The translations under genes and the position numbers were made by a program. A stretch of 62,545 bases of DNA, counting the filler. It is 12 parts of 12 records of this genome, joined end to end, with 100 filler letters (N's around TTAATTAATTAA, not from the genome) between each part and the next. Parts side by side here need not be neighbours in the genome. Positions count along the whole stretch, not along the records: positions 8,175 to 11,932 come from SRR7504441_18668; 11 more parts are not named here. One strand, 5' to 3'. Within the stretch, counting starts at the first letter, position 1. Every line of letters begins with the position of its first letter. Below are positions 1 to 62,545 of the stretch, piece by piece. Below the pieces are notes generated by a model. That model was not told the origin of the DNA. It saw only the letters and a program-made list of their open reading frames with translations, and did not search any database.

Positions 1-96
1 TACGAACAGCATCATGGCGAAGAACTCGGCAATGGCCATCGACAGGATTCCGTGCGACCCGAGCAGCTGGCGACCGGAGGCGACGGCGAGGGCCAT
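1..96 (-). CDS. Aquaporin/MIP paralogue, 5' fragment (runs off window start)
   Basis: Minus-strand ATG at 96 reads MALAVASGRQLLGSHGILSMAIAEFFAMMLFV. This has the MIP TM1 AEF motif and resembles HGLLRCCLCEFILMLLFV of the adjacent aquaporin. Not in the ORF track. Confidence 0.7.
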   Translation of the reverse strand, partial: MALAVASGRQLLGSHGILSMAIAEFFAMMLFV

Positions 97-231
97 TGCT
101 GCGAAATCTCCTCAACAGCGGCCCTCTCTCTCTAGAGAAAACGGCTGCTCGAGCAATCGCAAGAGAAAAAATAAATAGGCAGAGCTACCGGCAAGGCGTC
201 TGTTGGCGGTTATCGTGAAAGCCTGCAAGAG

Positions 232-1795
232 ATGGCGCGGGTTGGATGGACCAAGCTGAACCCTCATGGACTGCTCCGGTGCTGCCTATGCGAGTTCATC
301 TTGATGCTGCTCTTCGTCTACGTCGGCTGCGGCTCGGCGATGACCAACGCAAGCCTCCCCGGGGGCCACGGCTGACTGGCCGGCAGGGCGTCAGCTACTA
401 CACCTACTTCACGTCGGTCCAATCGGCCGACTGCGCTGTCACCGCGGTTGCGACTGACTCCGACTCCTACCAGTGCGCCGCCACCAACAACCAGCTCTCC
501 GGTGTCCACCCGCTCTGCCGGCCGCCGACTGTGCGACAGGCGACCAATCGCTCGCGTACATTGGGCACAGCGTCAACACCAACCTCAACCCTCGCGTGTT
601 CGAGATCGCGCTCGCCTTCGGGTTTGCCATCATGTCGCTAGTGTTCGCCGGCTGGAACTTGTCCGGCGGGCACATCAACTGCGCTGTGACTACCGCGCTG
701 GTCATTTCAGGGCACTGCGCGGTAGGCTGGCCGCCTGCCACTCGCTCAGAGGCCGGCCGCAGATCGTCGACGGGATCTGCTACATCGTGGCCCAGGTCCT
801 CGGCGCATTTGCTGGGGCCGGCCTGCTTGCGGCCACTATCTCCCCGGACATGGACGCGACAGCTGAAAACTTTGCTACGAACCAAGTCGCCCCGGGATTC
901 TCGACAGGGAACGCTTTCTGCGGCGAGTTCGTGATGACCTTCCTGCTCATGTTCGTCATCTATCACACCGCTGTGGACAACAATTATAAGAACTCCGAAG
1001 CTAAGGAGGACTTTGATGCGGCAGACAAGTTAGGCTGCTCACAAAGCCTGAGGGCCACCCGCGGTGCCGGCCAGCCCGCCAGCCGGCCCTAGCCTCGGGG
1101 GCAGCATACATGCCGGAGGAGCGGCGGTCGGTTTTCACGAACAAGGTGCAGCAGTGGGCGCCGCTGGCGATCGGCATGGCGGTGGCTGGCTGTGCGCTGC
1201 GCGAGAGCTGACAGGCTATCGCAGGTTTTCTGTGCGCACTCTGTATTGATCCCAATCACTGGCTGCTCCATCAACCCGACCCGATCGCTCGGTCCGCTGT
1301 TTGTGGGCGCGATCCGCGGGATGCCCAGCGACCAAGCCTGGAAGCAAATATGGATCTTCTGCGCCGCTCCCACGTACTGAGAGTCGGCCGCTATCGGAAC
1401 TGACCATGCTTTGCAGGGCGGCGGCTGTTGTGGCTGCAGTGCTGTTCCCGCTGATCTGGATGGCTGATGATGACGACGACGAAGCCACCGGCGTGGCTGA
1501 GGAGGTGGGCCCTGGCGGCGGTGTGCCTGGAGATGGCGAGGCTGTCGTCACTATTCAGAACCCAACAGCCAAGAGGGACCCAGCCCTGACGATTTCGATG
1601 GCAAGGGTGAGCAACGATCCCAACAGGGACTCCGTGAAGCAAGCACCCGAATCCCCGGGCCGGGCCGAGTTTGTGCCGGCGCCTGCGATGCCAACGATGG
1701 GAGGGACCGGCAACTTGGAAGTGGTGAATCCGAACGCTCACAACCAGGACGAAGTACTCAGCCCCACCGGCGAAACAGAGATCATCCCGGTTTGA
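232..1795 (+). CDS. Aquaporin (MIP family), 7 exons
   Basis: Introns 349-386 (GC-AG), 502-539, 722-762, 1064-1092, 1182-1224 and 1374-1416 give a continuous frame: CEFILMLLFVYVGCGS, IALAFG, SGGHINCAVT, YIVAQVLGA, GEFVMTFLL, APLAIGMAVFCAH, TGCSINPTRSLGP, WIFCAAP. Confidence 0.9.
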
Positions 1796-2129
1796 TCCCG
1801 ACGAATGATTGACCAGTCCCGGGACCTTCCAGTATTTCTCAATCCATCAACCAGGCCGTGTCAACGACTTCAGTGTTCAGTATTTTACAGTACTTTGCCG
1901 GAACCTCGAGTCTGCAGCACTAGTTATTTAGAATTATTATTAAACCACCATCATATGTATGCGCTCTATGGGCAACTGGGACCATTCGAATTATCGCCAC
2001 TAGAAGCGCGGCCCATGCGGGGCCCCAGGCCGCCCCGGCCAGGCCCTGCACCTGTCAGTGCTGTCAGTGTGCATCTTCAGGATTGAAACGCTCAAAGGGC
2101 CGAAGTTGGAGATCAGCAGCTGAATCAGC

Positions 2130-3877
2130 ATGGGGAGAGGCGGGGCGCCGGGAGACATGGCAACGCCAAGGGAAGGTGCGTCGAGGCCCTGGTTCTCTGG
2201 CGAGAACGTGGAGCGGCTCCCCGAGCGGCTCCCTGGGCTGGGCGACGGCAGCGACTCATTCCTCGTCCGGATCCTCAAGAAGCCGATGGAGGGCGGCAGG
2301 GGGACTGACCACGCCTGGGGCACCTCAAACGACAACCCGCTCTGGCGCCGGTGCGTGTGCGAATTTGTGCTGACCTTCCTCTACGTGTACATTGGCTGCG
2401 GCGCCTCGATGACCAACGTGTCAGCCGGGCCGGCCGGGCGTGACCGGTGTGCAGATGGAGCCTTACTGGACATATGACGTTTCGGGCAATACGAACTGGT
2501 GGGTCACCGCGTCTCAAGCCGGCACCTGCGACATCATCAACCTGAACGCACAGCACAACTACTACCAGTGCACCCCCGAGAACAATCAGCTCTCTGGTCC
2601 CGGCCCACCCCTCAGCCGGCTCAGCGCTCGCAGGTGACCAATCCGCGGAGTGGGCACACCTGACGGCCAACACCAACGCCAACCCGCGCACCTTCGAGGT
2701 CGCGCTCGCGTTCGGGCTCGCGGTGCTGGCGCTGGTGACCGCCGGCTGGAAGATCTCGGGCGGTGAGAACCCTGGTGGTGATCGGCTCACGGGATTGACA
2801 GGACATTTCAACCCCGCCATTACCACCGCGTTGATGGTCTCGAGGCACTGCCCGGTGCGCCCGGCCCGCCACCGACGTGACTGAGTGCGTCGTGCAGCTG
2901 ATCGACGGTGCGTGCTACATCTTTGCTCAGGTGCCGTTCGTGCTTTGGGCTGTCGACTGATTGACTGGGTGCGCAGTTCTGCGGAGCAGTGTTTGGGGCC
3001 TCGATGCTGGCGGCGATGGTCCCGTCGGCCAAGTCTAACCCGGACAACTTTGCGACAAACTATGTGCGGCCGCGGCGCTGACTGGAGCATGAGCCGGAGG
3101 CAGGTCCGCGATGGCTTCACGCTCTTCGAAGGCTTTTTCGGCGAGCTGATCATGACATTCATCCTCATGTTCGTGATGTACCACGTGGCCGTGTACGACA
3201 ACGGCAAGAACGCCGACCCCAGCAACGACTCGTCTGCCAACAAGATGGCCAACGACCTCGGTTTCCCGCACAACTGTTGCTCGATGCTGAAGGACAAGTG
3301 GCCCGAGCCCGGGCAGCGGTCCGAGAAGGCGGCCGCCCGGCCCGATCAGAGCTACTACCCGCGCGAGCGGATGACAGTTTGGACGGCTAAAGTGCATCAG
3401 TGGACCGCAATTTGCCTCGGATTCACGGTGGCTGCCTCTGTCGATTGGCTAACAGGGGAGGGGGCAGGTCTACTGCGCTTACTCCGTCCTGCTCCCGATC
3501 ACGGGGTGCTCGATCAATCCGATGCGCTCGATCGGGGCTCTGGTAGTGGGCAATGTTCGAGGGATGCCTAGCTCAAAGCCGAGCGAACAAATCTGGATCT
3601 TCATCATTGCGCCAGAGTGCGTGCAGCTGCCATAACGGTCGGCTGACCGGAGGGCAGGCTGGCGGCTGTCGGGGCGGCGCTGATCTACCCGTTGCTGTGG
3701 AAGAAGGATGCCAAGCTCTGGGCTTGTACCGAGAGCTATGGCATGGAGCAGTCTCCTATCAGTCCTCAATCGGCCGAGCCCCATGTGGACCCCCCGGAGC
3801 TGCAGATCGAGACCGGCGCTGTCGAGGCTCCCGCGAGTGGCCACGGAGACTTTGGTACCGATAAGGAACAAGAATAG
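2130..3877 (+). CDS. Aquaporin (MIP family), tandem paralogue, at least 9 exons
   Basis: The spliced frame gives CEFVLTFLYVYIGCGAS, VALAFG, SGGHFNPAIT, GELIMTFIL, TGCSINPMRSIG, WIFIIAP. Introns are 37-46 nt, e.g. 2418-2454, 2763-2801, 2931-2976, 3064-3103. The start could be 2130 or 2157. Confidence 0.9.
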
Positions 3878-4157
3878 ATTACGATGCATTATTTTTGAGT
3901 TTGTCACGGTTTGCCTGCAGCGGGCCTGAGAGCTTTGCAGCTGACGTCGACTGATTACGAGCACTCAGTATACACCAGCATTAGCTTAGCCGAGTGTATG
4001 GTATAAAGCCTTTTAGAGTGTATGGTTACGTCTGCAGGCATTCTCTCGCACGGTCAGGAGCGTGTGTCAGGCGGGTTGACGTCCACTGATCAGTCTGATC
4101 TGTTTGACCGCAGCGCCACGCTGACCGGTGGGAGCTGGCCCCTCGGCGCCCACTGCG

Positions 4158-5417
4158 ATGCGGCGGTTGGTGTGCCGCTTGGGCCGTCGAGGCGCGTGCT
4201 CCCAGCCGCCGTCGGCCGCCCCCAAATTCGTCTTCGTGGGTGGCAAAGGCGGCGTCGGCAAGACCACCACGGCGGCGGGGCTGGCCTGGAGCCTGAGCCG
4301 GACTCAACGGACGCTGCTCGTCTCAACAGACCCGGCGCACAGCCTGGCCGACTGCCTATACGGGCACGACAACGATGACCCTGCCCCTGGGGAGCGCCCG
4401 GCCGTCGAGCGGAAGGACCTCAGCGCCCCGGTCCTCGCGTTTGATGAAAGCACCAACCGGCGCCTCTGGGCGTGTGAAATCTCGCCGCAGCGCGCGCTCC
4501 AGGAGCTCCAGGACGGGCTGCAGTTGGACAAGCTGTCCAGCCTGCCGCTCTTCCAGCGGCTGCCGCACGGGCAGCAGCAGCAGCTGGCCGGGGCACTAGG
4601 GGCGTTGAACCTCGCTGAGCTCTTCGACCCACCCCCACCTGGGATGGACGAAGCCGCCGCGCTGGCCAGCCTGCTCCAACTGCAGGCGCGTAACCAGGCG
4701 GCCGCGGCCCGCGGGGAGGCGCCGCTTTATGAGGCCATCGTTGTGGATACCGCTCCCACAGGACACACTCTACGGATGCTTACGTTGCCCCGATTGGTAT
4801 TCGGCTCGCTATCAATGTTGGGATCCATGCTGGGCGGGCTGGACAAGCCAGAGAGCTCGGGCTGGGCCATGTTCAGCAACCCAGCGGCAGCGGTGCGCGA
4901 CAGGCTGGCGAGCACCGTCCGGGGGCTGGTTGGGCTGGACGCTTGGACCGCTGCAATCGGCCAAGCTGAGGCCAAAGTGAGTGAGCTGTCAGCCCGGCTG
5001 GAGGAGCTCCAACGGATGCTCAACGACCCCTCGTGCGCCCAGTTTGTGGTTGTGGCACTCCCCACGCGGTTGGCAGTGCTCGAGACGCGACGGTTGGTGG
5101 CGGAGCTCAGCTCTCGAGGAGTGGAGATGGCGGGTGTGGTGGTTAATCAGATGCCAACCGATGGGATGCCCACCGCAGAAATGGCCCAGCTGCAGGGGCC
5201 TGGCCCGGTGCTGCAGGCTGTGAACCGGCTGAACGCTCAGCAGCGGCAAGGGTTTGAAGAGGCTGAGAGGCACTTGGGGGCGATTGCGGACGCGCTGGAT
5301 GAAAAGACGCAGCTCGTGCAGGTGCCGGTGATCAACGAGCCTGTGTGTGGGCCCCATGGAATTCCGGTGTACGCCCAGCACCTGAGCGGGTTTCTGGACG
5401 CCTCTGGGGCAAACTAA
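4158..5417 (+). CDS. GET3/ArsA-family ATPase with Arg-rich N-terminal extension
   Basis: GGKGGVGKTT P-loop, STDPAHSL switch I, PPPGMDE, DTAPTGHTLRML switch II, ETRRLV and VVVNQ. Single ATPase domain, intronless. Confidence 0.9.
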   Translation: MRRLVCRLGRRGACSQPPSAAPKFVFVGGKGGVGKTTTAAGLAWSLSRTQRTLLVSTDPAHSLADCLYGHDNDDPAPGERPAVERKDLSAPVLAFDESTNRRLWACEISPQRALQELQDGLQLDKLSSLPLFQRLPHGQQQQLAGALGALNLAELFDPPPPGMDEAAALASLLQLQARNQAAAARGEAPLYEAIVVDTAPTGHTLRMLTLPRLVFGSLSMLGSMLGGLDKPESSGWAMFSNPAAAVRDRLASTVRGLVGLDAWTAAIGQAEAKVSELSARLEELQRMLNDPSCAQFVVVALPTRLAVLETRRLVAELSSRGVEMAGVVVNQMPTDGMPTAEMAQLQGPGPVLQAVNRLNAQQRQGFEEAERHLGAIADALDEKTQLVQVPVINEPVCGPHGIPVYAQHLSGFLDASGAN

Positions 5418-5757
5418 TTGTGATGGTGCGGCCTAAGACGAACTTGTGTGATCAATTATGTCAATTATTACAAGTTTGTCATTTAATTTGGTCTCTAGCC
5501 ATTACAAGTAGGCAACAAACTTAATCAATACATAGCTACGAGTACTTGCGCTACTCGGTGCGACCGTGCGACTTTGCCGCCGTTGGCGCCGTTGGTGTGA
5601 TCTGGCTGCACCGATGCAGGGGCCAGGGGGGTGGCACAAAGATGTAGGGAATCTTTCAGTATTAGGTGGGCTCTCTCTTACATCATGTATGTTCATGTTC
5701 ATTTGTAAGAAAGGGCAGTTTCACCACCACGTTGTTTGTTGTTGTTTTATTAAAGTT

Positions 5758-5816
5758 CACACACTCACACTCACACAGTCACTCACACTCACACCCACAC
5801 TCACACTCACACTCAC
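5758..5816. repeat. (CACACT)n microsatellite, about 9 imperfect units
   Basis: cacactcacactcacacagtcactcacactcacacccacactcacactcacactcac, abutting the LPMO stop codon. Confidence 0.9.
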
Positions 5817-6964
5817 AGCAGCTTCACGTTGGCGCAAGAGTTCCACACTTGGGGGGTTTGCTCGGCGTCATAGCGGAACGACAATACGTAGGATCCCGAG
5901 CTCATGTTCAGCGGCACTTGCAGCTGGTCCACAATGGAAAACGGCATAACGTAGGTGCCGTTCAGGAGGCATTGTCCGTACCCGAAAACGCCGGGCGCGG
6001 GTGGTGGGAACTGGTAGCCCCCGGCATGTGAGCAATCTGGGCAGCCCAGGGCAATGTCTCCGCCCGTGGGACCTTTGCAGACCGGCACGGGGTTCTTTGT
6101 CCAGTGGCTGCCTGCTGGCCACGTCCCTTCGCGAGTTCGGTTCGCTTTGAACGCGACACGGGTCGACTCATCTGCACCATACTGCACCCACTGGGTGTCG
6201 CCCACAAAGTCCAGCGCGCCCCGCTCGAAGCATTCCTCAGTCAAGCCCATGCGCCCCCCAGCCTCGGGGAGCTTGCACAGGCGGTACGAGTAGCCACCCC
6301 CGTGGTTCGCCCAGATGCCCCACGCCACATCGACGACGCTGCCTCGCTGCCACTCGGTCTCCACGACATCCCGGAATCTGTAAATGCGCGCGTCTGGCCC
6401 AAAGCCGTAGCCCCCATCTGTTGTCTGCTGCATGAGGCCACCGTCCACGTCCACGAGCTTTGCCGATTCCGTGAACAGCTCACCACTGAGAGCGGTGAAA
6501 CCGCGACCATTGCCACCTGCGACGCCGCAGGGACTCTGCAGGGGGGCGCGCCCCGGGGCCCGCCAAGGCATCCGCCTGGTGAGGTCCACAGTGCCTTCTG
6601 TGGGCAGCGGTTGGTTGAGAAAGCCACCTGAGATGAGCTCAGGCATGAAATTCTGGTACCCGAGCACGTTCTTCATGCTCTTGAGATCCGCTTGGGTCGC
6701 ATCTTGCCACGTGCGCAGCGAGGGGTCCAGCGTCGATCGGTTGACCCATGTGTAGTTGTTGAACCACGCCAGCGCGCTGGTGGAGCCCGGGCCGACGATC
6801 CGAAGCCCACACTTATTCTGTTCGCAGCCTAGCACCCGCTGCCAGCCGTACGACATGCCGACGTTGCCGCCCGCATCGCTCCACGAAGGAGGCTTGAGCA
6901 TGGCGACGTGGCCTGACGCTGCGCGAACGGCGCACAGGGCGAGGAAAAATCGCATAGCAGACAT
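5813..6964 (-). CDS. Secreted lytic polysaccharide monooxygenase-like protein (His-brace, AA15/chitin-binding type-4-like)
   Basis: Signal peptide MRFFLALCAVRAASG is followed directly by His1 (HVAMLKPP). Second His in WANHGGGYSYRLC, then TEECF and C-terminal VLSFRYDAEQTPQVWNSCANV. Intronless; start at 6955 or 6964. Confidence 0.8.
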   Translation of the reverse strand: MSAMRFFLALCAVRAASGHVAMLKPPSWSDAGGNVGMSYGWQRVLGCEQNKCGLRIVGPGSTSALAWFNNYTWVNRSTLDPSLRTWQDATQADLKSMKNVLGYQNFMPELISGGFLNQPLPTEGTVDLTRRMPWRAPGRAPLQSPCGVAGGNGRGFTALSGELFTESAKLVDVDGGLMQQTTDGGYGFGPDARIYRFRDVVETEWQRGSVVDVAWGIWANHGGGYSYRLCKLPEAGGRMGLTEECFERGALDFVGDTQWVQYGADESTRVAFKANRTREGTWPAGSHWTKNPVPVCKGPTGGDIALGCPDCSHAGGYQFPPPAPGVFGYGQCLLNGTYVMPFSIVDQLQVPLNMSSGSYVLSFRYDAEQTPQVWNSCANVKLL

Positions 6965-7020
6965 TGCGGCAAATCCTAGCCGGCCGCGGCCGTTGGTGTG
7001 CATGTGATCTGGCTGCACCG

Positions 7021-7674
7021 ATGCAGGGGGCCAACTCGCTGGTGACGGTACTCAACCGGTCCGATTCGTTCAAGCAGCGGCAGCGGCGGGCACGCGAGCA
7101 GCAGAACCTGCAGGGGTGCCCCGCCGGCCCGGCCGCCGGCCACCCGGGGGGCAGGCACACCGGGCGGCACTGTGAGGTCTGCCACCAGTTCGACATGCTG
7201 CCTTCAGAGTGCCAGATCTGCCACCACTACTTTTGCATGGAGCACCAGCCGGCCGCAGCCCACGGGTGCTCCCGTTACTCTCGCCGGCTGCCGGTCTGCC
7301 CAGTGTGCAACAAGGCGGTGATGCTGCCGGCCGGGTGTACGGAGGATGAGGCCATGGACCGGCACATCAGTAGTGGGTGCACCGTTGGGCTGCGGGAGGA
7401 GGTGCAGAAGGCCCGGGAGGAGAGCTCGAGATGTGCGTACGGCAAAGGCAAGAAGCGCTGCAAGGACAAGTCCCTGATCAAAATCGAGTGCCCGACCTGC
7501 CGGCTGCAGTTTTGCATCAAACATAGAAGCCCAAAGAGCCACAAGTGCAAAGGCCCGCCCGAGCTGAAGCGAGTGCGGTCCCGGGGGCAGCTCAGCCGGC
7601 AGCTGACTAACGACCTGGTCCGTGTGGCTTCTGACCACAGCCTAGGCTCACCCACGCGAACTCGAAGCCGATAG
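7021..7674 (+). CDS. Double AN1-type zinc finger protein (ZFAND2/AIRAP-like)
   Basis: AN1 motifs GRHC..C.QFDMLP..C..C...FC.EH.....HGC and C..C.LQFCIKHR....HKC, with a central CPVC...HISSGC module. Confidence 0.85.
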   Translation: MQGANSLVTVLNRSDSFKQRQRRAREQQNLQGCPAGPAAGHPGGRHTGRHCEVCHQFDMLPSECQICHHYFCMEHQPAAAHGCSRYSRRLPVCPVCNKAVMLPAGCTEDEAMDRHISSGCTVGLREEVQKAREESSRCAYGKGKKRCKDKSLIKIECPTCRLQFCIKHRSPKSHKCKGPPELKRVRSRGQLSRQLTNDLVRVASDHSLGSPTRTRSR

Positions 7675-8074
7675 TTCTTATTATGACCACTGTTCAAATT
7701 ACTTTCATATGCCTATCAATCACTTCTTCGAGGCCTGCGTTCGAGCGCCGCCCTTTCGATGATTCGATTCAAACACGTAATCAAAAGTCTATCATATGAA
7801 TATATTCAAAAAGTCGCAATTGAGCTAAACATGTACTCATCACGCTGATGCTTGCGCATTGCGAGAGCAGAATGAGCCCAGGGCTCACATCGTCTTGTCA
7901 GGATCGGCCTCGTCCACGTCATGCCGCGGCTTCCTGGCTACTGCACGCGGCGAACGCTTGGCACCGCTTGCCGTTGTCTCCAAGGTGGCGTCGGGGGTGG
8001 GTGCCGCGTCCACTGGCGCAGCAGGGTGCCGGCCAAAGTCCTCGGCGTGCCCGGGCTCCACGTCCTCGTCCCGG

Positions 8075-8174
8075 NNNNNNNNNNNNNNNNNNNNNNNNNN
8101 NNNNNNNNNNNNNNNNNNTTAATTAATTAANNNNNNNNNNNNNNNNNNNNNNNNNNNNNNNNNNNNNNNNNNNN
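8075..8174. other. Artificial contig-joining spacer (first of 11)
   Basis: N44-TTAATTAATTAA-N44, with stops in all six frames. Identical spacers start at 11933, 19077, 25217, 28711, 37473, 40739, 44004, 47474, 50616 and 56794. Confidence 0.98.
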
Positions 8175-11100
8175 GCGCACAGCAATGAATCGCTGCTCGT
8201 CCCGTTCGCACGCCATATTCACGGTTCGGCTCAATCGGGGAGTGGACACCAATGAGAAGTCCAACTACTTCCACTTCATCGATCTGGCTGGATCAGAGTC
8301 GATTGGAGCCAACGAGGGCAGCAAGAGGTGCCAACCGTCAGGGCGGCGGATGAGCCGTTGTGCAGGGTGGCCGAGGCTCAAGCCATCAACAAATCACTCT
8401 CAGCACTCGCAAATGTATTTGTACAGCCCAGGCGTGCGGCATAACACATGTTGACAGGTGATCACAGAGCTCGTCCAGAGCGCCAATGGCAAAAAGTGCC
8501 ACGTGGGCTACCGTAACTCCAAATTGACGTTTCTCCTGCGTGAATCGCTCAGCGGCAACTTCACCACGAGCATCATCTGCAACGTCAACCCCACCATAGC
8601 ACACAGTACGGAGACCTGGGCGACTCTCAAGTTTGCCAAGCGGGCCAAGCAGGTGGTTTTGCCATGTGGCCAGTGCTGAACACTCGGGCTCGTGCCAGAT
8701 GGAAGTCATGCGGCCATCTGCGCAGTCAAAGCGCACTAAGTCCGCGATCGCAAGCTCCAAGAAACGGGCACTGACTGAACTCTCTGAGACATCTGCAAAC
8801 ATCTCGCCAGGAAAGCGGGCCAAGAATGCCACCGATGGCAATGCAAGTGCACCTGCGCGAAAATCCAAGCGAAAGGCAGAATTCGGCCACGTGAAGGCCA
8901 AGGTCTGCTCACCAGTCCGCGCCTTATTATTGAGAGCATGATCAGGTGGACACACAAGAGCCTGTGACCTCATTCACAGAGCCGAAACCAGTCTCCACAG
9001 TTCGCTGGGTAAGGAGTACATCTGAAGAAGAAGCCGAAGGACTAGAAGTTGATGAATTGTTGGCACTGAAGTTGACTGCTGCAACCAAGGGTCGTGGTGG
9101 GCTTGATGACAAGTTGCGAGTCGAAGAACGTGCCAAATTGGCCCAATTCTTGAAGAATCGGATCCGTCGGTTCCACGCAGAGAACAACGCCATCAACACT
9201 GAGCACGATGAGGTGTCTGGTCGATGGTCACGGCTCAAAAATTTGCTTTGTGCAGGCAGTCGATGTGATACAGAAGCAAATCGAAGAGCTGGAAGCGCAA
9301 GGTGACCAAGGCTCAAACAATAGTTGCTTGACCTGCTTTCTGGTGCAGTTGCTGAGCTGAATTCCGAGATTCAGAGCGCTACTCTCTCACGAGACGCAGC
9401 TAAGGCCGCTGAAGCGCAGTGGCGCAAGGATCGCACCGAAGAAGAGCGGAAGACTGGTAAGGCGGAGAAACGGATTGAAGAATGTGCTGGAGAGATCAGT
9501 AAGACACAGGCGGTTCAGAAAACGCAGGCAGAGACCCTAAAGGCAGTCAATGAGGAAGTCAGCGAGGCTCAGGCACGGCGTGCAGACGTGCAAGGAATGG
9601 TCGACAAGCTCGAGGACTACAGTAATGGGCTTCAAAACTTCAACAGCAAGCTGCAGGGTGACGTCGAGCGCATGAACAAGGCAGTAGAAGAACTCTCCGC
9701 CGAGCTTGGTGTGCTGCAAGGGGAGACATCGGCTGTGCAGAGTCAGGTGGATCAGACCACAGTGATTGTCGACTCCATGAATCAGAAATTTGTGGCGCTC
9801 ACCGCACAGAAGGAGGCTGCCGAAGCCCAGCAGCAGCAGTTCAGGGCTTCCATTGAAGAAGTGACTGCTGCACTGGAATCCGAGAACAAGCGACATGCAG
9901 AGCTGGGAGATGAGCTGTCTACCTTGACCAACGCTTGCTGGTCCACAGGAGAAGAATATGAGACACTCAAAGCGAAAATGCAGCAACTTCAAGCAGAGGA
10001 CGTGGCTCAGGTCGAGGTGTTGACTGAGGTTGGCAGGGAGCTAGAAGTCCATCGGGCTCGGATGAAGTTGGTGGACGAGTCTGCTCATGAAAGGGCACTA
10101 TCACTCCAGGCAATGGAGGCGAGGCTGACTGAGAGTCGAGCGACTGCTGCTAGCCTCGAGAATGATATCACGGAGGGAGAACTCTGTCGGAAGCAACTAC
10201 ACAATACTATTCTGGAAATGAAAGGTAACATTCGGGTATTCTGTCGGGTCCGGCCAATGACTTCTGCTGAGTCTTCCAACACACCACCCATCACAATTCC
10301 TCCGGCTGAAACTGATGAAACTGCAGAAGAGGTCAATCGAGCAATCAAGCTCCAGTTTGAGCGTCCAAATGATGGTCGGAAGCAAGACCACACCTTCAAC
10401 TTCGATAGAATTTTTGGGCCGACTTCATCACAGCCCGAAGTATTTAGTGAGATTTCGCAGCTTGTGCAGTCAGCGCTCGATGGGTTCAAAGTTTGTGTGT
10501 TTGCCTATGGCCAGACTGGCAGTGGCAAGACGTACACCATGGTTGGGGGTGACCAACCTGAGGCCCGGGGAATGATACCCCTTTCAGTGGAGCAGATTTT
10601 CGACACGGCACGCAAGCTCCGACTTAGGGGATGGGAGTTCAAAATGGAAGCCTCGTTCCTCGAGATTTACAATGAGACGATCAGGGACCTACTGAATGCG
10701 AATTCTGGTCACAAGCTGGAGATCAAACATAGTGCCAATGGCGCCACAACTGTGACGCATCTCAAGACTGTGGAGATTAGTTCAATGGAACAAGTGCAGC
10801 GGGTGATTGATAAAGCCAACAGCAATAGGGCTTGCAGCGCCACGAATGCGAATGCGCATTCGTCTCGCTCTCACTCTGTATTCTCACTGCAGCTGCATGG
10901 CCAGAATGAAAGCACGGCACAGGAGTCTCATGGAATTCTGCACCTTATTGATCTTGCTGGATCTGAGAGACTGGCACACTCTGGTGCAACAGGAGACAGG
11001 CTGAAGGAAACCCAAGCCATCAACAAAAGTTTGAGCTGTCTTGGTGATGTGATCAGTGCACTAGCGAGGAACGAAACTCACATTCCGTATCGCAACTCAA

Positions 11101-11261
11101 AGCTTACATATTTGCTTCAAAATTCCTTGGGTGGAGACTCAAAAACTTTGATGTTTGCCAATCTCAGCCCTGCACTGGAGTCAGCATCTGAGACCCTCTG
11201 CACCATGCGGTTCGCATCCAAGGTGAATGCTTGTGTAAATGCAACTGCACACAAGCATTAG
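8175..11261 (+). CDS. Kinesin with partial N-terminal motor, basic linker, coiled coil and complete C-terminal kinesin-14 motor (5'-truncated)
   Basis: Motor 1: [48 protein letters not shown]. Motor 2: [53 protein letters not shown]. Introns 8328-8365, 8415-8457, 8653-8698, 8903-8945, 9213-9255, 9302-9348. The kinesin-14 part is certain; the fusion depends on intron 8653-8698. Confidence 0.8.
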
Positions 11262-11814
11262 CTGCCAAGCTGCCCCGACATGATCGCTATGATCATTTAC
11301 CACAAATTACAACAACATCATGCACAATACGCATACAATCATCGGATTGTGTGCGTAGTATATCTCATGGCCAGCGCTCGTGTGACACACATAGACTCAC
11401 AACTACATACAGTACACGACATTGTACTCGTAGCGTACACTATAGTTAATTAAATTACAGGAGCCAACACTAGATCCAAGATTGGAATTGAGTACAGAAA
11501 CTACAAAAGTATTACAAAAGTAGAGACATTTGTTTTTTGAATTTTAGCTTTAATCAATTGCATGCCGTTGAATATGACTTGTAGGCTACTTGTAGGCATT
11601 GTACATAGTAAGTTGCATTGCACTCTTTTTGCACTCTTTGATCATGAGTTGCATTACATAATCTTGTATAATCATGTTATAATCATGTACCGGTACAATA
11701 GCTGCTTGTATTTTAGGCCTATGCATGCATTCAATCTTCAGGGTATCTAAGATGGTCGTACATGTATCGCTGAACCTTAGCTGAACCTGAAATCTTGTCC
11801 GGTTGCACAAGTTT

Positions 11815-11876
11815 GTGCCTCTGGTATGTCTCTGGTATGCCTCTGGTACTGTATGCCTCTGGTATGCCTCTGGCAT
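11815..11876. repeat. Short tandem repeat of an 11-bp unit (GCCTCTGGTAT), about 5 copies
   Basis: gtgcctctggtatgtctctggtatgcctctggtactgtatgcctctggtatgcctctggcat. Confidence 0.85.
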
Positions 11877-11878
11877 AT

Positions 11879-11932
11879 AGTAGTGAGTACCTACTCTGTC
11901 CTAATTCTATCCGTTGTGAGCGATCCCCACCA
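11879..11932. repeat. Dispersed repeat at a contig end, copy 1 (inverted copy at 47574-47627)
   Basis: agtagtgagtacctactctgtcctaattctatccgttgtgagcgatccccacca matches the reverse complement of the start of contig 10 with about 3 mismatches. Confidence 0.85.
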
Positions 11933-12032
11933 NNNNNNNNNNNNNNNNNNNNNNNNNNNNNNNNNNNNNNNNNNNNTTAATTAATTAANNNNNNNNNNNN
12001 NNNNNNNNNNNNNNNNNNNNNNNNNNNNNNNN

Positions 12033-13028
12033 CCAGTGCCACATCCACATCTAAATTCCGGTTCTCGTCCGAATCCGAACCATTGTCGTCCAATGCCACA
12101 TCGATGTCCAGGATCCTATTGTCGTCCGAGTCAGAATCCTTTGCGTCCAGCGCCACCTCCACATCCAGAATTCTGTTCTCGCCCTCAGAGCCATCCGACC
12201 CACTGCCCCCATCCTCTAGCATATCCTCGATGCTCGCAAATTCATCCTCCAGCTCCACTTCCAAACTGCTCAGCCCCACAAATCTAACCCGCCGCTCAGA
12301 GCGCGACCCGGCTTCAGACTGCTGGATCAGTGGGAAGCGCTGGTGCCCCCGCCGGTTCATCCCGCATGCGTGCGGGTGGCTGTGATCTAGCCGCTTCCGG
12401 TCCCTCTTAAGCTGATCCTTTAGCTGCTCTAGAGCCGCCTGCTGAGCAAACACCTGGCGCCAGATCAGCCCAGGCACCCCACATGGCCCGGTACCTTATC
12501 CCCGATCGCCATCAGCTGGTCGACCGCCTCAGCCTTGTCCGCATCCTGCCCCACCGCGCACCCCTCCGCCTCCAACGCTTCGAGCACGCTCTCCCTGGTC
12601 TCTCCGATCGAGGTGCTGAACCCGATGAGGTATTCATCCATCCCGAGCCGACCCGAGCTGAGCAGCTGCTCCCCCTCCGCCTGGAACCCGGCAAGCTCCG
12701 CCTCCAGCGCCCTCTCGCGCTCCTCCGCCATGCTGATCTCGGCCTCGCCGTCCTCCCGCGCCGCCCGCCGCGCCGCCCTCCGCGCCCAATGATCAGCGTC
12801 AAACTGCTGCTCGAGCGCATGGCTCAGCTCGCGCGCCTGGGCGGCCGCCTCCCGGTACTGCTCGCTCAGGCTCATGTACTCTTCCATCTTTGCCTCCAGG
12901 CTCTCCTGGGCCGCGCCGGCATTCTCCAGCTGCTCGAGCCCAGCCAGCGCGGCGTCGCCCTGCAGCCGGAGCGAGGCGCACCGCAGGTTGAGCTGCACCA
13001 GCTGCCGCACCTTAGCAGGCCGGCGCAT
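12033..13028 (-). CDS. Hypothetical coiled-coil protein with acidic repeats of about 19 aa (3'-truncated)
   Basis: Two ORFs are joined by a micro-intron (AIGDK|gtaccg...gccag|VFAQQ). The tail repeats NRILDV.VALD...SDSD three times up to the contig break. Start uncertain. Confidence 0.55.
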
Positions 13029-13167
13029 CCCGCAGGACCACTGTGGCAGCCTCCGGATGGACGGCGGGGCTTGGCTTGGCGCGGCCAACAGCCTCGTCAA
13101 CGGCAGCACCCCTTCCAAGAAGAGCGACGCAGCAGCAGTCCCTCCGTGGCCGGTGGCCAAGCAGGGA

Positions 13168-14056
13168 TGGTTGCGATCGTTCCCAAGGGCGATTTGGTCG
13201 CGCTGGGCCTGTCCGGGACGGCACTGCTGTTCATCATTGTCGTTCTGGGCGGCGACGCGTCAGTGCCACTGCAGCTGCTGGAGTATGACGCCTGGACAAC
13301 CGAATGCGACCTGGGCTATACCACCGCCAGCTGCAGTGGCACTGCTACTACGACGGAGGACATGTGGCAATACGTGAGTTGCTCTAGCCGAGCGGCGCAT
13401 TTACCGACGTTTGGCAGGACTGTGCGCTGGTCCCCTCGCTTCAGGACGACTGTGAAACAGCCCAAGGCCTCTTAAAGGCGGGGTTCGCGTTCATTTTGTT
13501 GGGGCTCCTGCTTAATGCTGCTTTCATCGTCTGTCTCATCAGAGCTGCCATACCCGCGGCCAGTGCCTTGCCCTCGATCCTCGGGAAGCGCATGCTCGTC
13601 ACTGTTGTAGGAGCGGTGGTCGGGTTGCTGTACTTCCTCGGGGTGGTGTTGTCCCTGAACGCCTATCCGGCGTATTATGATTCGCAGCCTGTCACATTGT
13701 CAATCAGTGGGGGCGGTGCGCTCATCATCCTCGCATTAATCCTCATCAATGTGGCTGATGTACTAGCCTACCTGGGTATCGACCCCAACGCTGGCTGTGC
13801 GGTGGTAGATGCTGGGTCTGTGGAAGTCACCCCACCTGATTGCGACAATCCGGCGACAGCCGTGGTCACTCCCGACCAACACGGAATCCTTGCCCAGGAC
13901 CAACCAGGCTCGATGTTCTTTGATGCACCAACCGAGCTCATTGATGAAACCAAAGAGGACTCATCTCCCGCTCCAGAGGTGCCGAGAAAGGAAGCTCCGG
14001 AAACACCCTCTCTAGAGGCTGGCGGCGCGGACAAGGCCGGAACGGCCGAGACCTAG
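13168..14056 (+). CDS. Four-TM membrane protein (claudin/PMP22-like topology)
   Basis: One intron (WQY|gtgagt...ggcag|DCAL). TM1, a Cys-containing loop, three more hydrophobic helices and an acidic tail. Confidence 0.6.
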
Positions 14057-14203
14057 TACGCATAGGGGAAATGTACTTTCGATGAGGTTGGGAGCGAGGA
14101 CGCTTCTGCCCCGGCTGCGCCTTAGCTCAAACGTCTCGTGCAATCTTGATCCAGTGAACCGATCGGTTCAATCCATTATATTCTTGAATTAAATCCAATT
14201 AGA

Positions 14204-17200
14204 TTACAACCTATTGACATGATCAAATGTTATCGGTTCGTAGGATGATTCATAGTCGCATTGAAACAACACCAACTCTGGGTTGCATTCACTCAAACTT
14301 GCGTCGAATGCGCTTGTTTGACCGCGTTGTCGAAACTGCCTAAGACCACGTAGAAAGGCGATTTGTAAAGCAATGAGGATCGCGAACAATACTAGGGGGC
14401 CTGTCCCAAATTCGAGATCGATCATGATAAACGCCACCATGATCCAGGACAACACCAAAACCAGCACCCTGAATAATGTCAGTGGCGCCTGAACTAGCAC
14501 ATTATGCGCCAAGAGCGCTCCAAATGAGTCCTGATCAAGCAAACTGCACCAGCGACAAGCGCAAATTTGCACCCACACAATGACAGGCATCAAGAGTAAC
14601 AGCGGGGGCACTAAACTCCCAAAGGAGCTCATCAAAAGTAGGGTGGTGAGCAGGTTGGCAAGTTCCTCTTGCGTTTTGAACGCTGCCCTGTGCGTCTCTA
14701 TACATGTCTCAAGACGCGCCGGGAGATTGACATCGTCAGTGCTATCCCGAGGACCCTTGCAGCGCTTCCAGATGCCATCGAGCTTGCTCATTAACCGCTG
14801 AACAAGCGGCAATTTGAGCGCGAGCCACCTCGTTGGGCTCATGAAGCCAGATATCAGCACGGACTGGAGCCACACATAAGTATATTCCGTCAGTAGTTTG
14901 CGAGAGCAAAAGCCGTAACGATAGGCATCGAAGCCTGTTACTCCGATACCCCAGGTAGAAAGCAATTGGGCTAGCTTGCTATCAAATTTGAGATAATAGC
15001 GGAGACAGCTCTCGTCAAGCAGAAAAACCACAATGAGTGGGGCGATGATCACTGTGGTCGTTTTGATTGCTACAGCTGTGTGAGCTTGAAGCTTATAGTA
15101 CCGAATGAGATAGGGTGAGCTGACTGGTGCCCCAACTTTGATACGGTATCTGATTGCTGCCAGCTTGGCAGTGACTTGGGGTGTAATCACAGAAGTGATT
15201 AAGAGGCTGATGAGTGTGATAAACAAAGAACTCCGGCACAAGTCTGTGAAAATATTACTCTCTGGTGTGTTGATGGCCAAAATGTAAGCACAAGCTGGGC
15301 ACGAAGCCAGAATTACTACCGGTATATGGGCCAGGTAATATAGCAGAATGCACCACCAAGACTGGCTTCTACGAACAGTCTCATCCAGCACACAATCGCG
15401 ATGCCAGGCGCTCACAGCTCGCTGAGCACCACTCGATTTGTCTGTGCACCACTCGTCCAGGAAGACAAGAAACCGCTCGGCCTTGGCAGAATGGCCTCGT
15501 CCAGCCAACCCTTGGGCCAACATGACGACCACGAATGAAACTAGTGATGCCAAGACGACGAACGAGTAACTGTAAGTGTCCTCCGGTAGGATTGGAATGT
15601 GTGTAGTGTCGATCAAGGGTTCACTGCAACCGCCATCGGTCTTATAAATATTTTCTGCCCAAGAATTCAAATAGATGAGCGCCATGCCCAGGACAGCAAG
15701 AACCAGCGCAACAATTCTTGTACTACTGAACTCCAGTGTATAAAGCAATACCCCAGTCAGGGGATCGGCTCTTCTATCAGCGCTCTTAATTTGCGTGAAG
15801 GGCTGAAGGTAGGTGGCTAGGCGAGTCAAGAATCTCGAGCCTTGCTGCCGAGGCCAGATGACCACCAAAATAGTGCCAAGATGAGCAAGAAGAAGCGTTG
15901 GTAGCAGAAGCCATAACACCATCTTGAAGTCGCTGTGTCCTGAGAATAGCCCATGCCTACCACGACGGATACGATCCGTCGTGAGAAGATTGCCAGCCTG
16001 CGTCGGTGGCAGATAAGCCGCCTCAGCCGTGAGGGCAGGGCACCCACTGAATGCCAAGGCAATCGAGACGAGCCTCAACTGCTCAACACCCTCAAAGGGA
16101 TCCACCTTCATTGATAAGACAGTTGCTCCTGACGCGGCGTGATATACGGGCACTAAAGCCACTGTGAAATCGGCTATGTTGTCATCGACAGTCCTCTTCA
16201 TGGCGTAGCGTGCAGGCTCGAGAAAAGTGCCCGTCCCAAGGTCTATGGCAGAGTCTAGAGCGGGTGCATTGCACGAGAAGTAATTGCTGCTCAACAGAAG
16301 TGTCTGGAGCTGGTCTGCACCTTCTAGCACGGTGGTCCTACCTCGAAGGTAGTTCCTAGCAAGGCTCAGGGTGCGCAACAAGCTAGAATTGCTTCGCCTC
16401 GAGGCGGTCCAGCTCGGTATCGTGCCAGAGAGCCTCAGCCCGTTGGCTAAAAGCGTTGTAAGGTTTGCCAGCTGATTGAACAACTGCGATGGCAATGTCC
16501 CACTTAGGTCTTGGTTGTCAGAAAGTACCAGTGTGATTAGACCCGGCGTACTATTGAAAAGGCTCGAAGGAATCGTCCCCGAGATTTTGTTTCCATTCAG
16601 AAGGAGGGTCTCGAGGCTGGATAATGAGAGCGCGTTGGGCAAAGTTCCCTGAATCCCACAACCCTGAAACAGCGCTGTATGCAGTGACTGATATGAGCTC
16701 AGAAGCTGCAGATCCCAGTCTAGTGAGGGGTTGTTGAACAGCGAGAGGAGCTCGAGATTTGTCCAGCTGCTGTTAAATGAAGGTGAACTTGAGCCCTCTA
16801 AGGAGTTGCCTTGAGCAGCGAGGTGCTTAAGATTGGTCAGGCCGCTCAGGCTGGGTGGAAGTGATCCACTAATCCGATTATAGGCAAAGTAACACCCCGA
16901 CACGTTCAGTAAACTGCCCATTGTCTTGGGGAGGGTGCCCGTGAATTGATTCTGAGCGAGCCCTAAGTTCTTTAGACTTGCTAACTGCCCGATGCTGTCT
17001 GGGATGCCACCACTTAGGCTGTTCCGGGTCAAATGGAGTTCACCGAGCCCCTCGAGGGCACCAAGGGTTGGGGGTATGGTGCCCGAAAAGTGGTTGGACT
17101 GTAGCAGCAAGGTCACAAGACGCGTAAGCGAGGTCAAACCTGGTGGAATACTTCCTCTCATAGAATTGTTTGCTAGTGCCAGTCGATCCATGCACGGTGC

Positions 17201-18500
17201 TTCGCCAAGGCATTGCAGACATGCGTCGCGCTGTATGTCACTGTGCTGATAGTACTGGCATTCCGGACATTCCTGAGATGAAGACCGTCCACATTGGGTT
17301 GTTGAAAGAGCAAGGTTGCCAATATTTTTAGGGATTGTTCCACTGATCGCCATGGAATTCAGAACCAGGCGCTGAAGTTGCGGCCAGGTGCTCACGTAGC
17401 CCGGAAACGTACCCGAAACTGGATTTTCGTGAATGTAAAACCACCACATGCTAGACAGCGAGGCGAATGAGTCTGGAATCGTGCCAGAGATTCTATTGCC
17501 ATTCAGCAAGAACTTGTTGATTCCCTCCAGCTGGCCTAAGCTTGCCGGCATGGTACCCGAAAGTCGGTTATTGTAAAACGATAAAGCCTTTCCCGACTGG
17601 GCTATGGTGATTGGATCAGCAATAATGTGTAAGTAACCGAGTGAGTCGGGGATCGTGCCACTGATTGCATTCTCATGTATGTAAAGGCTAACAAGCTTCG
17701 GAAGAGTGCCCAGTTCGCTAGGTATCGATCCTGACAGCCGGTTCGATTGCAAGTCTATCAGAGACGTGCCGTACAAGTGACCCAGCGTTTCTGGAATGCT
17801 GCCACTCAGCTTATTCCCGAAAAATCTGAACATCCGGACCGAGGCGAGATTGCCTAGACTGGATGGGAGCGTCCCGCTCAATGCGCTGTCGCTCATCCAT
17901 ATGTCCGATCGTAAGGAAGTGAGGTTGCCCAAGCTCGCTGGGAGTGTGCCGCGCAGCCCATTACTCCTCAAATCGAGCGTAACGATCTCTAGAGCACTTT
18001 GAGACGCCTGGCAGTCTATCCCGTACCAGCCTTTCCCTGCGCAGTAATCGGTACCACTGCACCAGCCATCGTTCCTTTCCCAACCGGCCCCGCCTGCACA
18101 CCACACACTGTCACGCGAATGCCTGGGGCCGAGGGAGACCGGTGGCGTTGTACAGCTCGACCAGCACCGGGCACACCGGGGGCTCGACTCCAAAGCTCTC
18201 GGTGCACTGACAGCCTTCAGTGGGTGGTGCGCTGGGGGCTGAAGTGGGCGGATCAGTGACTCCGCCACCACAGGCACAGCACACTTCTGCTGCCGTGTAG
18301 CCCCCCGAGCCGGCGCTGCTGCCGATTGGCTGGCTGCAGAAGCGATTCGGATTTCGGCCGAAGAAGGTACAGTCCCGGGAGCGGCCTCTGCTGCCCTGCA
18401 CGGACCACGGCTCCCCCCCGATCTCGAGGTCGACGCACGCGGCCGCCGCGCGCCACAGCAGTAGCCCGAGCAGCCGTGCAGGACTGCGCAGGCCTTGCAT
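14204..18500 (-). CDS. Signal peptide + Cys module + plant-type extracellular LRRs + multi-pass TM domain
   Basis: The first exon has a signal peptide and TAAEVCCACGGG. Intron 18094-18139 joins LVELYNAT|GGAGW...WYGIDC (LRR N-cap). About 20 LxxLxLxxNxLSGTIP repeats and about 10 hydrophobic segments follow. No kinase motifs. Confidence 0.85.
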
Positions 18501-18578
18501 TCCGGCTGAAAATCAACGGAACAGCTCCGTTCTCCAATTTTTCACACAAATGGCTCCCGTGTGACAAGGCCATCTGAG

Positions 18579-19076
18579 ATGACAACGCCCGGCGAGAGCA
18601 TCATCCTCGAGGAGGCGATCGATGAAAACTACGAGCCCACCGAAGACGGTGCGCCTTCGGCTCGGGCTAGCGACTAGCGGCCGCAGAGACGCTTGAGTAT
18701 GCCAAATGGCTCGGAATGGACGAGACCTCCGACCAGCACCTGTTCTGGATTGCACGCGAGGGCCTCAAGGTGCCACCTGCTCGCCGCTCCCGCTCATTGG
18801 CCACAGGCCCCGCTCCCGGAGCATTGGAAGCCGTGCAAGACCCAGGCGACCCGGCACAGCAGCTGGGGGCGAGCCAGGCCGGACAGGAGGGTGAGATTTA
18901 TTACTTCAACTTTTCGTCTGGCGAGTCGGTGCGGGGTGCCGCTGGGTTGGGCCGAGCCCGGCGTAGGTGTGGGATCACCCCTGCGACGAGTACTACAGGA
19001 AGACCTACGAGGACGAGAAGGCTAAGCCGCGGGAGAAGCAGCAAGGATACAGCGAGTGGGCCAAAAAGCAGCACGG
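18579..19076 (+). CDS. CEP164: CEP164-like centriolar WW-domain protein, 5' part
   Basis: Removing four micro-introns (one GC-AG, 18846-18886) gives ILEEAIDENYEPTEDETLEYAKWLGMD...[48 protein letters not shown], the CEP164 N-terminal signature. Confidence 0.85.
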
Positions 19077-19218
19077 NNNNNNNNNNNNNNNNNNNNNNNN
19101 NNNNNNNNNNNNNNNNNNNNTTAATTAATTAANNNNNNNNNNNNNNNNNNNNNNNNNNNNNNNNNNNNNNNNNNNNACCACTTGGCCCAGCCCGAACCCG
19201 CACCGCGAGTGAGTCCAC

Positions 19219-20811
19219 ATGCTGCGACGCGGTGCACGTGCGGTGGCCTACGGCTGCACGGGGCTGGGCTGCGCGGCGGCTGGATTCGTGGCGTGGGACC
19301 CCGGGCTGCGCCGCGAAGCTGAGTTTTGGTACTTCGCTGGTCCTGTGGCCGCCCGCTACCTGGCCGTCCAGTACACCCACTCGGAGGAGGCTGCGCCCGG
19401 GCGGTACGAGGACCTGCACCGGCTGTACGCCCCGCGGGCCCTGGAGGCTATCCTGGCGCTGAGGGGGCTGTTCATCAAGTTTGGCCAGACCTGCAGCGCC
19501 CGTCCAGAGCTGGTGCCCGAGCCATACAGGCTGGCGTTCGAGCAGCTGCAGTCGGAGGTGCCGGCGGTGGACCTAGGGGCGATCCATCAGACCATCGAGC
19601 GCGAGCTAGGACCGGTGGATGGGCTGTTCTCGAGTCTGGAGCCCACTCCGTGCGGCGCCGCCTCGATCGGGCAAGTTCACCGGGCGGTGGCACTCGACGG
19701 CAGGCAGTTGGTGGTCAAGGTGCAGTACCCTGGCATCCGGGAGGTGTTCGAAGCCGACCTGCGGTCCATCCTGACGCTCGTGTGGCTGGCGCGGCCGAAC
19801 TCGGTGCCGAGCTTTACAGAGTTTGCGAGACAAATCAGACAGGAGCTCGACTACAGGCGCGAGGGCGAGCAGCTCGCGGAGGTGTACCGGGCCGTGATGC
19901 CCAAGTACGGCCGGCAAGTGGCTGTGCCCGAGATTGTGCCGGCGTATTGCTCGGAGAGCGTGCTTGCAATGAGCTTCTTGCCTGGTCGCTCTATCAGCCA
20001 GGTGGCTGGAGGGCTGCAGGCAGCTGGAGTAGACTTGCCCAAGAACCGTGCCGCCATACGAGAATGGGTGGCGCAAGAATCGCCCGAGCCACCCAAGCTG
20101 AGTCACTGGCAGCTGAGGCTGCTGCAGTGGGTCGGGCCTGATAGGGCACTGAGCCTGTGGCGCAGCGTCCAAAGGCTTCATCTGGCTGCGCTGCGAGTGG
20201 CGGTGTCGTTGATGGGATCCGTCCTGCGTCCAGCCGACTGGAGCTGGCTGAGCAGCGCCCAGCGGACGATCTCGCAGGCGGATGCAGCCAGCGCTGCTCG
20301 GGCTATGGTGGAGACCCTTGTCAAAGTGGTTGGCCATCAAATGTTTAGCAACCACGGGTTGTTCCAGGCAGATCCACACCCCGGCAATATCTTGGTGCTG
20401 CCGGATGGCCGCCTCGGCCTCATCGACTACGGCCAGTGCAAGCGGCTTTCAGCAGCTTCGCGGAGGAAGCTCGCACGGCTTGTGCTTAGTGTCGCAGAGC
20501 CGACCGCATCGGATGAAGAGGTGGCGGGCGCTTTTCGGGATTTGGGTCTAGTTACGAAGAACGACGACGACGCTTTCATTGCCAGCTTTGCGCGGCTGAT
20601 CTTTGGCAAAGTGACAGCTCAAACACTAGACAGAGGCTGGCACAAGCAGCTGCATCAGCGCGACTCAGTCCAGACTTTCCCGCCGGATCTGATCATGGTG
20701 ACGCGGACTGTGGGCTTGCTTCGAGGCGTTGGGCTGATGCTCAAATGCAATCCGGGAGTAGCTGAGGTTTGGCGATCCTCTGCTACAAGTGCTCTCCATG
20801 ATTTAACCTGA
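19219..20811 (+). CDS. ABC1/UbiB (ADCK) atypical protein kinase
   Basis: FIKFGQ, AASIGQVH, VVKVQYP, ELDY..E, QADPHPGN, LIDYGQ. Organellar-type N-terminus. Confidence 0.92.
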   Translation: MLRRGARAVAYGCTGLGCAAAGFVAWDPGLRREAEFWYFAGPVAARYLAVQYTHSEEAAPGRYEDLHRLYAPRALEAILALRGLFIKFGQTCSARPELVPEPYRLAFEQLQSEVPAVDLGAIHQTIERELGPVDGLFSSLEPTPCGAASIGQVHRAVALDGRQLVVKVQYPGIREVFEADLRSILTLVWLARPNSVPSFTEFARQIRQELDYRREGEQLAEVYRAVMPKYGRQVAVPEIVPAYCSESVLAMSFLPGRSISQVAGGLQAAGVDLPKNRAAIREWVAQESPEPPKLSHWQLRLLQWVGPDRALSLWRSVQRLHLAALRVAVSLMGSVLRPADWSWLSSAQRTISQADAASAARAMVETLVKVVGHQMFSNHGLFQADPHPGNILVLPDGRLGLIDYGQCKRLSAASRRKLARLVLSVAEPTASDEEVAGAFRDLGLVTKNDDDAFIASFARLIFGKVTAQTLDRGWHKQLHQRDSVQTFPPDLIMVTRTVGLLRGVGLMLKCNPGVAEVWRSSATSALHDLT

Positions 20812-21019
20812 TACTAAAGCTCGAATTTTGATAGACCTAGACACCAATTACCTGCTGTCACACGTCGTCAGCTCGTGCATCAACTCGTGTAGACTATTGT
20901 GGTAATAATTGCAGTTTGCTTCAGTTGCAGCTTGAGCATGTTGCAGGTTTCCGTTTGGGCTTCTTGAAACAGCCACCTGGCGCCGCGAAGCTGCCCGACA
21001 GGGACACGAGCGCTGACGC

Positions 21020-21922
21020 ATGCCCGACAGCAGCGAGCCCGACGAGGAGGCTGGGGGCGAGGCTGTGAGCGTTCGCACGGACGGCCGGCATGTGGCAGTG
21101 GTAACTATCAACAACCCGCGGTCGCTTAACTCGATCACGCCGGAGGTTGCGGTCAGGCTGCATGCGGCCTGGGAGGCCATCAACCGCGACGGCCACATCC
21201 GGGCCGTGGTGATCACCGGCACCGGCTCCCGGGCCTTCTGCAGTGGGGCCGACCTGCGCCGGCTGGTCTCGCTGCTCACCAACGACAGGCAGCCGGCCGA
21301 CCAATGGGATCGGGCCGTGGCAGCGGTGCGCGCCGGCCGGGCTCGGCTGAGCGGTCGGCAGGATCCAACGATCGCGGTGACCAAGCCGACGGTGTTGGAG
21401 CGGCCGTTGATAGCAGCGATCAACGGGAGTGCGATCGCGGGTGGGATGGAACTGGTGCAGGCCACCGACATTCGAATCGCGGCCGACCACGCCATGTTCG
21501 GGCTGACACAGCCCAAGCTCGGCCTGTTCCCTGCCGGTGTGACTGGCCAGCTCCCCCGGCAGCTGCCCTACTGCCACGCGATGGAGCTGCTGCTCACCGG
21601 CCGGTTGATCAGCGCCGAGCGAGCGCTTCAGATTGGGTTCATCAACTACGGTGAACCGGACGGCGGCCTGAGCCAGCGGGGGGCAGTGCTGCCCGGGAGC
21701 CAGGTGCTGCCCAAGGCAATAGAGATTGCTCATCAAATAGCGGCCAACAGCCCTGTGGCGGTTCGGGCTATTCGAGCATCGGTCAAAGCGTGCAGCGTGG
21801 ACAAAGACGCCGCGATCAGGACAGAAGCCGGATTCGCGTCGGAGGTGTTCGCTAGTGAGGATGCTAAGGAGGGCCCGAGAGCTTTCTTGGAGAAGCGGCG
21901 GCCTGAATGGAGTAAACTCTGA
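21020..21922 (+). CDS. Enoyl-CoA hydratase/crotonase family
   Basis: AFCSGADL, PLIAAINGSAIAGGMEL, ELLLTG.LISAERA, SEDAKEGPRAFLEKRRP. The C-terminal SKL is a canonical PTS1. Probable in-frame 36-nt intron near 21650. Confidence 0.92.
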   Translation: MPDSSEPDEEAGGEAVSVRTDGRHVAVVTINNPRSLNSITPEVAVRLHAAWEAINRDGHIRAVVITGTGSRAFCSGADLRRLVSLLTNDRQPADQWDRAVAAVRAGRARLSGRQDPTIAVTKPTVLERPLIAAINGSAIAGGMELVQATDIRIAADHAMFGLTQPKLGLFPAGVTGQLPRQLPYCHAMELLLTGRLISAERALQIGFINYGEPDGGLSQRGAVLPGSQVLPKAIEIAHQIAANSPVAVRAIRASVKACSVDKDAAIRTEAGFASEVFASEDAKEGPRAFLEKRRPEWSKL

Positions 21923-22063
21923 TATATGGTGGCTTGCAATGTTTTGGTATACATGTACATACCATAGCCAACTTTATACTCGTACTCGTACTCGAACTGA
22001 GTTAGTCGTTGACACACTGGTGACTGGCCGCCGGCCGCCCCAAGTTGACTAGTACTGATACAG

Positions 22064-23878
22064 TCATGGCGGCGGGTCGGCTAGCAGGCTGGCGCTGGTG
22101 ATCTCATCGGCTTCTAGCAGCGCCTGCAGCAGGCTGAGGTGCTCTCTATTGGGCATCTTGTCCGCGAACGTCTGTAGGACCACGCTGCTGGCCACCGCCT
22201 TGGCGTCCATCCCGCTGTTTGGCTCGGCCACCACCCGGCGCCAGTGCTCCAGCAACGCCCCGAGCACCGCCCTGTTGGTCTCCGGCATCCCTCGCAGCAA
22301 CGTCAGCTGCATCCCCGGGCTGGCGGCTTTGACCAGCTTGTTGGCCGAGCCGGGCGGAATCAGCCCGCCTTGGAAGCCGGCGATCCACCGGAGCAGCACG
22401 GTCACCACGGTGTGCGAGCTGGTCTCTGGCTCAATCGGCAGCCGGCCCGACTGCTTCAAGCTCGCCTCCATCTGGTTGGCCTTGGCCCTATGCCCGCTCA
22501 GCCGCCACAGCCCCTCAGGCACCCCCGCCTGCTCTAGCCAGTCCAGGCTCTCGACCAGCCAGCTTGGCACTCGCCCAGCTCCAGCCTCCGCGTCGGCCGC
22601 CTCTCCGCCCAGCTGCAGCCCGTCGGTGTACCGGTCCAGTCGCGCCAGCTGCTCCCTGGCCAGCGCCTCGGCCAGCTGCTCCTCCAGCTCGGCCAGCCGC
22701 TGCTGCGTGTGCTGGTTCCTTGCGAGCTCAGCCTCGGCCTCTGCAAGCCGCTCCGTCCTGGCTTGGCTCCCGGCCAGCAGCTCCTCCAGCTCGGCCACCC
22801 GCCGCTCCAGCCGCGCCCGCTCGGCCAGACCGTCCTGCGCCCCGGCCAGCTCGGCCTCCAGCTCCGCTATCCTCCGGTTCAGCTTCTGCTCGGCTTGGCT
22901 CAGCTTGCCCAGATGCACCTGCGACTGCACTTGGCCCATCGCCTGCCGCAGCCGGGCCAGACTATTCTCCGTGCCCGCTCGTTCGGCCCGCTCACCCAGC
23001 TGGGCCTCGGCCTCCGCCAGCCGTCGGTTCAGCGCGGCTGCCTCCTCCGCGGCCTTGGCTTCGCGGTTCTCTGCTGCTGCCAGCCTCTGCCCGGCTGCTA
23101 TTGCCGCCTCCGCGCTCGCAGCTTCCCTCGCCTCGGCCTCGGCCAGCCGCCGCTCCAGCAGCCCATCCGCATCTATATTGGCAGCCTCCAGCTCGGCAAT
23201 CCTCTGCTGGAGTTTCTGCTCAGCCTGGCTCCACTGGCCTGCCTGCGACTGCACCTGGCCCATCGCCTGCCCCAGCCTGCTGCCCTCCGCTCGCTCACCC
23301 AGCTGGGCCTCGACCTCGGCCAGCCTCCGCCTGAGCACTATCACCGCCCCCGCGCCCTCTGCCTCCCTCGCCTCGGCCTCCGCCAGCCGCCGCTCCAGCA
23401 GCTCCTCCCTGGCGCTCACCGGCTCGTCCTCCTGCTCCAGCCAGCCCTCCTGGTCCACCCTCCGCCCCCCACCGCTCGGCTCGGCCTCCAGCTCGAGCAC
23501 CCGGCTGTACAGCGCCCCGCACTGCTCGCGCGCCCGCTCCCCGGCCGCCCGGCTCTCCGCCAGCGCCAACTCCAGCTCGACCAGCCCGTCGGGCAGCCCC
23601 GCCAGCTCGCGCTCCGCGGTGGCCAGCTGCCGCTCCAGCTCGTCCACCCGCCCCTGGAGCAGCTCCGAAGCGCCCAGCCGCTGCTGCATCTCCCCGATCC
23701 GCTGCTGCCGCTCGAACAAGAGCTCCAGCTCCAGGCCAGCCGCCTGCTCCCGGCCGGCCCCGTGGGCCTCGACAGCCTCCCGGAGCTCCACCAGGTCGAG
23801 CCGGGCGTTGGCCTCCGCCAGCCGGCCCTGCTGCATCAGCGCCCTGACCTCCGCCTCCACTGCGCGTTGCTCCAGCAT
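22064..23878 (-). CDS. Coiled-coil protein with C-terminal RhoGAP domain
   Basis: VPSWL..SLDWL...EGLWRLSG (arginine finger), HTVVTVLLRWI....GGLIP, MPETNRAVL..LLEH, SGMDAKAVA. The coiled coil contains an internal duplication of about 70-90 aa. Confidence 0.75.
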   Translation of the reverse strand: MLEQRAVEAEVRALMQQGRLAEANARLDLVELREAVEAHGAGREQAAGLELELLFERQQRIGEMQQRLGASELLQGRVDELERQLATAERELAGLPDGLVELELALAESRAAGERAREQCGALYSRVLELEAEPSGGGRRVDQEGWLEQEDEPVSAREELLERRLAEAEAREAEGAGAVIVLRRRLAEVEAQLGERAEGSRLGQAMGQVQSQAGQWSQAEQKLQQRIAELEAANIDADGLLERRLAEAEAREAASAEAAIAAGQRLAAAENREAKAAEEAAALNRRLAEAEAQLGERAERAGTENSLARLRQAMGQVQSQVHLGKLSQAEQKLNRRIAELEAELAGAQDGLAERARLERRVAELEELLAGSQARTERLAEAEAELARNQHTQQRLAELEEQLAEALAREQLARLDRYTDGLQLGGEAADAEAGAGRVPSWLVESLDWLEQAGVPEGLWRLSGHRAKANQMEASLKQSGRLPIEPETSSHTVVTVLLRWIAGFQGGLIPPGSANKLVKAASPGMQLTLLRGMPETNRAVLGALLEHWRRVVAEPNSGMDAKAVASSVVLQTFADKMPNREHLSLLQALLEADEITSASLLADPPP

Positions 23879-23983
23879 TTTTGACCCCAACGGAAGCGGA
23901 TCCGAGGCACACTCCAAGAATAGATCTGGGATCCGAGAGGCAGCAGCGGGCAGACAGGCTCGACAGCAGTGCAGCAGCGGGTC

Positions 23984-25216
23984 ATGGCGGTGGAGGAGGT
24001 CACCGGGCAGCTGGCGCTCAAGCACGCGTTCGGGTCCCGGGCCTGGATCTCGCGCGGGGTCGGCCAGGACCGGAGCCGACTGGTCTCTCCGGTGCATTTT
24101 GTGGAGGACAGCAGCCAGCTGCTATACTCTGTGGGCCGGCGGGTGGTGCTGCACAACCTCGACCAGAACCTGATGCGCTTCCTGCCCGAGAACCACAGGC
24201 TCGAGTGCGTGGTCTCGCTGGCTATCTCGCCCAACCAGAAGTACGCGGCGGTCTGCGAGCGAGTCTATCCGGAGACCGGCGGCCAAAAGTCGGTGCCGTC
24301 CTCACAGGTGTCGATCTACAACCTGCACGCGCCCACGCTCAAGCGGCGGTGCGTGCTCACCTACGCTGAGATCTCGATCAAAGACTGGAAGGGCGCCTGC
24401 TTCTCGGCCGACAATCACTTCCTGGCCGTCCAGTCCGGACCGCCAGACTGGCTGATTGTGATATGGAGCTGGGCGTCGCCCTCGGCCAAGGTGGTGGCCA
24501 CCTCCAGCGGACGGATCGACGCCAAAGGCTTCGAGGTGCTGCGGGTGGCCTTCCCAGCGCCCGACCGGCCGGCAGGTGTCCAAGCTGTCGTTTGCGCCAT
24601 TTGATAACATCTCGACTGTGCTGGCCGCATCCGGCCCGCGCACGCTCCAGTTCTACAAGCACACGGAGGGCGCGCTCAAGGTGTTCTCGGCCAACATCGG
24701 CAAGCGGGAGATGCCGGTCCTGACCGACCACGCCTACCTGAGCGACGAAGTGATGGTGCTCAGCACGGGAGCGGGTGACGTGTGGGTGCTGCTGGCTTTC
24801 GACCTCAAGGAAATCCTCACCTGCGAGTTCGGGGGCGGAGCTGCCACTGCTATTTCGGCGCTGCCGAATGGGTAGCCCGGTCAGTGGCGTGTTGTGAGCA
24901 GGGCGGCCAGGTTTGTGGTCGGGGGGGCGGGCGGCTACCTGTCAATCTATGAGAACCACGAGCGCAAGGAGCTCTTCCAGTGCTCGCACACATTCAGGTC
25001 GCACGCGCACCCGGACGTGGCGATCAGCGGGCTGGCCACGCTCCGCCAGAACGAGGATTCTGTCGCCTGCATGTTTGAGAATGACCAGGTTGCCGTGTTC
25101 CCGATGGGCCGGATGGACTACCTGGACGAGGATGCCGACCACTTCGTCTACGTCTCATCCGGGATGCACAACGGCCCGATCACGGGGATGGACGTCGCGC
25201 TCAACAAGCCTTTGAT
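23984..25216 (+). CDS. CFAP57: Cilia/flagella-associated WD40 protein CFAP57/WDR65-like, 5' part
   Basis: LKHAFG, LAISPNQKYAAVCE, FSADNHFLAVQSGPPDWLIVIWSW, HNGPITGMDVALNKPL. Micro-introns near 24536 and 24871. Confidence 0.8.
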
Positions 25217-25408
25217 NNNNNNNNNNNNNNNNNNNNNNNNNNNNNNNNNNNNNNNNNNNNTTAATTAATTAANNNNNNNNNNNNNNNNNNNNNNNNNNNN
25301 NNNNNNNNNNNNNNNNACTAACTCAGTAACTGCTCGTATTACACATCACCAAGTGCTGGAGGAGATAAATATACTCCTCTACACTGCAGTACTCGTAGGT
25401 CTAAAGTG

Positions 25409-28400
25409 TCACCCTGGAGGTTCTCGATCCGATGCTGACACATACACCGAGTCCAGCCACGTTTGATGTGATTCTCTGGTGGAAGATCGAGCAAGTCCTT
25501 CAAGCTCGACTCCATCAAAGTCTGATCCCACCTCGCTCAACTCGGACGCCGTACCGAAATCAGCAGCGTCGTATCTAGACAAGCGATTAGGAAGCGGCTC
25601 TATCGTGTCGGGATCCATGCAGCGGTTTTCGTATAGCTCAGGAACTGGTATAATCAGGTTGAGCACCAGCACAACAAAAGCAAGTACACCAGATATCAAG
25701 TCCAAGTAACTATACCAATGCGTGGCGTGGTGGATTTCCCAGCCCCATAGATTGCGTCTGACCACAACTGTGCTGAGCTGCGTGACCATCGCCTGAAATG
25801 CACACCAAAGCTCAATAAAGTCCCCAGCTAGGAGCTTAATTAATACTCACCTTGTAGCAATAGACATGCCATCTATAATAAGTCACTGCAGTGCCAACAA
25901 TCACAACAAGTGCAAACGGTATCGTCATGAATTTGCGCGCCCGGGTATCATACTCGGGCGACGTCCGAAGCCGTGTGATCACAACCAGCGGGATCTGGAT
26001 CAGACACGTCGCAGCGATGATTGCATAGACCGAGAATCCGGCCTTGTAGCAATCTTCACACATCGCCGATTCTAATCCTTTGGTGCACCCAGTGCTGTGC
26101 TGCTTCCACTCCGTGCCTGTGGCTTCGTACCCAATGTTCATGCAATCGTAATAGTTGTAAACGCACGTAGGGTAGGTCCCAGTGGGAAGTGGGTAGTCGA
26201 CTTGCATCAACACATTGCCGTTTATATCCAATGCGGTGCTGTCAACGCAGTTGATGCGAAATGATGGGTCGGCTATGGAGGGGTCCATCCATGAAGTGGC
26301 AGTGCCGTCGGCAACCGTGGCCCCTGCAGCATCGGTCGCCACTACAAAGCCGGTGGCACACGAGACGGATCCATAACTGTGGGTGACGGTCCCGTCCGAG
26401 AAAGAGTAAGACCCCCCATTCGCTGTGTAGATTTGGCTCCTGCAACGAGGGGTCAGAGGCAAGCAAGCGTGTCGTCACCAGGGGTTACTCCAGGGATATC
26501 CAGTATTATAAACCTGGCCACCAGTATGAGCGTAGACCATGGCCTGTTTCCAGCCAGTTTCCGCAAGGTCGCGCTCCACAGCTCCGCAGGTCAACCGGAA
26601 GCTTATGGAATATGTGTTACCATCTTCAGAGAGGTACGTGACCGGAGTGCACGCGCCAGAAGTAAACGTACCATTGTAATCAACATACTCGTTTTCGTAT
26701 CTCGTTAGACTGTCCATGATGTAGAAACCTCCATTCAGACAATTTGCACCTAGAACAAACTCTCCGCCCGCTGGAATATTTGCTATAAAATTTCGTGCAT
26801 TCCTTCCGTAGTTGAAAATAACCTCAGACGCGCTCTGGCTGATAGTGGTGCATGTTGTATCAACTGTAGAGACCTCTAATGCACCATACTGAATGTATCT
26901 CGTGTCTTCAGTAAGTTCCAGTCCCTTGTGGGAGTAGGTCAGAACACCCAAGTCGAAACCAATTTGGATCGGAACTATAGCTGTTATTCCACGCACATTA
27001 TTAGCACCACCCGATCCCCAGCTGCAGCTGCTGATGAAATCACTGTCCTTTGACACTCCATAAACTAGAATGAAGATCCCGATCAGTGCCGAGACCGCAG
27101 CTACAGTGTTGACAACAAAGCTGAATCGTTTTCGGTGGACACCAAACGATCGGGGTCCTGTCTTAGCAAGAAGGCCACAAAGTGTCAAGCCAGAGAGAAA
27201 TCTCATGGTATCGCCCCACCGAGTCTTGGCCATGTCGTTCACCTTCTCGACCTCCTCAACAATCCTGTTTCTCTCCTCGTGATTACACAGCCCTAGGACT
27301 CCCTTGAGCAGCCTGAGCATCCTCGGATCGCTCGAGACTGCTCGATGATCGCAGCCCGGCAGCTCGAATACGTCCACTTCGCGTGTAGCGTCTCTCCAAG
27401 TTGCTGGAAATCGAAGCGAGTGATAGGGCACCTGCGAACAGCGCGTTTCTAATCAGGGAGGTGGCAGTTACGCACCGTGCCGTCTCCTGACAGGAAGACT
27501 TGCTCGCCTGTGTCAGGCTGGATCTGCGCCACCGAGCTTGTCTCGTAGCCCAGCCCGTTGATTGTGACCAAACCGTCCACGTCGCCCTCTTGATCCAGCT
27601 CAAATGCAGCGCTCAGTTCAGATTGTAGACCACCACGGCAGAGCACAGGTCGATGCTTGAGGAACATGCTTCGCACAGTCGGGGTATTGACCCCATATAT
27701 GCATGTCATCTGGGCCACCGGTGGTGCGGCATCGTTGTCGGCCAGTTCGCCGCCCGGAGCCGGCACCTTCCACGAAGTGTCTGGCTGGGGGTAGACCCCT
27801 TCAAGCTTGTGGAGTGCCAGCGCCCGTCCTGGGCTCCAACTCGACCGACGCTTCTCAGTGCCTGGGCAGCATTGGATGGGCGTATAGCTGGTTCCTCGGC
27901 CACCCCTGTGCTGGGCTAGCGGATGGTCTACGCGTGGGAGTAGCTTTGAGCCCCAGTCGGCCAGGGCGTCACTCGATGTGAGTGCCAGAATCAACTTGAC
28001 GACTGCGACCGGATCCGACGCATTTGGATCCCTCAGCTCCAGAGCCACGCTACGCTCTGTCAGTGTCTCCCGCTCAGCCAGTGCACCCGAATACACGTAT
28101 TCGGCCTTCCCCAGGGCAGTGCCAGCATCCGACACGAGACCAACCCGGAGAGGGATCGACCCAATTGCGCCCGAGTCGACCGAAAACGTGATTCTCTCCA
28201 CGTAAGGCGACAAGCGGCCAAACGAGCAGTCCTGCACCGCTTGCACCTTTCTCCCTGCGCATTCCACCCAGAGCCGGGCGGTGGGCCGATCGATTTGGTC
28301 CGTGTGCTCCACCGGGCCAAGCTTGATCTGTAGGTACGCTTCATCTCGAATGAACAGGAACGGCAGATCCAACCCGTCTTGCCAATCGCCGATGGGCTGG

Positions 28401-28710
28401 AGATATCTGCCGACCGGGACCGATCGGAGGATGGTGAGCATCTGTGATTGGCTGAACAGGATGTCCAGCGGGGGGAAGGTTCCATCCTGCAGCCGGCTGA
28501 GTCGTAAGTAATTAGGGCGGATCTCACCACCATCACAGCTTGCATCAGCTTTACAGCCCCCAGGAACGGACCACCGAGGGCCACGAAATTCTGAATGTGC
28601 TTGGTCATCCAGGCCTCGCCCTTTCGAGCATGACAGAAGTGCAGGAAATACTGTGATCACCCGGAACTCAATGCATCTCCGATTAATTATCATCACCTTG
28701 GCGATCCGAC
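25409..28710 (-). CDS. LCAT/PDAT-type acyltransferase/phospholipase fused to a C-terminal four-TM domain (5'-truncated)
   Basis: W..KHIQNFVALGGPFLGA, CIYGVNTPT, GDGT|VPYHSL (catalytic Asp), GCDHR (catalytic His). The same exon continues into TM1, a long Cys-containing loop and three more TMs, with further introns near 26440-26478 and 25793-25850. Confidence 0.75.
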
Positions 28711-28810
28711 NNNNNNNNNNNNNNNNNNNNNNNNNNNNNNNNNNNNNNNNNNNNTTAATTAATTAANNNNNNNNNNNNNNNNNNNNNNNNNNNNNNNNNN
28801 NNNNNNNNNN

Positions 28811-28875
28811 CAGATGCCCTTCCCGCCGCACTCCTTGCATATGCTGCGCCGCCGGCCGTGGGGGCAAGGCGCCAT
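28811..28875 (-). CDS. Start of a CxHG...CKECGG..IC cysteine-repeat protein (3'-truncated)
   Basis: ATG at 28875 reads MAPCPHGRRRSICKECGGKGI(C) up to the contig edge. Confidence 0.6.
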
Positions 28876-29119
28876 GTCGGCAGATGATCCAACCGCTTAT
28901 CCGTTGGTCGAAAACTGAATCCAAGGAGTTACTGTAACTTGGTAACTTACGTGAGGCTAGTAGTTAGGTTAGTGCAAACTTGTACTTGCCAGTGTTAAGT
29001 CGAAAATTTAAGTGTAAATGTACATAGCTAAAGGATAATTGCAAGATACCCCATGCACCAAGTGCCATGTATGTACAATCATTAATGTCATGTACTGTAA
29101 GTTAGCCACTCGGCAGTAC

Positions 29120-31641
29120 TCAGTAGACCAGCCCTTGAAGACCTACACAGCTTGCGAGCGGGGTATACGTAGTGGTGCTAGTAATCTGCACTGAGCCCGA
29201 AAGGACGTTTGAGGGCGCCTTTGTGGGTTCATCGGGCTGCTGACCGCCCACAGACACCCGCACCGCTGCCGGCTCTATCACCCAGACCGGCGGGACAGGG
29301 GTAGCGTTGGCATACTTATGGTCTAGGTAAACGCTCTCGCTGGTGGAGGCGTTGTGCAGCACGGCCAGCTGGACTGGGCTCACTTGGCCCGGCTGGGAGT
29401 GTCACCTCGCGGGGCGAGATGCTCAGCTCGACTGTCTGCTCTTCACCAGGCCGGAGGAGCAGCTGGCCAACCACCCGGGTGAGCGACACAAGGCGCAGGC
29501 AGGGCGCCTTTTCGAAGGCAACCAGTTGTATCCTGGCAGTGGGCACCGTCACGTTGGCCCACTGCACATAGGCTTGCACCACCTCCGCTGCAGGCACACT
29601 GCCAATGTTGGCCACCTACACCCAGGCTCGGCGGACCCTCAGGCTATATCCGCACAGTCACGCTCAGATTGAGCCAGTCGCACGCGCGGATTGTGCTTGG
29701 AGCGCGCAGGTCTGAGTAGCTGAAGTTAGTGTACGAGAGTCCGAAACCGAACGGGAAGAGAGTGTTGGCAGAGGAGCCATACCTTGCCCCCCTGGCTGGC
29801 CGGTGGCGGGCGGAGCCCAGACACCTATAGGTGAGATCTGTCCCGAGCAGCTTGGCAGGCATGATTGCACAGCGGCCGGAGGTGCGTCCGGGATTATTTG
29901 GGTCAGGCACAATGCTACAGTTCCATTGCTTGGGCCAACTCATCGGGAGCCGCCCGCTCGGGACCAACCGGCCAAGCAGCGTTTCGGCGATTGCGGCCGC
30001 CCCGCCATTTTGTGGATAGTTTGCGCTGATCACCGCATTGGCCGCTTGCATCCACGGCCCGTTCTTAGGGCTTGTGGTGAAGAGCACCACCACAAACGGC
30101 TTTTTGAGCTCGACTGCCAGCTGCATCAGCGCACTCTGCTCCCCGGGAAGGCTGAGCGTGGCTCCGATCCCGTGATTCACCACCTCGCTCTCAATTTTCT
30201 CCCCAGTACCCACAAGGAACACGGCCACATCTGCCGCTTGCAGAGCCGCCCGCACCGCTCCAGCATCGACTGCAGTGCAAGCTGTGGTCGAGTTAGCGTC
30301 AACACACCCGGCCGTGCTTGTCACTAGCTGCCCACCGATCCGCTCAGCCAGCGCCTCGCCCACAGACACCCAGAGCGGGCTCCCGGGGGCCGGGTGGTAG
30401 GCGTATCTGTTGTACATCCAAGTGGCGTTGGTCATAGGCCCCACCAACGCGACCTTCGAGCGACTTGTCAGAGGGAGCAGCCCGTCGTTTCGGAGCAGCA
30501 CAAGCGACTGAGCAGCGGCCTCGTATGCCAGCTGTCGATGCGCCGGCGCCCCAACCACCCCACACCCGCCGGCCCGATCCCAGAAAGGGTTGTCGGCCGG
30601 GTCGTCGAACTCACCCAACAGAAAGCGCGGCAAGAGCGTTCTTCGGGCAGCATCATCCAGCCTATCGCTCCCAATCTCACCGTCGGCCAGCCACTTTTTG
30701 ACATCGTCAAACGAAGGGCTGCCCGATCCGAGGAATGTATCGCAGCCGGCCCCGAACGCAGCTGGGGAGTCCGGCTGGCGGACCGCGCCCTCGTCGCTGA
30801 TGAAAAAGCCGGGGAACTGGAGAGTCTGCTTGGCCAGACTGGTCAGGATCCGGTGGTTGATGCACGAGGCCGAGCCGGCGCCTCTGTCGGCGCTCGAGCC
30901 GGTGTTGCCATCGGTCGAGTACGAGCACATCAGATTGAGCGCTCCGGCCTCGATGCACCGCGCAAACCCCGGCAGGTAGGTTGAGAATAAATCATAGTCA
31001 GACGCGTGGCTCACCGCCGCTCCGTCGTACGGCACGTAGTGCTTGCACCCCCCGAACGCGCGGATGAATCTCCCGTCACCTTCGGCGTCACTGCGCATCC
31101 CGCTGATCACAGCGTGGGCAAACCGCCCGGTGAGGTATGGGTCCTCGGAATAAGCCTCCGAGTTTCGGCCCCACATTGGATCCCGGATGATGTTGATCAT
31201 CGGCGAAAAGCAGCTCAGCCCGATCCCGCGCGTCTCGTCCCCCAGCTGGGCCAGCGCGATCGCCCGCAGCTCGCGCCCGATCACCTGGCCCTTTAAAGTC
31301 TCCAGCGTGGTGTTGAAGCTGGCAGCCATCCCAGGGCTCTGCGGGAAGGCCGTCAGGTTCTCCGTAGCGCAGGTGACCCCTCGCTCCGGGCTCGGGTAGT
31401 GCCCGTTGGCGTACGCGCCCGAGTTGCACTCGACGTAGTAGATGTATGCCCGGATCCCGAGCCGCTCCACCGGGCCGGTCCTCGTCCCGAGCAGCCCGAA
31501 CTTCTCTTGGTCGGACAGGTTGTCGACCAGCCAGGCCAGCCGGTCGGCCAGCGGCAGGCTGGCGTTCCGGAAGGGCAGCAGCCCCGAGGCGGCGCCCAGC
31601 CAGAGCGAAACAAACAGTGCCCATCTCTTGAAGTCCCCCAT
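29120..31641 (-). CDS. Secreted GH3 beta-xylosidase/beta-glucosidase
   Basis: Signal peptide, FSPMINIIRDPMWGRNSEAYSEDP, CKHY, ISDEGA nucleophile, VLLRN, PSGRLP, FPFGFGLSYT. The Fn3-like tail is split by micro-introns. Confidence 0.92.
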
Positions 31642-31751
31642 TTTCGCCGCGTTTTAACGGCAGTTCTCGGCTCTGTCCCGTGGGCATGGCCTGGGGTGAG
31701 GAGGCAGCGGGTGAAAATAACAGCCCAGACATCTCCCGCACATCCGGGCCG

Positions 31752-32810
31752 ATGCGAAAGAGGGCAGCCGAAGGAGGAGCAGCAGCAGCGGAAGGAGAAC
31801 AGTGCCTCTGGCTTCCTGGCCATCCAGGAATGCGAGCTGGTGTCTGGTACGATTGTCCGTTCAGCCCTTCGCATGTCTTCCAGGACGCTCTCCCGTACAG
31901 CCGGCCTCGAGCACCGCGCTACTGCCCCGTCGATCAATCGGAGTGGGATCTGATCCAGCGGTATGGCGAGTGCCTGGCGGCGGTGGCCGAAGGAAAGAAC
32001 AAGAACCACGCACGCAAGCTGCTCGGCAGGTTGCGTCGCCAGATGCAGCCAGTGCTGGCCCGGCCCGGTGGCTGGGCTTTGGTGTACAATGCAAAGGTGG
32101 CCCAAGAGTGGGCGGCTAGTCGGAGAGAGCCTGGCCTAGCCGAGGAATATGCAGTGTGCTGCAGCGCTCACGAGAGAGCGCTCTCTGAGGGGCAAGAGCT
32201 CTCTATGTTAGACTCGATGGCTTCGCCTGTGCTGCTTCAGCTAATGAAACATGTTGTGGTCGGGTGGGGCATCACACCAGTGATCCGCCTCACCAGCAAG
32301 CGGCTTCGGAGCGCCCTGTGGCTTGCTATCGAGGAGGGCAAGCAGTGCGGGCTGGCTCCCTCTGAGCGGCTTCATGTGTCACCTCGGCTCACTGAATGTT
32401 TAGGGCCCTGCGGCGGGCTGGCTATGTTGGACCAGATGGAGGCGCGATGTCCGGGCCACGTGCAGTCCCAAAACAATGTCCAACAACACTATGTATATCA
32501 TCCAACGTATGCACCTGATTGTGCCCACCACCTGATCTTTGACTTGGGCCGTTTCTCTTGTTGCCTTCACGGCGTGGCAGTGGTTGTACGTCGGTCGCTC
32601 AGCTCCGCAACAACGGGCATAGGTCTCAACACAGTGCAAGGGGCATATGCCCGTGGTGCGTGGCAACCGATCGGTGAGCATCGGCTTAGCCGGCTCCGGG
32701 CCGATTTTAAGCTCAACTATTTGTCGGCTAAGCCTTTCGCAAAGCCTGTGGATATATTGCTCTTTGGAGATTGCTTTTTCGAGCCGCGCCAGAGCCTTGC
32801 GGTTTTGTAA
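31752..32810 (+). CDS. Hypothetical protein; the C-terminus may be a galactose-binding/discoidin-like fold
   Basis: Long open frame divergent from GH3 and followed by an AT-rich 3' region. The only family hint is HLIFDLG...LHGVAV. Confidence 0.45.
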   Translation: MRKRAAEGGAAAAEGEQCLWLPGHPGMRAGVWYDCPFSPSHVFQDALPYSRPRAPRYCPVDQSEWDLIQRYGECLAAVAEGKNKNHARKLLGRLRRQMQPVLARPGGWALVYNAKVAQEWAASRREPGLAEEYAVCCSAHERALSEGQELSMLDSMASPVLLQLMKHVVVGWGITPVIRLTSKRLRSALWLAIEEGKQCGLAPSERLHVSPRLTECLGPCGGLAMLDQMEARCPGHVQSQNNVQQHYVYHPTYAPDCAHHLIFDLGRFSCCLHGVAVVVRRSLSSATTGIGLNTVQGAYARGAWQPIGEHRLSRLRADFKLNYLSAKPFAKPVDILLFGDCFFEPRQSLAVL

Positions 32811-33113
32811 GGTTTGCCTTGAATGTGGCTTATTATTATATTATGTGGCCGTGTGTCGAAATTAAACACGGTGCTCAGAGGGGGCACCTGTTCGCAAAGC
32901 CAGGTGAGCTTAAGCCTTGGTGAGCTCTTCGTAGTTGGTGAGGTTGAGCACGCCCGGACCACTCGATAGCACCACGGCCTCGCAGGAGCACGATGCCGAG
33001 CGGCCGAGGAAGAGCAAGTTCCCCTTCGATTGTTCATCGTTCCCGCCGCACCGCGTCCGCACAAGCTCCGGAAAAATTGGACGGGACGCCTCGGGGGGGT
33101 CGGCGTGGGGCCA

Positions 33114-34822
33114 TGTCGGACGAAGCTGGCAACCATGGGGGCAATGACCCGAGCTGGGAACCGCTCGCGTTCGCCATGCCGCTCCCGCTGCCCCCGGACC
33201 TCTTCTTCGGGGCGCTGAGCTCGGCTCAACACTGGGAGGCTCTGGAGCCGGAGCCGACCCCAGGTTCCTGGCTGCTCCGGCCAAACGAGCTGCTCCCGAT
33301 GTGGGCCCAGCGGGCAGTCCCCCCGGTGCGGGCCCGGGTGAGCGCCCGGCTGGCCTTCCCGAGCTACACCACCGAGCTCCGGGTGTTGGAGCCGGCCGAG
33401 TGGGCCGGCTGGCTGTTCGAGATGAGGACCGAGATGCTCCCCCCGGGCCAGCCACCGACCTGGGGCGAGGCCGGAGCGCTGACCGTGGACGCGGCCGGCG
33501 ACTTCCCGGGCGGAGCTGGCTGGCAGCGCGCGCGTCGGCTGCCCTGGGGGGCGCCGCAGTGTGTGGTGCACAGGCGGGTGGTATTGCGCGGGGAGGGGCT
33601 CGTAGGGGTGCCGGTGTGGCTTCGGGGCACGATTCGAGCCGTGGCCAGCCAGGTGCCGCCCGGTCGGGCTGCCTGGACGGTCCGGGACAGCTCATTCGCA
33701 GAGAGATGGCCGTTCACCTCGGTCGGGATTTGATGCTCTGCGCGGCGCCCCTAGACGCGTCCCCAGAGCCCACTGGAGCCCAGAGCAGCTGGGGCTGGCC
33801 CGGGGCGATCCTCTCTGGCCTCTGGAGCAGCGGCGCTGCGAGCCATCCTGTCGGATCACCTTCACCTTCAGCTGAGCCTCGCGCGTTTGACACGCCGCCC
33901 TCGACGCCGCCAGAGGTGCCCTCCCACCCGGCGAGCCGCAGGTCGTGCAGGTGCGCGAGCTGCGCCAGGAGCTGGCCGAGACCCAGGCCGAGCTGGTCGA
34001 GACCAAGCGCCAACTGTTTGAGCTGCAGCTAGAGCTGAGGGCCGCAGGCTGGGGCCAGAGTGCACAGGCAGAGGCAGCCAGTCAGCCAGGCGAGCCCGCT
34101 GGCCAGCTCTGGCCGAATTGGGCTCGGCAGATATGGAGGGGGCGGTGCCGGCGGGGAGTGCGCTGGCTGTGATGGCGGCGTGCATGCCGTCGCATCTGCC
34201 CAAGACGGTAGGGCGGGACGGGATGTTGTGGCTGGTGCTGACGGTTGGCACACCGATGCACAAGATAAAAGCCGACGGCCGGCTGCACAGGATCGCGCTC
34301 CGGTTCACCTCGGATCTGGCTGAGATCCAGTGGCAGACGATCGGGAACTTCTACAACAGCCGGCATCGGTCGTATCCTCTCACTAAAGTTAAAAGGCTGC
34401 TGCTCGGATGTCGGCACAGCCGGTCTCGTTTCAGCCCAGTGGAGGCGAGTGCAGGGCGGTCCGGTCCGAAGTGAGGCTGTTGCAGGTGGCGAGGAGCTTC
34501 TCGGTCATGTTTGAGGACAGGTTTCTGGACCTGATTGCTCCGAACGAGGCTTCGTATGACATCTGGGTGCACGGGCTGGAGGAATTGGTCGGGGTGGCCG
34601 CAATGGAAGTTGGTGTGAGTCCCGCAGTTGAGTCAGGCTCGCCGCCGCGTAGCCCAGGCCGGGGGGGGGGTGAGGATTCCATTGCAATCCGCGATCACAG
34701 GGTCGTCTGGGTTGTTGGGGAGGAAGAAGCAAGAATCATTCTATCTTGACGCGGAAGAGGATTTCGAGTCAAGTCCATGCCAATCTGGTCATGGTGCAAG
34801 TAGGTCGTACGATGACCTCTAA
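33114..34822 (+). CDS. Multi-exon protein with short coiled coil and C-terminal PLC/Mcp5-type PH domain
   Basis: GTPMHKIK...LAEIQW...PLTKVKRLLLG|..RSFSVMFEDRFLDLIAPNEASYDIWVHGLEELV, joined by a probable GC-AG intron (gcgagt...tgcag). The N-terminal exon structure is uncertain. Confidence 0.6.
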
Positions 34823-34925
34823 TACATGTAATCAACATGTGCATAATGCTCTAATGATACTCGAAATTGAAATATTAATACCAGTGCGACTCCGCATAAT
34901 TTACACGATTTACAATAGATATCGG

Positions 34926-36162
34926 CTAAGTCTCAAGCAGCTTGGAGCAGATCGCCTCGGCCATCTTGCGGCCGCCTTCTATTGACGGCTCCACTCGCTG
35001 CACATAGTCACTCGACCTTTTGCCGTCCAGCACCTGCACCCACACAGTCAGATTGAACATCGTCAACAGCTGCCACCTCAAACAGCGGCAGCAGCAACAG
35101 CTCGCAGCCCGCCGGCATTCGGTGACGGGCGGCTCGGGCCTGCACGGCCGCAAACAGCTGGCGCATGATCAGCTGGAGCGTGCTCGGGTCTCTGTTGTAA
35201 CCCAGAGCCTCAAGTGTCTGATCGGCCCACGAGCCGCCAGGTCGCTCGTCCAGGTAATAAAGCATACACACCAGCACCTTGGCCGGCCGACGGCGGGCGC
35301 ACACCCTGTCGACGAGGGCGAGCGTGCGCTCCCAGAATAGATTCACAAAATGGCCAAACCCCGGTGCCCAGCCGGAGCGGATCAGCCAGTGCGGCGACCG
35401 GGTGAGCACGAGCATGCTCAGCGCGGTGCGGAGGCTCGGCGCGAGCGCTACGTCGTTCCCTCCCACTGAGACCACCAGGTAGTCTTTCTCGGAGATGTGG
35501 TCCCGCACGAAGCAGTCCTGGGCGAGCAGCTGGCCATGCCGGTCTGCCAGCGTAGATTCCTCGACGGCAGTCATGAGCGTGCACACCCGCCCGGGCCCCA
35601 GCCGCTCCTGGGCGGTCTTGTTCATAAAGTAGGCCACATCCATCACCATCCGTCCGGGGCTGAGCACCGCCTCGAATCCGTTGACCGCCGCTGCCGAGCT
35701 CCTGTTGGTGAGCATGGAAGCCCCCAGCTGCGGGGTGAGCCAGTGCTTGTTGTCGAGCGTCGAGTCGCCCACCATGTACACGAACCGTGCGCAGCCGGCC
35801 TCGGCCAGCCGGGCCCGGGCCTGGGCAAGCAGGGGCGGCGGGTGTCCGTGGTACTCTTTATACCAATCCATGGCCGGCACTAGGCCCGGGGCCGGGGCGC
35901 TCCAGGCCTCGAGCACCTGGGGCGTCGCGGCGCAGGTCCGGGCGGCGCCCGAGGGCAGGTGTCGCCCGAGCAGCAGGCTCTTGACTGGCGGGTCCCAGAC
36001 CAACGCGGCCCAGCCCAGCCCGGCCAACCAGCCCAGCGAGAGCAGCAGCCCGCCAGCCCAGCCCAGCCCCAACAGCGCGCTCAGCAGCACCGGGGTCGCC
36101 AGCGCAGCAACCGCCGCCCGCCCAGGCTGCCGCACCGCTGCCAGCCCGACGCGATCCAGCAT
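34926..36162 (-). CDS. Membrane-anchored SGNH/GDSL-like hydrolase
   Basis: VGDSTLDN (block I) and VSVGGNDV (block III). An intron after PLFE leads to VLDGKRSSDYVQRVEPS.EGG.KMA. N-terminal hydrophobic hairpin. Confidence 0.7.
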
Positions 36163-36219
36163 GTCTCGTGAATGCATGTCTCGTGAATAAAAAAAAATCA
36201 GTCAGTCATTGTTCGCGAG

Positions 36220-37014
36220 ATGCCGGCCGGTCTTCGGGTGGTGAGCTACAACGTGATGCGGTTCTCCAAGAGCAACCAGACCGTGCTAGCCATCTCGGCC
36301 GCGCTGGCCCAGCTCGCCCCGCAGCTGGTCTGCCTGAACGAAGTGGACCTCACCCAGCCGGAGGGCGGGCTCCAGACCCTGGCCGACCGCCTGGAGGCCT
36401 CGGTGCACTTCTTCGGGCATGTGGGCGGCCGGTACGGGAATGCGGTGCTGTCGCGGCTGCCGGTGCTCAGTGTGGAGCAGCACAGGCTAGACGGGGGGTC
36501 GGTGGTGCCGGGGAAAGCTGGGGAGCCGTATAGGATTGCCCGGGGGCTGCTGGTGCTGGAGGTGGGCCTCAGTGGCGGCGGCCGGGCGCGGGTCGGCTGC
36601 ACCCACCTGGATCACATGGCCCGAGACCAGCGCGAGGTCCAGCTGCGCCACTGCGTCAGCCTGCTTGGCCAGAGTCCGGCCGACGCTGTGCTGCTGGTCG
36701 GGGACCTCAACGCGCTCACTAGGGCTGACTACAGCCCCGAGCAGTGGGAGCGGCTCGAGCAACGGGCGGCCAGCCGAGGCTGGAGCCCACCCAGCGCGGG
36801 CGAGTTGGACATACTGATCCAGGCAGGGTACGCGGATGCGGCGGCCGAGGGGGCAAAGCTTACGGCGCATGAGTTGTACCGAATTGATTACTGCTATCAC
36901 CGGGGGGCCGGGCTGGCGGTGAAGGGGGCGACGGTGGCCCAGGACGTGAAGCTGAGTGATCACTGCCCGCTGGTCGTCGATTTCGAGGAGACAAACTTAA
37001 GATGCAATTTGTAA
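36220..37014 (+). CDS. Endonuclease/exonuclease/phosphatase (EEP) family protein
   Basis: VVSYNV, VCLNEV, YGNAVLSR, THLDH, GDLN, RIDY, SDHCP. Confidence 0.9.
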   Translation: MPAGLRVVSYNVMRFSKSNQTVLAISAALAQLAPQLVCLNEVDLTQPEGGLQTLADRLEASVHFFGHVGGRYGNAVLSRLPVLSVEQHRLDGGSVVPGKAGEPYRIARGLLVLEVGLSGGGRARVGCTHLDHMARDQREVQLRHCVSLLGQSPADAVLLVGDLNALTRADYSPEQWERLEQRAASRGWSPPSAGELDILIQAGYADAAAEGAKLTAHELYRIDYCYHRGAGLAVKGATVAQDVKLSDHCPLVVDFEETNLRCNL

Positions 37015-37572
37015 TAATTTTCGGGTCTGTGAGACTAAAGAATTTTAGTCCGCTCGTCTGACACGCTGTTGCTCGTTGGGCTAAGCTTATGCCCTGTCGC
37101 GGCTTAGATAGAAGGAGTGTCTTACTCGTACTCTCGTGTACTCGTATTGTCGTACTCGTACCTTACGTACACCCGATATACGTACATTATACCAAGGCAA
37201 GTCCGTTGCGAATCATCTGTTCCCCGGCAGTGATGAGCCGAGTGAACGTGTAGGGGCTCCGAGGAACTCAGGGCAGTTTGCGATGCCGCTCCGGCCGTGG
37301 CCGACTGTCGTGCTGGTGCTCACCGCTGCCGCCATCGCGCTGACCGTCGGGGTCACCGTGCTGGGGATCAAGCTCAAGGCCCGCAACCAGTGCGTCTCAT
37401 ACCCGGTATCCCCAGAATTGCGACGGCGCTCAAGTGCCTCGAGCAAAAGTGCCAGCTCGTCCAATGAGCGGCNNNNNNNNNNNNNNNNNNNNNNNNNNNN
37501 NNNNNNNNNNNNNNNNTTAATTAATTAANNNNNNNNNNNNNNNNNNNNNNNNNNNNNNNNNNNNNNNNNNNN

Positions 37573-38478
37573 GGGTACGACCGACCAGCCAAGGGGCTGC
37601 ACTTGGTCCCGAATTTGGCGCTCCTCAGTGAGTCCGAGGGCTTGCCGTGGGACAAGCTGCAGACGAAGCTCCAAGCCGAGTTGGCGAGGTCTTTGTTTCA
37701 TCCGAAGAGGCCTCAAACGTGGCCGAGGCTGATGGCGAGGGCCAGAAAGCCGAATCTACGGTTGCTAAAAGACCTCAAAAGGGCTGGGGTGCCGAATTGG
37801 AGCTCAAAACCTGGCACAAAGGAAGCGTTGAACGCCCTTGTAAAGAAGGAAGTGGATGAGATCATCCTGAAAACCTTCGAACCAAGTTGCAGTTCTCGGA
37901 AATCCATCGTTCTGAATTTCTATGCCGAGCACTCGGGTGATCGGTATCGAGAGAGAATGATGGATTTAGTGCCGAAGGCGGAGCACAGGCAGTGGCTCTG
38001 CGCGGCTAAATGTGGGCTTCTTAAGTGGAAGGACTATCGGCCGACTGCGGGGCAGACGGTATGCCAAACGTGCGGCACCGAAGTGCACGCGAAGCACCTG
38101 TTTTTGGAGTGTGCGGACACGGAGCGGCTTAGAAGCAGAGCAGAGCCAAACTCGAGCCTGCCGTTCACGTTTGTGCAACTCAAGCTAGCCGACCACTCGG
38201 GGCTGCTCCGGTCGCAGCCTCACAAATACCACAGGCTGCACGAGCCAAGCCAGTACCGCGGGGGTCATTTCGAGCCGAGTAACTGGTTCCAGTGCAGCTG
38301 GAGGTTTGTCGGGGGCCCAGCAGAGCTTGAGGTGGAACTGACAAACCCCAACCGAATCGACCTCGCCAACGGAAAAGACCAGCCGGCCGTGGCCAAACCG
38401 GCCGAGCAGGGACAGGGCAAGGCTGGCGGGCGCCGGGGGCGAAGTCGCCGGACTGTCGGGCCACAGGCGCGGATCTGA
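37573..38478 (+). mobile_element. Possible 3' fragment of a non-LTR retrotransposon ORF2 (zf-RVT-like CCHC)
   Basis: Basic, intronless frame entering from the contig edge with CQTCGTEVHAKHLFLEC (C-x2-C-x7-H-x4-C). No RT domain is visible. Confidence 0.45.
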
Positions 38479-38959
38479 GTGCTGTGCGAAGGTTGTGCGA
38501 GGAGCTCGAGAAGGAGGGTGAGCCTGACTTTGACGGATTATTGCGGAAGGCAATCAACTTTATCGAGAACGGTGGACGCAATGTTTGCTATTAGAGGCTC
38601 GGCAACCAGTTACCTGTACTGCGGCCGCAGAATAACGTAAGAATAACATAATTATGTCGATATGTATGTTACACACACGTTGCAACGTGCAAATTGCACA
38701 AATTTGATTCATGAAATACAAGTATTTAGTACTGAGCTCGCAATTAAGTAAGTTTACACAAATTCCCGAGGTCGTGAACATGTTGCGCAACGGAATAATT
38801 ATGCTATCTTCCGGCGTTCTCGTACAGTAATGTTCAGGACATGTTGTCTGACACCGTAAGGTGCCTCTCCATAGGATCTCGATTCCGAATGCACCGATAT
38901 GTCATCAAGCCCCCTTACTCTCGCAGCCACGTCTCTTAATCCAGCACCCCGGCTGCACT

Positions 38960-40654
38960 CTACTGCTCAATCGCATTGTACTCCTCTCGCAGCAGCTCCT
39001 CCGGGCTCTCTGGGCTCTCCGGGGCTCGTCTGTCTTCATCCCGCTCGACTGTCCGCTCCATCTCCGGCTGCCCGCCGTCTGGGATCATCTCCCCACAGGT
39101 CTGGTGCATCTTGCACTGCTGGTCCTGCTCGAGTGCTTGCTCCTTGCTAGCCACCTCGCCTTCAATCGCCGCCAGGCTCAGCGACAGCTGCATGATCAGC
39201 TCGTCTCTCTCGGCACTCACCTGCACCGCAGCCTCGGCCTCGGCCCGGCCGCCCGGCACATTCTGGTGCTGCTCGATTGCGTTGGCCTGCTCCAAGTCGG
39301 CCTGGGCTGTCTGGCCGGCCAGGCGCAGCGCTTCGAGCAAATCTTCTTGAGCAATCAGCTTCTGCTCCAGCAAGTCCACCAGCTCTAGCCGAACCTGCTC
39401 CTCCTCCACAGTCCGACGCCGGATCAGCCCGGTCGCCCGGTTCACCAGATGCCGCCCCTGCCCGGCCGGTCAGTCCCGGCCGGACCCTCGAGCTCACCTG
39501 GTTGCTCGCCTGGCGGACTTCGTTCACCAAGCCGTGCGCCTGCTGCTGGAGCTGGCGGAGCACGAGCACCTCAGTCTCCTGCTCCTCCTGCTCCATCAGC
39601 GCGTGCAACATCTCCCGCGGCCGCCCGAATCGCGACTGAGACAGCTTGAGCATCTCGAGCTGCCCCCAGTCGGCCCCGCGCGCTGCCCAGGCCGGCTAAC
39701 CAGCTCAGATAGCTGGAAGCGGCTCGCGTGCAGCTCCCGGCCCTGCTTCTGGAGCAGCCGCTGGCACTGCGCTGGGGTGAGCAACGCTCAGGCCGGGCTG
39801 GGCACCTGGTCGAGTAGCCGGCCTGAGGTATACTGGTGGTCGCGCAGGGTGAGGCACTCTTTGTTGAGCTCGCTCCGCCGGGCCTGGCCGGGAACTCCCG
39901 ATCTGAACCGGCCGGCCACCCACCGTCTGCTGCACCGCGGCGTCTACCATCTCCACCGCCTCCTCCAGCATGGCCACTGCAGTGTCCTCCTGCTGACTCT
40001 CCTCCTCCACCAGTTGCCTCAGCGCCTCGCGCTCGGCTGCCAGCTCCCGGGACCGCTCTGCACCAGTGGCTCAGCCAGGTCTGGGCTGGCCGGACCGTTC
40101 TCAATCCTCTCGTCCCTCCGCTGCTGCTGCTGCTGGCGCACGCCTTCGATGCTGCTCTGGTGGCTCAGGCTCTTTGTCCGTGAGCTGAGCAGCGCCGAAT
40201 GGTCGAGCAGAGCGCCGGCCCCGCGCTGCCAGTCAACTTCCCCGCTGGCCCGCCCGTCGGCCACCGCCCTGCTGCGCTGACGACACCTGCGGGCGGCGGC
40301 ACTGCGCCGGTGCTGCTGGGTCGACAACTCGTCTGCGGGCGTGTTAGCCTGGCCAGCGCGGCGGGAGGCACCAGAGTAGGTCGAATACCTGCCATACGCC
40401 GCTCAGCTGCCGGCTGGGCCGGGGCGGGCGCACGATTTCTTGCGGGCGGGCCTGGCTGGGCTGTCGACCTCGGTGGTGGTTGACTTGTTCCAGGGCAGGC
40501 GGGCTGTGGTCTGGTCGGCCGAGAGAAGCGGGGTGCGCATCTTGCGGCGCTGCCATTTACTGGCCACGTCGGCGACTATCCTGTCGCGGGCCACCATCGC
40601 GCTGCTGCTGCTCACTCCTGCGCCATGCAACGACACAAGGTTTCCGTTATTCAT
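38960..40654 (-). CDS. Hypothetical multi-exon coiled-coil protein
   Basis: Successive E/Q/L-rich minus-strand frames separated by gt...cag micro-introns. Ends are approximate. Confidence 0.5.
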
Positions 40655-40894
40655 GGAACAGTGCTCCACCTAGGTACAATACCGCCCGGGAGACGCGGGA
40701 GACTTGTAAAAACTCCCGCACTCCCGCACTCCCGCACTNNNNNNNNNNNNNNNNNNNNNNNNNNNNNNNNNNNNNNNNNNNNTTAATTAATTAANNNNNN
40801 NNNNNNNNNNNNNNNNNNNNNNNNNNNNNNNNNNNNNNGGACAATCATGTAGCCACTGCATGCGCAATCTTAACTATCAACAACAGCTCAACAC

Positions 40895-41893
40895 TCAACC
40901 ACCTGTGGCGGCTGTGATGCAGCTGGCCAAACTTTGGCCGATCATTGCAAACCCAGCAGGCGAAAAGTGCGGCCCTCCACACTGCGTAATGTTGCACTGC
41001 CGGTAGCCTTTCCCGCAATAGCTTTCCACGACCCGATGAAGGTCGCAAGTCCCGATCCCGGCGGGACCGACCACCCCCGCAGCGGCGCGGTTGTAGATCT
41101 CGACGTCCGCTTCGACCCGACCCGGTGCCAACGTGCAGTTGGCGCCGCCTGCAGGATTCTTCCCCGGCTGGGGCGGAGGGTCGGTCGGCACAGGAGTGGT
41201 GGTGACCCAGTGGAGCTTGGCCGTTGTCAGGTTTTTGAGCTTCGCGACAATCTGGCCGAGCAAGCGGGTGTACGTCGTCACAGCCAGGTGCTCGTTGTCC
41301 GGGTACGCCAGGTCGTGGAGCCCGAAATTAAAGCTGACGGTATCCCAACGGCGTGGGTCCTTACCCAGCCAGCCAACCAAGCAGCCGTTGCCCCAGTTGG
41401 CGTTGTCGTTGTTGCCCGGAGCGTGGACCACCTGGTAACACACTCTAAGGTTGGGCCAACTAGGGCGGCCGTTGGGGGGGTCACGGCGCGGGTGTAAGGC
41501 TGTTACAGGGGCGTGCGGTAGCTATCAGCGCTCAGCTGGGAGAGCGGCCACCTGGTACCCCGGCAGGGCCTTGGTCAGCCCGTCCAGGTATCCCAAGCTG
41601 ACTGAGTCCCCAATCACTAAGTACTGCTTGAGCCCCCGAGTTGCCGGCGGGTAGATCCCATCGAGGCAGCGCTGCTCGCCACACGCGCAGCGGCCGGTCT
41701 TGTTGAACCCCGCGTCCACTGTGCACTGGGTGCCGTTGGTCGCGCCGTCTGGTAGCACCAGGCAGCGCCAGCGGGCCGGGTCTGCCCTGTCCAGGCACTC
41801 CTGATCGTCCGCGCACCCAACGGTCTCCAGACCCCGCCCGCAGCCGCACAGCGCGGCTATCAGCGCTAGCCGCGTCAGCCAACTGCGGCCCAT
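40895..41893 (-). CDS. Secreted SGNH hydrolase with Cys-rich N-terminal module
   Basis: Signal peptide, VIGDSVSLGY, FNFGLHD, WVTTTPVP, YN, GPHFS..G. One 120-nt intron at 41432-41551. Confidence 0.85.
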
Positions 41894-42017
41894 CCCAGAC
41901 GACACGGTCGGGGTAGGCCACTGGCACCCCCACCCGCAGGAGCTAGGAGAGGCCCGCATTGTGGTGGTGCAGCAGCGGACACAGCGCCGGGTGTGCACTC
42001 GGCTGGTGTGCTGGCCG

Positions 42018-43547
42018 ATGGCCGGGATGCGCGTGGTACTGGCGGCGGTGTGGGCGGGGCTCTCGTGGGGGCTGGGGGAGTGCCCACTGCTCGAGCCCGA
42101 GGCCGCCGCGGTGCTGGACCACCCGGCTCTCGCGCTGGCGGCCGAACATATCCAGGTGCTGCCCACCCCGCGCGGCCGGCCAGCCCGGGCACAGGCCTAC
42201 CGGGAGGCGGCGGGGGCGTTGGACCCGGAGCTGGCCGATGAGGTGCGTCCTGGCCGAGCCTAGTAGGCTCACTGCATGCCAGGTGAGGTTCGTGATCGCA
42301 GTGTCGCTGCTCACCGCCGACGCGCAGCTCGGCTCCGCGGCCGCGCGGGCCCGGGTCCAGCTGGGGTGCGCGGTGCGCGCAGCTCGGCTCCGCGGTTCCT
42401 AAGAGTGGCGGCCAGGTGGTCGCTGAGCTCCAGGCCAGCACCGACGCCCGGCGGCTGCGGCAGCGCCAGTGTGCTCAGTACGAGGCGCTTCAGACGCGGC
42501 GGCCGGCCGGGGCGGAGCCGGTGCCTGCACAGCCGGTGCCCTGGAGGGCGGAGCTGGGGCAACGGGCGTTGCTCGAGGAGTTCACCCGGCCGGGCGTGCC
42601 CGTGCTGACTGACGGGCGTCGAGCAATCGGGAAGGCCGGCTTAGCCGGCCTGGTGCGCGATTGCGGGGAGCAGACGGCACCACCCGGGCGGCCAGGGCTG
42701 AGCGGGCTGGGCAGGTGAGTCTGCGAGGGCCGGCGGGCCGGGTTGAGATGCGGCTCGCGGAATTTGTGGCCAGGATTGCCCGAAACAGCTCGGAGCTGCT
42801 CTACCTGTTTGACTGGGGCTTGCCTTCCAACTGCCCAGGGATGCTCGAACAGCTGCGGCTGCCGGCCGCTATAACGGCAAACTGGCTCGCCCGGTAATAC
42901 GCCTGGAGTGTCGGCTGAGGCTGGGATAGGCTACCTCGAGAGCTGGAGCTGGGTCAGGCGTGGCCTTCGTTGCTGCTAGGCGGGACAGGTACTGGGATGC
43001 CGGTGAGAGCCGGTCCGGCCGGGCCGAGTGCTGGGCAGCTGCACCGGGATGCGTGGCAGACCCACTACTGGGTGCTGCAGCTGCAAGGCCGGAAGAGGGT
43101 GCAGGTGTGGCCTCGGGTAGTCCCGCTCAGCTATGTACGAATGACTGAGCCGGCAGTGGGAGCTCGGGGGGCTTGAGTACAACCCATTCACCGACAAGAT
43201 GCATGTATGCGCGCGCCTGTGGTGTTGGGGTTACGGTCGGTCCTTAGGCGGACGAGTTACAGAGGTCGCGGCTGCAGCGCTGGGAGGTCGAGCTTAAACC
43301 GGGAGATCTGCTGATGCTTCCGCACGGCTCGCCGCATATGGTGCGCAATCTAGATTCGCCCACGCTGGCGGTGGCGGGCAATTACGTGGACTCGGTCAAT
43401 TTCGAGGCTATGGTCGAAGAAGTGAAGCTGCGATCTTTCGAGTGCAACAATTGCCTCGCTGCCAGGCTAAAAGCACATCTTGGCTCGGAATTGGGTCAAC
43501 GATCCCGGCCGAGTGGGGCAGAATATGATCTTGAAACGGGTGATTAG
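42018..43547 (+). CDS. JmjC-domain 2-oxoglutarate oxygenase with signal peptide (JMJD6/JMJD8-like)
   Basis: After removing several micro-introns: YLFDW.LP, WPSLLLGGTGTGMP|LHRD, QGRKR, LKPGDLLMLPHGSPHMVRNL. The HxD...H iron ligands are present. Confidence 0.8.
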
Positions 43548-43657
43548 ATCAATCAAAACTGAGGTCGTCGGGTCGCAAGTACTCGTACGTACCGTACAGC
43601 CGATCAATTTAATTAATGATTTATTTATTGTCATCAAGCGTGACGTTGCATTTCGAC

Positions 43658-44003
43658 TCATGCAATTATCTTTGGATTCGACTCGCGCCGGATCGCTTTA
43701 CGGCGGAACCGCCTAAACTGCCTGTCCTTAGTTTCCATTAAACTCCACCTGCCGCCTCAGTCAGCCGACCAACAACCAGCCAGCAGCGCACATCGCGTGC
43801 ATTCTCGGTGTACCGTCGCGATACTTGCCCCCACACTCGCACCGAACCCGGATGCGCCCATCCTGCCCCGTCGACGCGCTCTCCTTGAGTGCCCCGCAGT
43901 AGTTGCACCTGTAAATCTCGACGTAGGCAATCTCCTCTTGGCACCCAGTCAGACCCGGGTAGCTCCGAGGTCGCTTCACGCCCGACAGGCTCCTCTGCAG
44001 TGT
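43658..44003 (-). CDS. 3' part of a protein with a CxxC...CxCGG...H putative zinc-binding domain
   Basis: YRCNYCGALKESASTGQDGRIRVRCECGGKYRDGTPRMHAM|W; one intron, stop at 43658. Confidence 0.55.
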
Positions 44004-44103
44004 NNNNNNNNNNNNNNNNNNNNNNNNNNNNNNNNNNNNNNNNNNNNTTAATTAATTAANNNNNNNNNNNNNNNNNNNNNNNNNNNNNNNNNNNNNNNNN
44101 NNN

Positions 44104-47100
44104 GCTCAGCTTCAGCTTGTTGCCGATCCCTCCGCCGCTCCAGCCTCCTTCGTTTTTCCTCTGCCATCGCAGCCTGATCCGCTTCTCTAGCTTCGTCGCT
44201 GGAAAGCTCTGGTGAATCTTCAGACTCCTCAGATGAACTGCTCACCACGCAAGCTCGCCGAGCTCGCCGAGCTCGCTGCGGCCTGTCACACCACACCCTC
44301 ACGCTAGGTTCAACTGCAGCAGTGCCGCCTGACTCTTCGAACAGAAGCGTCCTCCTCGTCCTCAGCTTCCTCAAAATCCACTTCCAGATCGTCGTCCTCT
44401 TCCATGGCTGCCCGAAGGGTCCGTCCTGCTGCCGCCCGTCGTGGCCTGCGTGGTCGACCTTCGGCTGCATGACTGCCACCCATCCTTTCGCGCGCTCTCA
44501 TGCTCGACCTTCGCGTTGGTGTAGTCCGAATACCCTCAATCTGCCCAAATTTGCCCCCTGCGCTTCCTGACCGGCCACCTCCTCGGGAATTGCCTCTGCC
44601 ACATCCTCGTCATCCTCATCGTCGCTGCTCTGCTCCTGATACTCATCATCTCGTCCTCCCGCCCATCTACACCCACCTCACTGCCGCCAGATAACGTGTC
44701 TACCTTGCCGCATCAGGTTCCATCTCTTCCGGGCTCTCCTCGTCACTGCTGCTCCGATACTGTGCAGTGCGCATTACTGGCTGCATGCGCCCAGCTCCCC
44801 GGTCGCCTGAAGTCGGCGGTGCATCCGGCGAGAGGACCTGGCACTCCTCAGGCAAATTAGCATAACTAGGGTGCCTGCACACTCTGGAACAAATCATCCT
44901 CGTCGTCTGAAGGCTCCGGCCATCGCTGCTGCTGATCAACCATTGATACTTGATCCAGTGAGCTCCCGCTGGCGTCGAGTAGCCCTGCAAGTGTCGAGAA
45001 GACTGCTGGCTGTGGCTCGTAAGGCTGCTCGCTGACATTGGTCAATACTTGGGGCAACTGATGTGGAGGCAGCTGAGTACCCATATCCAGCACCTAGACT
45101 GAAGGCTCGACCGTGATGGTTTGGTGGATCGCACCGTCATTTGTTGGTCTAGTTGGATCGGATCGTTCTCGCCTATTTAAAGATTCACATTTCCAACACG
45201 ATTCAGGGGCAACCTTTGAAATATTGCTCGGTTGGAGAAAGAGCGTAACACTCCTTGGATCCAGGACCAAGCAGCGTCACATAGCCCATCGCGTCGCACA
45301 CCTACCAATGGCTCGACCAAAGTTGGCCGTCTGTGCTTCCAACCACTAGAAGGTCCCCGTCCCGCATGAAAGCAACCTCCGTCACCCTGTTATACATTTG
45401 AAGATCTGGCCGTTGGTTTGGGCTTGGCTTGAAAATCCTCAAGGCGCTCCCAGCTTGAATGTCCCACAGGACCACAGTGTTATCATGGCTGCCACTTGCC
45501 ACAACCCTTGCGTCTTTCGGATGCCCCACCAGACAATACACCTACAGGCCAGTCAGCTGGGATCTGTTGGGTTAGTAGTTGCCTCTTTCTTGTGGTGTTT
45601 GAGAGTCCATTGTTCCTTCCACTGCTCGCCTCTTGCCATTCGCCAGACCTGAGCTTGCGCATGACTGCTCAGGCATGGGACATTAGCTACCTTGATCGAA
45701 AAATCGCTAAGCGAAGCAGCCAGCGACAGCCCATCCGCCGCCCAGCACATCATATGTATCTGCAGCGCACCACCGCCTGTGCCGTCACTCACATAACGGC
45801 TATTCGACACCACTTACGCTGTGCTGGCTGATATCCGATAAGGCTCCTCGCATTCAGCACTGCAATGCAACGGCCATATGGCTCCTGGCAGAGCCACAAC
45901 CGAACGGTGCCATCCAACGCCGAGCTGGCCAACACTGTCTGCACCCGGCTGCTCCGTGCTGTCGGTGCAAATTGAACTGTATCCACCGGCTTGCGGTGGC
46001 CTTGTGGACCTTCCAGTGATGAGATCACAGGCAATATCCGATCTGCTGCCAGTGCCTCATGATCCATAGCGAAGACCTAGACCCCAGGCTCAGATGACTG
46101 ATAGGCCTGTCCCCAGACCTTTGCCGTGTTATCACTGCACCCTACAGCTGCCAGCTTGTTGCCGATGCAGACAGCAGAGCACAATTGCTTGATGCGCCGC
46201 GTGACCGGCCCGCCCTGCGTGACCGTAAGCCATTGGCCAAGTGCCAGCTGCTGCCTGCTCCTTTGGATGCTGGTGGGTTTGGGCGCAGCTGTGAGGGTCC
46301 CACAGCCGGGCCGTGCCGTCAAAGCTCGTCGAGAGCAGACTGGCTCCCGAAGGCAGCCAGCTGACAAATTCAATTGACGAGATCTGGTCTGCGTGTCCGA
46401 CCAAGACCCCGGCAGACTGGGCTGTGCTCAGCTGCCACAGCCTAATGGTGTTGTCAACAGCTGACGAGGCGAGCAGCTGATTGTCTCCAGAGACCGCCAG
46501 GTCGGTTATTTCACCCGTATGTCCTCGCAGTGAGTGCAGCAGTCGTCCAGACTGCACGCACCACAGCTTGACAAGCAGGTCGTCCGCACCTGCAGATGGC
46601 TGACAACTTCACACGGGCCTGCCTGCTTGCCTGTGATCATCACTCTACCAGTCTGGTCAAACAGCGCGCAGTAAATCGTATTGCGGTGCCCGGCGACCTA
46701 TCCATACGCTGACACCAGCAATATGGGAGGCTTGGGACCGTTTTGAGCCGCCGCCACCGCCTGTATACAACCCATGGAGAGACGTGCTGCAGACCCACTC
46801 TCCGGCCAGCCCACTGGCCACTGAGCAGTCTGCCCACCAGCCCGATCCCGCGGGCACTGCTCGACGGTCGGGGAGCCAGTAGCGACGGCGGATCTAAACG
46901 GCTCAGCGCGGGCGTGCCGGCAGCAGCTTGCGCCAGGAGGTGCGGTAGCCGGTCAGGCGTTGCCGCCGGATGAAGCAGGACCTGCGGCTGGGAATGAGCG
47001 ATGCACTGGTGACGCGCCTGGGGCACCAGCTGGTCGAAGCTGGGAGTATACGGCTGACCGGTCCAGTGTATGGCCTGTGGGAGCAGCCCCCGCCGCTGGA

Positions 47101-47384
47101 GCTCTGCCGCGAGGCCCGGGAGGCTCTCGCTTACGCCAGCCTGCTCCAGCGCCTGTAGCGCGAGCAGAAACATCTCTGGCGCGGGCGGTGAGCCGGGCGG
47201 CAAGGTGTCGGGGCACCGGGGGCTGGAATCGAGCGGGCTGGGGCAGGGTGGATCCCCGCCGGTCGCGGGTCCGGTGAGAGAGGCGAGGCCACCTCGTGGG
47301 CGAGTCGGCGGCCGGGGCCTGTGGAGGGTGGCCGGTCAGGGCGATGCCATTTGACGACGCACCTGCGAGCCTGAAGCGCACCAT
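44104..47384 (-). CDS. BRWD/PHIP-like WD40 protein (3'-truncated; bromodomains not in window)
   Basis: EMFLLALQAL...ELQRRGLLP..IHWTG; GHRNTIYCALFDQTGR.MITGADDLLVKLW; LRGHTGEITDLAV; GHP.D.RV..SGSHD. Many micro-introns, including GC-AG 46590-46630. Confidence 0.8.
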
Positions 47385-47573
47385 TGTGACGAGGCTTGAG
47401 CTGGTTTGAGTGGTTTTATTGCTGCGGGTCTTTAATTCTAAATGGCGAAATAAATAAACATCCAAGGCCACTCNNNNNNNNNNNNNNNNNNNNNNNNNNN
47501 NNNNNNNNNNNNNNNNNTTAATTAATTAANNNNNNNNNNNNNNNNNNNNNNNNNNNNNNNNNNNNNNNNNNNN

Positions 47574-47660
47574 TGGTGGGGATCGCTCACAACGGATAGA
47601 ATTGGGATAGAGTAGGTACCCACTACTTGTGCAGGCGGTTCAGGTTCAGTGATACGAGTA
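47574..47660. repeat. Dispersed repeat at a contig end, copy 2
   Basis: Reverse complement of 11879-11932, with weaker similarity extending further (gtatc.ctgaacc...tgcacaagt). Confidence 0.85.
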
Positions 47661-47927
47661 CGGTACATCGTTGTCAAGGCTTCGTTGACAAGACATTATA
47701 AAAACCGTGCAGCTACAACTCGCCTATAGCTCGCCTACAAATCAAATTACATATAGTGCAACTCATGATCAAAGGGTAGAATGCAAATATGCATACAAGC
47801 CATGTACATGTACGTACAATGACGTTGTCGTGTAATTATTGATTGAAACTAAATAACAAATGATTCTACTTTCCTGAGTTCTAGAATGTTTGATAACGTT
47901 TTTTACATGTAGACTAGCTATAGATCC

Positions 47928-50479
47928 TCACAACGAACGTCGAACATGTCCCTCTTCACCCTCATGTCTTGTGACAGGCGTATGTGTGATCAACGCTGTG
48001 GTCCCATCGGTCATCACTAGCTCGAGCCGAGGCGCAGTTGCCGGACTTTTCTTCGAAAGCGCAATAGACCACACTCCCTTCGCAGCACTCACATCGAGTC
48101 GGGCGCCAAGATAGTGCACCCCTCGCAGTTTGAGGCTAGTCGAGTGCGGTAACGGCCGAGGCGAACGAATTGTGAGTGCACCGTCTTGCTCCCACCGAAC
48201 ACCACCGTAACCCGCCCAGACGCTCTGGAGAAACCCACCGGCGCCGGTGACGAGATTTGGCGCCCCCTGGCTGGCGGATCCATCGGTGCCATTGCCCTCG
48301 TGCCAGGTGTAGAAAGGCGGCCGAGCAAACACCCTGAATCCTTTGTCGAAGTACTCAGCGGCTGAGTCCAGGTCGCCTACATCCAAGCTGACTATGGCTT
48401 GAATCCCCCAGGTCATGGCAACGCCCTGTGGATCCTGCAGCTGCGCATAGGTTTGCAGGTCGTGCCGGCGAGTAGACGCTGAGCTATTGACTCCAAGAGG
48501 GTAGTACATCAGCACAGTGTCGGCCTGTTTGATCAATGAGCCAGTCCGAGCCAACCATTCGGCTTGGTTGTATTCTGGATGGTAGTCAAGAGTTTTGTTG
48601 TACGGAATCACCAGATTGTTGGCAATCTCTCTGAACGTCTCGTTGCCATGAACACCAGCAGGCCCTGCCAATTCGTACGCGCTCATCAGCGCTGCTCTGG
48701 CCACGCTATTCCCGTAAGCGCTGTCACTTACGTTCCCGTGGTACTCGTCCGGGCCCTGGCTATGCAGAATGTGGTAGCGGCCGAGCTGGTCGCGAGTGAC
48801 TCGAGAGGCGTAGAATTTAGCAATCCCCTCAATGACTGGGAACCCTTGAGTGCGGAGCCAGCCCCGATCCTGCGAACCACGCCAGTACTGACGGAAAGCT
48901 GTGCTGATGTCGCCCATGATATGGTCCTCTGCGTTCCCGACACACTGCTCCACTCCAGCAAGCGCACTCTCCCACGGAAACCTCAGCCCGTCCAGTGTTG
49001 GCCTGGTCTTGTTCGCCGGCGTGGGCCAGTCTGGCAAAAACGAAGCTGCATAGTTGCGCGCGTTTGCGGCGGCTTGGTGCATCATCCGCACCCGGTACTG
49101 GAGCGCCGCTCGGGCTTGGTCAGGCCAAAACACGTTCCATGTGGGCCACTGCCAAGTCTCGACCTGCCAACCGACCGACTGTCAATCGAGACACAAACTA
49201 AGCGCTTACGTCCCAGAACGCGTGCCCTGAGTAACGTGTACTAACCAGTCCCTGTAAATCGAGCTGAGCAGTGCTGGGGCGGGCGGAACCCACCTCCGGG
49301 GCGGAGGAGTATGGCGAGTCAGCTCTGTAGGATGCGAGCAGAGCGTGCATTGAGGCATTCACCACGCTCGCCAGCTCCAGGTTGCCGCCCACTTCGATCC
49401 CGTGCGCGTGCAACTCGGCCATCTCGGTCACATGCTCGCCCCACAGCGCCTCAGCCGACTGATTGGCTTGAATCCACGCCGTGATTGCATCAGCCGTTGG
49501 GCTCATGTCGGTTTGATTGCCAGGGCTGTCGGTATTGGCGTAGCGTGCAGAGACCAGATGCAATCTATGTACCTGGCCATCGGCGGGGACCCAAAGGTGG
49601 AGGCCCTGAGCGGGCACGTGGGTGTGGCACTCCGCCAGCACTGGTACGGCCACCTGCGAACAGTCAGTTGACCATCACACTGCCAAGCACCTCTGGGGTC
49701 TCGCTCTTGTTCATGCTATTCACAGTGCAGTGAGCCCCCTGTGGAGGGTGGGCTAGAGCCTCGCGAGAGTACTCGCGGCCATCCGCGTGCGGGCACAGCG
49801 CGTCGTACAGATACCCATCCACCCTATCCTGCCTGTTGCACTGGCCTTGGCTGATGGATACATTCACACCATTGTCGCCAGAATTGCGACACTCCACGTG
49901 CGACACTAGCAGATGCGGCCGAGCTCGGTGCGCGTACGTGATCTGCTCGCAAGCCACCTGACCTACCCGAGCCGCCAGCCTGTAGGCCGCGTTCGCCAAG
50001 TCCATGGCGGACGCAGTGCCCGGCAACTCGCTTCCTCCGATCGACTGGATGAAAGCGGTGGCGGTCCACGAAGGGAGTGGAGCTAGGCTGGCCTCGAACA
50101 CCCGGCGGCCCGGCGGGTAGCCCGGCAGCGGCTGGCCCGCCTGGAACACGCCCTTCACATGCTCCACACCACTCACCGGATTCCCGGCACTTCCTGGCAG
50201 CCCGCGTGGCACCCACGCCCCGACGTAGCCGTTGCCGATCGTGCCCCCGGGCTCGTCCGGCGAGGCTGGCAGCAGCGACCCGGCTCGGATGGCCGCGCCC
50301 CAGGCCGGAGGCGTCCAGCCCGGTCCCGGGCAGGCGCACTCGGGTGGACAGAGCCACGAGCAGTCGGCCGGGCCGCAGACGCCGATACCGCAGTGGGCCG
50401 GGTCGGTGCGCCAGCGGCAGCACTTGGTCACCCCTGGGGACGCCCCGGCGGCAGCCAGCACCAGCGCCCACTTGATCAT
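47928..50479 (-). CDS. Secreted GH65 glycosidase (acid trehalase/PGGHG-like)
   Basis: Signal peptide, IGNGYVG, YSGHAFWD, FPWESA, HIMGDI, GPDEYH (catalytic Glu), IKQADTVLMYYPL, TGAGGFLQ....GYGG. Several introns. Confidence 0.9.
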
Positions 50480-50865
50480 CTCCCACACGACGTACGCATA
50501 CCCACACGAGAGCCTGGCACGAGAGTCCACCGGAGAGAGGTAGGATTCCGTTGCGTGCCCGGCAAAGAGCCCCGACATGATGGCCGAGATGGCAGCAGCG
50601 CTCGCAGGCTTGGGCNNNNNNNNNNNNNNNNNNNNNNNNNNNNNNNNNNNNNNNNNNNNTTAATTAATTAANNNNNNNNNNNNNNNNNNNNNNNNNNNNN
50701 NNNNNNNNNNNNNNNTTAATGCATTTAATTAACGGCTATCATGACGGCTATTTGAAAATACATTTTTTCCCTGGAGTAATTAATCAACATAACCGAGGTC
50801 GGAGTCAATGAATGGCGAAATTTTAAATGGATTAATACGTAAGCTATAGCTCTAGAGTTTACTTA

Positions 50866-53800
50866 CTACCAACTCAAGTCCATGGCAAGTTGGTGTCGTT
50901 GACGAACTAAGTCGTCTAAAAGCTTGAACTCTACACAAATCCGAAGCACCTTTGTTCGCTCTATAAACACTGGGCAATCAAATGACTCACATGTCAAAGC
51001 TGCGCAATCAGTGGGTGCGCCCGTGCACTGCATACAAACCGTCAAAAACTCATCCCTTTGTTGCTGGAAGTTCCTCTTACGCGATTGGAAGATCAAATGA
51101 GTCCTCATCGGTTGTTGCATGCATCCAGCGCAGAACACTGTCCCAGCACGGATGGCTGTGTTGCACACTAAACAGCTCGACTTGAGAAAGTACTGGTCCA
51201 CAGTTCTCTTATCCGCCGCAGCTGCATTGGGTCCCAAACAGCCCCAACCAGCCGCTGGCCGATCCATACCCTCCAGCCAAAGCATGGCGTCCACCCCAAC
51301 GAGCGTTAGAATCCGGTTCAATGCTGGTATGATCTGCTTTGTCAGGTAGTAGTGGCTATTCAGCCTAAGCTCTGGTCTAGATATGAACTCAGCAGGCGAA
51401 ACCACCAGATCCGACAGCCGTGCTCCCGGTGCCCCACAGACCACCACATAAGCCACCCGCTCTCCATGCTCCGGTTCAGCGCACGGGTCCACGACCATGG
51501 ACTTGGTCGCAACGATTGCAGCCGGCGGGAGCATGCCCTTGTTGCTGTACGTGCCCAGCCGCACCTCCTTCGCAAACACAAAGTCCGGCAGTGAGACTCG
51601 CCCCGAAAGAATCTTAGACCACTGTTTTGTGAGGTACTGTCGGACCTGAGAGATGTCTTTGGTATTGAAGAGCAAACGAATCATCTTCTCCATCATCTTG
51701 GAAACTGCAGGACAGCCGTCGCGCCGGACTGTCTCAATCCCCTTTGCATCAAAATCTGGATTGACTTGACTCGGGTTGTCAAACTTGAAGCCAACGTACC
51801 TCTTTTTGGTGATCAACACACACGGTAGATAGACCTTCTCTAGCTGCAGCTTAACAGGCGCAGGACAAACTTTGGAAACTGTCTCGGCTATCTGTTTGCC
51901 GATTTCGAATGCCTGTGCTAGTGTTCGCCCCTCTAGGTGCACAAACAGCGAATCTGTATCCCCGTAGACAACCTCTGCCCCCCACTCGGGGTTTGAGCTG
52001 ACTGTCATCATCGCATCCTCCAGAGTTTGTCGAGCAGTTGAGACAATCGCGTCCGCTATTTCTACACACGGCATCCGCCCAGAAAACGACGCTGAGGCGT
52101 AGCCATATGTTGTGTTGGCAAGTAGCTTCAACGAGAGTTGGCGAGCATCTAATGAGCGTAATCTCCGCTTTGATGCACCGCGTTTTGCCGCCTCCTTTGC
52201 AACCTTCTTAATCATGAACCGTGTGTCAATGATCTCCCGGAGCATTCGCGGCAGGATCCCTCGCCTAGCTTCTTCTTTCGCAAACAGCAGCCCGTTTGGG
52301 GTAACCAGAATCTGCTCTTGTTCTAACAGCGTTTTAATCATCGTGGGCTGGATGACAACATCTCCGAGGACTCCGAGGCGCTTGACGGCCTCTGTGGCAT
52401 CCTGCAATGTACCCAAGCAAGTCGAATAGCAGATGTTATACGCAATCACAATTGAAGGGTAGAGTGATCGGAAGTCAAGCACAATGACCGGTGAGGTATA
52501 CATGTTGGATTGCGGTTCCATGACTAAAGGCAGGACTTCTAGCGCATGCTGTGATGCAACCTGAGGCTTAGTAGCAGAGACAAGGAGGTAGCCTTTCAGC
52601 TTTGACAACCTGTACAGTATGGATTCGACTCGAAACTGGCTGCCTCTGGTCAGAACAGATTCAAAGTCGATTCCCATCACCCGGGCGTGTTCAGTGCACT
52701 TATTGATGACATCTAGGTGCTCCATCAGCTCAAGGTTGGCAGCAGCACGAGTAGCAAAGTAGTCAAGACACCGCTGTCGATCACGGCCTGCTGCTTGGAA
52801 CATGGCAGTCAAGGCCCGTGCAGAGTATCGAGGCACACGGCGGCGGAGCAGCTGGAGGCATGCTGTCTCAAATGAGTATTGGCGCATGTGCTGCATGTCA
52901 GCCCTGACCACTCGCCAGAGATTGATGGTGACACGGCCTATCACCACAATATCGCACGAGTTTGCCTGGTTGTATGCATGGGGCTGGGCTTCTTGGGCCG
53001 ACCTGTGGAATGGAACGCGCGAAAAGGTCCGTGCCAACTCGTTGCCTTCGAGGGCAAGTCCCAGATGCTTCGCCCGCTTGAGTACAAAGCCCCATGACGA
53101 GCGCTGGACATCGTACCCGGTGATGATGTCGGGATCAAACTTCCGGATGGTTCGCGTGATGGCATAAAACAAGTCTTCCTCTGAAGCTACGGTCTCTAGC
53201 CAGATCTTGGTCGAATTGTACTCATGCCCTTCTGGGGCAACCATAATTGCTCCATGGATGCACGCAGGTGGCTGCTCAGCATCTTCAGCATCGATGCTAA
53301 TCGAGTAGCAAACTATATGGATTGCGTCGTGTGCTGGATTGGGGAGCAGCGCTCCTCGGCTGACGGCAAATACCTCTAAACTTAGTATGGTCAAATTGTC
53401 ACTAAGCACCTTCGAGGTACCACTGTGCACCTCTGACCGGGAATCCGTCTGTGGATGTGAGCAGCCCTCTATCTGAGAAACTCCATGAAGGCGTGTGATA
53501 GTATCAGCCCGGCGAAGCGACGCTTTTCTACTTTTGGCTTCTGCTTTAGCCAATTTCTCTTGGCGCAGCCACTCAACAACTGAAGGCACAGTCGGAGCTG
53601 CAGTCGAGGCGCACCAAAACTGTGCACTCGGCGCCGTGGAAATGCCATTACGGTGGGTGGCAGGGGCAGCCTCGGGCAGTAGTGGCGGAGAGAATTGTTC
53701 CAAGTTGTTGACAGTAAGCGTGGTGCGACACACAGGCACCCCGCTCGCCTGGATGATCCCTGGCGGAGGAACGTCTCTCGCATTGCTGTAATGTATTGGC

Positions 53801-56591
53801 TGGTAGACTACATTCGGCAAGCCATACTTTTGCAGTGACGCTTGCAGCTCTGCTGCAGTGGGGGGGGCGAGACTTGGTGTCAACCAGTTTGATCCCCTTT
53901 CAATCCGTTTGCGCTTGCCAAGGCTGTGCTGTTGAGGGGATGGTGTCTTCAGCCATGGTACTTTGGGGGAAGCACTTGGCTTGGGCATGCACGGTGAAGG
54001 GCGTACTTGGGCGAGCATTGGCTGGCTATTGCTAGGTGTGGCTGCACTAGGCTGTTTGATGGCTGATGATGGTGTGGTGCCTGCATTATTAGCGTGTCCT
54101 GGGGCTGAACTATACGATAGCTGCACTCCAGAACTATTGCGCAAGGCGGCTGAGTTGTCTGGCGGACTATTTTGAACAAATATGCACCGGAAGTCGTCCC
54201 AATCATCCGCATCCTCGAGCTGAACAGCTGCATTGACTGGCTGCCTTGACTCTGTAGCCGCAGTTCGGGCGTCTTGCAGGTTTGCCTGAGAGAGATCACC
54301 CGCCTTGTGCTTGATTTCATCGTTCTGCGAACCAGTTGGCTGTGATTCTTCCCACAAATCCCAGTCGTCAAGCCCTGGCTGCGACTGCACGACGTCCATG
54401 CCAGCCGGCCTTGCATCCCCACTGCTTTTATCTCCAGTCGAATAGACATCCTCGAGCTGCTGCCTCATACTGAAATATGACGCACCCGCCGAGTTCAGCC
54501 TGCCTCCGAGCGGCCACTCGCGACGACACCAGAAAACACGCTTCTCCGACAGCTCCAGCTGATGCATGGTCACTTGCCTTCTGAGCAATCCAGCTAGATC
54601 TGTTGGGCTGTAGTCAACACAGAGCGCCGCCGCCTCGCCTAATCCGGCCGGATCGGACGAGACTTTGTGAAACCAGTCCGTGCCTGCCTTTGCTTGCTCG
54701 AACTGGCGTGCCAACGCCGCGCGGTGTGGCTTCCAGACGTTGTTCTCTTTGTGCTCGGCGTAAGAGAGCACTTGACACACTTGCAGGACCAGACTGGCCG
54801 AGAATTGGTGCAGAGTCCCTCGCCCGCAAAGCATCAGCTCGTGCTTGCCATCCATCTTCCGCTGGCGCCCCTTATGCGACTCTTCAGGCCAGTAAAGCCT
54901 CTGCCCGCGTATTATCGGAGGCTGTGCAGAGCCCTGCTCGAGTATCTCCTGGGCCCGGTACACGCCCAGACAGGTCCCAACTCTCGCCAAGATAAAGTCT
55001 CCTACCCCAAAATTAATATGCTCGACTTCACCAGCCGTCCCGCGTACAATCTGCCCTGCCACACTCCATCGCATCCCTGAAACAAGCAACCGTCATACAG
55101 CACACAGATCACAGGGCCACCTGGAGCCGGCTGCAGCCCGCACAGCTCAGAAGATAAGCAGGCTGGGCCGTTGATAAGTTCTTGCGACACAGCTTGTGCC
55201 GGCTGTGAACTTGGGACCACAGACAGGCCTGCATCAGAGCTCCCGTCGAATTGAGGGATCGCGCTCCGGTCCGCCGAAGGAGCTGCTGCGCGCTGCTCTT
55301 CTCGGCCGTCGAGCAAGTGCGTGTCGCGGCCCTGGGCCTGCTCTGCACTCGCAAGCTGATGCTGGGAAGCGATGATATCTAAAGCCTCCTGCGAATGCTC
55401 AACGCACGGCTCATTCAGGGCCGCTGGCTCGTGCTGCGCCCGCGGCTGGCTGGGCTGGACCGCATCCTCCTCCGGCTCGCCCTCGGCCCGCCCGAGCATC
55501 CAGTCAAGGATCTGCTGGGTTCCCTCCTCCTCGTGCTCAGTCAGCTGGGTCAGCTGCTCTAGCTTCTCCTCGTCCAGCAGCACCGGCCCCGACCCGTCCC
55601 CGCTCGCCCCCGCACTGGCCTCGCTCTCCGGCAGCTGCCCCAGCCGGGCCGCCAGCCCCGCCAGCAGCTCGGCCTGCCTCGGGTCGCTCCGGGCTGCCGC
55701 CCGTGGTGTGAGCGAACTGGGCATCAGCTCAACTGAGCTCGGTGTACTTCCATCGGCCCTCTGCTGCCGCCGGAGCTCTTCGTCCCACAAGTGGACCAGG
55801 CTGTCGCACAGGAACTCGCCCTCCGGTACCGCCTGGCTGTTCATCACGTGCTCGGCTGTCACGTCGCATTCCAGTTCGCAACACGAATGCCGCTTCAGCT
55901 CAGGTGGCATCAGCCAGGCTGTGCTCACAGTCTCCGCAGAGAACAGCCGCGGGTTGGGCGGGGTAGCGCTGTCGGTCCGGTTGTGCTGCACTGGCTGCCG
56001 GAAGTGCGCCCGGCTGGCATGTAGGAGTCCCATCCCCACCAGCCTGTGGTCTGCCAGCAGCTGCAGCAGGTAAGGGATGTGCGCCTCAAACGGCTGGAGC
56101 GGCCGGCCCAGGATCGCACCGCTGCTGAGCAGCGCGGCCGCCCGGGGCACCACGAACGGGGAGAGCAGCTCGATCTTGAGGAAGACGGAAGAGTTGGAGA
56201 AGCCGTAAACGCTCCGCCAGCGCTCGGCGGTGACCGAGTGGACGAACTGCTTGGGCTTGGCCTGCTCGGTGGCGCCCACCATTCCAAGCGCCCGCTCGAG
56301 GCTGTGCCCTAGCTGGTGCAGCAGCGGCTCGGACGGCCGGTCCGACCAGGGCACGTACAGGGTGGGGTACACCCCGTGAAGGTGCACGCAGGCCTTCTGC
56401 CCGCCCGGGGTGGCCCCGAAGACCCGGCAGACCGGACGGACCCGGAGCGGCTCGCGCCCGGGCGGGTCGGCGTCGCTCCCGAAGGCCGGGCGGGAGGGAT
56501 CGAGTCCGAGCTGGGACTGGAGCGGGCCGACCGGGCAGCTGTACCAGTCCAGGGCCACCACCCGGACGCTGAGCACCGGCTGGCCGGCCAT
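50866..56591 (-). CDS. REV3: DNA polymerase zeta catalytic subunit
   Basis: N-terminal RVFGATPGGQKACVHLHGVYP and QPFEAHIPY.LQ. PolB motifs LDFRSLYPS, KLLANTTYGY, YGDTDSLF, KKRYVG, KGIETVRRD, and C-terminal CysA/CysB. Intron 55056-55090 joins the two ORFs. Confidence 0.93.
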
Positions 56592-57226
56592 TGCCCCCCG
56601 GCGGGACCGTCCAGCGCACTGCGCACTGGCGCCCGTCCCTCGTGCCCGCCTGGGGCCCGTGCACCGCTGGAGGGCCGCTGGAGGGCTCGGAGCCCCGCAG
56701 ACAGTCGCCGAGCTCGGCTGCTGCCGGCCGCGGCCGTTTCGGCTGACTTTCAAAGTTTGTCGCAGATGGCGCTCCGAGAGACCGAGCAGGCGGNNNNNNN
56801 NNNNNNNNNNNNNNNNNNNNNNNNNNNNNNNNNNNNNTTAATTAATTAANNNNNNNNNNNNNNNNNNNNNNNNNNNNNNNNNNNNNNNNNNNNGGGGGGG
56901 GGGGGGGGGGGGGGGGGAGTGAGGGCAGGCGGGGAGGATCGGCGGGTGTTGGGCTACGAATACAAAACTGGCCGAGCGGCCGCCTGACTGATGCAGGCTT
57001 TGTTGGAGAGGTGTGATTGCGGTAGCTGGGCGCCTGGTGATTGAGTTTTACGCAGTAGTTGCCGTTAAAAACCCGCATAGAACCGTTCTAACGGCACCTT
57101 ATTACTGTACGTAGTTAATATATTACGGTACAATAACGGTACAATTACAGCCGGAAAGCTGTACTCAAGCCGATACCGCACCGCCCTGTGTTGTGCAGTA
57201 GGCGCACGTGAGCAGGAGCAGGCTGG

Positions 57227-60200
57227 TCATCGGCGCACCACCGAGCCGGCCGCGAAGATCACGCTCATCATCCCAGCCCCAGCCGCTGCCCCCTCGGGTT
57301 GCGCCCCCGGCCGGCCGCTCCCGCGCCTGCCTGACGCCGAATCGCTGCCGCCGTCGCTCTTTAGAAAGCTGTAGCTTTGGAGCTGAGCCTCCTTCTCATC
57401 CAGCAGCGCCTTGAGCCGATCCGCCTCCTGACTGCCCGCACGGAGCCGCCCGGCCAAGTCTTCCTCTGTCAGCTCAGCCTTGACGACTCGCTGATTGGCT
57501 TGGTCCAGCTCCTCGCTTAGCGCCTGCACACGCAGCTGCAGCTGATCAGTCCACCATTCTTGACTGCTCAGCTCCGCCCGCACCTCCACCGCGGCCGCCG
57601 ACTCTCTAACCACCGCGCACTTGTGCATCGCCAGATGTGCCGCTCTCCGCCAGTGCCGCAGCTCAGAGTTGGCAGACACGAGGCTGGTTTCGGCGAGCAT
57701 TGCCCTCTGGTGCCACACACTGAACTCAGCCACGCCAGTCCCGTCCAGGCTGGCCGCCAGCTCGTCCAGCTTGCTCTGCCACTGGATCTCGGCATCGGCA
57801 AGCTCGTCACAATGCCGTTGCTCTGCCTGCTCGTACAGCTTCTCAGACTTGACACGCGAAGCACTCTCGGCGTCCAAACCAAGCTTACTCGCCTCAAGCT
57901 CCCGCTGCAGCTGCCGGAGCTCGGCCTCAAGCCTCAGCAGCTCACTGGCCGCCACCGCTATCTCCTGCGCCTGCACCTCGCCAGTCTGCCGGGCGGCCTC
58001 CAGCTGCATCTTGGTCTGGTTGGCATCCGCCCGACTAGCCCTCAGCTCGATCTCTGCATGCTGCTTCTGCTGTGCCGCCACCGCAGCCTGGTGCGAGAGC
58101 TGACTAACCCTCAGCCGGCCGGCTGCCAGCCCGCATTCGGCCTCTAGCAGCGCCGAGACCGTCTCCACCTGCGAGTCTGGCGCCACCTCGCTGTTTGCAC
58201 CCAGTTCTGCTACGGCTGCCTCCAGCCCGCTCAGCTTGTCAGCACTCTGTTTTAGCTCGATCTCAAGCAGCGCCGCGTGCTGCTCGAGCATCTCCGCTCT
58301 CCGCGACTCCTTGGCGGTAGCTACTTTGCTCTCCTTCAGCTCCACGACCATCGCTTCCCTCTCGTTCCTCACCATCTGCGCCACCGTGTGCAGAGACCCG
58401 CTCCGACGCACCGCCTCGTTCCGGTCATCATGCGCCCGGGACAGCTCAGCCTCCAGCCTGCTCAGCCGGGCTCGGTCCGCCGTCCTACCCGCAGCTGCCT
58501 CCGCCTGCACAGCCCCGGCTTGCCGCGCTGCGCTGGCCTCTAGTTCGACCAGTCGGTGCTTCGCCCTCTCAAGCTCCCGATACAGCTCGCTCCGCAACTC
58601 TCCCAGCAGAGGCCCCTCGCAGACCTCCCCAGAGACCGTGCTCCGGTCCTGCAGCTGGCTGTGCAGCCGGGCCAATTCGCAGCTCTGTTCCTCAACCTTG
58701 GCGGACAGATCGCTCAGCAGCTGGTTCCGGTCAACTATCCCGTTCGCGTGTGGCTGGCCTGCCACGATCGCGTCGCACTCGAGCTTGGCCGCCCGCTCGG
58801 TCGCTTCCTTCAACTCCACAGCTTGCAGCTTGCTCTGGGCCTGACACGACTCCAGCTCGGCTCTGGTCTTCTGCAACTCCCGATCTTTTGTACTCAGCGC
58901 CTCACGGTCCGCAGCCGAGGTGGCGTGCAACGGACTTTTGCCGGACAGGACCCGGACGGTGCCTTCGAGGGCGTCGATCCTGGTCTGGCCGTCGTGCCTG
59001 TGGCAGCGAGCTTCTTGGGTCGCTAGCACGAGCTCCCTCTGGAGCTCCTTTATCTTCTGGTCGCTCGCGACTTCGAGCTTGACCAGCTCCTTCTCCAGCC
59101 TCACGGCCCGCGCCTGGCCCGCCCTCAGCCCAGGCTCAATCCCAGCCCACACCTGCGCGTCCAACAGCGCTAGCTCCTGGTCATCTGCACCACCGGACTC
59201 AGACACTTGCAGTTAAATCACTCCATGGGGGTACCCGCAGTCGACTTTAGCAAAGCAATCTCGGCGGTCTGGTCCTGCAGTGCCGCCGGCTCCAATTCCA
59301 ACGCCTGCCCTGCTGCTCGCCTCCCGCCCAGGCCGAATAAATAATAATAATAATAATAATAATAAACCTGGACCACGTTGCCTGCAGTCGACGACTCCGG
59401 CCGCAACACTCGCTCGACTCGACCAAACAGCTCCGGGAGCATCGACTGCTTGAGCTCCGCCAGCTGCCGCCGGGTGACCAGCCGCTGGGTGGCCGACCAA
59501 CCGCCAGCTCGGCCCGCCGCTGATGCGCCCGCTGGCTCCGCTCTCGATGAGTGACTAAATCCCTGTAGTGGGTGGCCTGGCCGCGAGCCTCGCTCTCCTT
59601 GAGCTCCAGGCTGGCGATCTGGGCGTTCAACTGTCCGTTATATTCCGTTACTATCCCGTCAAGTCACGGCGCTGCCTGTACTATTGTTTGCTTGAGGGAA
59701 GTCTGCTGCTCACTGGCTGGCTGCTGCTGCTGCTGCTCCGACTGCTTGTTTGCGAGCGCCTCATCTCTCTGTCGTTCAAGCTGTTCTACCTCCGCCTGCA
59801 TCAGCTCCAGCTGCCGCGCGGCTCAGCCCAGTGGCCTGGCCAGATCGCGCCTGCTGTTTGAGAGATGGGCTGCACGCGTCATCGAGCTCGACCCTCACTG
59901 CTTGAACCTACACACCGCTTGCCACCCGCCAGCCAGCCAGCGGGTGCCTCCTCGAGCAGCACGTCCACCTGCTCCTCTGCCGTCCGCAGCTTCCGCTCCA
60001 GTTCGGCCGCTTTCTTTCGCTCTGCTTCCACCCGCGACTCCAGGTCGGCTACCTGTTGCCACGCTCACACGCCGTACATCCACTAGCCTGTCCACCTGGC
60101 TCGCCGCTGCCCGCTCGCTCTGAGCACGCAGCGTGCGCAGCTCCGTCTCCAGCGACCGCCGCTCCCGCTCCGCCCCGGCCTCGGCCTCCTCGCGCGCCGC

Positions 60201-60833
60201 TCTCTCGTTGTCGGCGCGCCGCTCAGCCGCGCGCACCTGCTCCTGGAGTGCAGCCACCCGCCTTTCGAGCTCTTCAACCATCATCGCCGCCTCCGCCCCG
60301 CCCACCGCCGCCGGGCCGCCCGCCAGCCTCCGTTCGAGCCCGGCGATGGCCCGATCCTTCTCCTGCAGCAGCTCCAGCGCCCGGGCGCTGTCCACTTCCA
60401 GCTGATCCCGCTCCGCAGCCAGCAGCGCCCGCTCCTCGGCCAACTGGGCCTCCACCTGCGCCGCGACGTCCTCCCCCGGCCGCCGGGCCGGGCTGGGCCC
60501 GCGCGGGCTGGCCGGGTGGTTCGCGGGGACCGAGAAAGTGGCGTGGAACTTCTGCTCGAAGTAGCGCGACTTGATGTGGAAGGTGTCGCGCACCGGCTTG
60601 TCGTCCCGCCGCCGGCTCCACTTGACCAGCCGGAGCCGGACCGCCAGCTTTAGGCTGCCCCGGGCCTCGAGCCGCAGTGGGCCTGACGGCGACAGGCTGT
60701 ACCGGTCGGCCCCTGGACGGACCTCGAACTCGACAGGGCAGCCGAGCGGGTTGCGCAGGGTGAGGTGCCGCAGGTAGGACTGGCCCACCTGGACAGGCCC
60801 GTACTCGACCGCGCCGGCGTCCAGCTCGAGCAT
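57227..60833 (-). CDS. Long coiled-coil protein with N-terminal ASH/MSP-like Ig domain (centrosome/cilium-type)
   Basis: VEYGPVQVGQSYLRHLTLRNP...EFEV...Y.LSP.G.LRL is an ASH/MSP pattern. More than 900 aa of heptad-rich frames linked by micro-introns follow. The 3' end is approximate. Confidence 0.6.
59337..59365. repeat. (AAT)n microsatellite within intron 59305-59367
   Basis: ataaataataataataataataataataa directly behind the minus-strand GT donor. Confidence 0.85.
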
Positions 60834-60925
60834 TTCCGACTCTAGTGCCCGGTCGCAGCTCTACAGACCATTTCCAATCAAATTCGAGGGGTTTTTCAAG
60901 CGCCAAGCGGGCTCCGTGCAGCACA

Positions 60926-62278
60926 ATGCTACGGCACTGGTGCAAGGGGCTGCTCGCGTGTACGCTGCTGCTGCCGGGGCTGCTGACGGGGCAGCCGCTG
61001 AGCGCGCCGGTGTCCGTCGCCCGTGCCGCGGTCCGGCTGTCCGACACCCCCGCCCGGCTCTTCGTGGCCTGCATGGACCGAGATTCTGCTGAGACCCTGA
61101 GCCACGCCGTGTGCACGCTGCTGGCTCTCGACCCGGAATCGTGCGGGCGGGTGCGGCGGAGCGTGCAGGGTCGGTTGGAGGCCTGGCCCACACTCGGGCG
61201 CAGACTGTTCACGCTGTGGCATTTTGTAGAGCTCAGGCACAGGCCGGCCGATGAGACGCTATGGGCCCACTCTGTCGGGGAGCGGCTGCGAGTGGCTATG
61301 TACGTAGACCTCCACACCAACGACTCGCTCGAGTCGGCCGTTAGCAGGAACTGTGCGGTCGAAGAGCGGCTGGAGATCTCTGGGAAACAGTGGCGTGCGC
61401 GGTGCGCGGCCCATGTTGAGAAAGCCCTTGCTCAGAGGGGTTGGTACAATGAGGCGGCCGGTTGGGATACTTCGCATGTGGCGGCGGTGCGGCTGCGGCC
61501 AGTGCCAGTGCCGTTGGTGGCATGGCGGGCATCAGGGGCTGGGCGTTCGGACCAGCTTGCTGAGAACAAGTGGCGAGCTTTGCAGCACTCGACTCTCGAG
61601 CTGGAACGTTACCTGCAGCGGCTGCAGCGGGATAACGACTGGCAGTTGGAGCACGGGTGGTTTGCCGAGGGCGGCGTGTTTGAGCTGCAGGCGATGGCAT
61701 TCGCACTATTTCGCCTGGCGTACCGTCACGAGCCTAAAACGGTGTGTGAGGTGGGATTTAATACCGGGCACAGCGCATTGCTCTGGCTGTGGGCTGGCAC
61801 TCAGCACACACAAGTGCTGGCGTTTGATATCGCCCGCTGGCCATACACTGAGATGGCCGCCGAATGGATTAACAGTCGGTTCCCGGGGCGAGTGGAGCTA
61901 GTAGTGGGTAACTCTACGGAGGCTATACCACAGCATACACGGGACCGGCCAGGGCAGCAGTGCGACTTAGTGTTTGTGGATGGCGACCACAATTGGGATG
62001 TGCCAATGCTCGACTTGCAGGCGGTCAGGGCTATGTCTCACAGCGAGACTCTGGTGCTAATGGACGATGTGCGATGTGACGAGGACACCTCTTATTGGTG
62101 CAAGCTCCCGACTGATGCATGGCAGACTTCGATTTCTACCGGTGAAGTGCTCGAGCTGGGGTGTCTCACCTCCGACGATCATCGGCGCGGCATGTGCTTT
62201 GGGGCTTTTCTATGGCCCGATTCAAAGCCCGATTCGAGGACTGCTCGTAGAAATACTCGTACGCATCTAGATTTATAA
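60926..62278 (+). CDS. Secretory class I SAM-dependent methyltransferase (Methyltransf_24-like)
   Basis: Signal peptide, EVGFNTGHSA (motif I), AFDI, VGNS, DLVFVDGDH, LMDD. Confidence 0.8.
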   Translation: MLRHWCKGLLACTLLLPGLLTGQPLSAPVSVARAAVRLSDTPARLFVACMDRDSAETLSHAVCTLLALDPESCGRVRRSVQGRLEAWPTLGRRLFTLWHFVELRHRPADETLWAHSVGERLRVAMYVDLHTNDSLESAVSRNCAVEERLEISGKQWRARCAAHVEKALAQRGWYNEAAGWDTSHVAAVRLRPVPVPLVAWRASGAGRSDQLAENKWRALQHSTLELERYLQRLQRDNDWQLEHGWFAEGGVFELQAMAFALFRLAYRHEPKTVCEVGFNTGHSALLWLWAGTQHTQVLAFDIARWPYTEMAAEWINSRFPGRVELVVGNSTEAIPQHTRDRPGQQCDLVFVDGDHNWDVPMLDLQAVRAMSHSETLVLMDDVRCDEDTSYWCKLPTDAWQTSISTGEVLELGCLTSDDHRRGMCFGAFLWPDSKPDSRTARRNTRTHLDL

Positions 62279-62545
62279 AACAAGTTTGAACACAACCAAC
62301 CGCCAATCATGATGGTTGTCACCGGCTTACCGCCGGTCCATCAGTCGTTTGAGCGTTGATATCTTCACTCGGAGTAGCGCAGCTTTGGGATCGTCCGCAT
62401 GTGCCAGCGGGCTCCGAGGGGCGTAGCTGTCTGCTATCTCGTCAGAATCATCCCCTCGCGCGGCCCGTGCTACCGCCTGCTTGGCCGCCTGGCCGGCCTG
62501 CTTGGCTTGTGCTAGCTCCTCCCTCGCTACCCGCTCCGCCTGCCA

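Follow-up and report, generated by a model that had tools for sequence, protein, structure and literature searches.

The window, i.e. the whole stretch of 62,545 nucleotides that was analysed, consists of 12 contigs joined by 11 linkers of the form N44-TTAATTAATTAA-N44 (22 runs of N were counted). The contig of interest, 3758 nt from a fragmented assembly, occupies positions 8175–11932 and represents the 3′ four-fifths of a single gene. Splicing of six GT-AG introns (38–47 nt) joins seven exons into a frame of 2826 nt (941 codons, no internal stops), which runs from position 8176 to the stop codon at 11259–11261 and encodes sequences of two kinesin motors, designated here motor 1 and motor 2. 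With intron 3 retained, the frame stops at TGA 8677–8679, and the ATG at 8699 is 19 nt downstream. Since the 5′ end of the contig, at the linker, cuts the gene, motor 1 lacks its first 60% here, and the window holds its C-terminal 40%. The features are as follows.

8075–8174, no strand: assembly linker, N44-TTAATTAATTAA-N44, occurring 11 times in the window; not biology; the contig's 5′ end lies at this linker
8176–8327, + strand: exon 1, 5′-truncated; part of motor 1 that begins shortly ahead of switch I (NRCSSRSH) and runs through switch II (DLAGSES)
8328–8365, + strand: intron 1, 38 nt, GT-AG, phase 2; in a relative, genomic fragment P0423 goes out of frame at the matching residue
8366–8414, + strand: exon 2, region of helix alpha-4 of motor 1; collinear with the relatives P0001 and L001
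8415–8457, + strand: intron 2, 43 nt, GT-AG, phase 0; no insertion relative to P0001 and L001
8458–8652, + strand: exon 3, final 65 residues of motor 1, ending ...LKFAKRAKQ; Pfam and KIF15 matches
8653–8698, + strand: intron 3, 46 nt, GT-AG, phase 0, between the motor halves; contains the in-frame TGA 8677–8679
8699–8902, + strand: exon 4, K/R/S-rich basic tail opening with Met; no Pfam family
8903–8945, + strand: intron 4, 43 nt, GT-AG; splice seen in an RNA contig of run X2
8946–9212, + strand: exon 5, conserved segment opening the helical stalk; 66% identity to L001, no Pfam family
9213–9255, + strand: intron 5, 43 nt, GT-AG; collinear with P0001 and L001
9256–9301, + strand: exon 6, stalk; from the spliced frame and the alignment with P0001
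9302–9348, + strand: intron 6, 47 nt, GT-AG, phase 1; weak RNA joint in run X7
9349–10172, + strand: first part of exon 7, long helical stalk, presumed coiled coil; AF2 model and weak coiled-coil-type Pfam matches
10173–11261, + strand: second part of exon 7, kinesin-14 neck, complete motor 2 and stop codon; Pfam Kinesin and PF16796
11262–11467, + strand: AT-rich 3′ UTR; RNA contigs of runs X1, X2 and X6 continue from the coding part to 11380–11467

The initial annotation had proposed six introns giving a single stop-free frame, together with a set of kinesin motifs, and all of these were recovered at its coordinates or in the translation. It had also placed the P-loop of motor 1 beyond the contig, in agreement with the linker at 8075–8174; none of the other contigs in the window holds this P-loop. 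The conserved segment in exon 5 reads VDT.EPVTSF ... LKLTAA.K.RG.LDDK.RVEER and is also present in fragment P0329. GC content across 11262–11932 is 0.40. A search of the contig for AATAAA found none, a scan for promoters and terminators of prokaryotic type gave nothing informative, and Rfam returned no matches over the whole window.

RNA cover was provided by contigs from 4 of 24 runs (X1, X2, X6 and X7). Intron 4 is spliced out of an X2 contig with flanks of 85 and 76 nt and no mismatches, and the joint across intron 6 occurs in one X7 contig, where the short flank of just 22 nt makes it weak; the organism thus splices introns of the same class as intron 3. No RNA contig from the four runs spans 8301–8804, and on the junction splice 8652/8699, which is uncovered, these data are evidence neither way.

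Full-length relatives were more informative in this respect. Using the 65 residues of exon 3 alone as a query, we recovered from Logan the protein P0001 (83% identical to exon 3), which is encoded on a 3684-nt contig and comprises 1177 aa with two Pfam Kinesin stretches. It is collinear with the window product over the motor 1 half (78% identity), tail (56%), stalk (57%) and motor 2 (81%), and all six splice junctions of the window align with the uninterrupted P0001 without insertion, the central one reading KRAKQ|MEI in P0001 and KRAKQ|MEV in the window splice. A second relative, L001 from the JGI collection (3742 nt, 82% identical to P0001), has KRAKQ|ME directly adjacent in frame; its reading frame extends from ATG at nt 55 to a stop at 3655–3657, and the sole break in it is a retained GT-AG intron of 51 nt (141–191). 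Both are short-read contigs. L001 has no intron at the position of intron 1 of the window, and the genomic fragment P0423 matches it in 61 of 64 residues and then goes out of frame exactly there; because P0423 breaks the frame where L001 runs on, we infer, from this comparison rather than from library information, that L001 is spliced RNA. The protein P0184 (EukProt, 650 aa, labelled complete) starts within the stalk near introns 5 and 6 of the window and is silent on the fusion, and a scan of genome contigs with P0001 gave no match. As two independent full-length relatives read through both motors, the question of the junction is settled by sequence comparison: positions 8653–8698 are an intron and not an intergenic spacer, and a single polypeptide with two kinesin motors, as originally proposed, is real, the two relatives joining its halves in one frame at the predicted 8652/8699. 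Both motors thus lie within one chain in at least three related marine protists (those of the window, P0001 and L001).

Against this background, the other ways of reading the junction can be weighed. If the locus held two separate, tightly packed genes, TGA 8677–8679 would end the first, ATG 8699 would start the second, and the common frame would be coincidental; the stop and the ATG do exist, 19 nt apart, and the junction lies in the stretch that the organism's RNA contigs leave unseen. We nevertheless regard such an arrangement as very improbable, given that two relatives with 56–81% identity read through at exactly this point, that the 46 nt in question match the other five introns in size and in their GT-AG ends, and that the true 3′ end of the gene carries an AT-rich UTR of at least 200 nt, nothing like which follows 8679. 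An assembly chimera of two unrelated kinesin genes is scarcely credible. The contig is short, its assembly is fragmented, and GC3 steps down between the halves (0.73 for motor 1, 0.51 for motor 2); however, GC3 falls in the same direction in L001 (0.52 to 0.44), the introns on both sides of the junction belong to an identical size class, and three independent assemblies, each of a different organism, share the layout. A further alternative is that the gene makes two products, the fused chain and an ordinary kinesin-14 lacking motor 1, the latter made from a transcription start within or close to intron 3 or by translation from the Met at 8699. The first codon past the junction is Met in all three orthologs, and in the window this ATG directly adjoins the splice acceptor. 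L001 and P0001 nevertheless represent the long form, the conserved Met is equally well read as a relic of fusion, and no transcript start was seen, although RNA contigs cannot reveal one; on these grounds we consider a second product unlikely.

Comparison with the two relatives, in which the protein is about 1180 residues long, shows the order of its parts: a short N-terminal extension, motor 1, tail, stalk, neck and motor 2. The two motors are situated at the two ends of one chain, and the helical rod between them is modelled. The alignment combining the full-length protein with both kinds of relatives (A1) was unfit for folding the whole chain, because nearly all of its rows sat on motor 2, and it was not used; the halves were folded separately (A2 and A3). 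In these models the tail is predicted to be about 100 basic, disordered residues, and the helical stalk to span about 320 residues. The exon 4 tail is the least conserved part of the protein (51% identical to L001), and its equivalent in L001 is predicted to be disordered (pLDDT <50). Helices were predicted at residues 467–535 in the L001 model and at residues 2–95 and 135–290 of exon 7 in the AF2 model, where the last helix ends at residue 290 and leads directly into the first strand of motor 2, which begins at 294. A complex prediction with two copies of the stalk scored 0.02 and returned no answer on dimerisation.

Motor 2 corresponds to positions 1–326 of the 327 in Pfam Kinesin (E 2e-112), accompanied by PF16796, and ends nine residues ahead of the stop codon; its model is a motor fold of high pLDDT. 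Its best matches among solved structures were all kinesin-14 (Kar3, KIFC1 and Ncd, 290–335 bits). It falls into a clade of 13 rows with SH-aLRT 99, which contains kinesin-14-type sequences of Arabidopsis, Physcomitrium, Spizellomyces, Dimargaris and Phytophthora, in a tree that holds few other families. The neck residues H284, G292, R295, V296, R299 and P302 do not vary among the 60 aligned kinesin-14 sequences, which include that of the window. Together, the solved matches, the clade and the neck uphold the earlier assignment of motor 2 to kinesin-14 and make it a kinesin-14A with a canonical neck.

In motor 1, exon 1 covers Pfam Kinesin positions 193–242 of 327 (E 3.6e-10) and exon 3 positions 266–326 (E 4e-18), both above the gathering score, and the best solved match of exon 3 is KIF15 (E 4e-16). 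The P-loop that was hidden from the initial annotation is whole in P0001 and L001, where it reads GQTGSGKT, and switch I (NRCSSRSH) and switch II (DLAGSE) are present in the window, P0001 and L001. The AF2 model of motor 1 from L001 has a pLDDT mostly above 90; Foldseek returned 355 matches to it at E ≤ 0.001, with the KIF15 chain 6zpi_C at the top (TM 0.91), and all 41 of the matches listed were kinesin motors or kinesin-containing complexes. Between the window and L001, pN was 0.143 for motor 1, 0.115 for motor 2 and 0.27–0.34 for stalk and tail, with synonymous sites saturated (pS 0.73–0.87); this comparison shows both motors to be under similarly strong purifying selection. Two features of motor 1 are unusual, namely RVRK at the site that reads RVRP in the first strand of motor 2, and SGN in place of the GGN of relatives, and these replacements of the usual residues make its full activity uncertain.

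As to its family, a phmmer search of solved structures gave KIF15 216 bits for motor 1 against 186 for the next family, and plant KIN-12 proteins are its closest named relatives. In the free tree, motor 1 sits on a long stem (1.1 changes per site) without a supported position within the kinesin-12 group. Holding it together with 14 kinesin-12-like rows carried no cost (lnL +0.13, p-AU 0.505), in a data set from which most other kinesin families were absent. The earlier likening of motor 1 to KIF15 and kinesin-12 therefore stands as a best match, by score and by Foldseek, while the tree neither establishes nor refutes membership of the kinesin-12 clade. The neck-linker start x-[IVL]-x-N after F..RAK occurs in 63 of 73 relatives and in none of the three fusion proteins. 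Residues 344–441 of the L001 fragment have a pLDDT below 50, so that about 100 residues predicted to be disordered, and no neck coiled coil, lie behind motor 1.

These observations bear directly on polarity, for which the initial annotation had suggested probably opposite directions and antagonistic heads. The protein would then be a heteropolar homodimer with plus-end KIF15-like heads and minus-end kinesin-14 heads at opposite ends. Between antiparallel microtubules the two ends would head in a common spatial direction, carrying the molecule along with no sliding; between parallel ones they would oppose each other and slide the microtubules, push them apart or lock them, the reverse of kinesin-5 logic. 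In favour of such a molecule are motor 1, of N-terminal type and nearest to KIF15, with its catalytic motifs whole and under strong constraint, the full kinesin-14 neck of motor 2, and the separation of the two motors, one at each end, by a helical stalk of about 320 residues. However, the direction of a kinesin is generally set by the neck and not by the catalytic core. The fusion proteins have no canonical neck linker, and about 100 predicted-disordered residues follow motor 1; plus-end stepping against motor 2 is for these reasons unproven, and the suggestion of antagonistic heads was not sustained. As the disordered residues precede the first helix, the N-terminal heads would also be without a coordinating neck coiled coil. 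A truly heteropolar kinesin is on balance doubtful. At the other extreme, motor 1 might have decayed into a pseudo-motor whose sole activity is microtubule binding, comparable to the Vik1/Cik1 motor-homology domain, a second head with no known nucleotide site. The missing neck linker, RVRK for RVRP, SGN for GGN and the long stem branch would fit such decay, but a passive binder has no need of the P-loop, switch I and switch II, which are whole in both full-length relatives, and constraint on motor 1 equals that on motor 2, making a pseudo-motor rather improbable.

We consider it probable, with some confidence, that one chain with two motors works as a gated, two-ended cross-linker and originated by gene fusion. 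The chain would dimerise through its stalk, by analogy with other kinesin-14s. One end of the dimer would then carry two predicted minus-end-directed motor 2 heads, and the other two putative ATP-hydrolysing motor 1 heads together with the basic tail, whereas Ncd and KIFC1 have at their tail end only a passive basic microtubule-binding tail. Such a molecule may serve as a two-ended spindle cross-linker and slider, with nucleotide gating its second attachment. Because it has no canonical neck linker and a long flexible tether, motor 1 would be expected to behave as an anchor that cycles under ATP control, or as no more than a weakly biased, uncoordinated head, and not as a hand-over-hand plus-end walker. 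The protein may have arisen when two neighbouring genes fused as the spacer between them turned into an intron, in which case the Met of exon 4 would be the former start codon of the kinesin-14 gene.

The proposed cross-linker resembles several known kinesins in part. With kinesin-14A (Ncd, KIFC1/HSET, Kar3 and the plant ATK/KIN-14 proteins) it shares the C-terminal motor, the neck helix running into the motor, the helical stalk and the basic N-terminal tail; here, however, a second complete motor of another type precedes the tail. With kinesin-12 (KIF15/Xklp2 and plant KIN-12) it has in common the N-terminal position of motor 1, its best matches and the insert before HV.YR.SKLT, but motor 1 has neither the kinesin-12-type neck linker nor a coiled-coil stalk of its own, and it sits on the long stem branch. 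Two-ended cross-linkers otherwise arise via tetramerisation, as in kinesin-5, or through a passive second microtubule site, as in kinesin-14 tails and KIF15. The bipolar kinesin-5 (Eg5) homotetramer has motor pairs at both ends of a rod and can cross-link two microtubules (PMC3978770). It assembles from four copies of one single-motor chain, all of the same polarity, whereas two unlike motors are present here in each chain, so that a plain dimer, if formed as we infer, would already be two-ended. The Kar3-Vik1/Cik1 heterodimer (PMC3544905) is a kinesin-14 working with a second motor-like microtubule-binding head, and PDB entry 4etp, entitled ‘C-terminal motor and motor homology domain of Kar3Vik1’, is among the Foldseek matches listed for motor 1. 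In that heterodimer a separate chain provides the second head, at the same end of the coiled coil; in our protein the second head belongs to the one chain, sits at its opposite end and retains all nucleotide motifs.

A textbook rule allots one motor domain to each kinesin chain. Our search of the full-text literature found no description of a natural two-motor kinesin chain in the article text that it covered; supplementary tables of surveys, which lie outside such a search, could list models of this kind. Term look-ups in the searchable portions of PMC2867816, PMC8950801 and PMC1434745 likewise gave no two-motor kinesin chain. Among the best 120 matches to the full-length query, only P0001 covers both halves, the next match covering 55%. 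Other gene models with two Pfam Kinesin stretches were found in Achlya hypogyna (OQR84285.1), Paulinella micropora (g52421.t1), Danionella and Cordylochernes. In all four, each motor has the other as its closest relative in the tree, those of Danionella and Cordylochernes are near-identical, and no transcript backing was seen; we rejected all four as examples of the same layout, considering them tandem repeats of one motor type or artefacts of annotation or assembly. Judged by their motor sequences, only the family of the window, P0001 and L001 joins an N-type and a C-type motor among the two-motor models found.

An N-type and a C-type motor on one stalk, with both catalytic sites apparently under selection, depart from the one-motor rule and offer a natural experiment on the setting of direction, on load sharing by two unlike ATPases and on spindles with a different motor toolkit. 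Its bearing on direction setting comes from motor 1, an N-type core that lacks a neck linker. It also provides a direct natural comparison for engineered bidirectional or two-ended kinesins and, if our reading of its origin holds, a clean example of gene fusion by conversion of an intergenic spacer into an intron. Should the heteropolar reading prove true, the protein might replace the balance between kinesin-5 and kinesin-14 in the spindle of this lineage. In the Protein Atlas, P0001 fell into generic kinesin-14 clusters only. For a DNA polymerase encoded on another contig of the window, the same resource gave generic polymerase clusters only.

The 62.5-kb window consists of 12 contigs (about 3–9 kb) joined by 11 identical N44-TTAATTAATTAA-N44 linkers (e.g. 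at 8075–8174), so that genes on either side of a linker are not genomic neighbours. The gene described here is located on the contig at 8175–11932 (3758 nt). The 5′ edge of this contig cuts through a kinesin motor domain, and the P-loop of this first motor (motor 1) is therefore invisible in the window; its missing part was not detected by tblastn in the remaining window contigs. As the initial annotation had proposed, six GT-AG introns of 38 to 47 nt splice out to leave seven exons in a single frame, which runs from 8176 to the stop at 11259–11261 (941 codons, no internal stops).

Introns of the splice model (all GT-AG) and exon matches to the Pfam Kinesin profile
8328–8365, intron 1
8415–8457, intron 2
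8653–8698, intron 3 (junction between the two motor halves)
8903–8945, intron 4
9213–9255, intron 5
9302–9348, intron 6
Exon 1, profile positions 193–242 of 327, spanning switch I to switch II
Exon 3, profile positions 266–326 of 327, end of motor 1
Exon 7, profile positions 1–326 of 327 (E 2e-112), the entire motor 2, with PF16796 in addition

Retention of intron 3 would stop the frame at TGA 8677–8679, with ATG 8699 coming 19 nt later, and the contig could then be read as two separate genes, one ending at this TGA and the other starting from this ATG. This is very unlikely, because two full-length relatives read through the junction in frame. Exon 3 as a query (65 residues, searched among longer proteins) gave a single close match (83% identity), the 1177-aa protein P0001 from a 3684-nt Logan contig, which possesses two Pfam Kinesin stretches. 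It aligns end to end with the spliced window product, without insertions at any of the six splice points, and with identities of 78% in the C-terminal half of motor 1, 56% in the tail, 57% in the stalk and 81% in the neck and motor 2. At the disputed point P0001 reads KRAKQ/MEI, and the window, spliced from 8652 to 8699, KRAKQ/MEV. When JGI metagenome contigs were scanned with P0001, one locus was found, L001 (3742 nt; 82% identity over P0001 residues 8–1177), whose junction is likewise KRAKQ/MEI. In L001 a single frame opens with the ATG at nt 55, after a leader of 54 nt, and closes with the stop at 3655–3657; the 85-nt trailer contains AATAAA. The frame is broken once, 29 codons past the start, by a 51-nt GT-AG segment (141–191) with an in-frame TGA, which we consider a retained intron since its removal restores the alignment with P0001. 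The 132-aa gene call P0423 (4728-nt ENA contig) matches L001 at 61 of 64 residues and then drops out of frame exactly at the position of window intron 1, where L001 has no intron; a near relative of L001 thus carries this intron in its DNA. From this comparison, and not from library information, we infer that L001 is an almost completely spliced message. A fourth relative, P0329, is a tail-and-stalk fragment (53% identity over 213 residues). This JGI protein (229 aa, 1079-nt contig) passes the positions of window introns 5 and 6 unbroken, and its frame breaks after FNSKLQ, a site that is intron-free in the window. The relatives seem to differ in where their introns lie.

One layout with two motors is thus common to three independent assemblies from three different organisms, which for practical purposes rules out an assembly chimera or a chance frame. 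The earlier suggestion of one polypeptide with two kinesin motors is accordingly supported, at the level of sequence, by two independent full-length relatives.

RNA evidence for the window's own organism was derived from public marine and seawater metatranscriptomes containing parts of the contig, several of them poly-A selected (4 of 24 runs compared). Intron 4 is spliced out in one contig of run X2 (flanks of 85 and 76 nt, no mismatches) and intron 6 in one contig of run X7, whose short flank is just 22 nt. RNA contigs from three runs extend past the coding region into an AT-rich 3′ UTR of approximately 200 nt. The interval 8301–8804, which holds the junction, has no RNA contig in any of the four runs, so that the junction splice is unobserved in this organism, a gap that weighs neither way.

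Judged by its sequence, motor 2 is a textbook kinesin-14A: among solved structures it matches Kar3, KIFC1 and Ncd best (290–335 bits), it is placed within a kinesin-14 clade (SH-aLRT 99), and its neck carries residues that do not vary across all 60 kinesin-14 sequences aligned. The AF2 model shows a long helix that extends to residue 290 of exon 7 and passes directly into the first strand of the high-confidence motor 2.

Motor 1 is complete in P0001 and L001, 45 residues from the N-terminus, with the P-loop GQTGSGKT, switch I NRCSSRSH and switch II DLAGSE; the AF2 model of this domain has pLDDT mostly >90. Its best solved match by sequence is KIF15 (216 bits vs 186 for the next family), also the top Foldseek match (TM 0.91), and exon 3 has its nearest named relatives in plant KIN-12 proteins and a Phaeothamnion kinesin (55–57% identity). 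Placement was examined by quick maximum-likelihood analysis of 44 motor domains, giving a tree in which most kinesin families are absent and from which ten rows with fragmentary or multiply split domains were left out (three from Brassica, two from Acorus, two from one ENA protein, one from Pythium and two from Binucleata). In this tree the motor 1 domains of the three proteins group together (100) at the end of a long stem (1.1 changes per site), with no resolved position among N-type kinesins. Constraining them with 14 kinesin-12-like rows, with most kinesin families likewise absent, changed lnL by +0.13 (p-AU 0.505). As the free tree is unresolved and the constraint costs nothing, kinesin-12 membership is neither shown nor rejected; of the kinesin-12 likeness noted initially, the resemblance stands and the membership is unproven. 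Synonymous divergence between the window and L001 has reached saturation (pS 0.73–0.87), and pN is 0.143 in motor 1 and 0.115 in motor 2, compared with 0.23–0.34 in the stalk and tail; the low values in both motors indicate that selection holds motor 1 with about the same strength as motor 2. Small N-type kinesins of about 480 aa from JGI, Logan and ENA (P0322–P0325) are the nearest short relatives of the C-terminal half of motor 1 (50% identity); their P-loop is GPTSTGKS in place of GQTGSGKT.

N-type kinesins are driven towards the plus end by docking of their neck linker, and rely on the neck coiled coil for coordination of their two heads. Among 152 relatives, 73 have the F..RAK motor end and at least 12 further residues, and in 63 of these 73 the next residues fit x-[IVL]-x-N, with which the neck linker begins. 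In all three fusion proteins (the window product, P0001 and L001), F..RAK is followed by QME[IV] and then by a basic serine-rich run; in the AF2 model, the 98 residues past the last motor 1 helix have pLDDT <50, and the first stalk helices appear only beyond them. Neither a neck linker nor a neck coiled coil is recognisable after motor 1 in the three sequences or the model, which makes plus-end walking by motor 1 an open inference and not a likely fact. The two motors had originally been assigned a probably opposite polarity. With a plus-end motor 1 and a minus-end motor 2 as opposed heads at the stalk ends, the protein would travel on antiparallel overlaps and slide parallel microtubules; this polarity is unproven and is weakened by the missing neck linker in all three fusion proteins, and we regard such an arrangement as improbable.

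The chain consists of motor 1, a basic tail predicted to be disordered, a helical stalk of approximately 320 residues (with one low-confidence break), the kinesin-14 neck and motor 2. Members of the kinesin-14 family dimerise in parallel through their stalk, and their basic tail needs no ATP to bind microtubules. By analogy, the stalk would form a parallel dimer here and the tail would attach to microtubules ATP-free, most likely giving a two-ended cross-linker with minus-end-directed heads at the motor 2 end. At the far end, two motor 1 heads that cycle ATP would back up the customary adhesive tail, and would be expected to gate attachment there by nucleotide state, tight in certain states and released in others; processive stepping would not be expected of motor 1.

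The junction intron sits precisely where one motor ends and a standard kinesin-14 tail starts, and the first codon past it is ATG (Met) in all three orthologs (8699–8701 in the window). The simplest history would be a fusion of two adjacent genes, with the intervening spacer becoming an intron. The conserved Met may be what is left of the former kinesin-14 start codon, or may still serve as an internal start, which leaves room for a short isoform with motor 2 alone. The long stem of motor 1 would fit rapid change following the loss of its own stalk.

A HMMER search with motor 2 among 1.84 billion representative proteins listed 150 matches, 16 of them with at least two matched stretches. Six of these 16, together with P0001, were checked with Pfam.

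Kinesin stretches found by Pfam in the six proteins
P0034, seven
P0041, P0088 and P0163, two each
P0158 and P0120, one each

Named two-motor matches are Achlya hypogyna OQR84285.1 (P0088) and Paulinella micropora g52421.t1 (P0041), along with Danionella and Cordylochernes models. In the tree of 44 domains, the paired motors of all four are each other's nearest relatives; these models are tandem copies of one motor type, or artefacts, whereas motors 1 and 2 of the present family are of different types. The oomycete protein P0088 has sister KIF15-like domains in tandem at 42–376 and 567–902, which may reflect a genuine duplication within the gene or a merger in the gene model; P0041 (2283 aa) has two sister motors, with RA, zf-MYND, PDZ and MyTH4 domains after them. 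Among the matches listed in a full-length search, P0001 alone covers both halves, and the next best covers 55%. No natural two-motor kinesin chain was found in full-text literature or in kinesin surveys, whose supplements might list such models. The closest named relatives of either motor share 55–61% identity among the matches listed, so that none of the sequenced reference species is a close relative.

Eukaryote-type genes are present on other contigs of the window. Two of the long open frames there are:

50866–55092, minus strand, family-B DNA polymerase with C4 zinc finger, 1408 aa
14204–18541, minus strand, LRR protein, 1445 aa

Further long open frames are located at 4125–5417 (+), 19213–20811 (+), 29644–31653 (−) and 47928–49181 (−), and are listed as an ArsA/GET3-type ATPase, an ABC1 kinase-like protein and glycoside hydrolases of families 3 and 65. 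The kinesin contig, with its six tiny introns, has a GC content of about 0.52 (0.40 in the 3′ flank); several other contigs have long uninterrupted frames and a GC content of 0.65–0.72 (e.g. 22001–24000, 33001–34000 and 42001–43000). This contrast could reflect either compositional compartments in the genome or a bin mixing sources. Within the gene itself, GC3 declines from 0.73 in motor 1 (8176–8652) to 0.51 in motor 2 (10173–11258), and in L001 it drops in the same direction, from 0.52 to 0.44.
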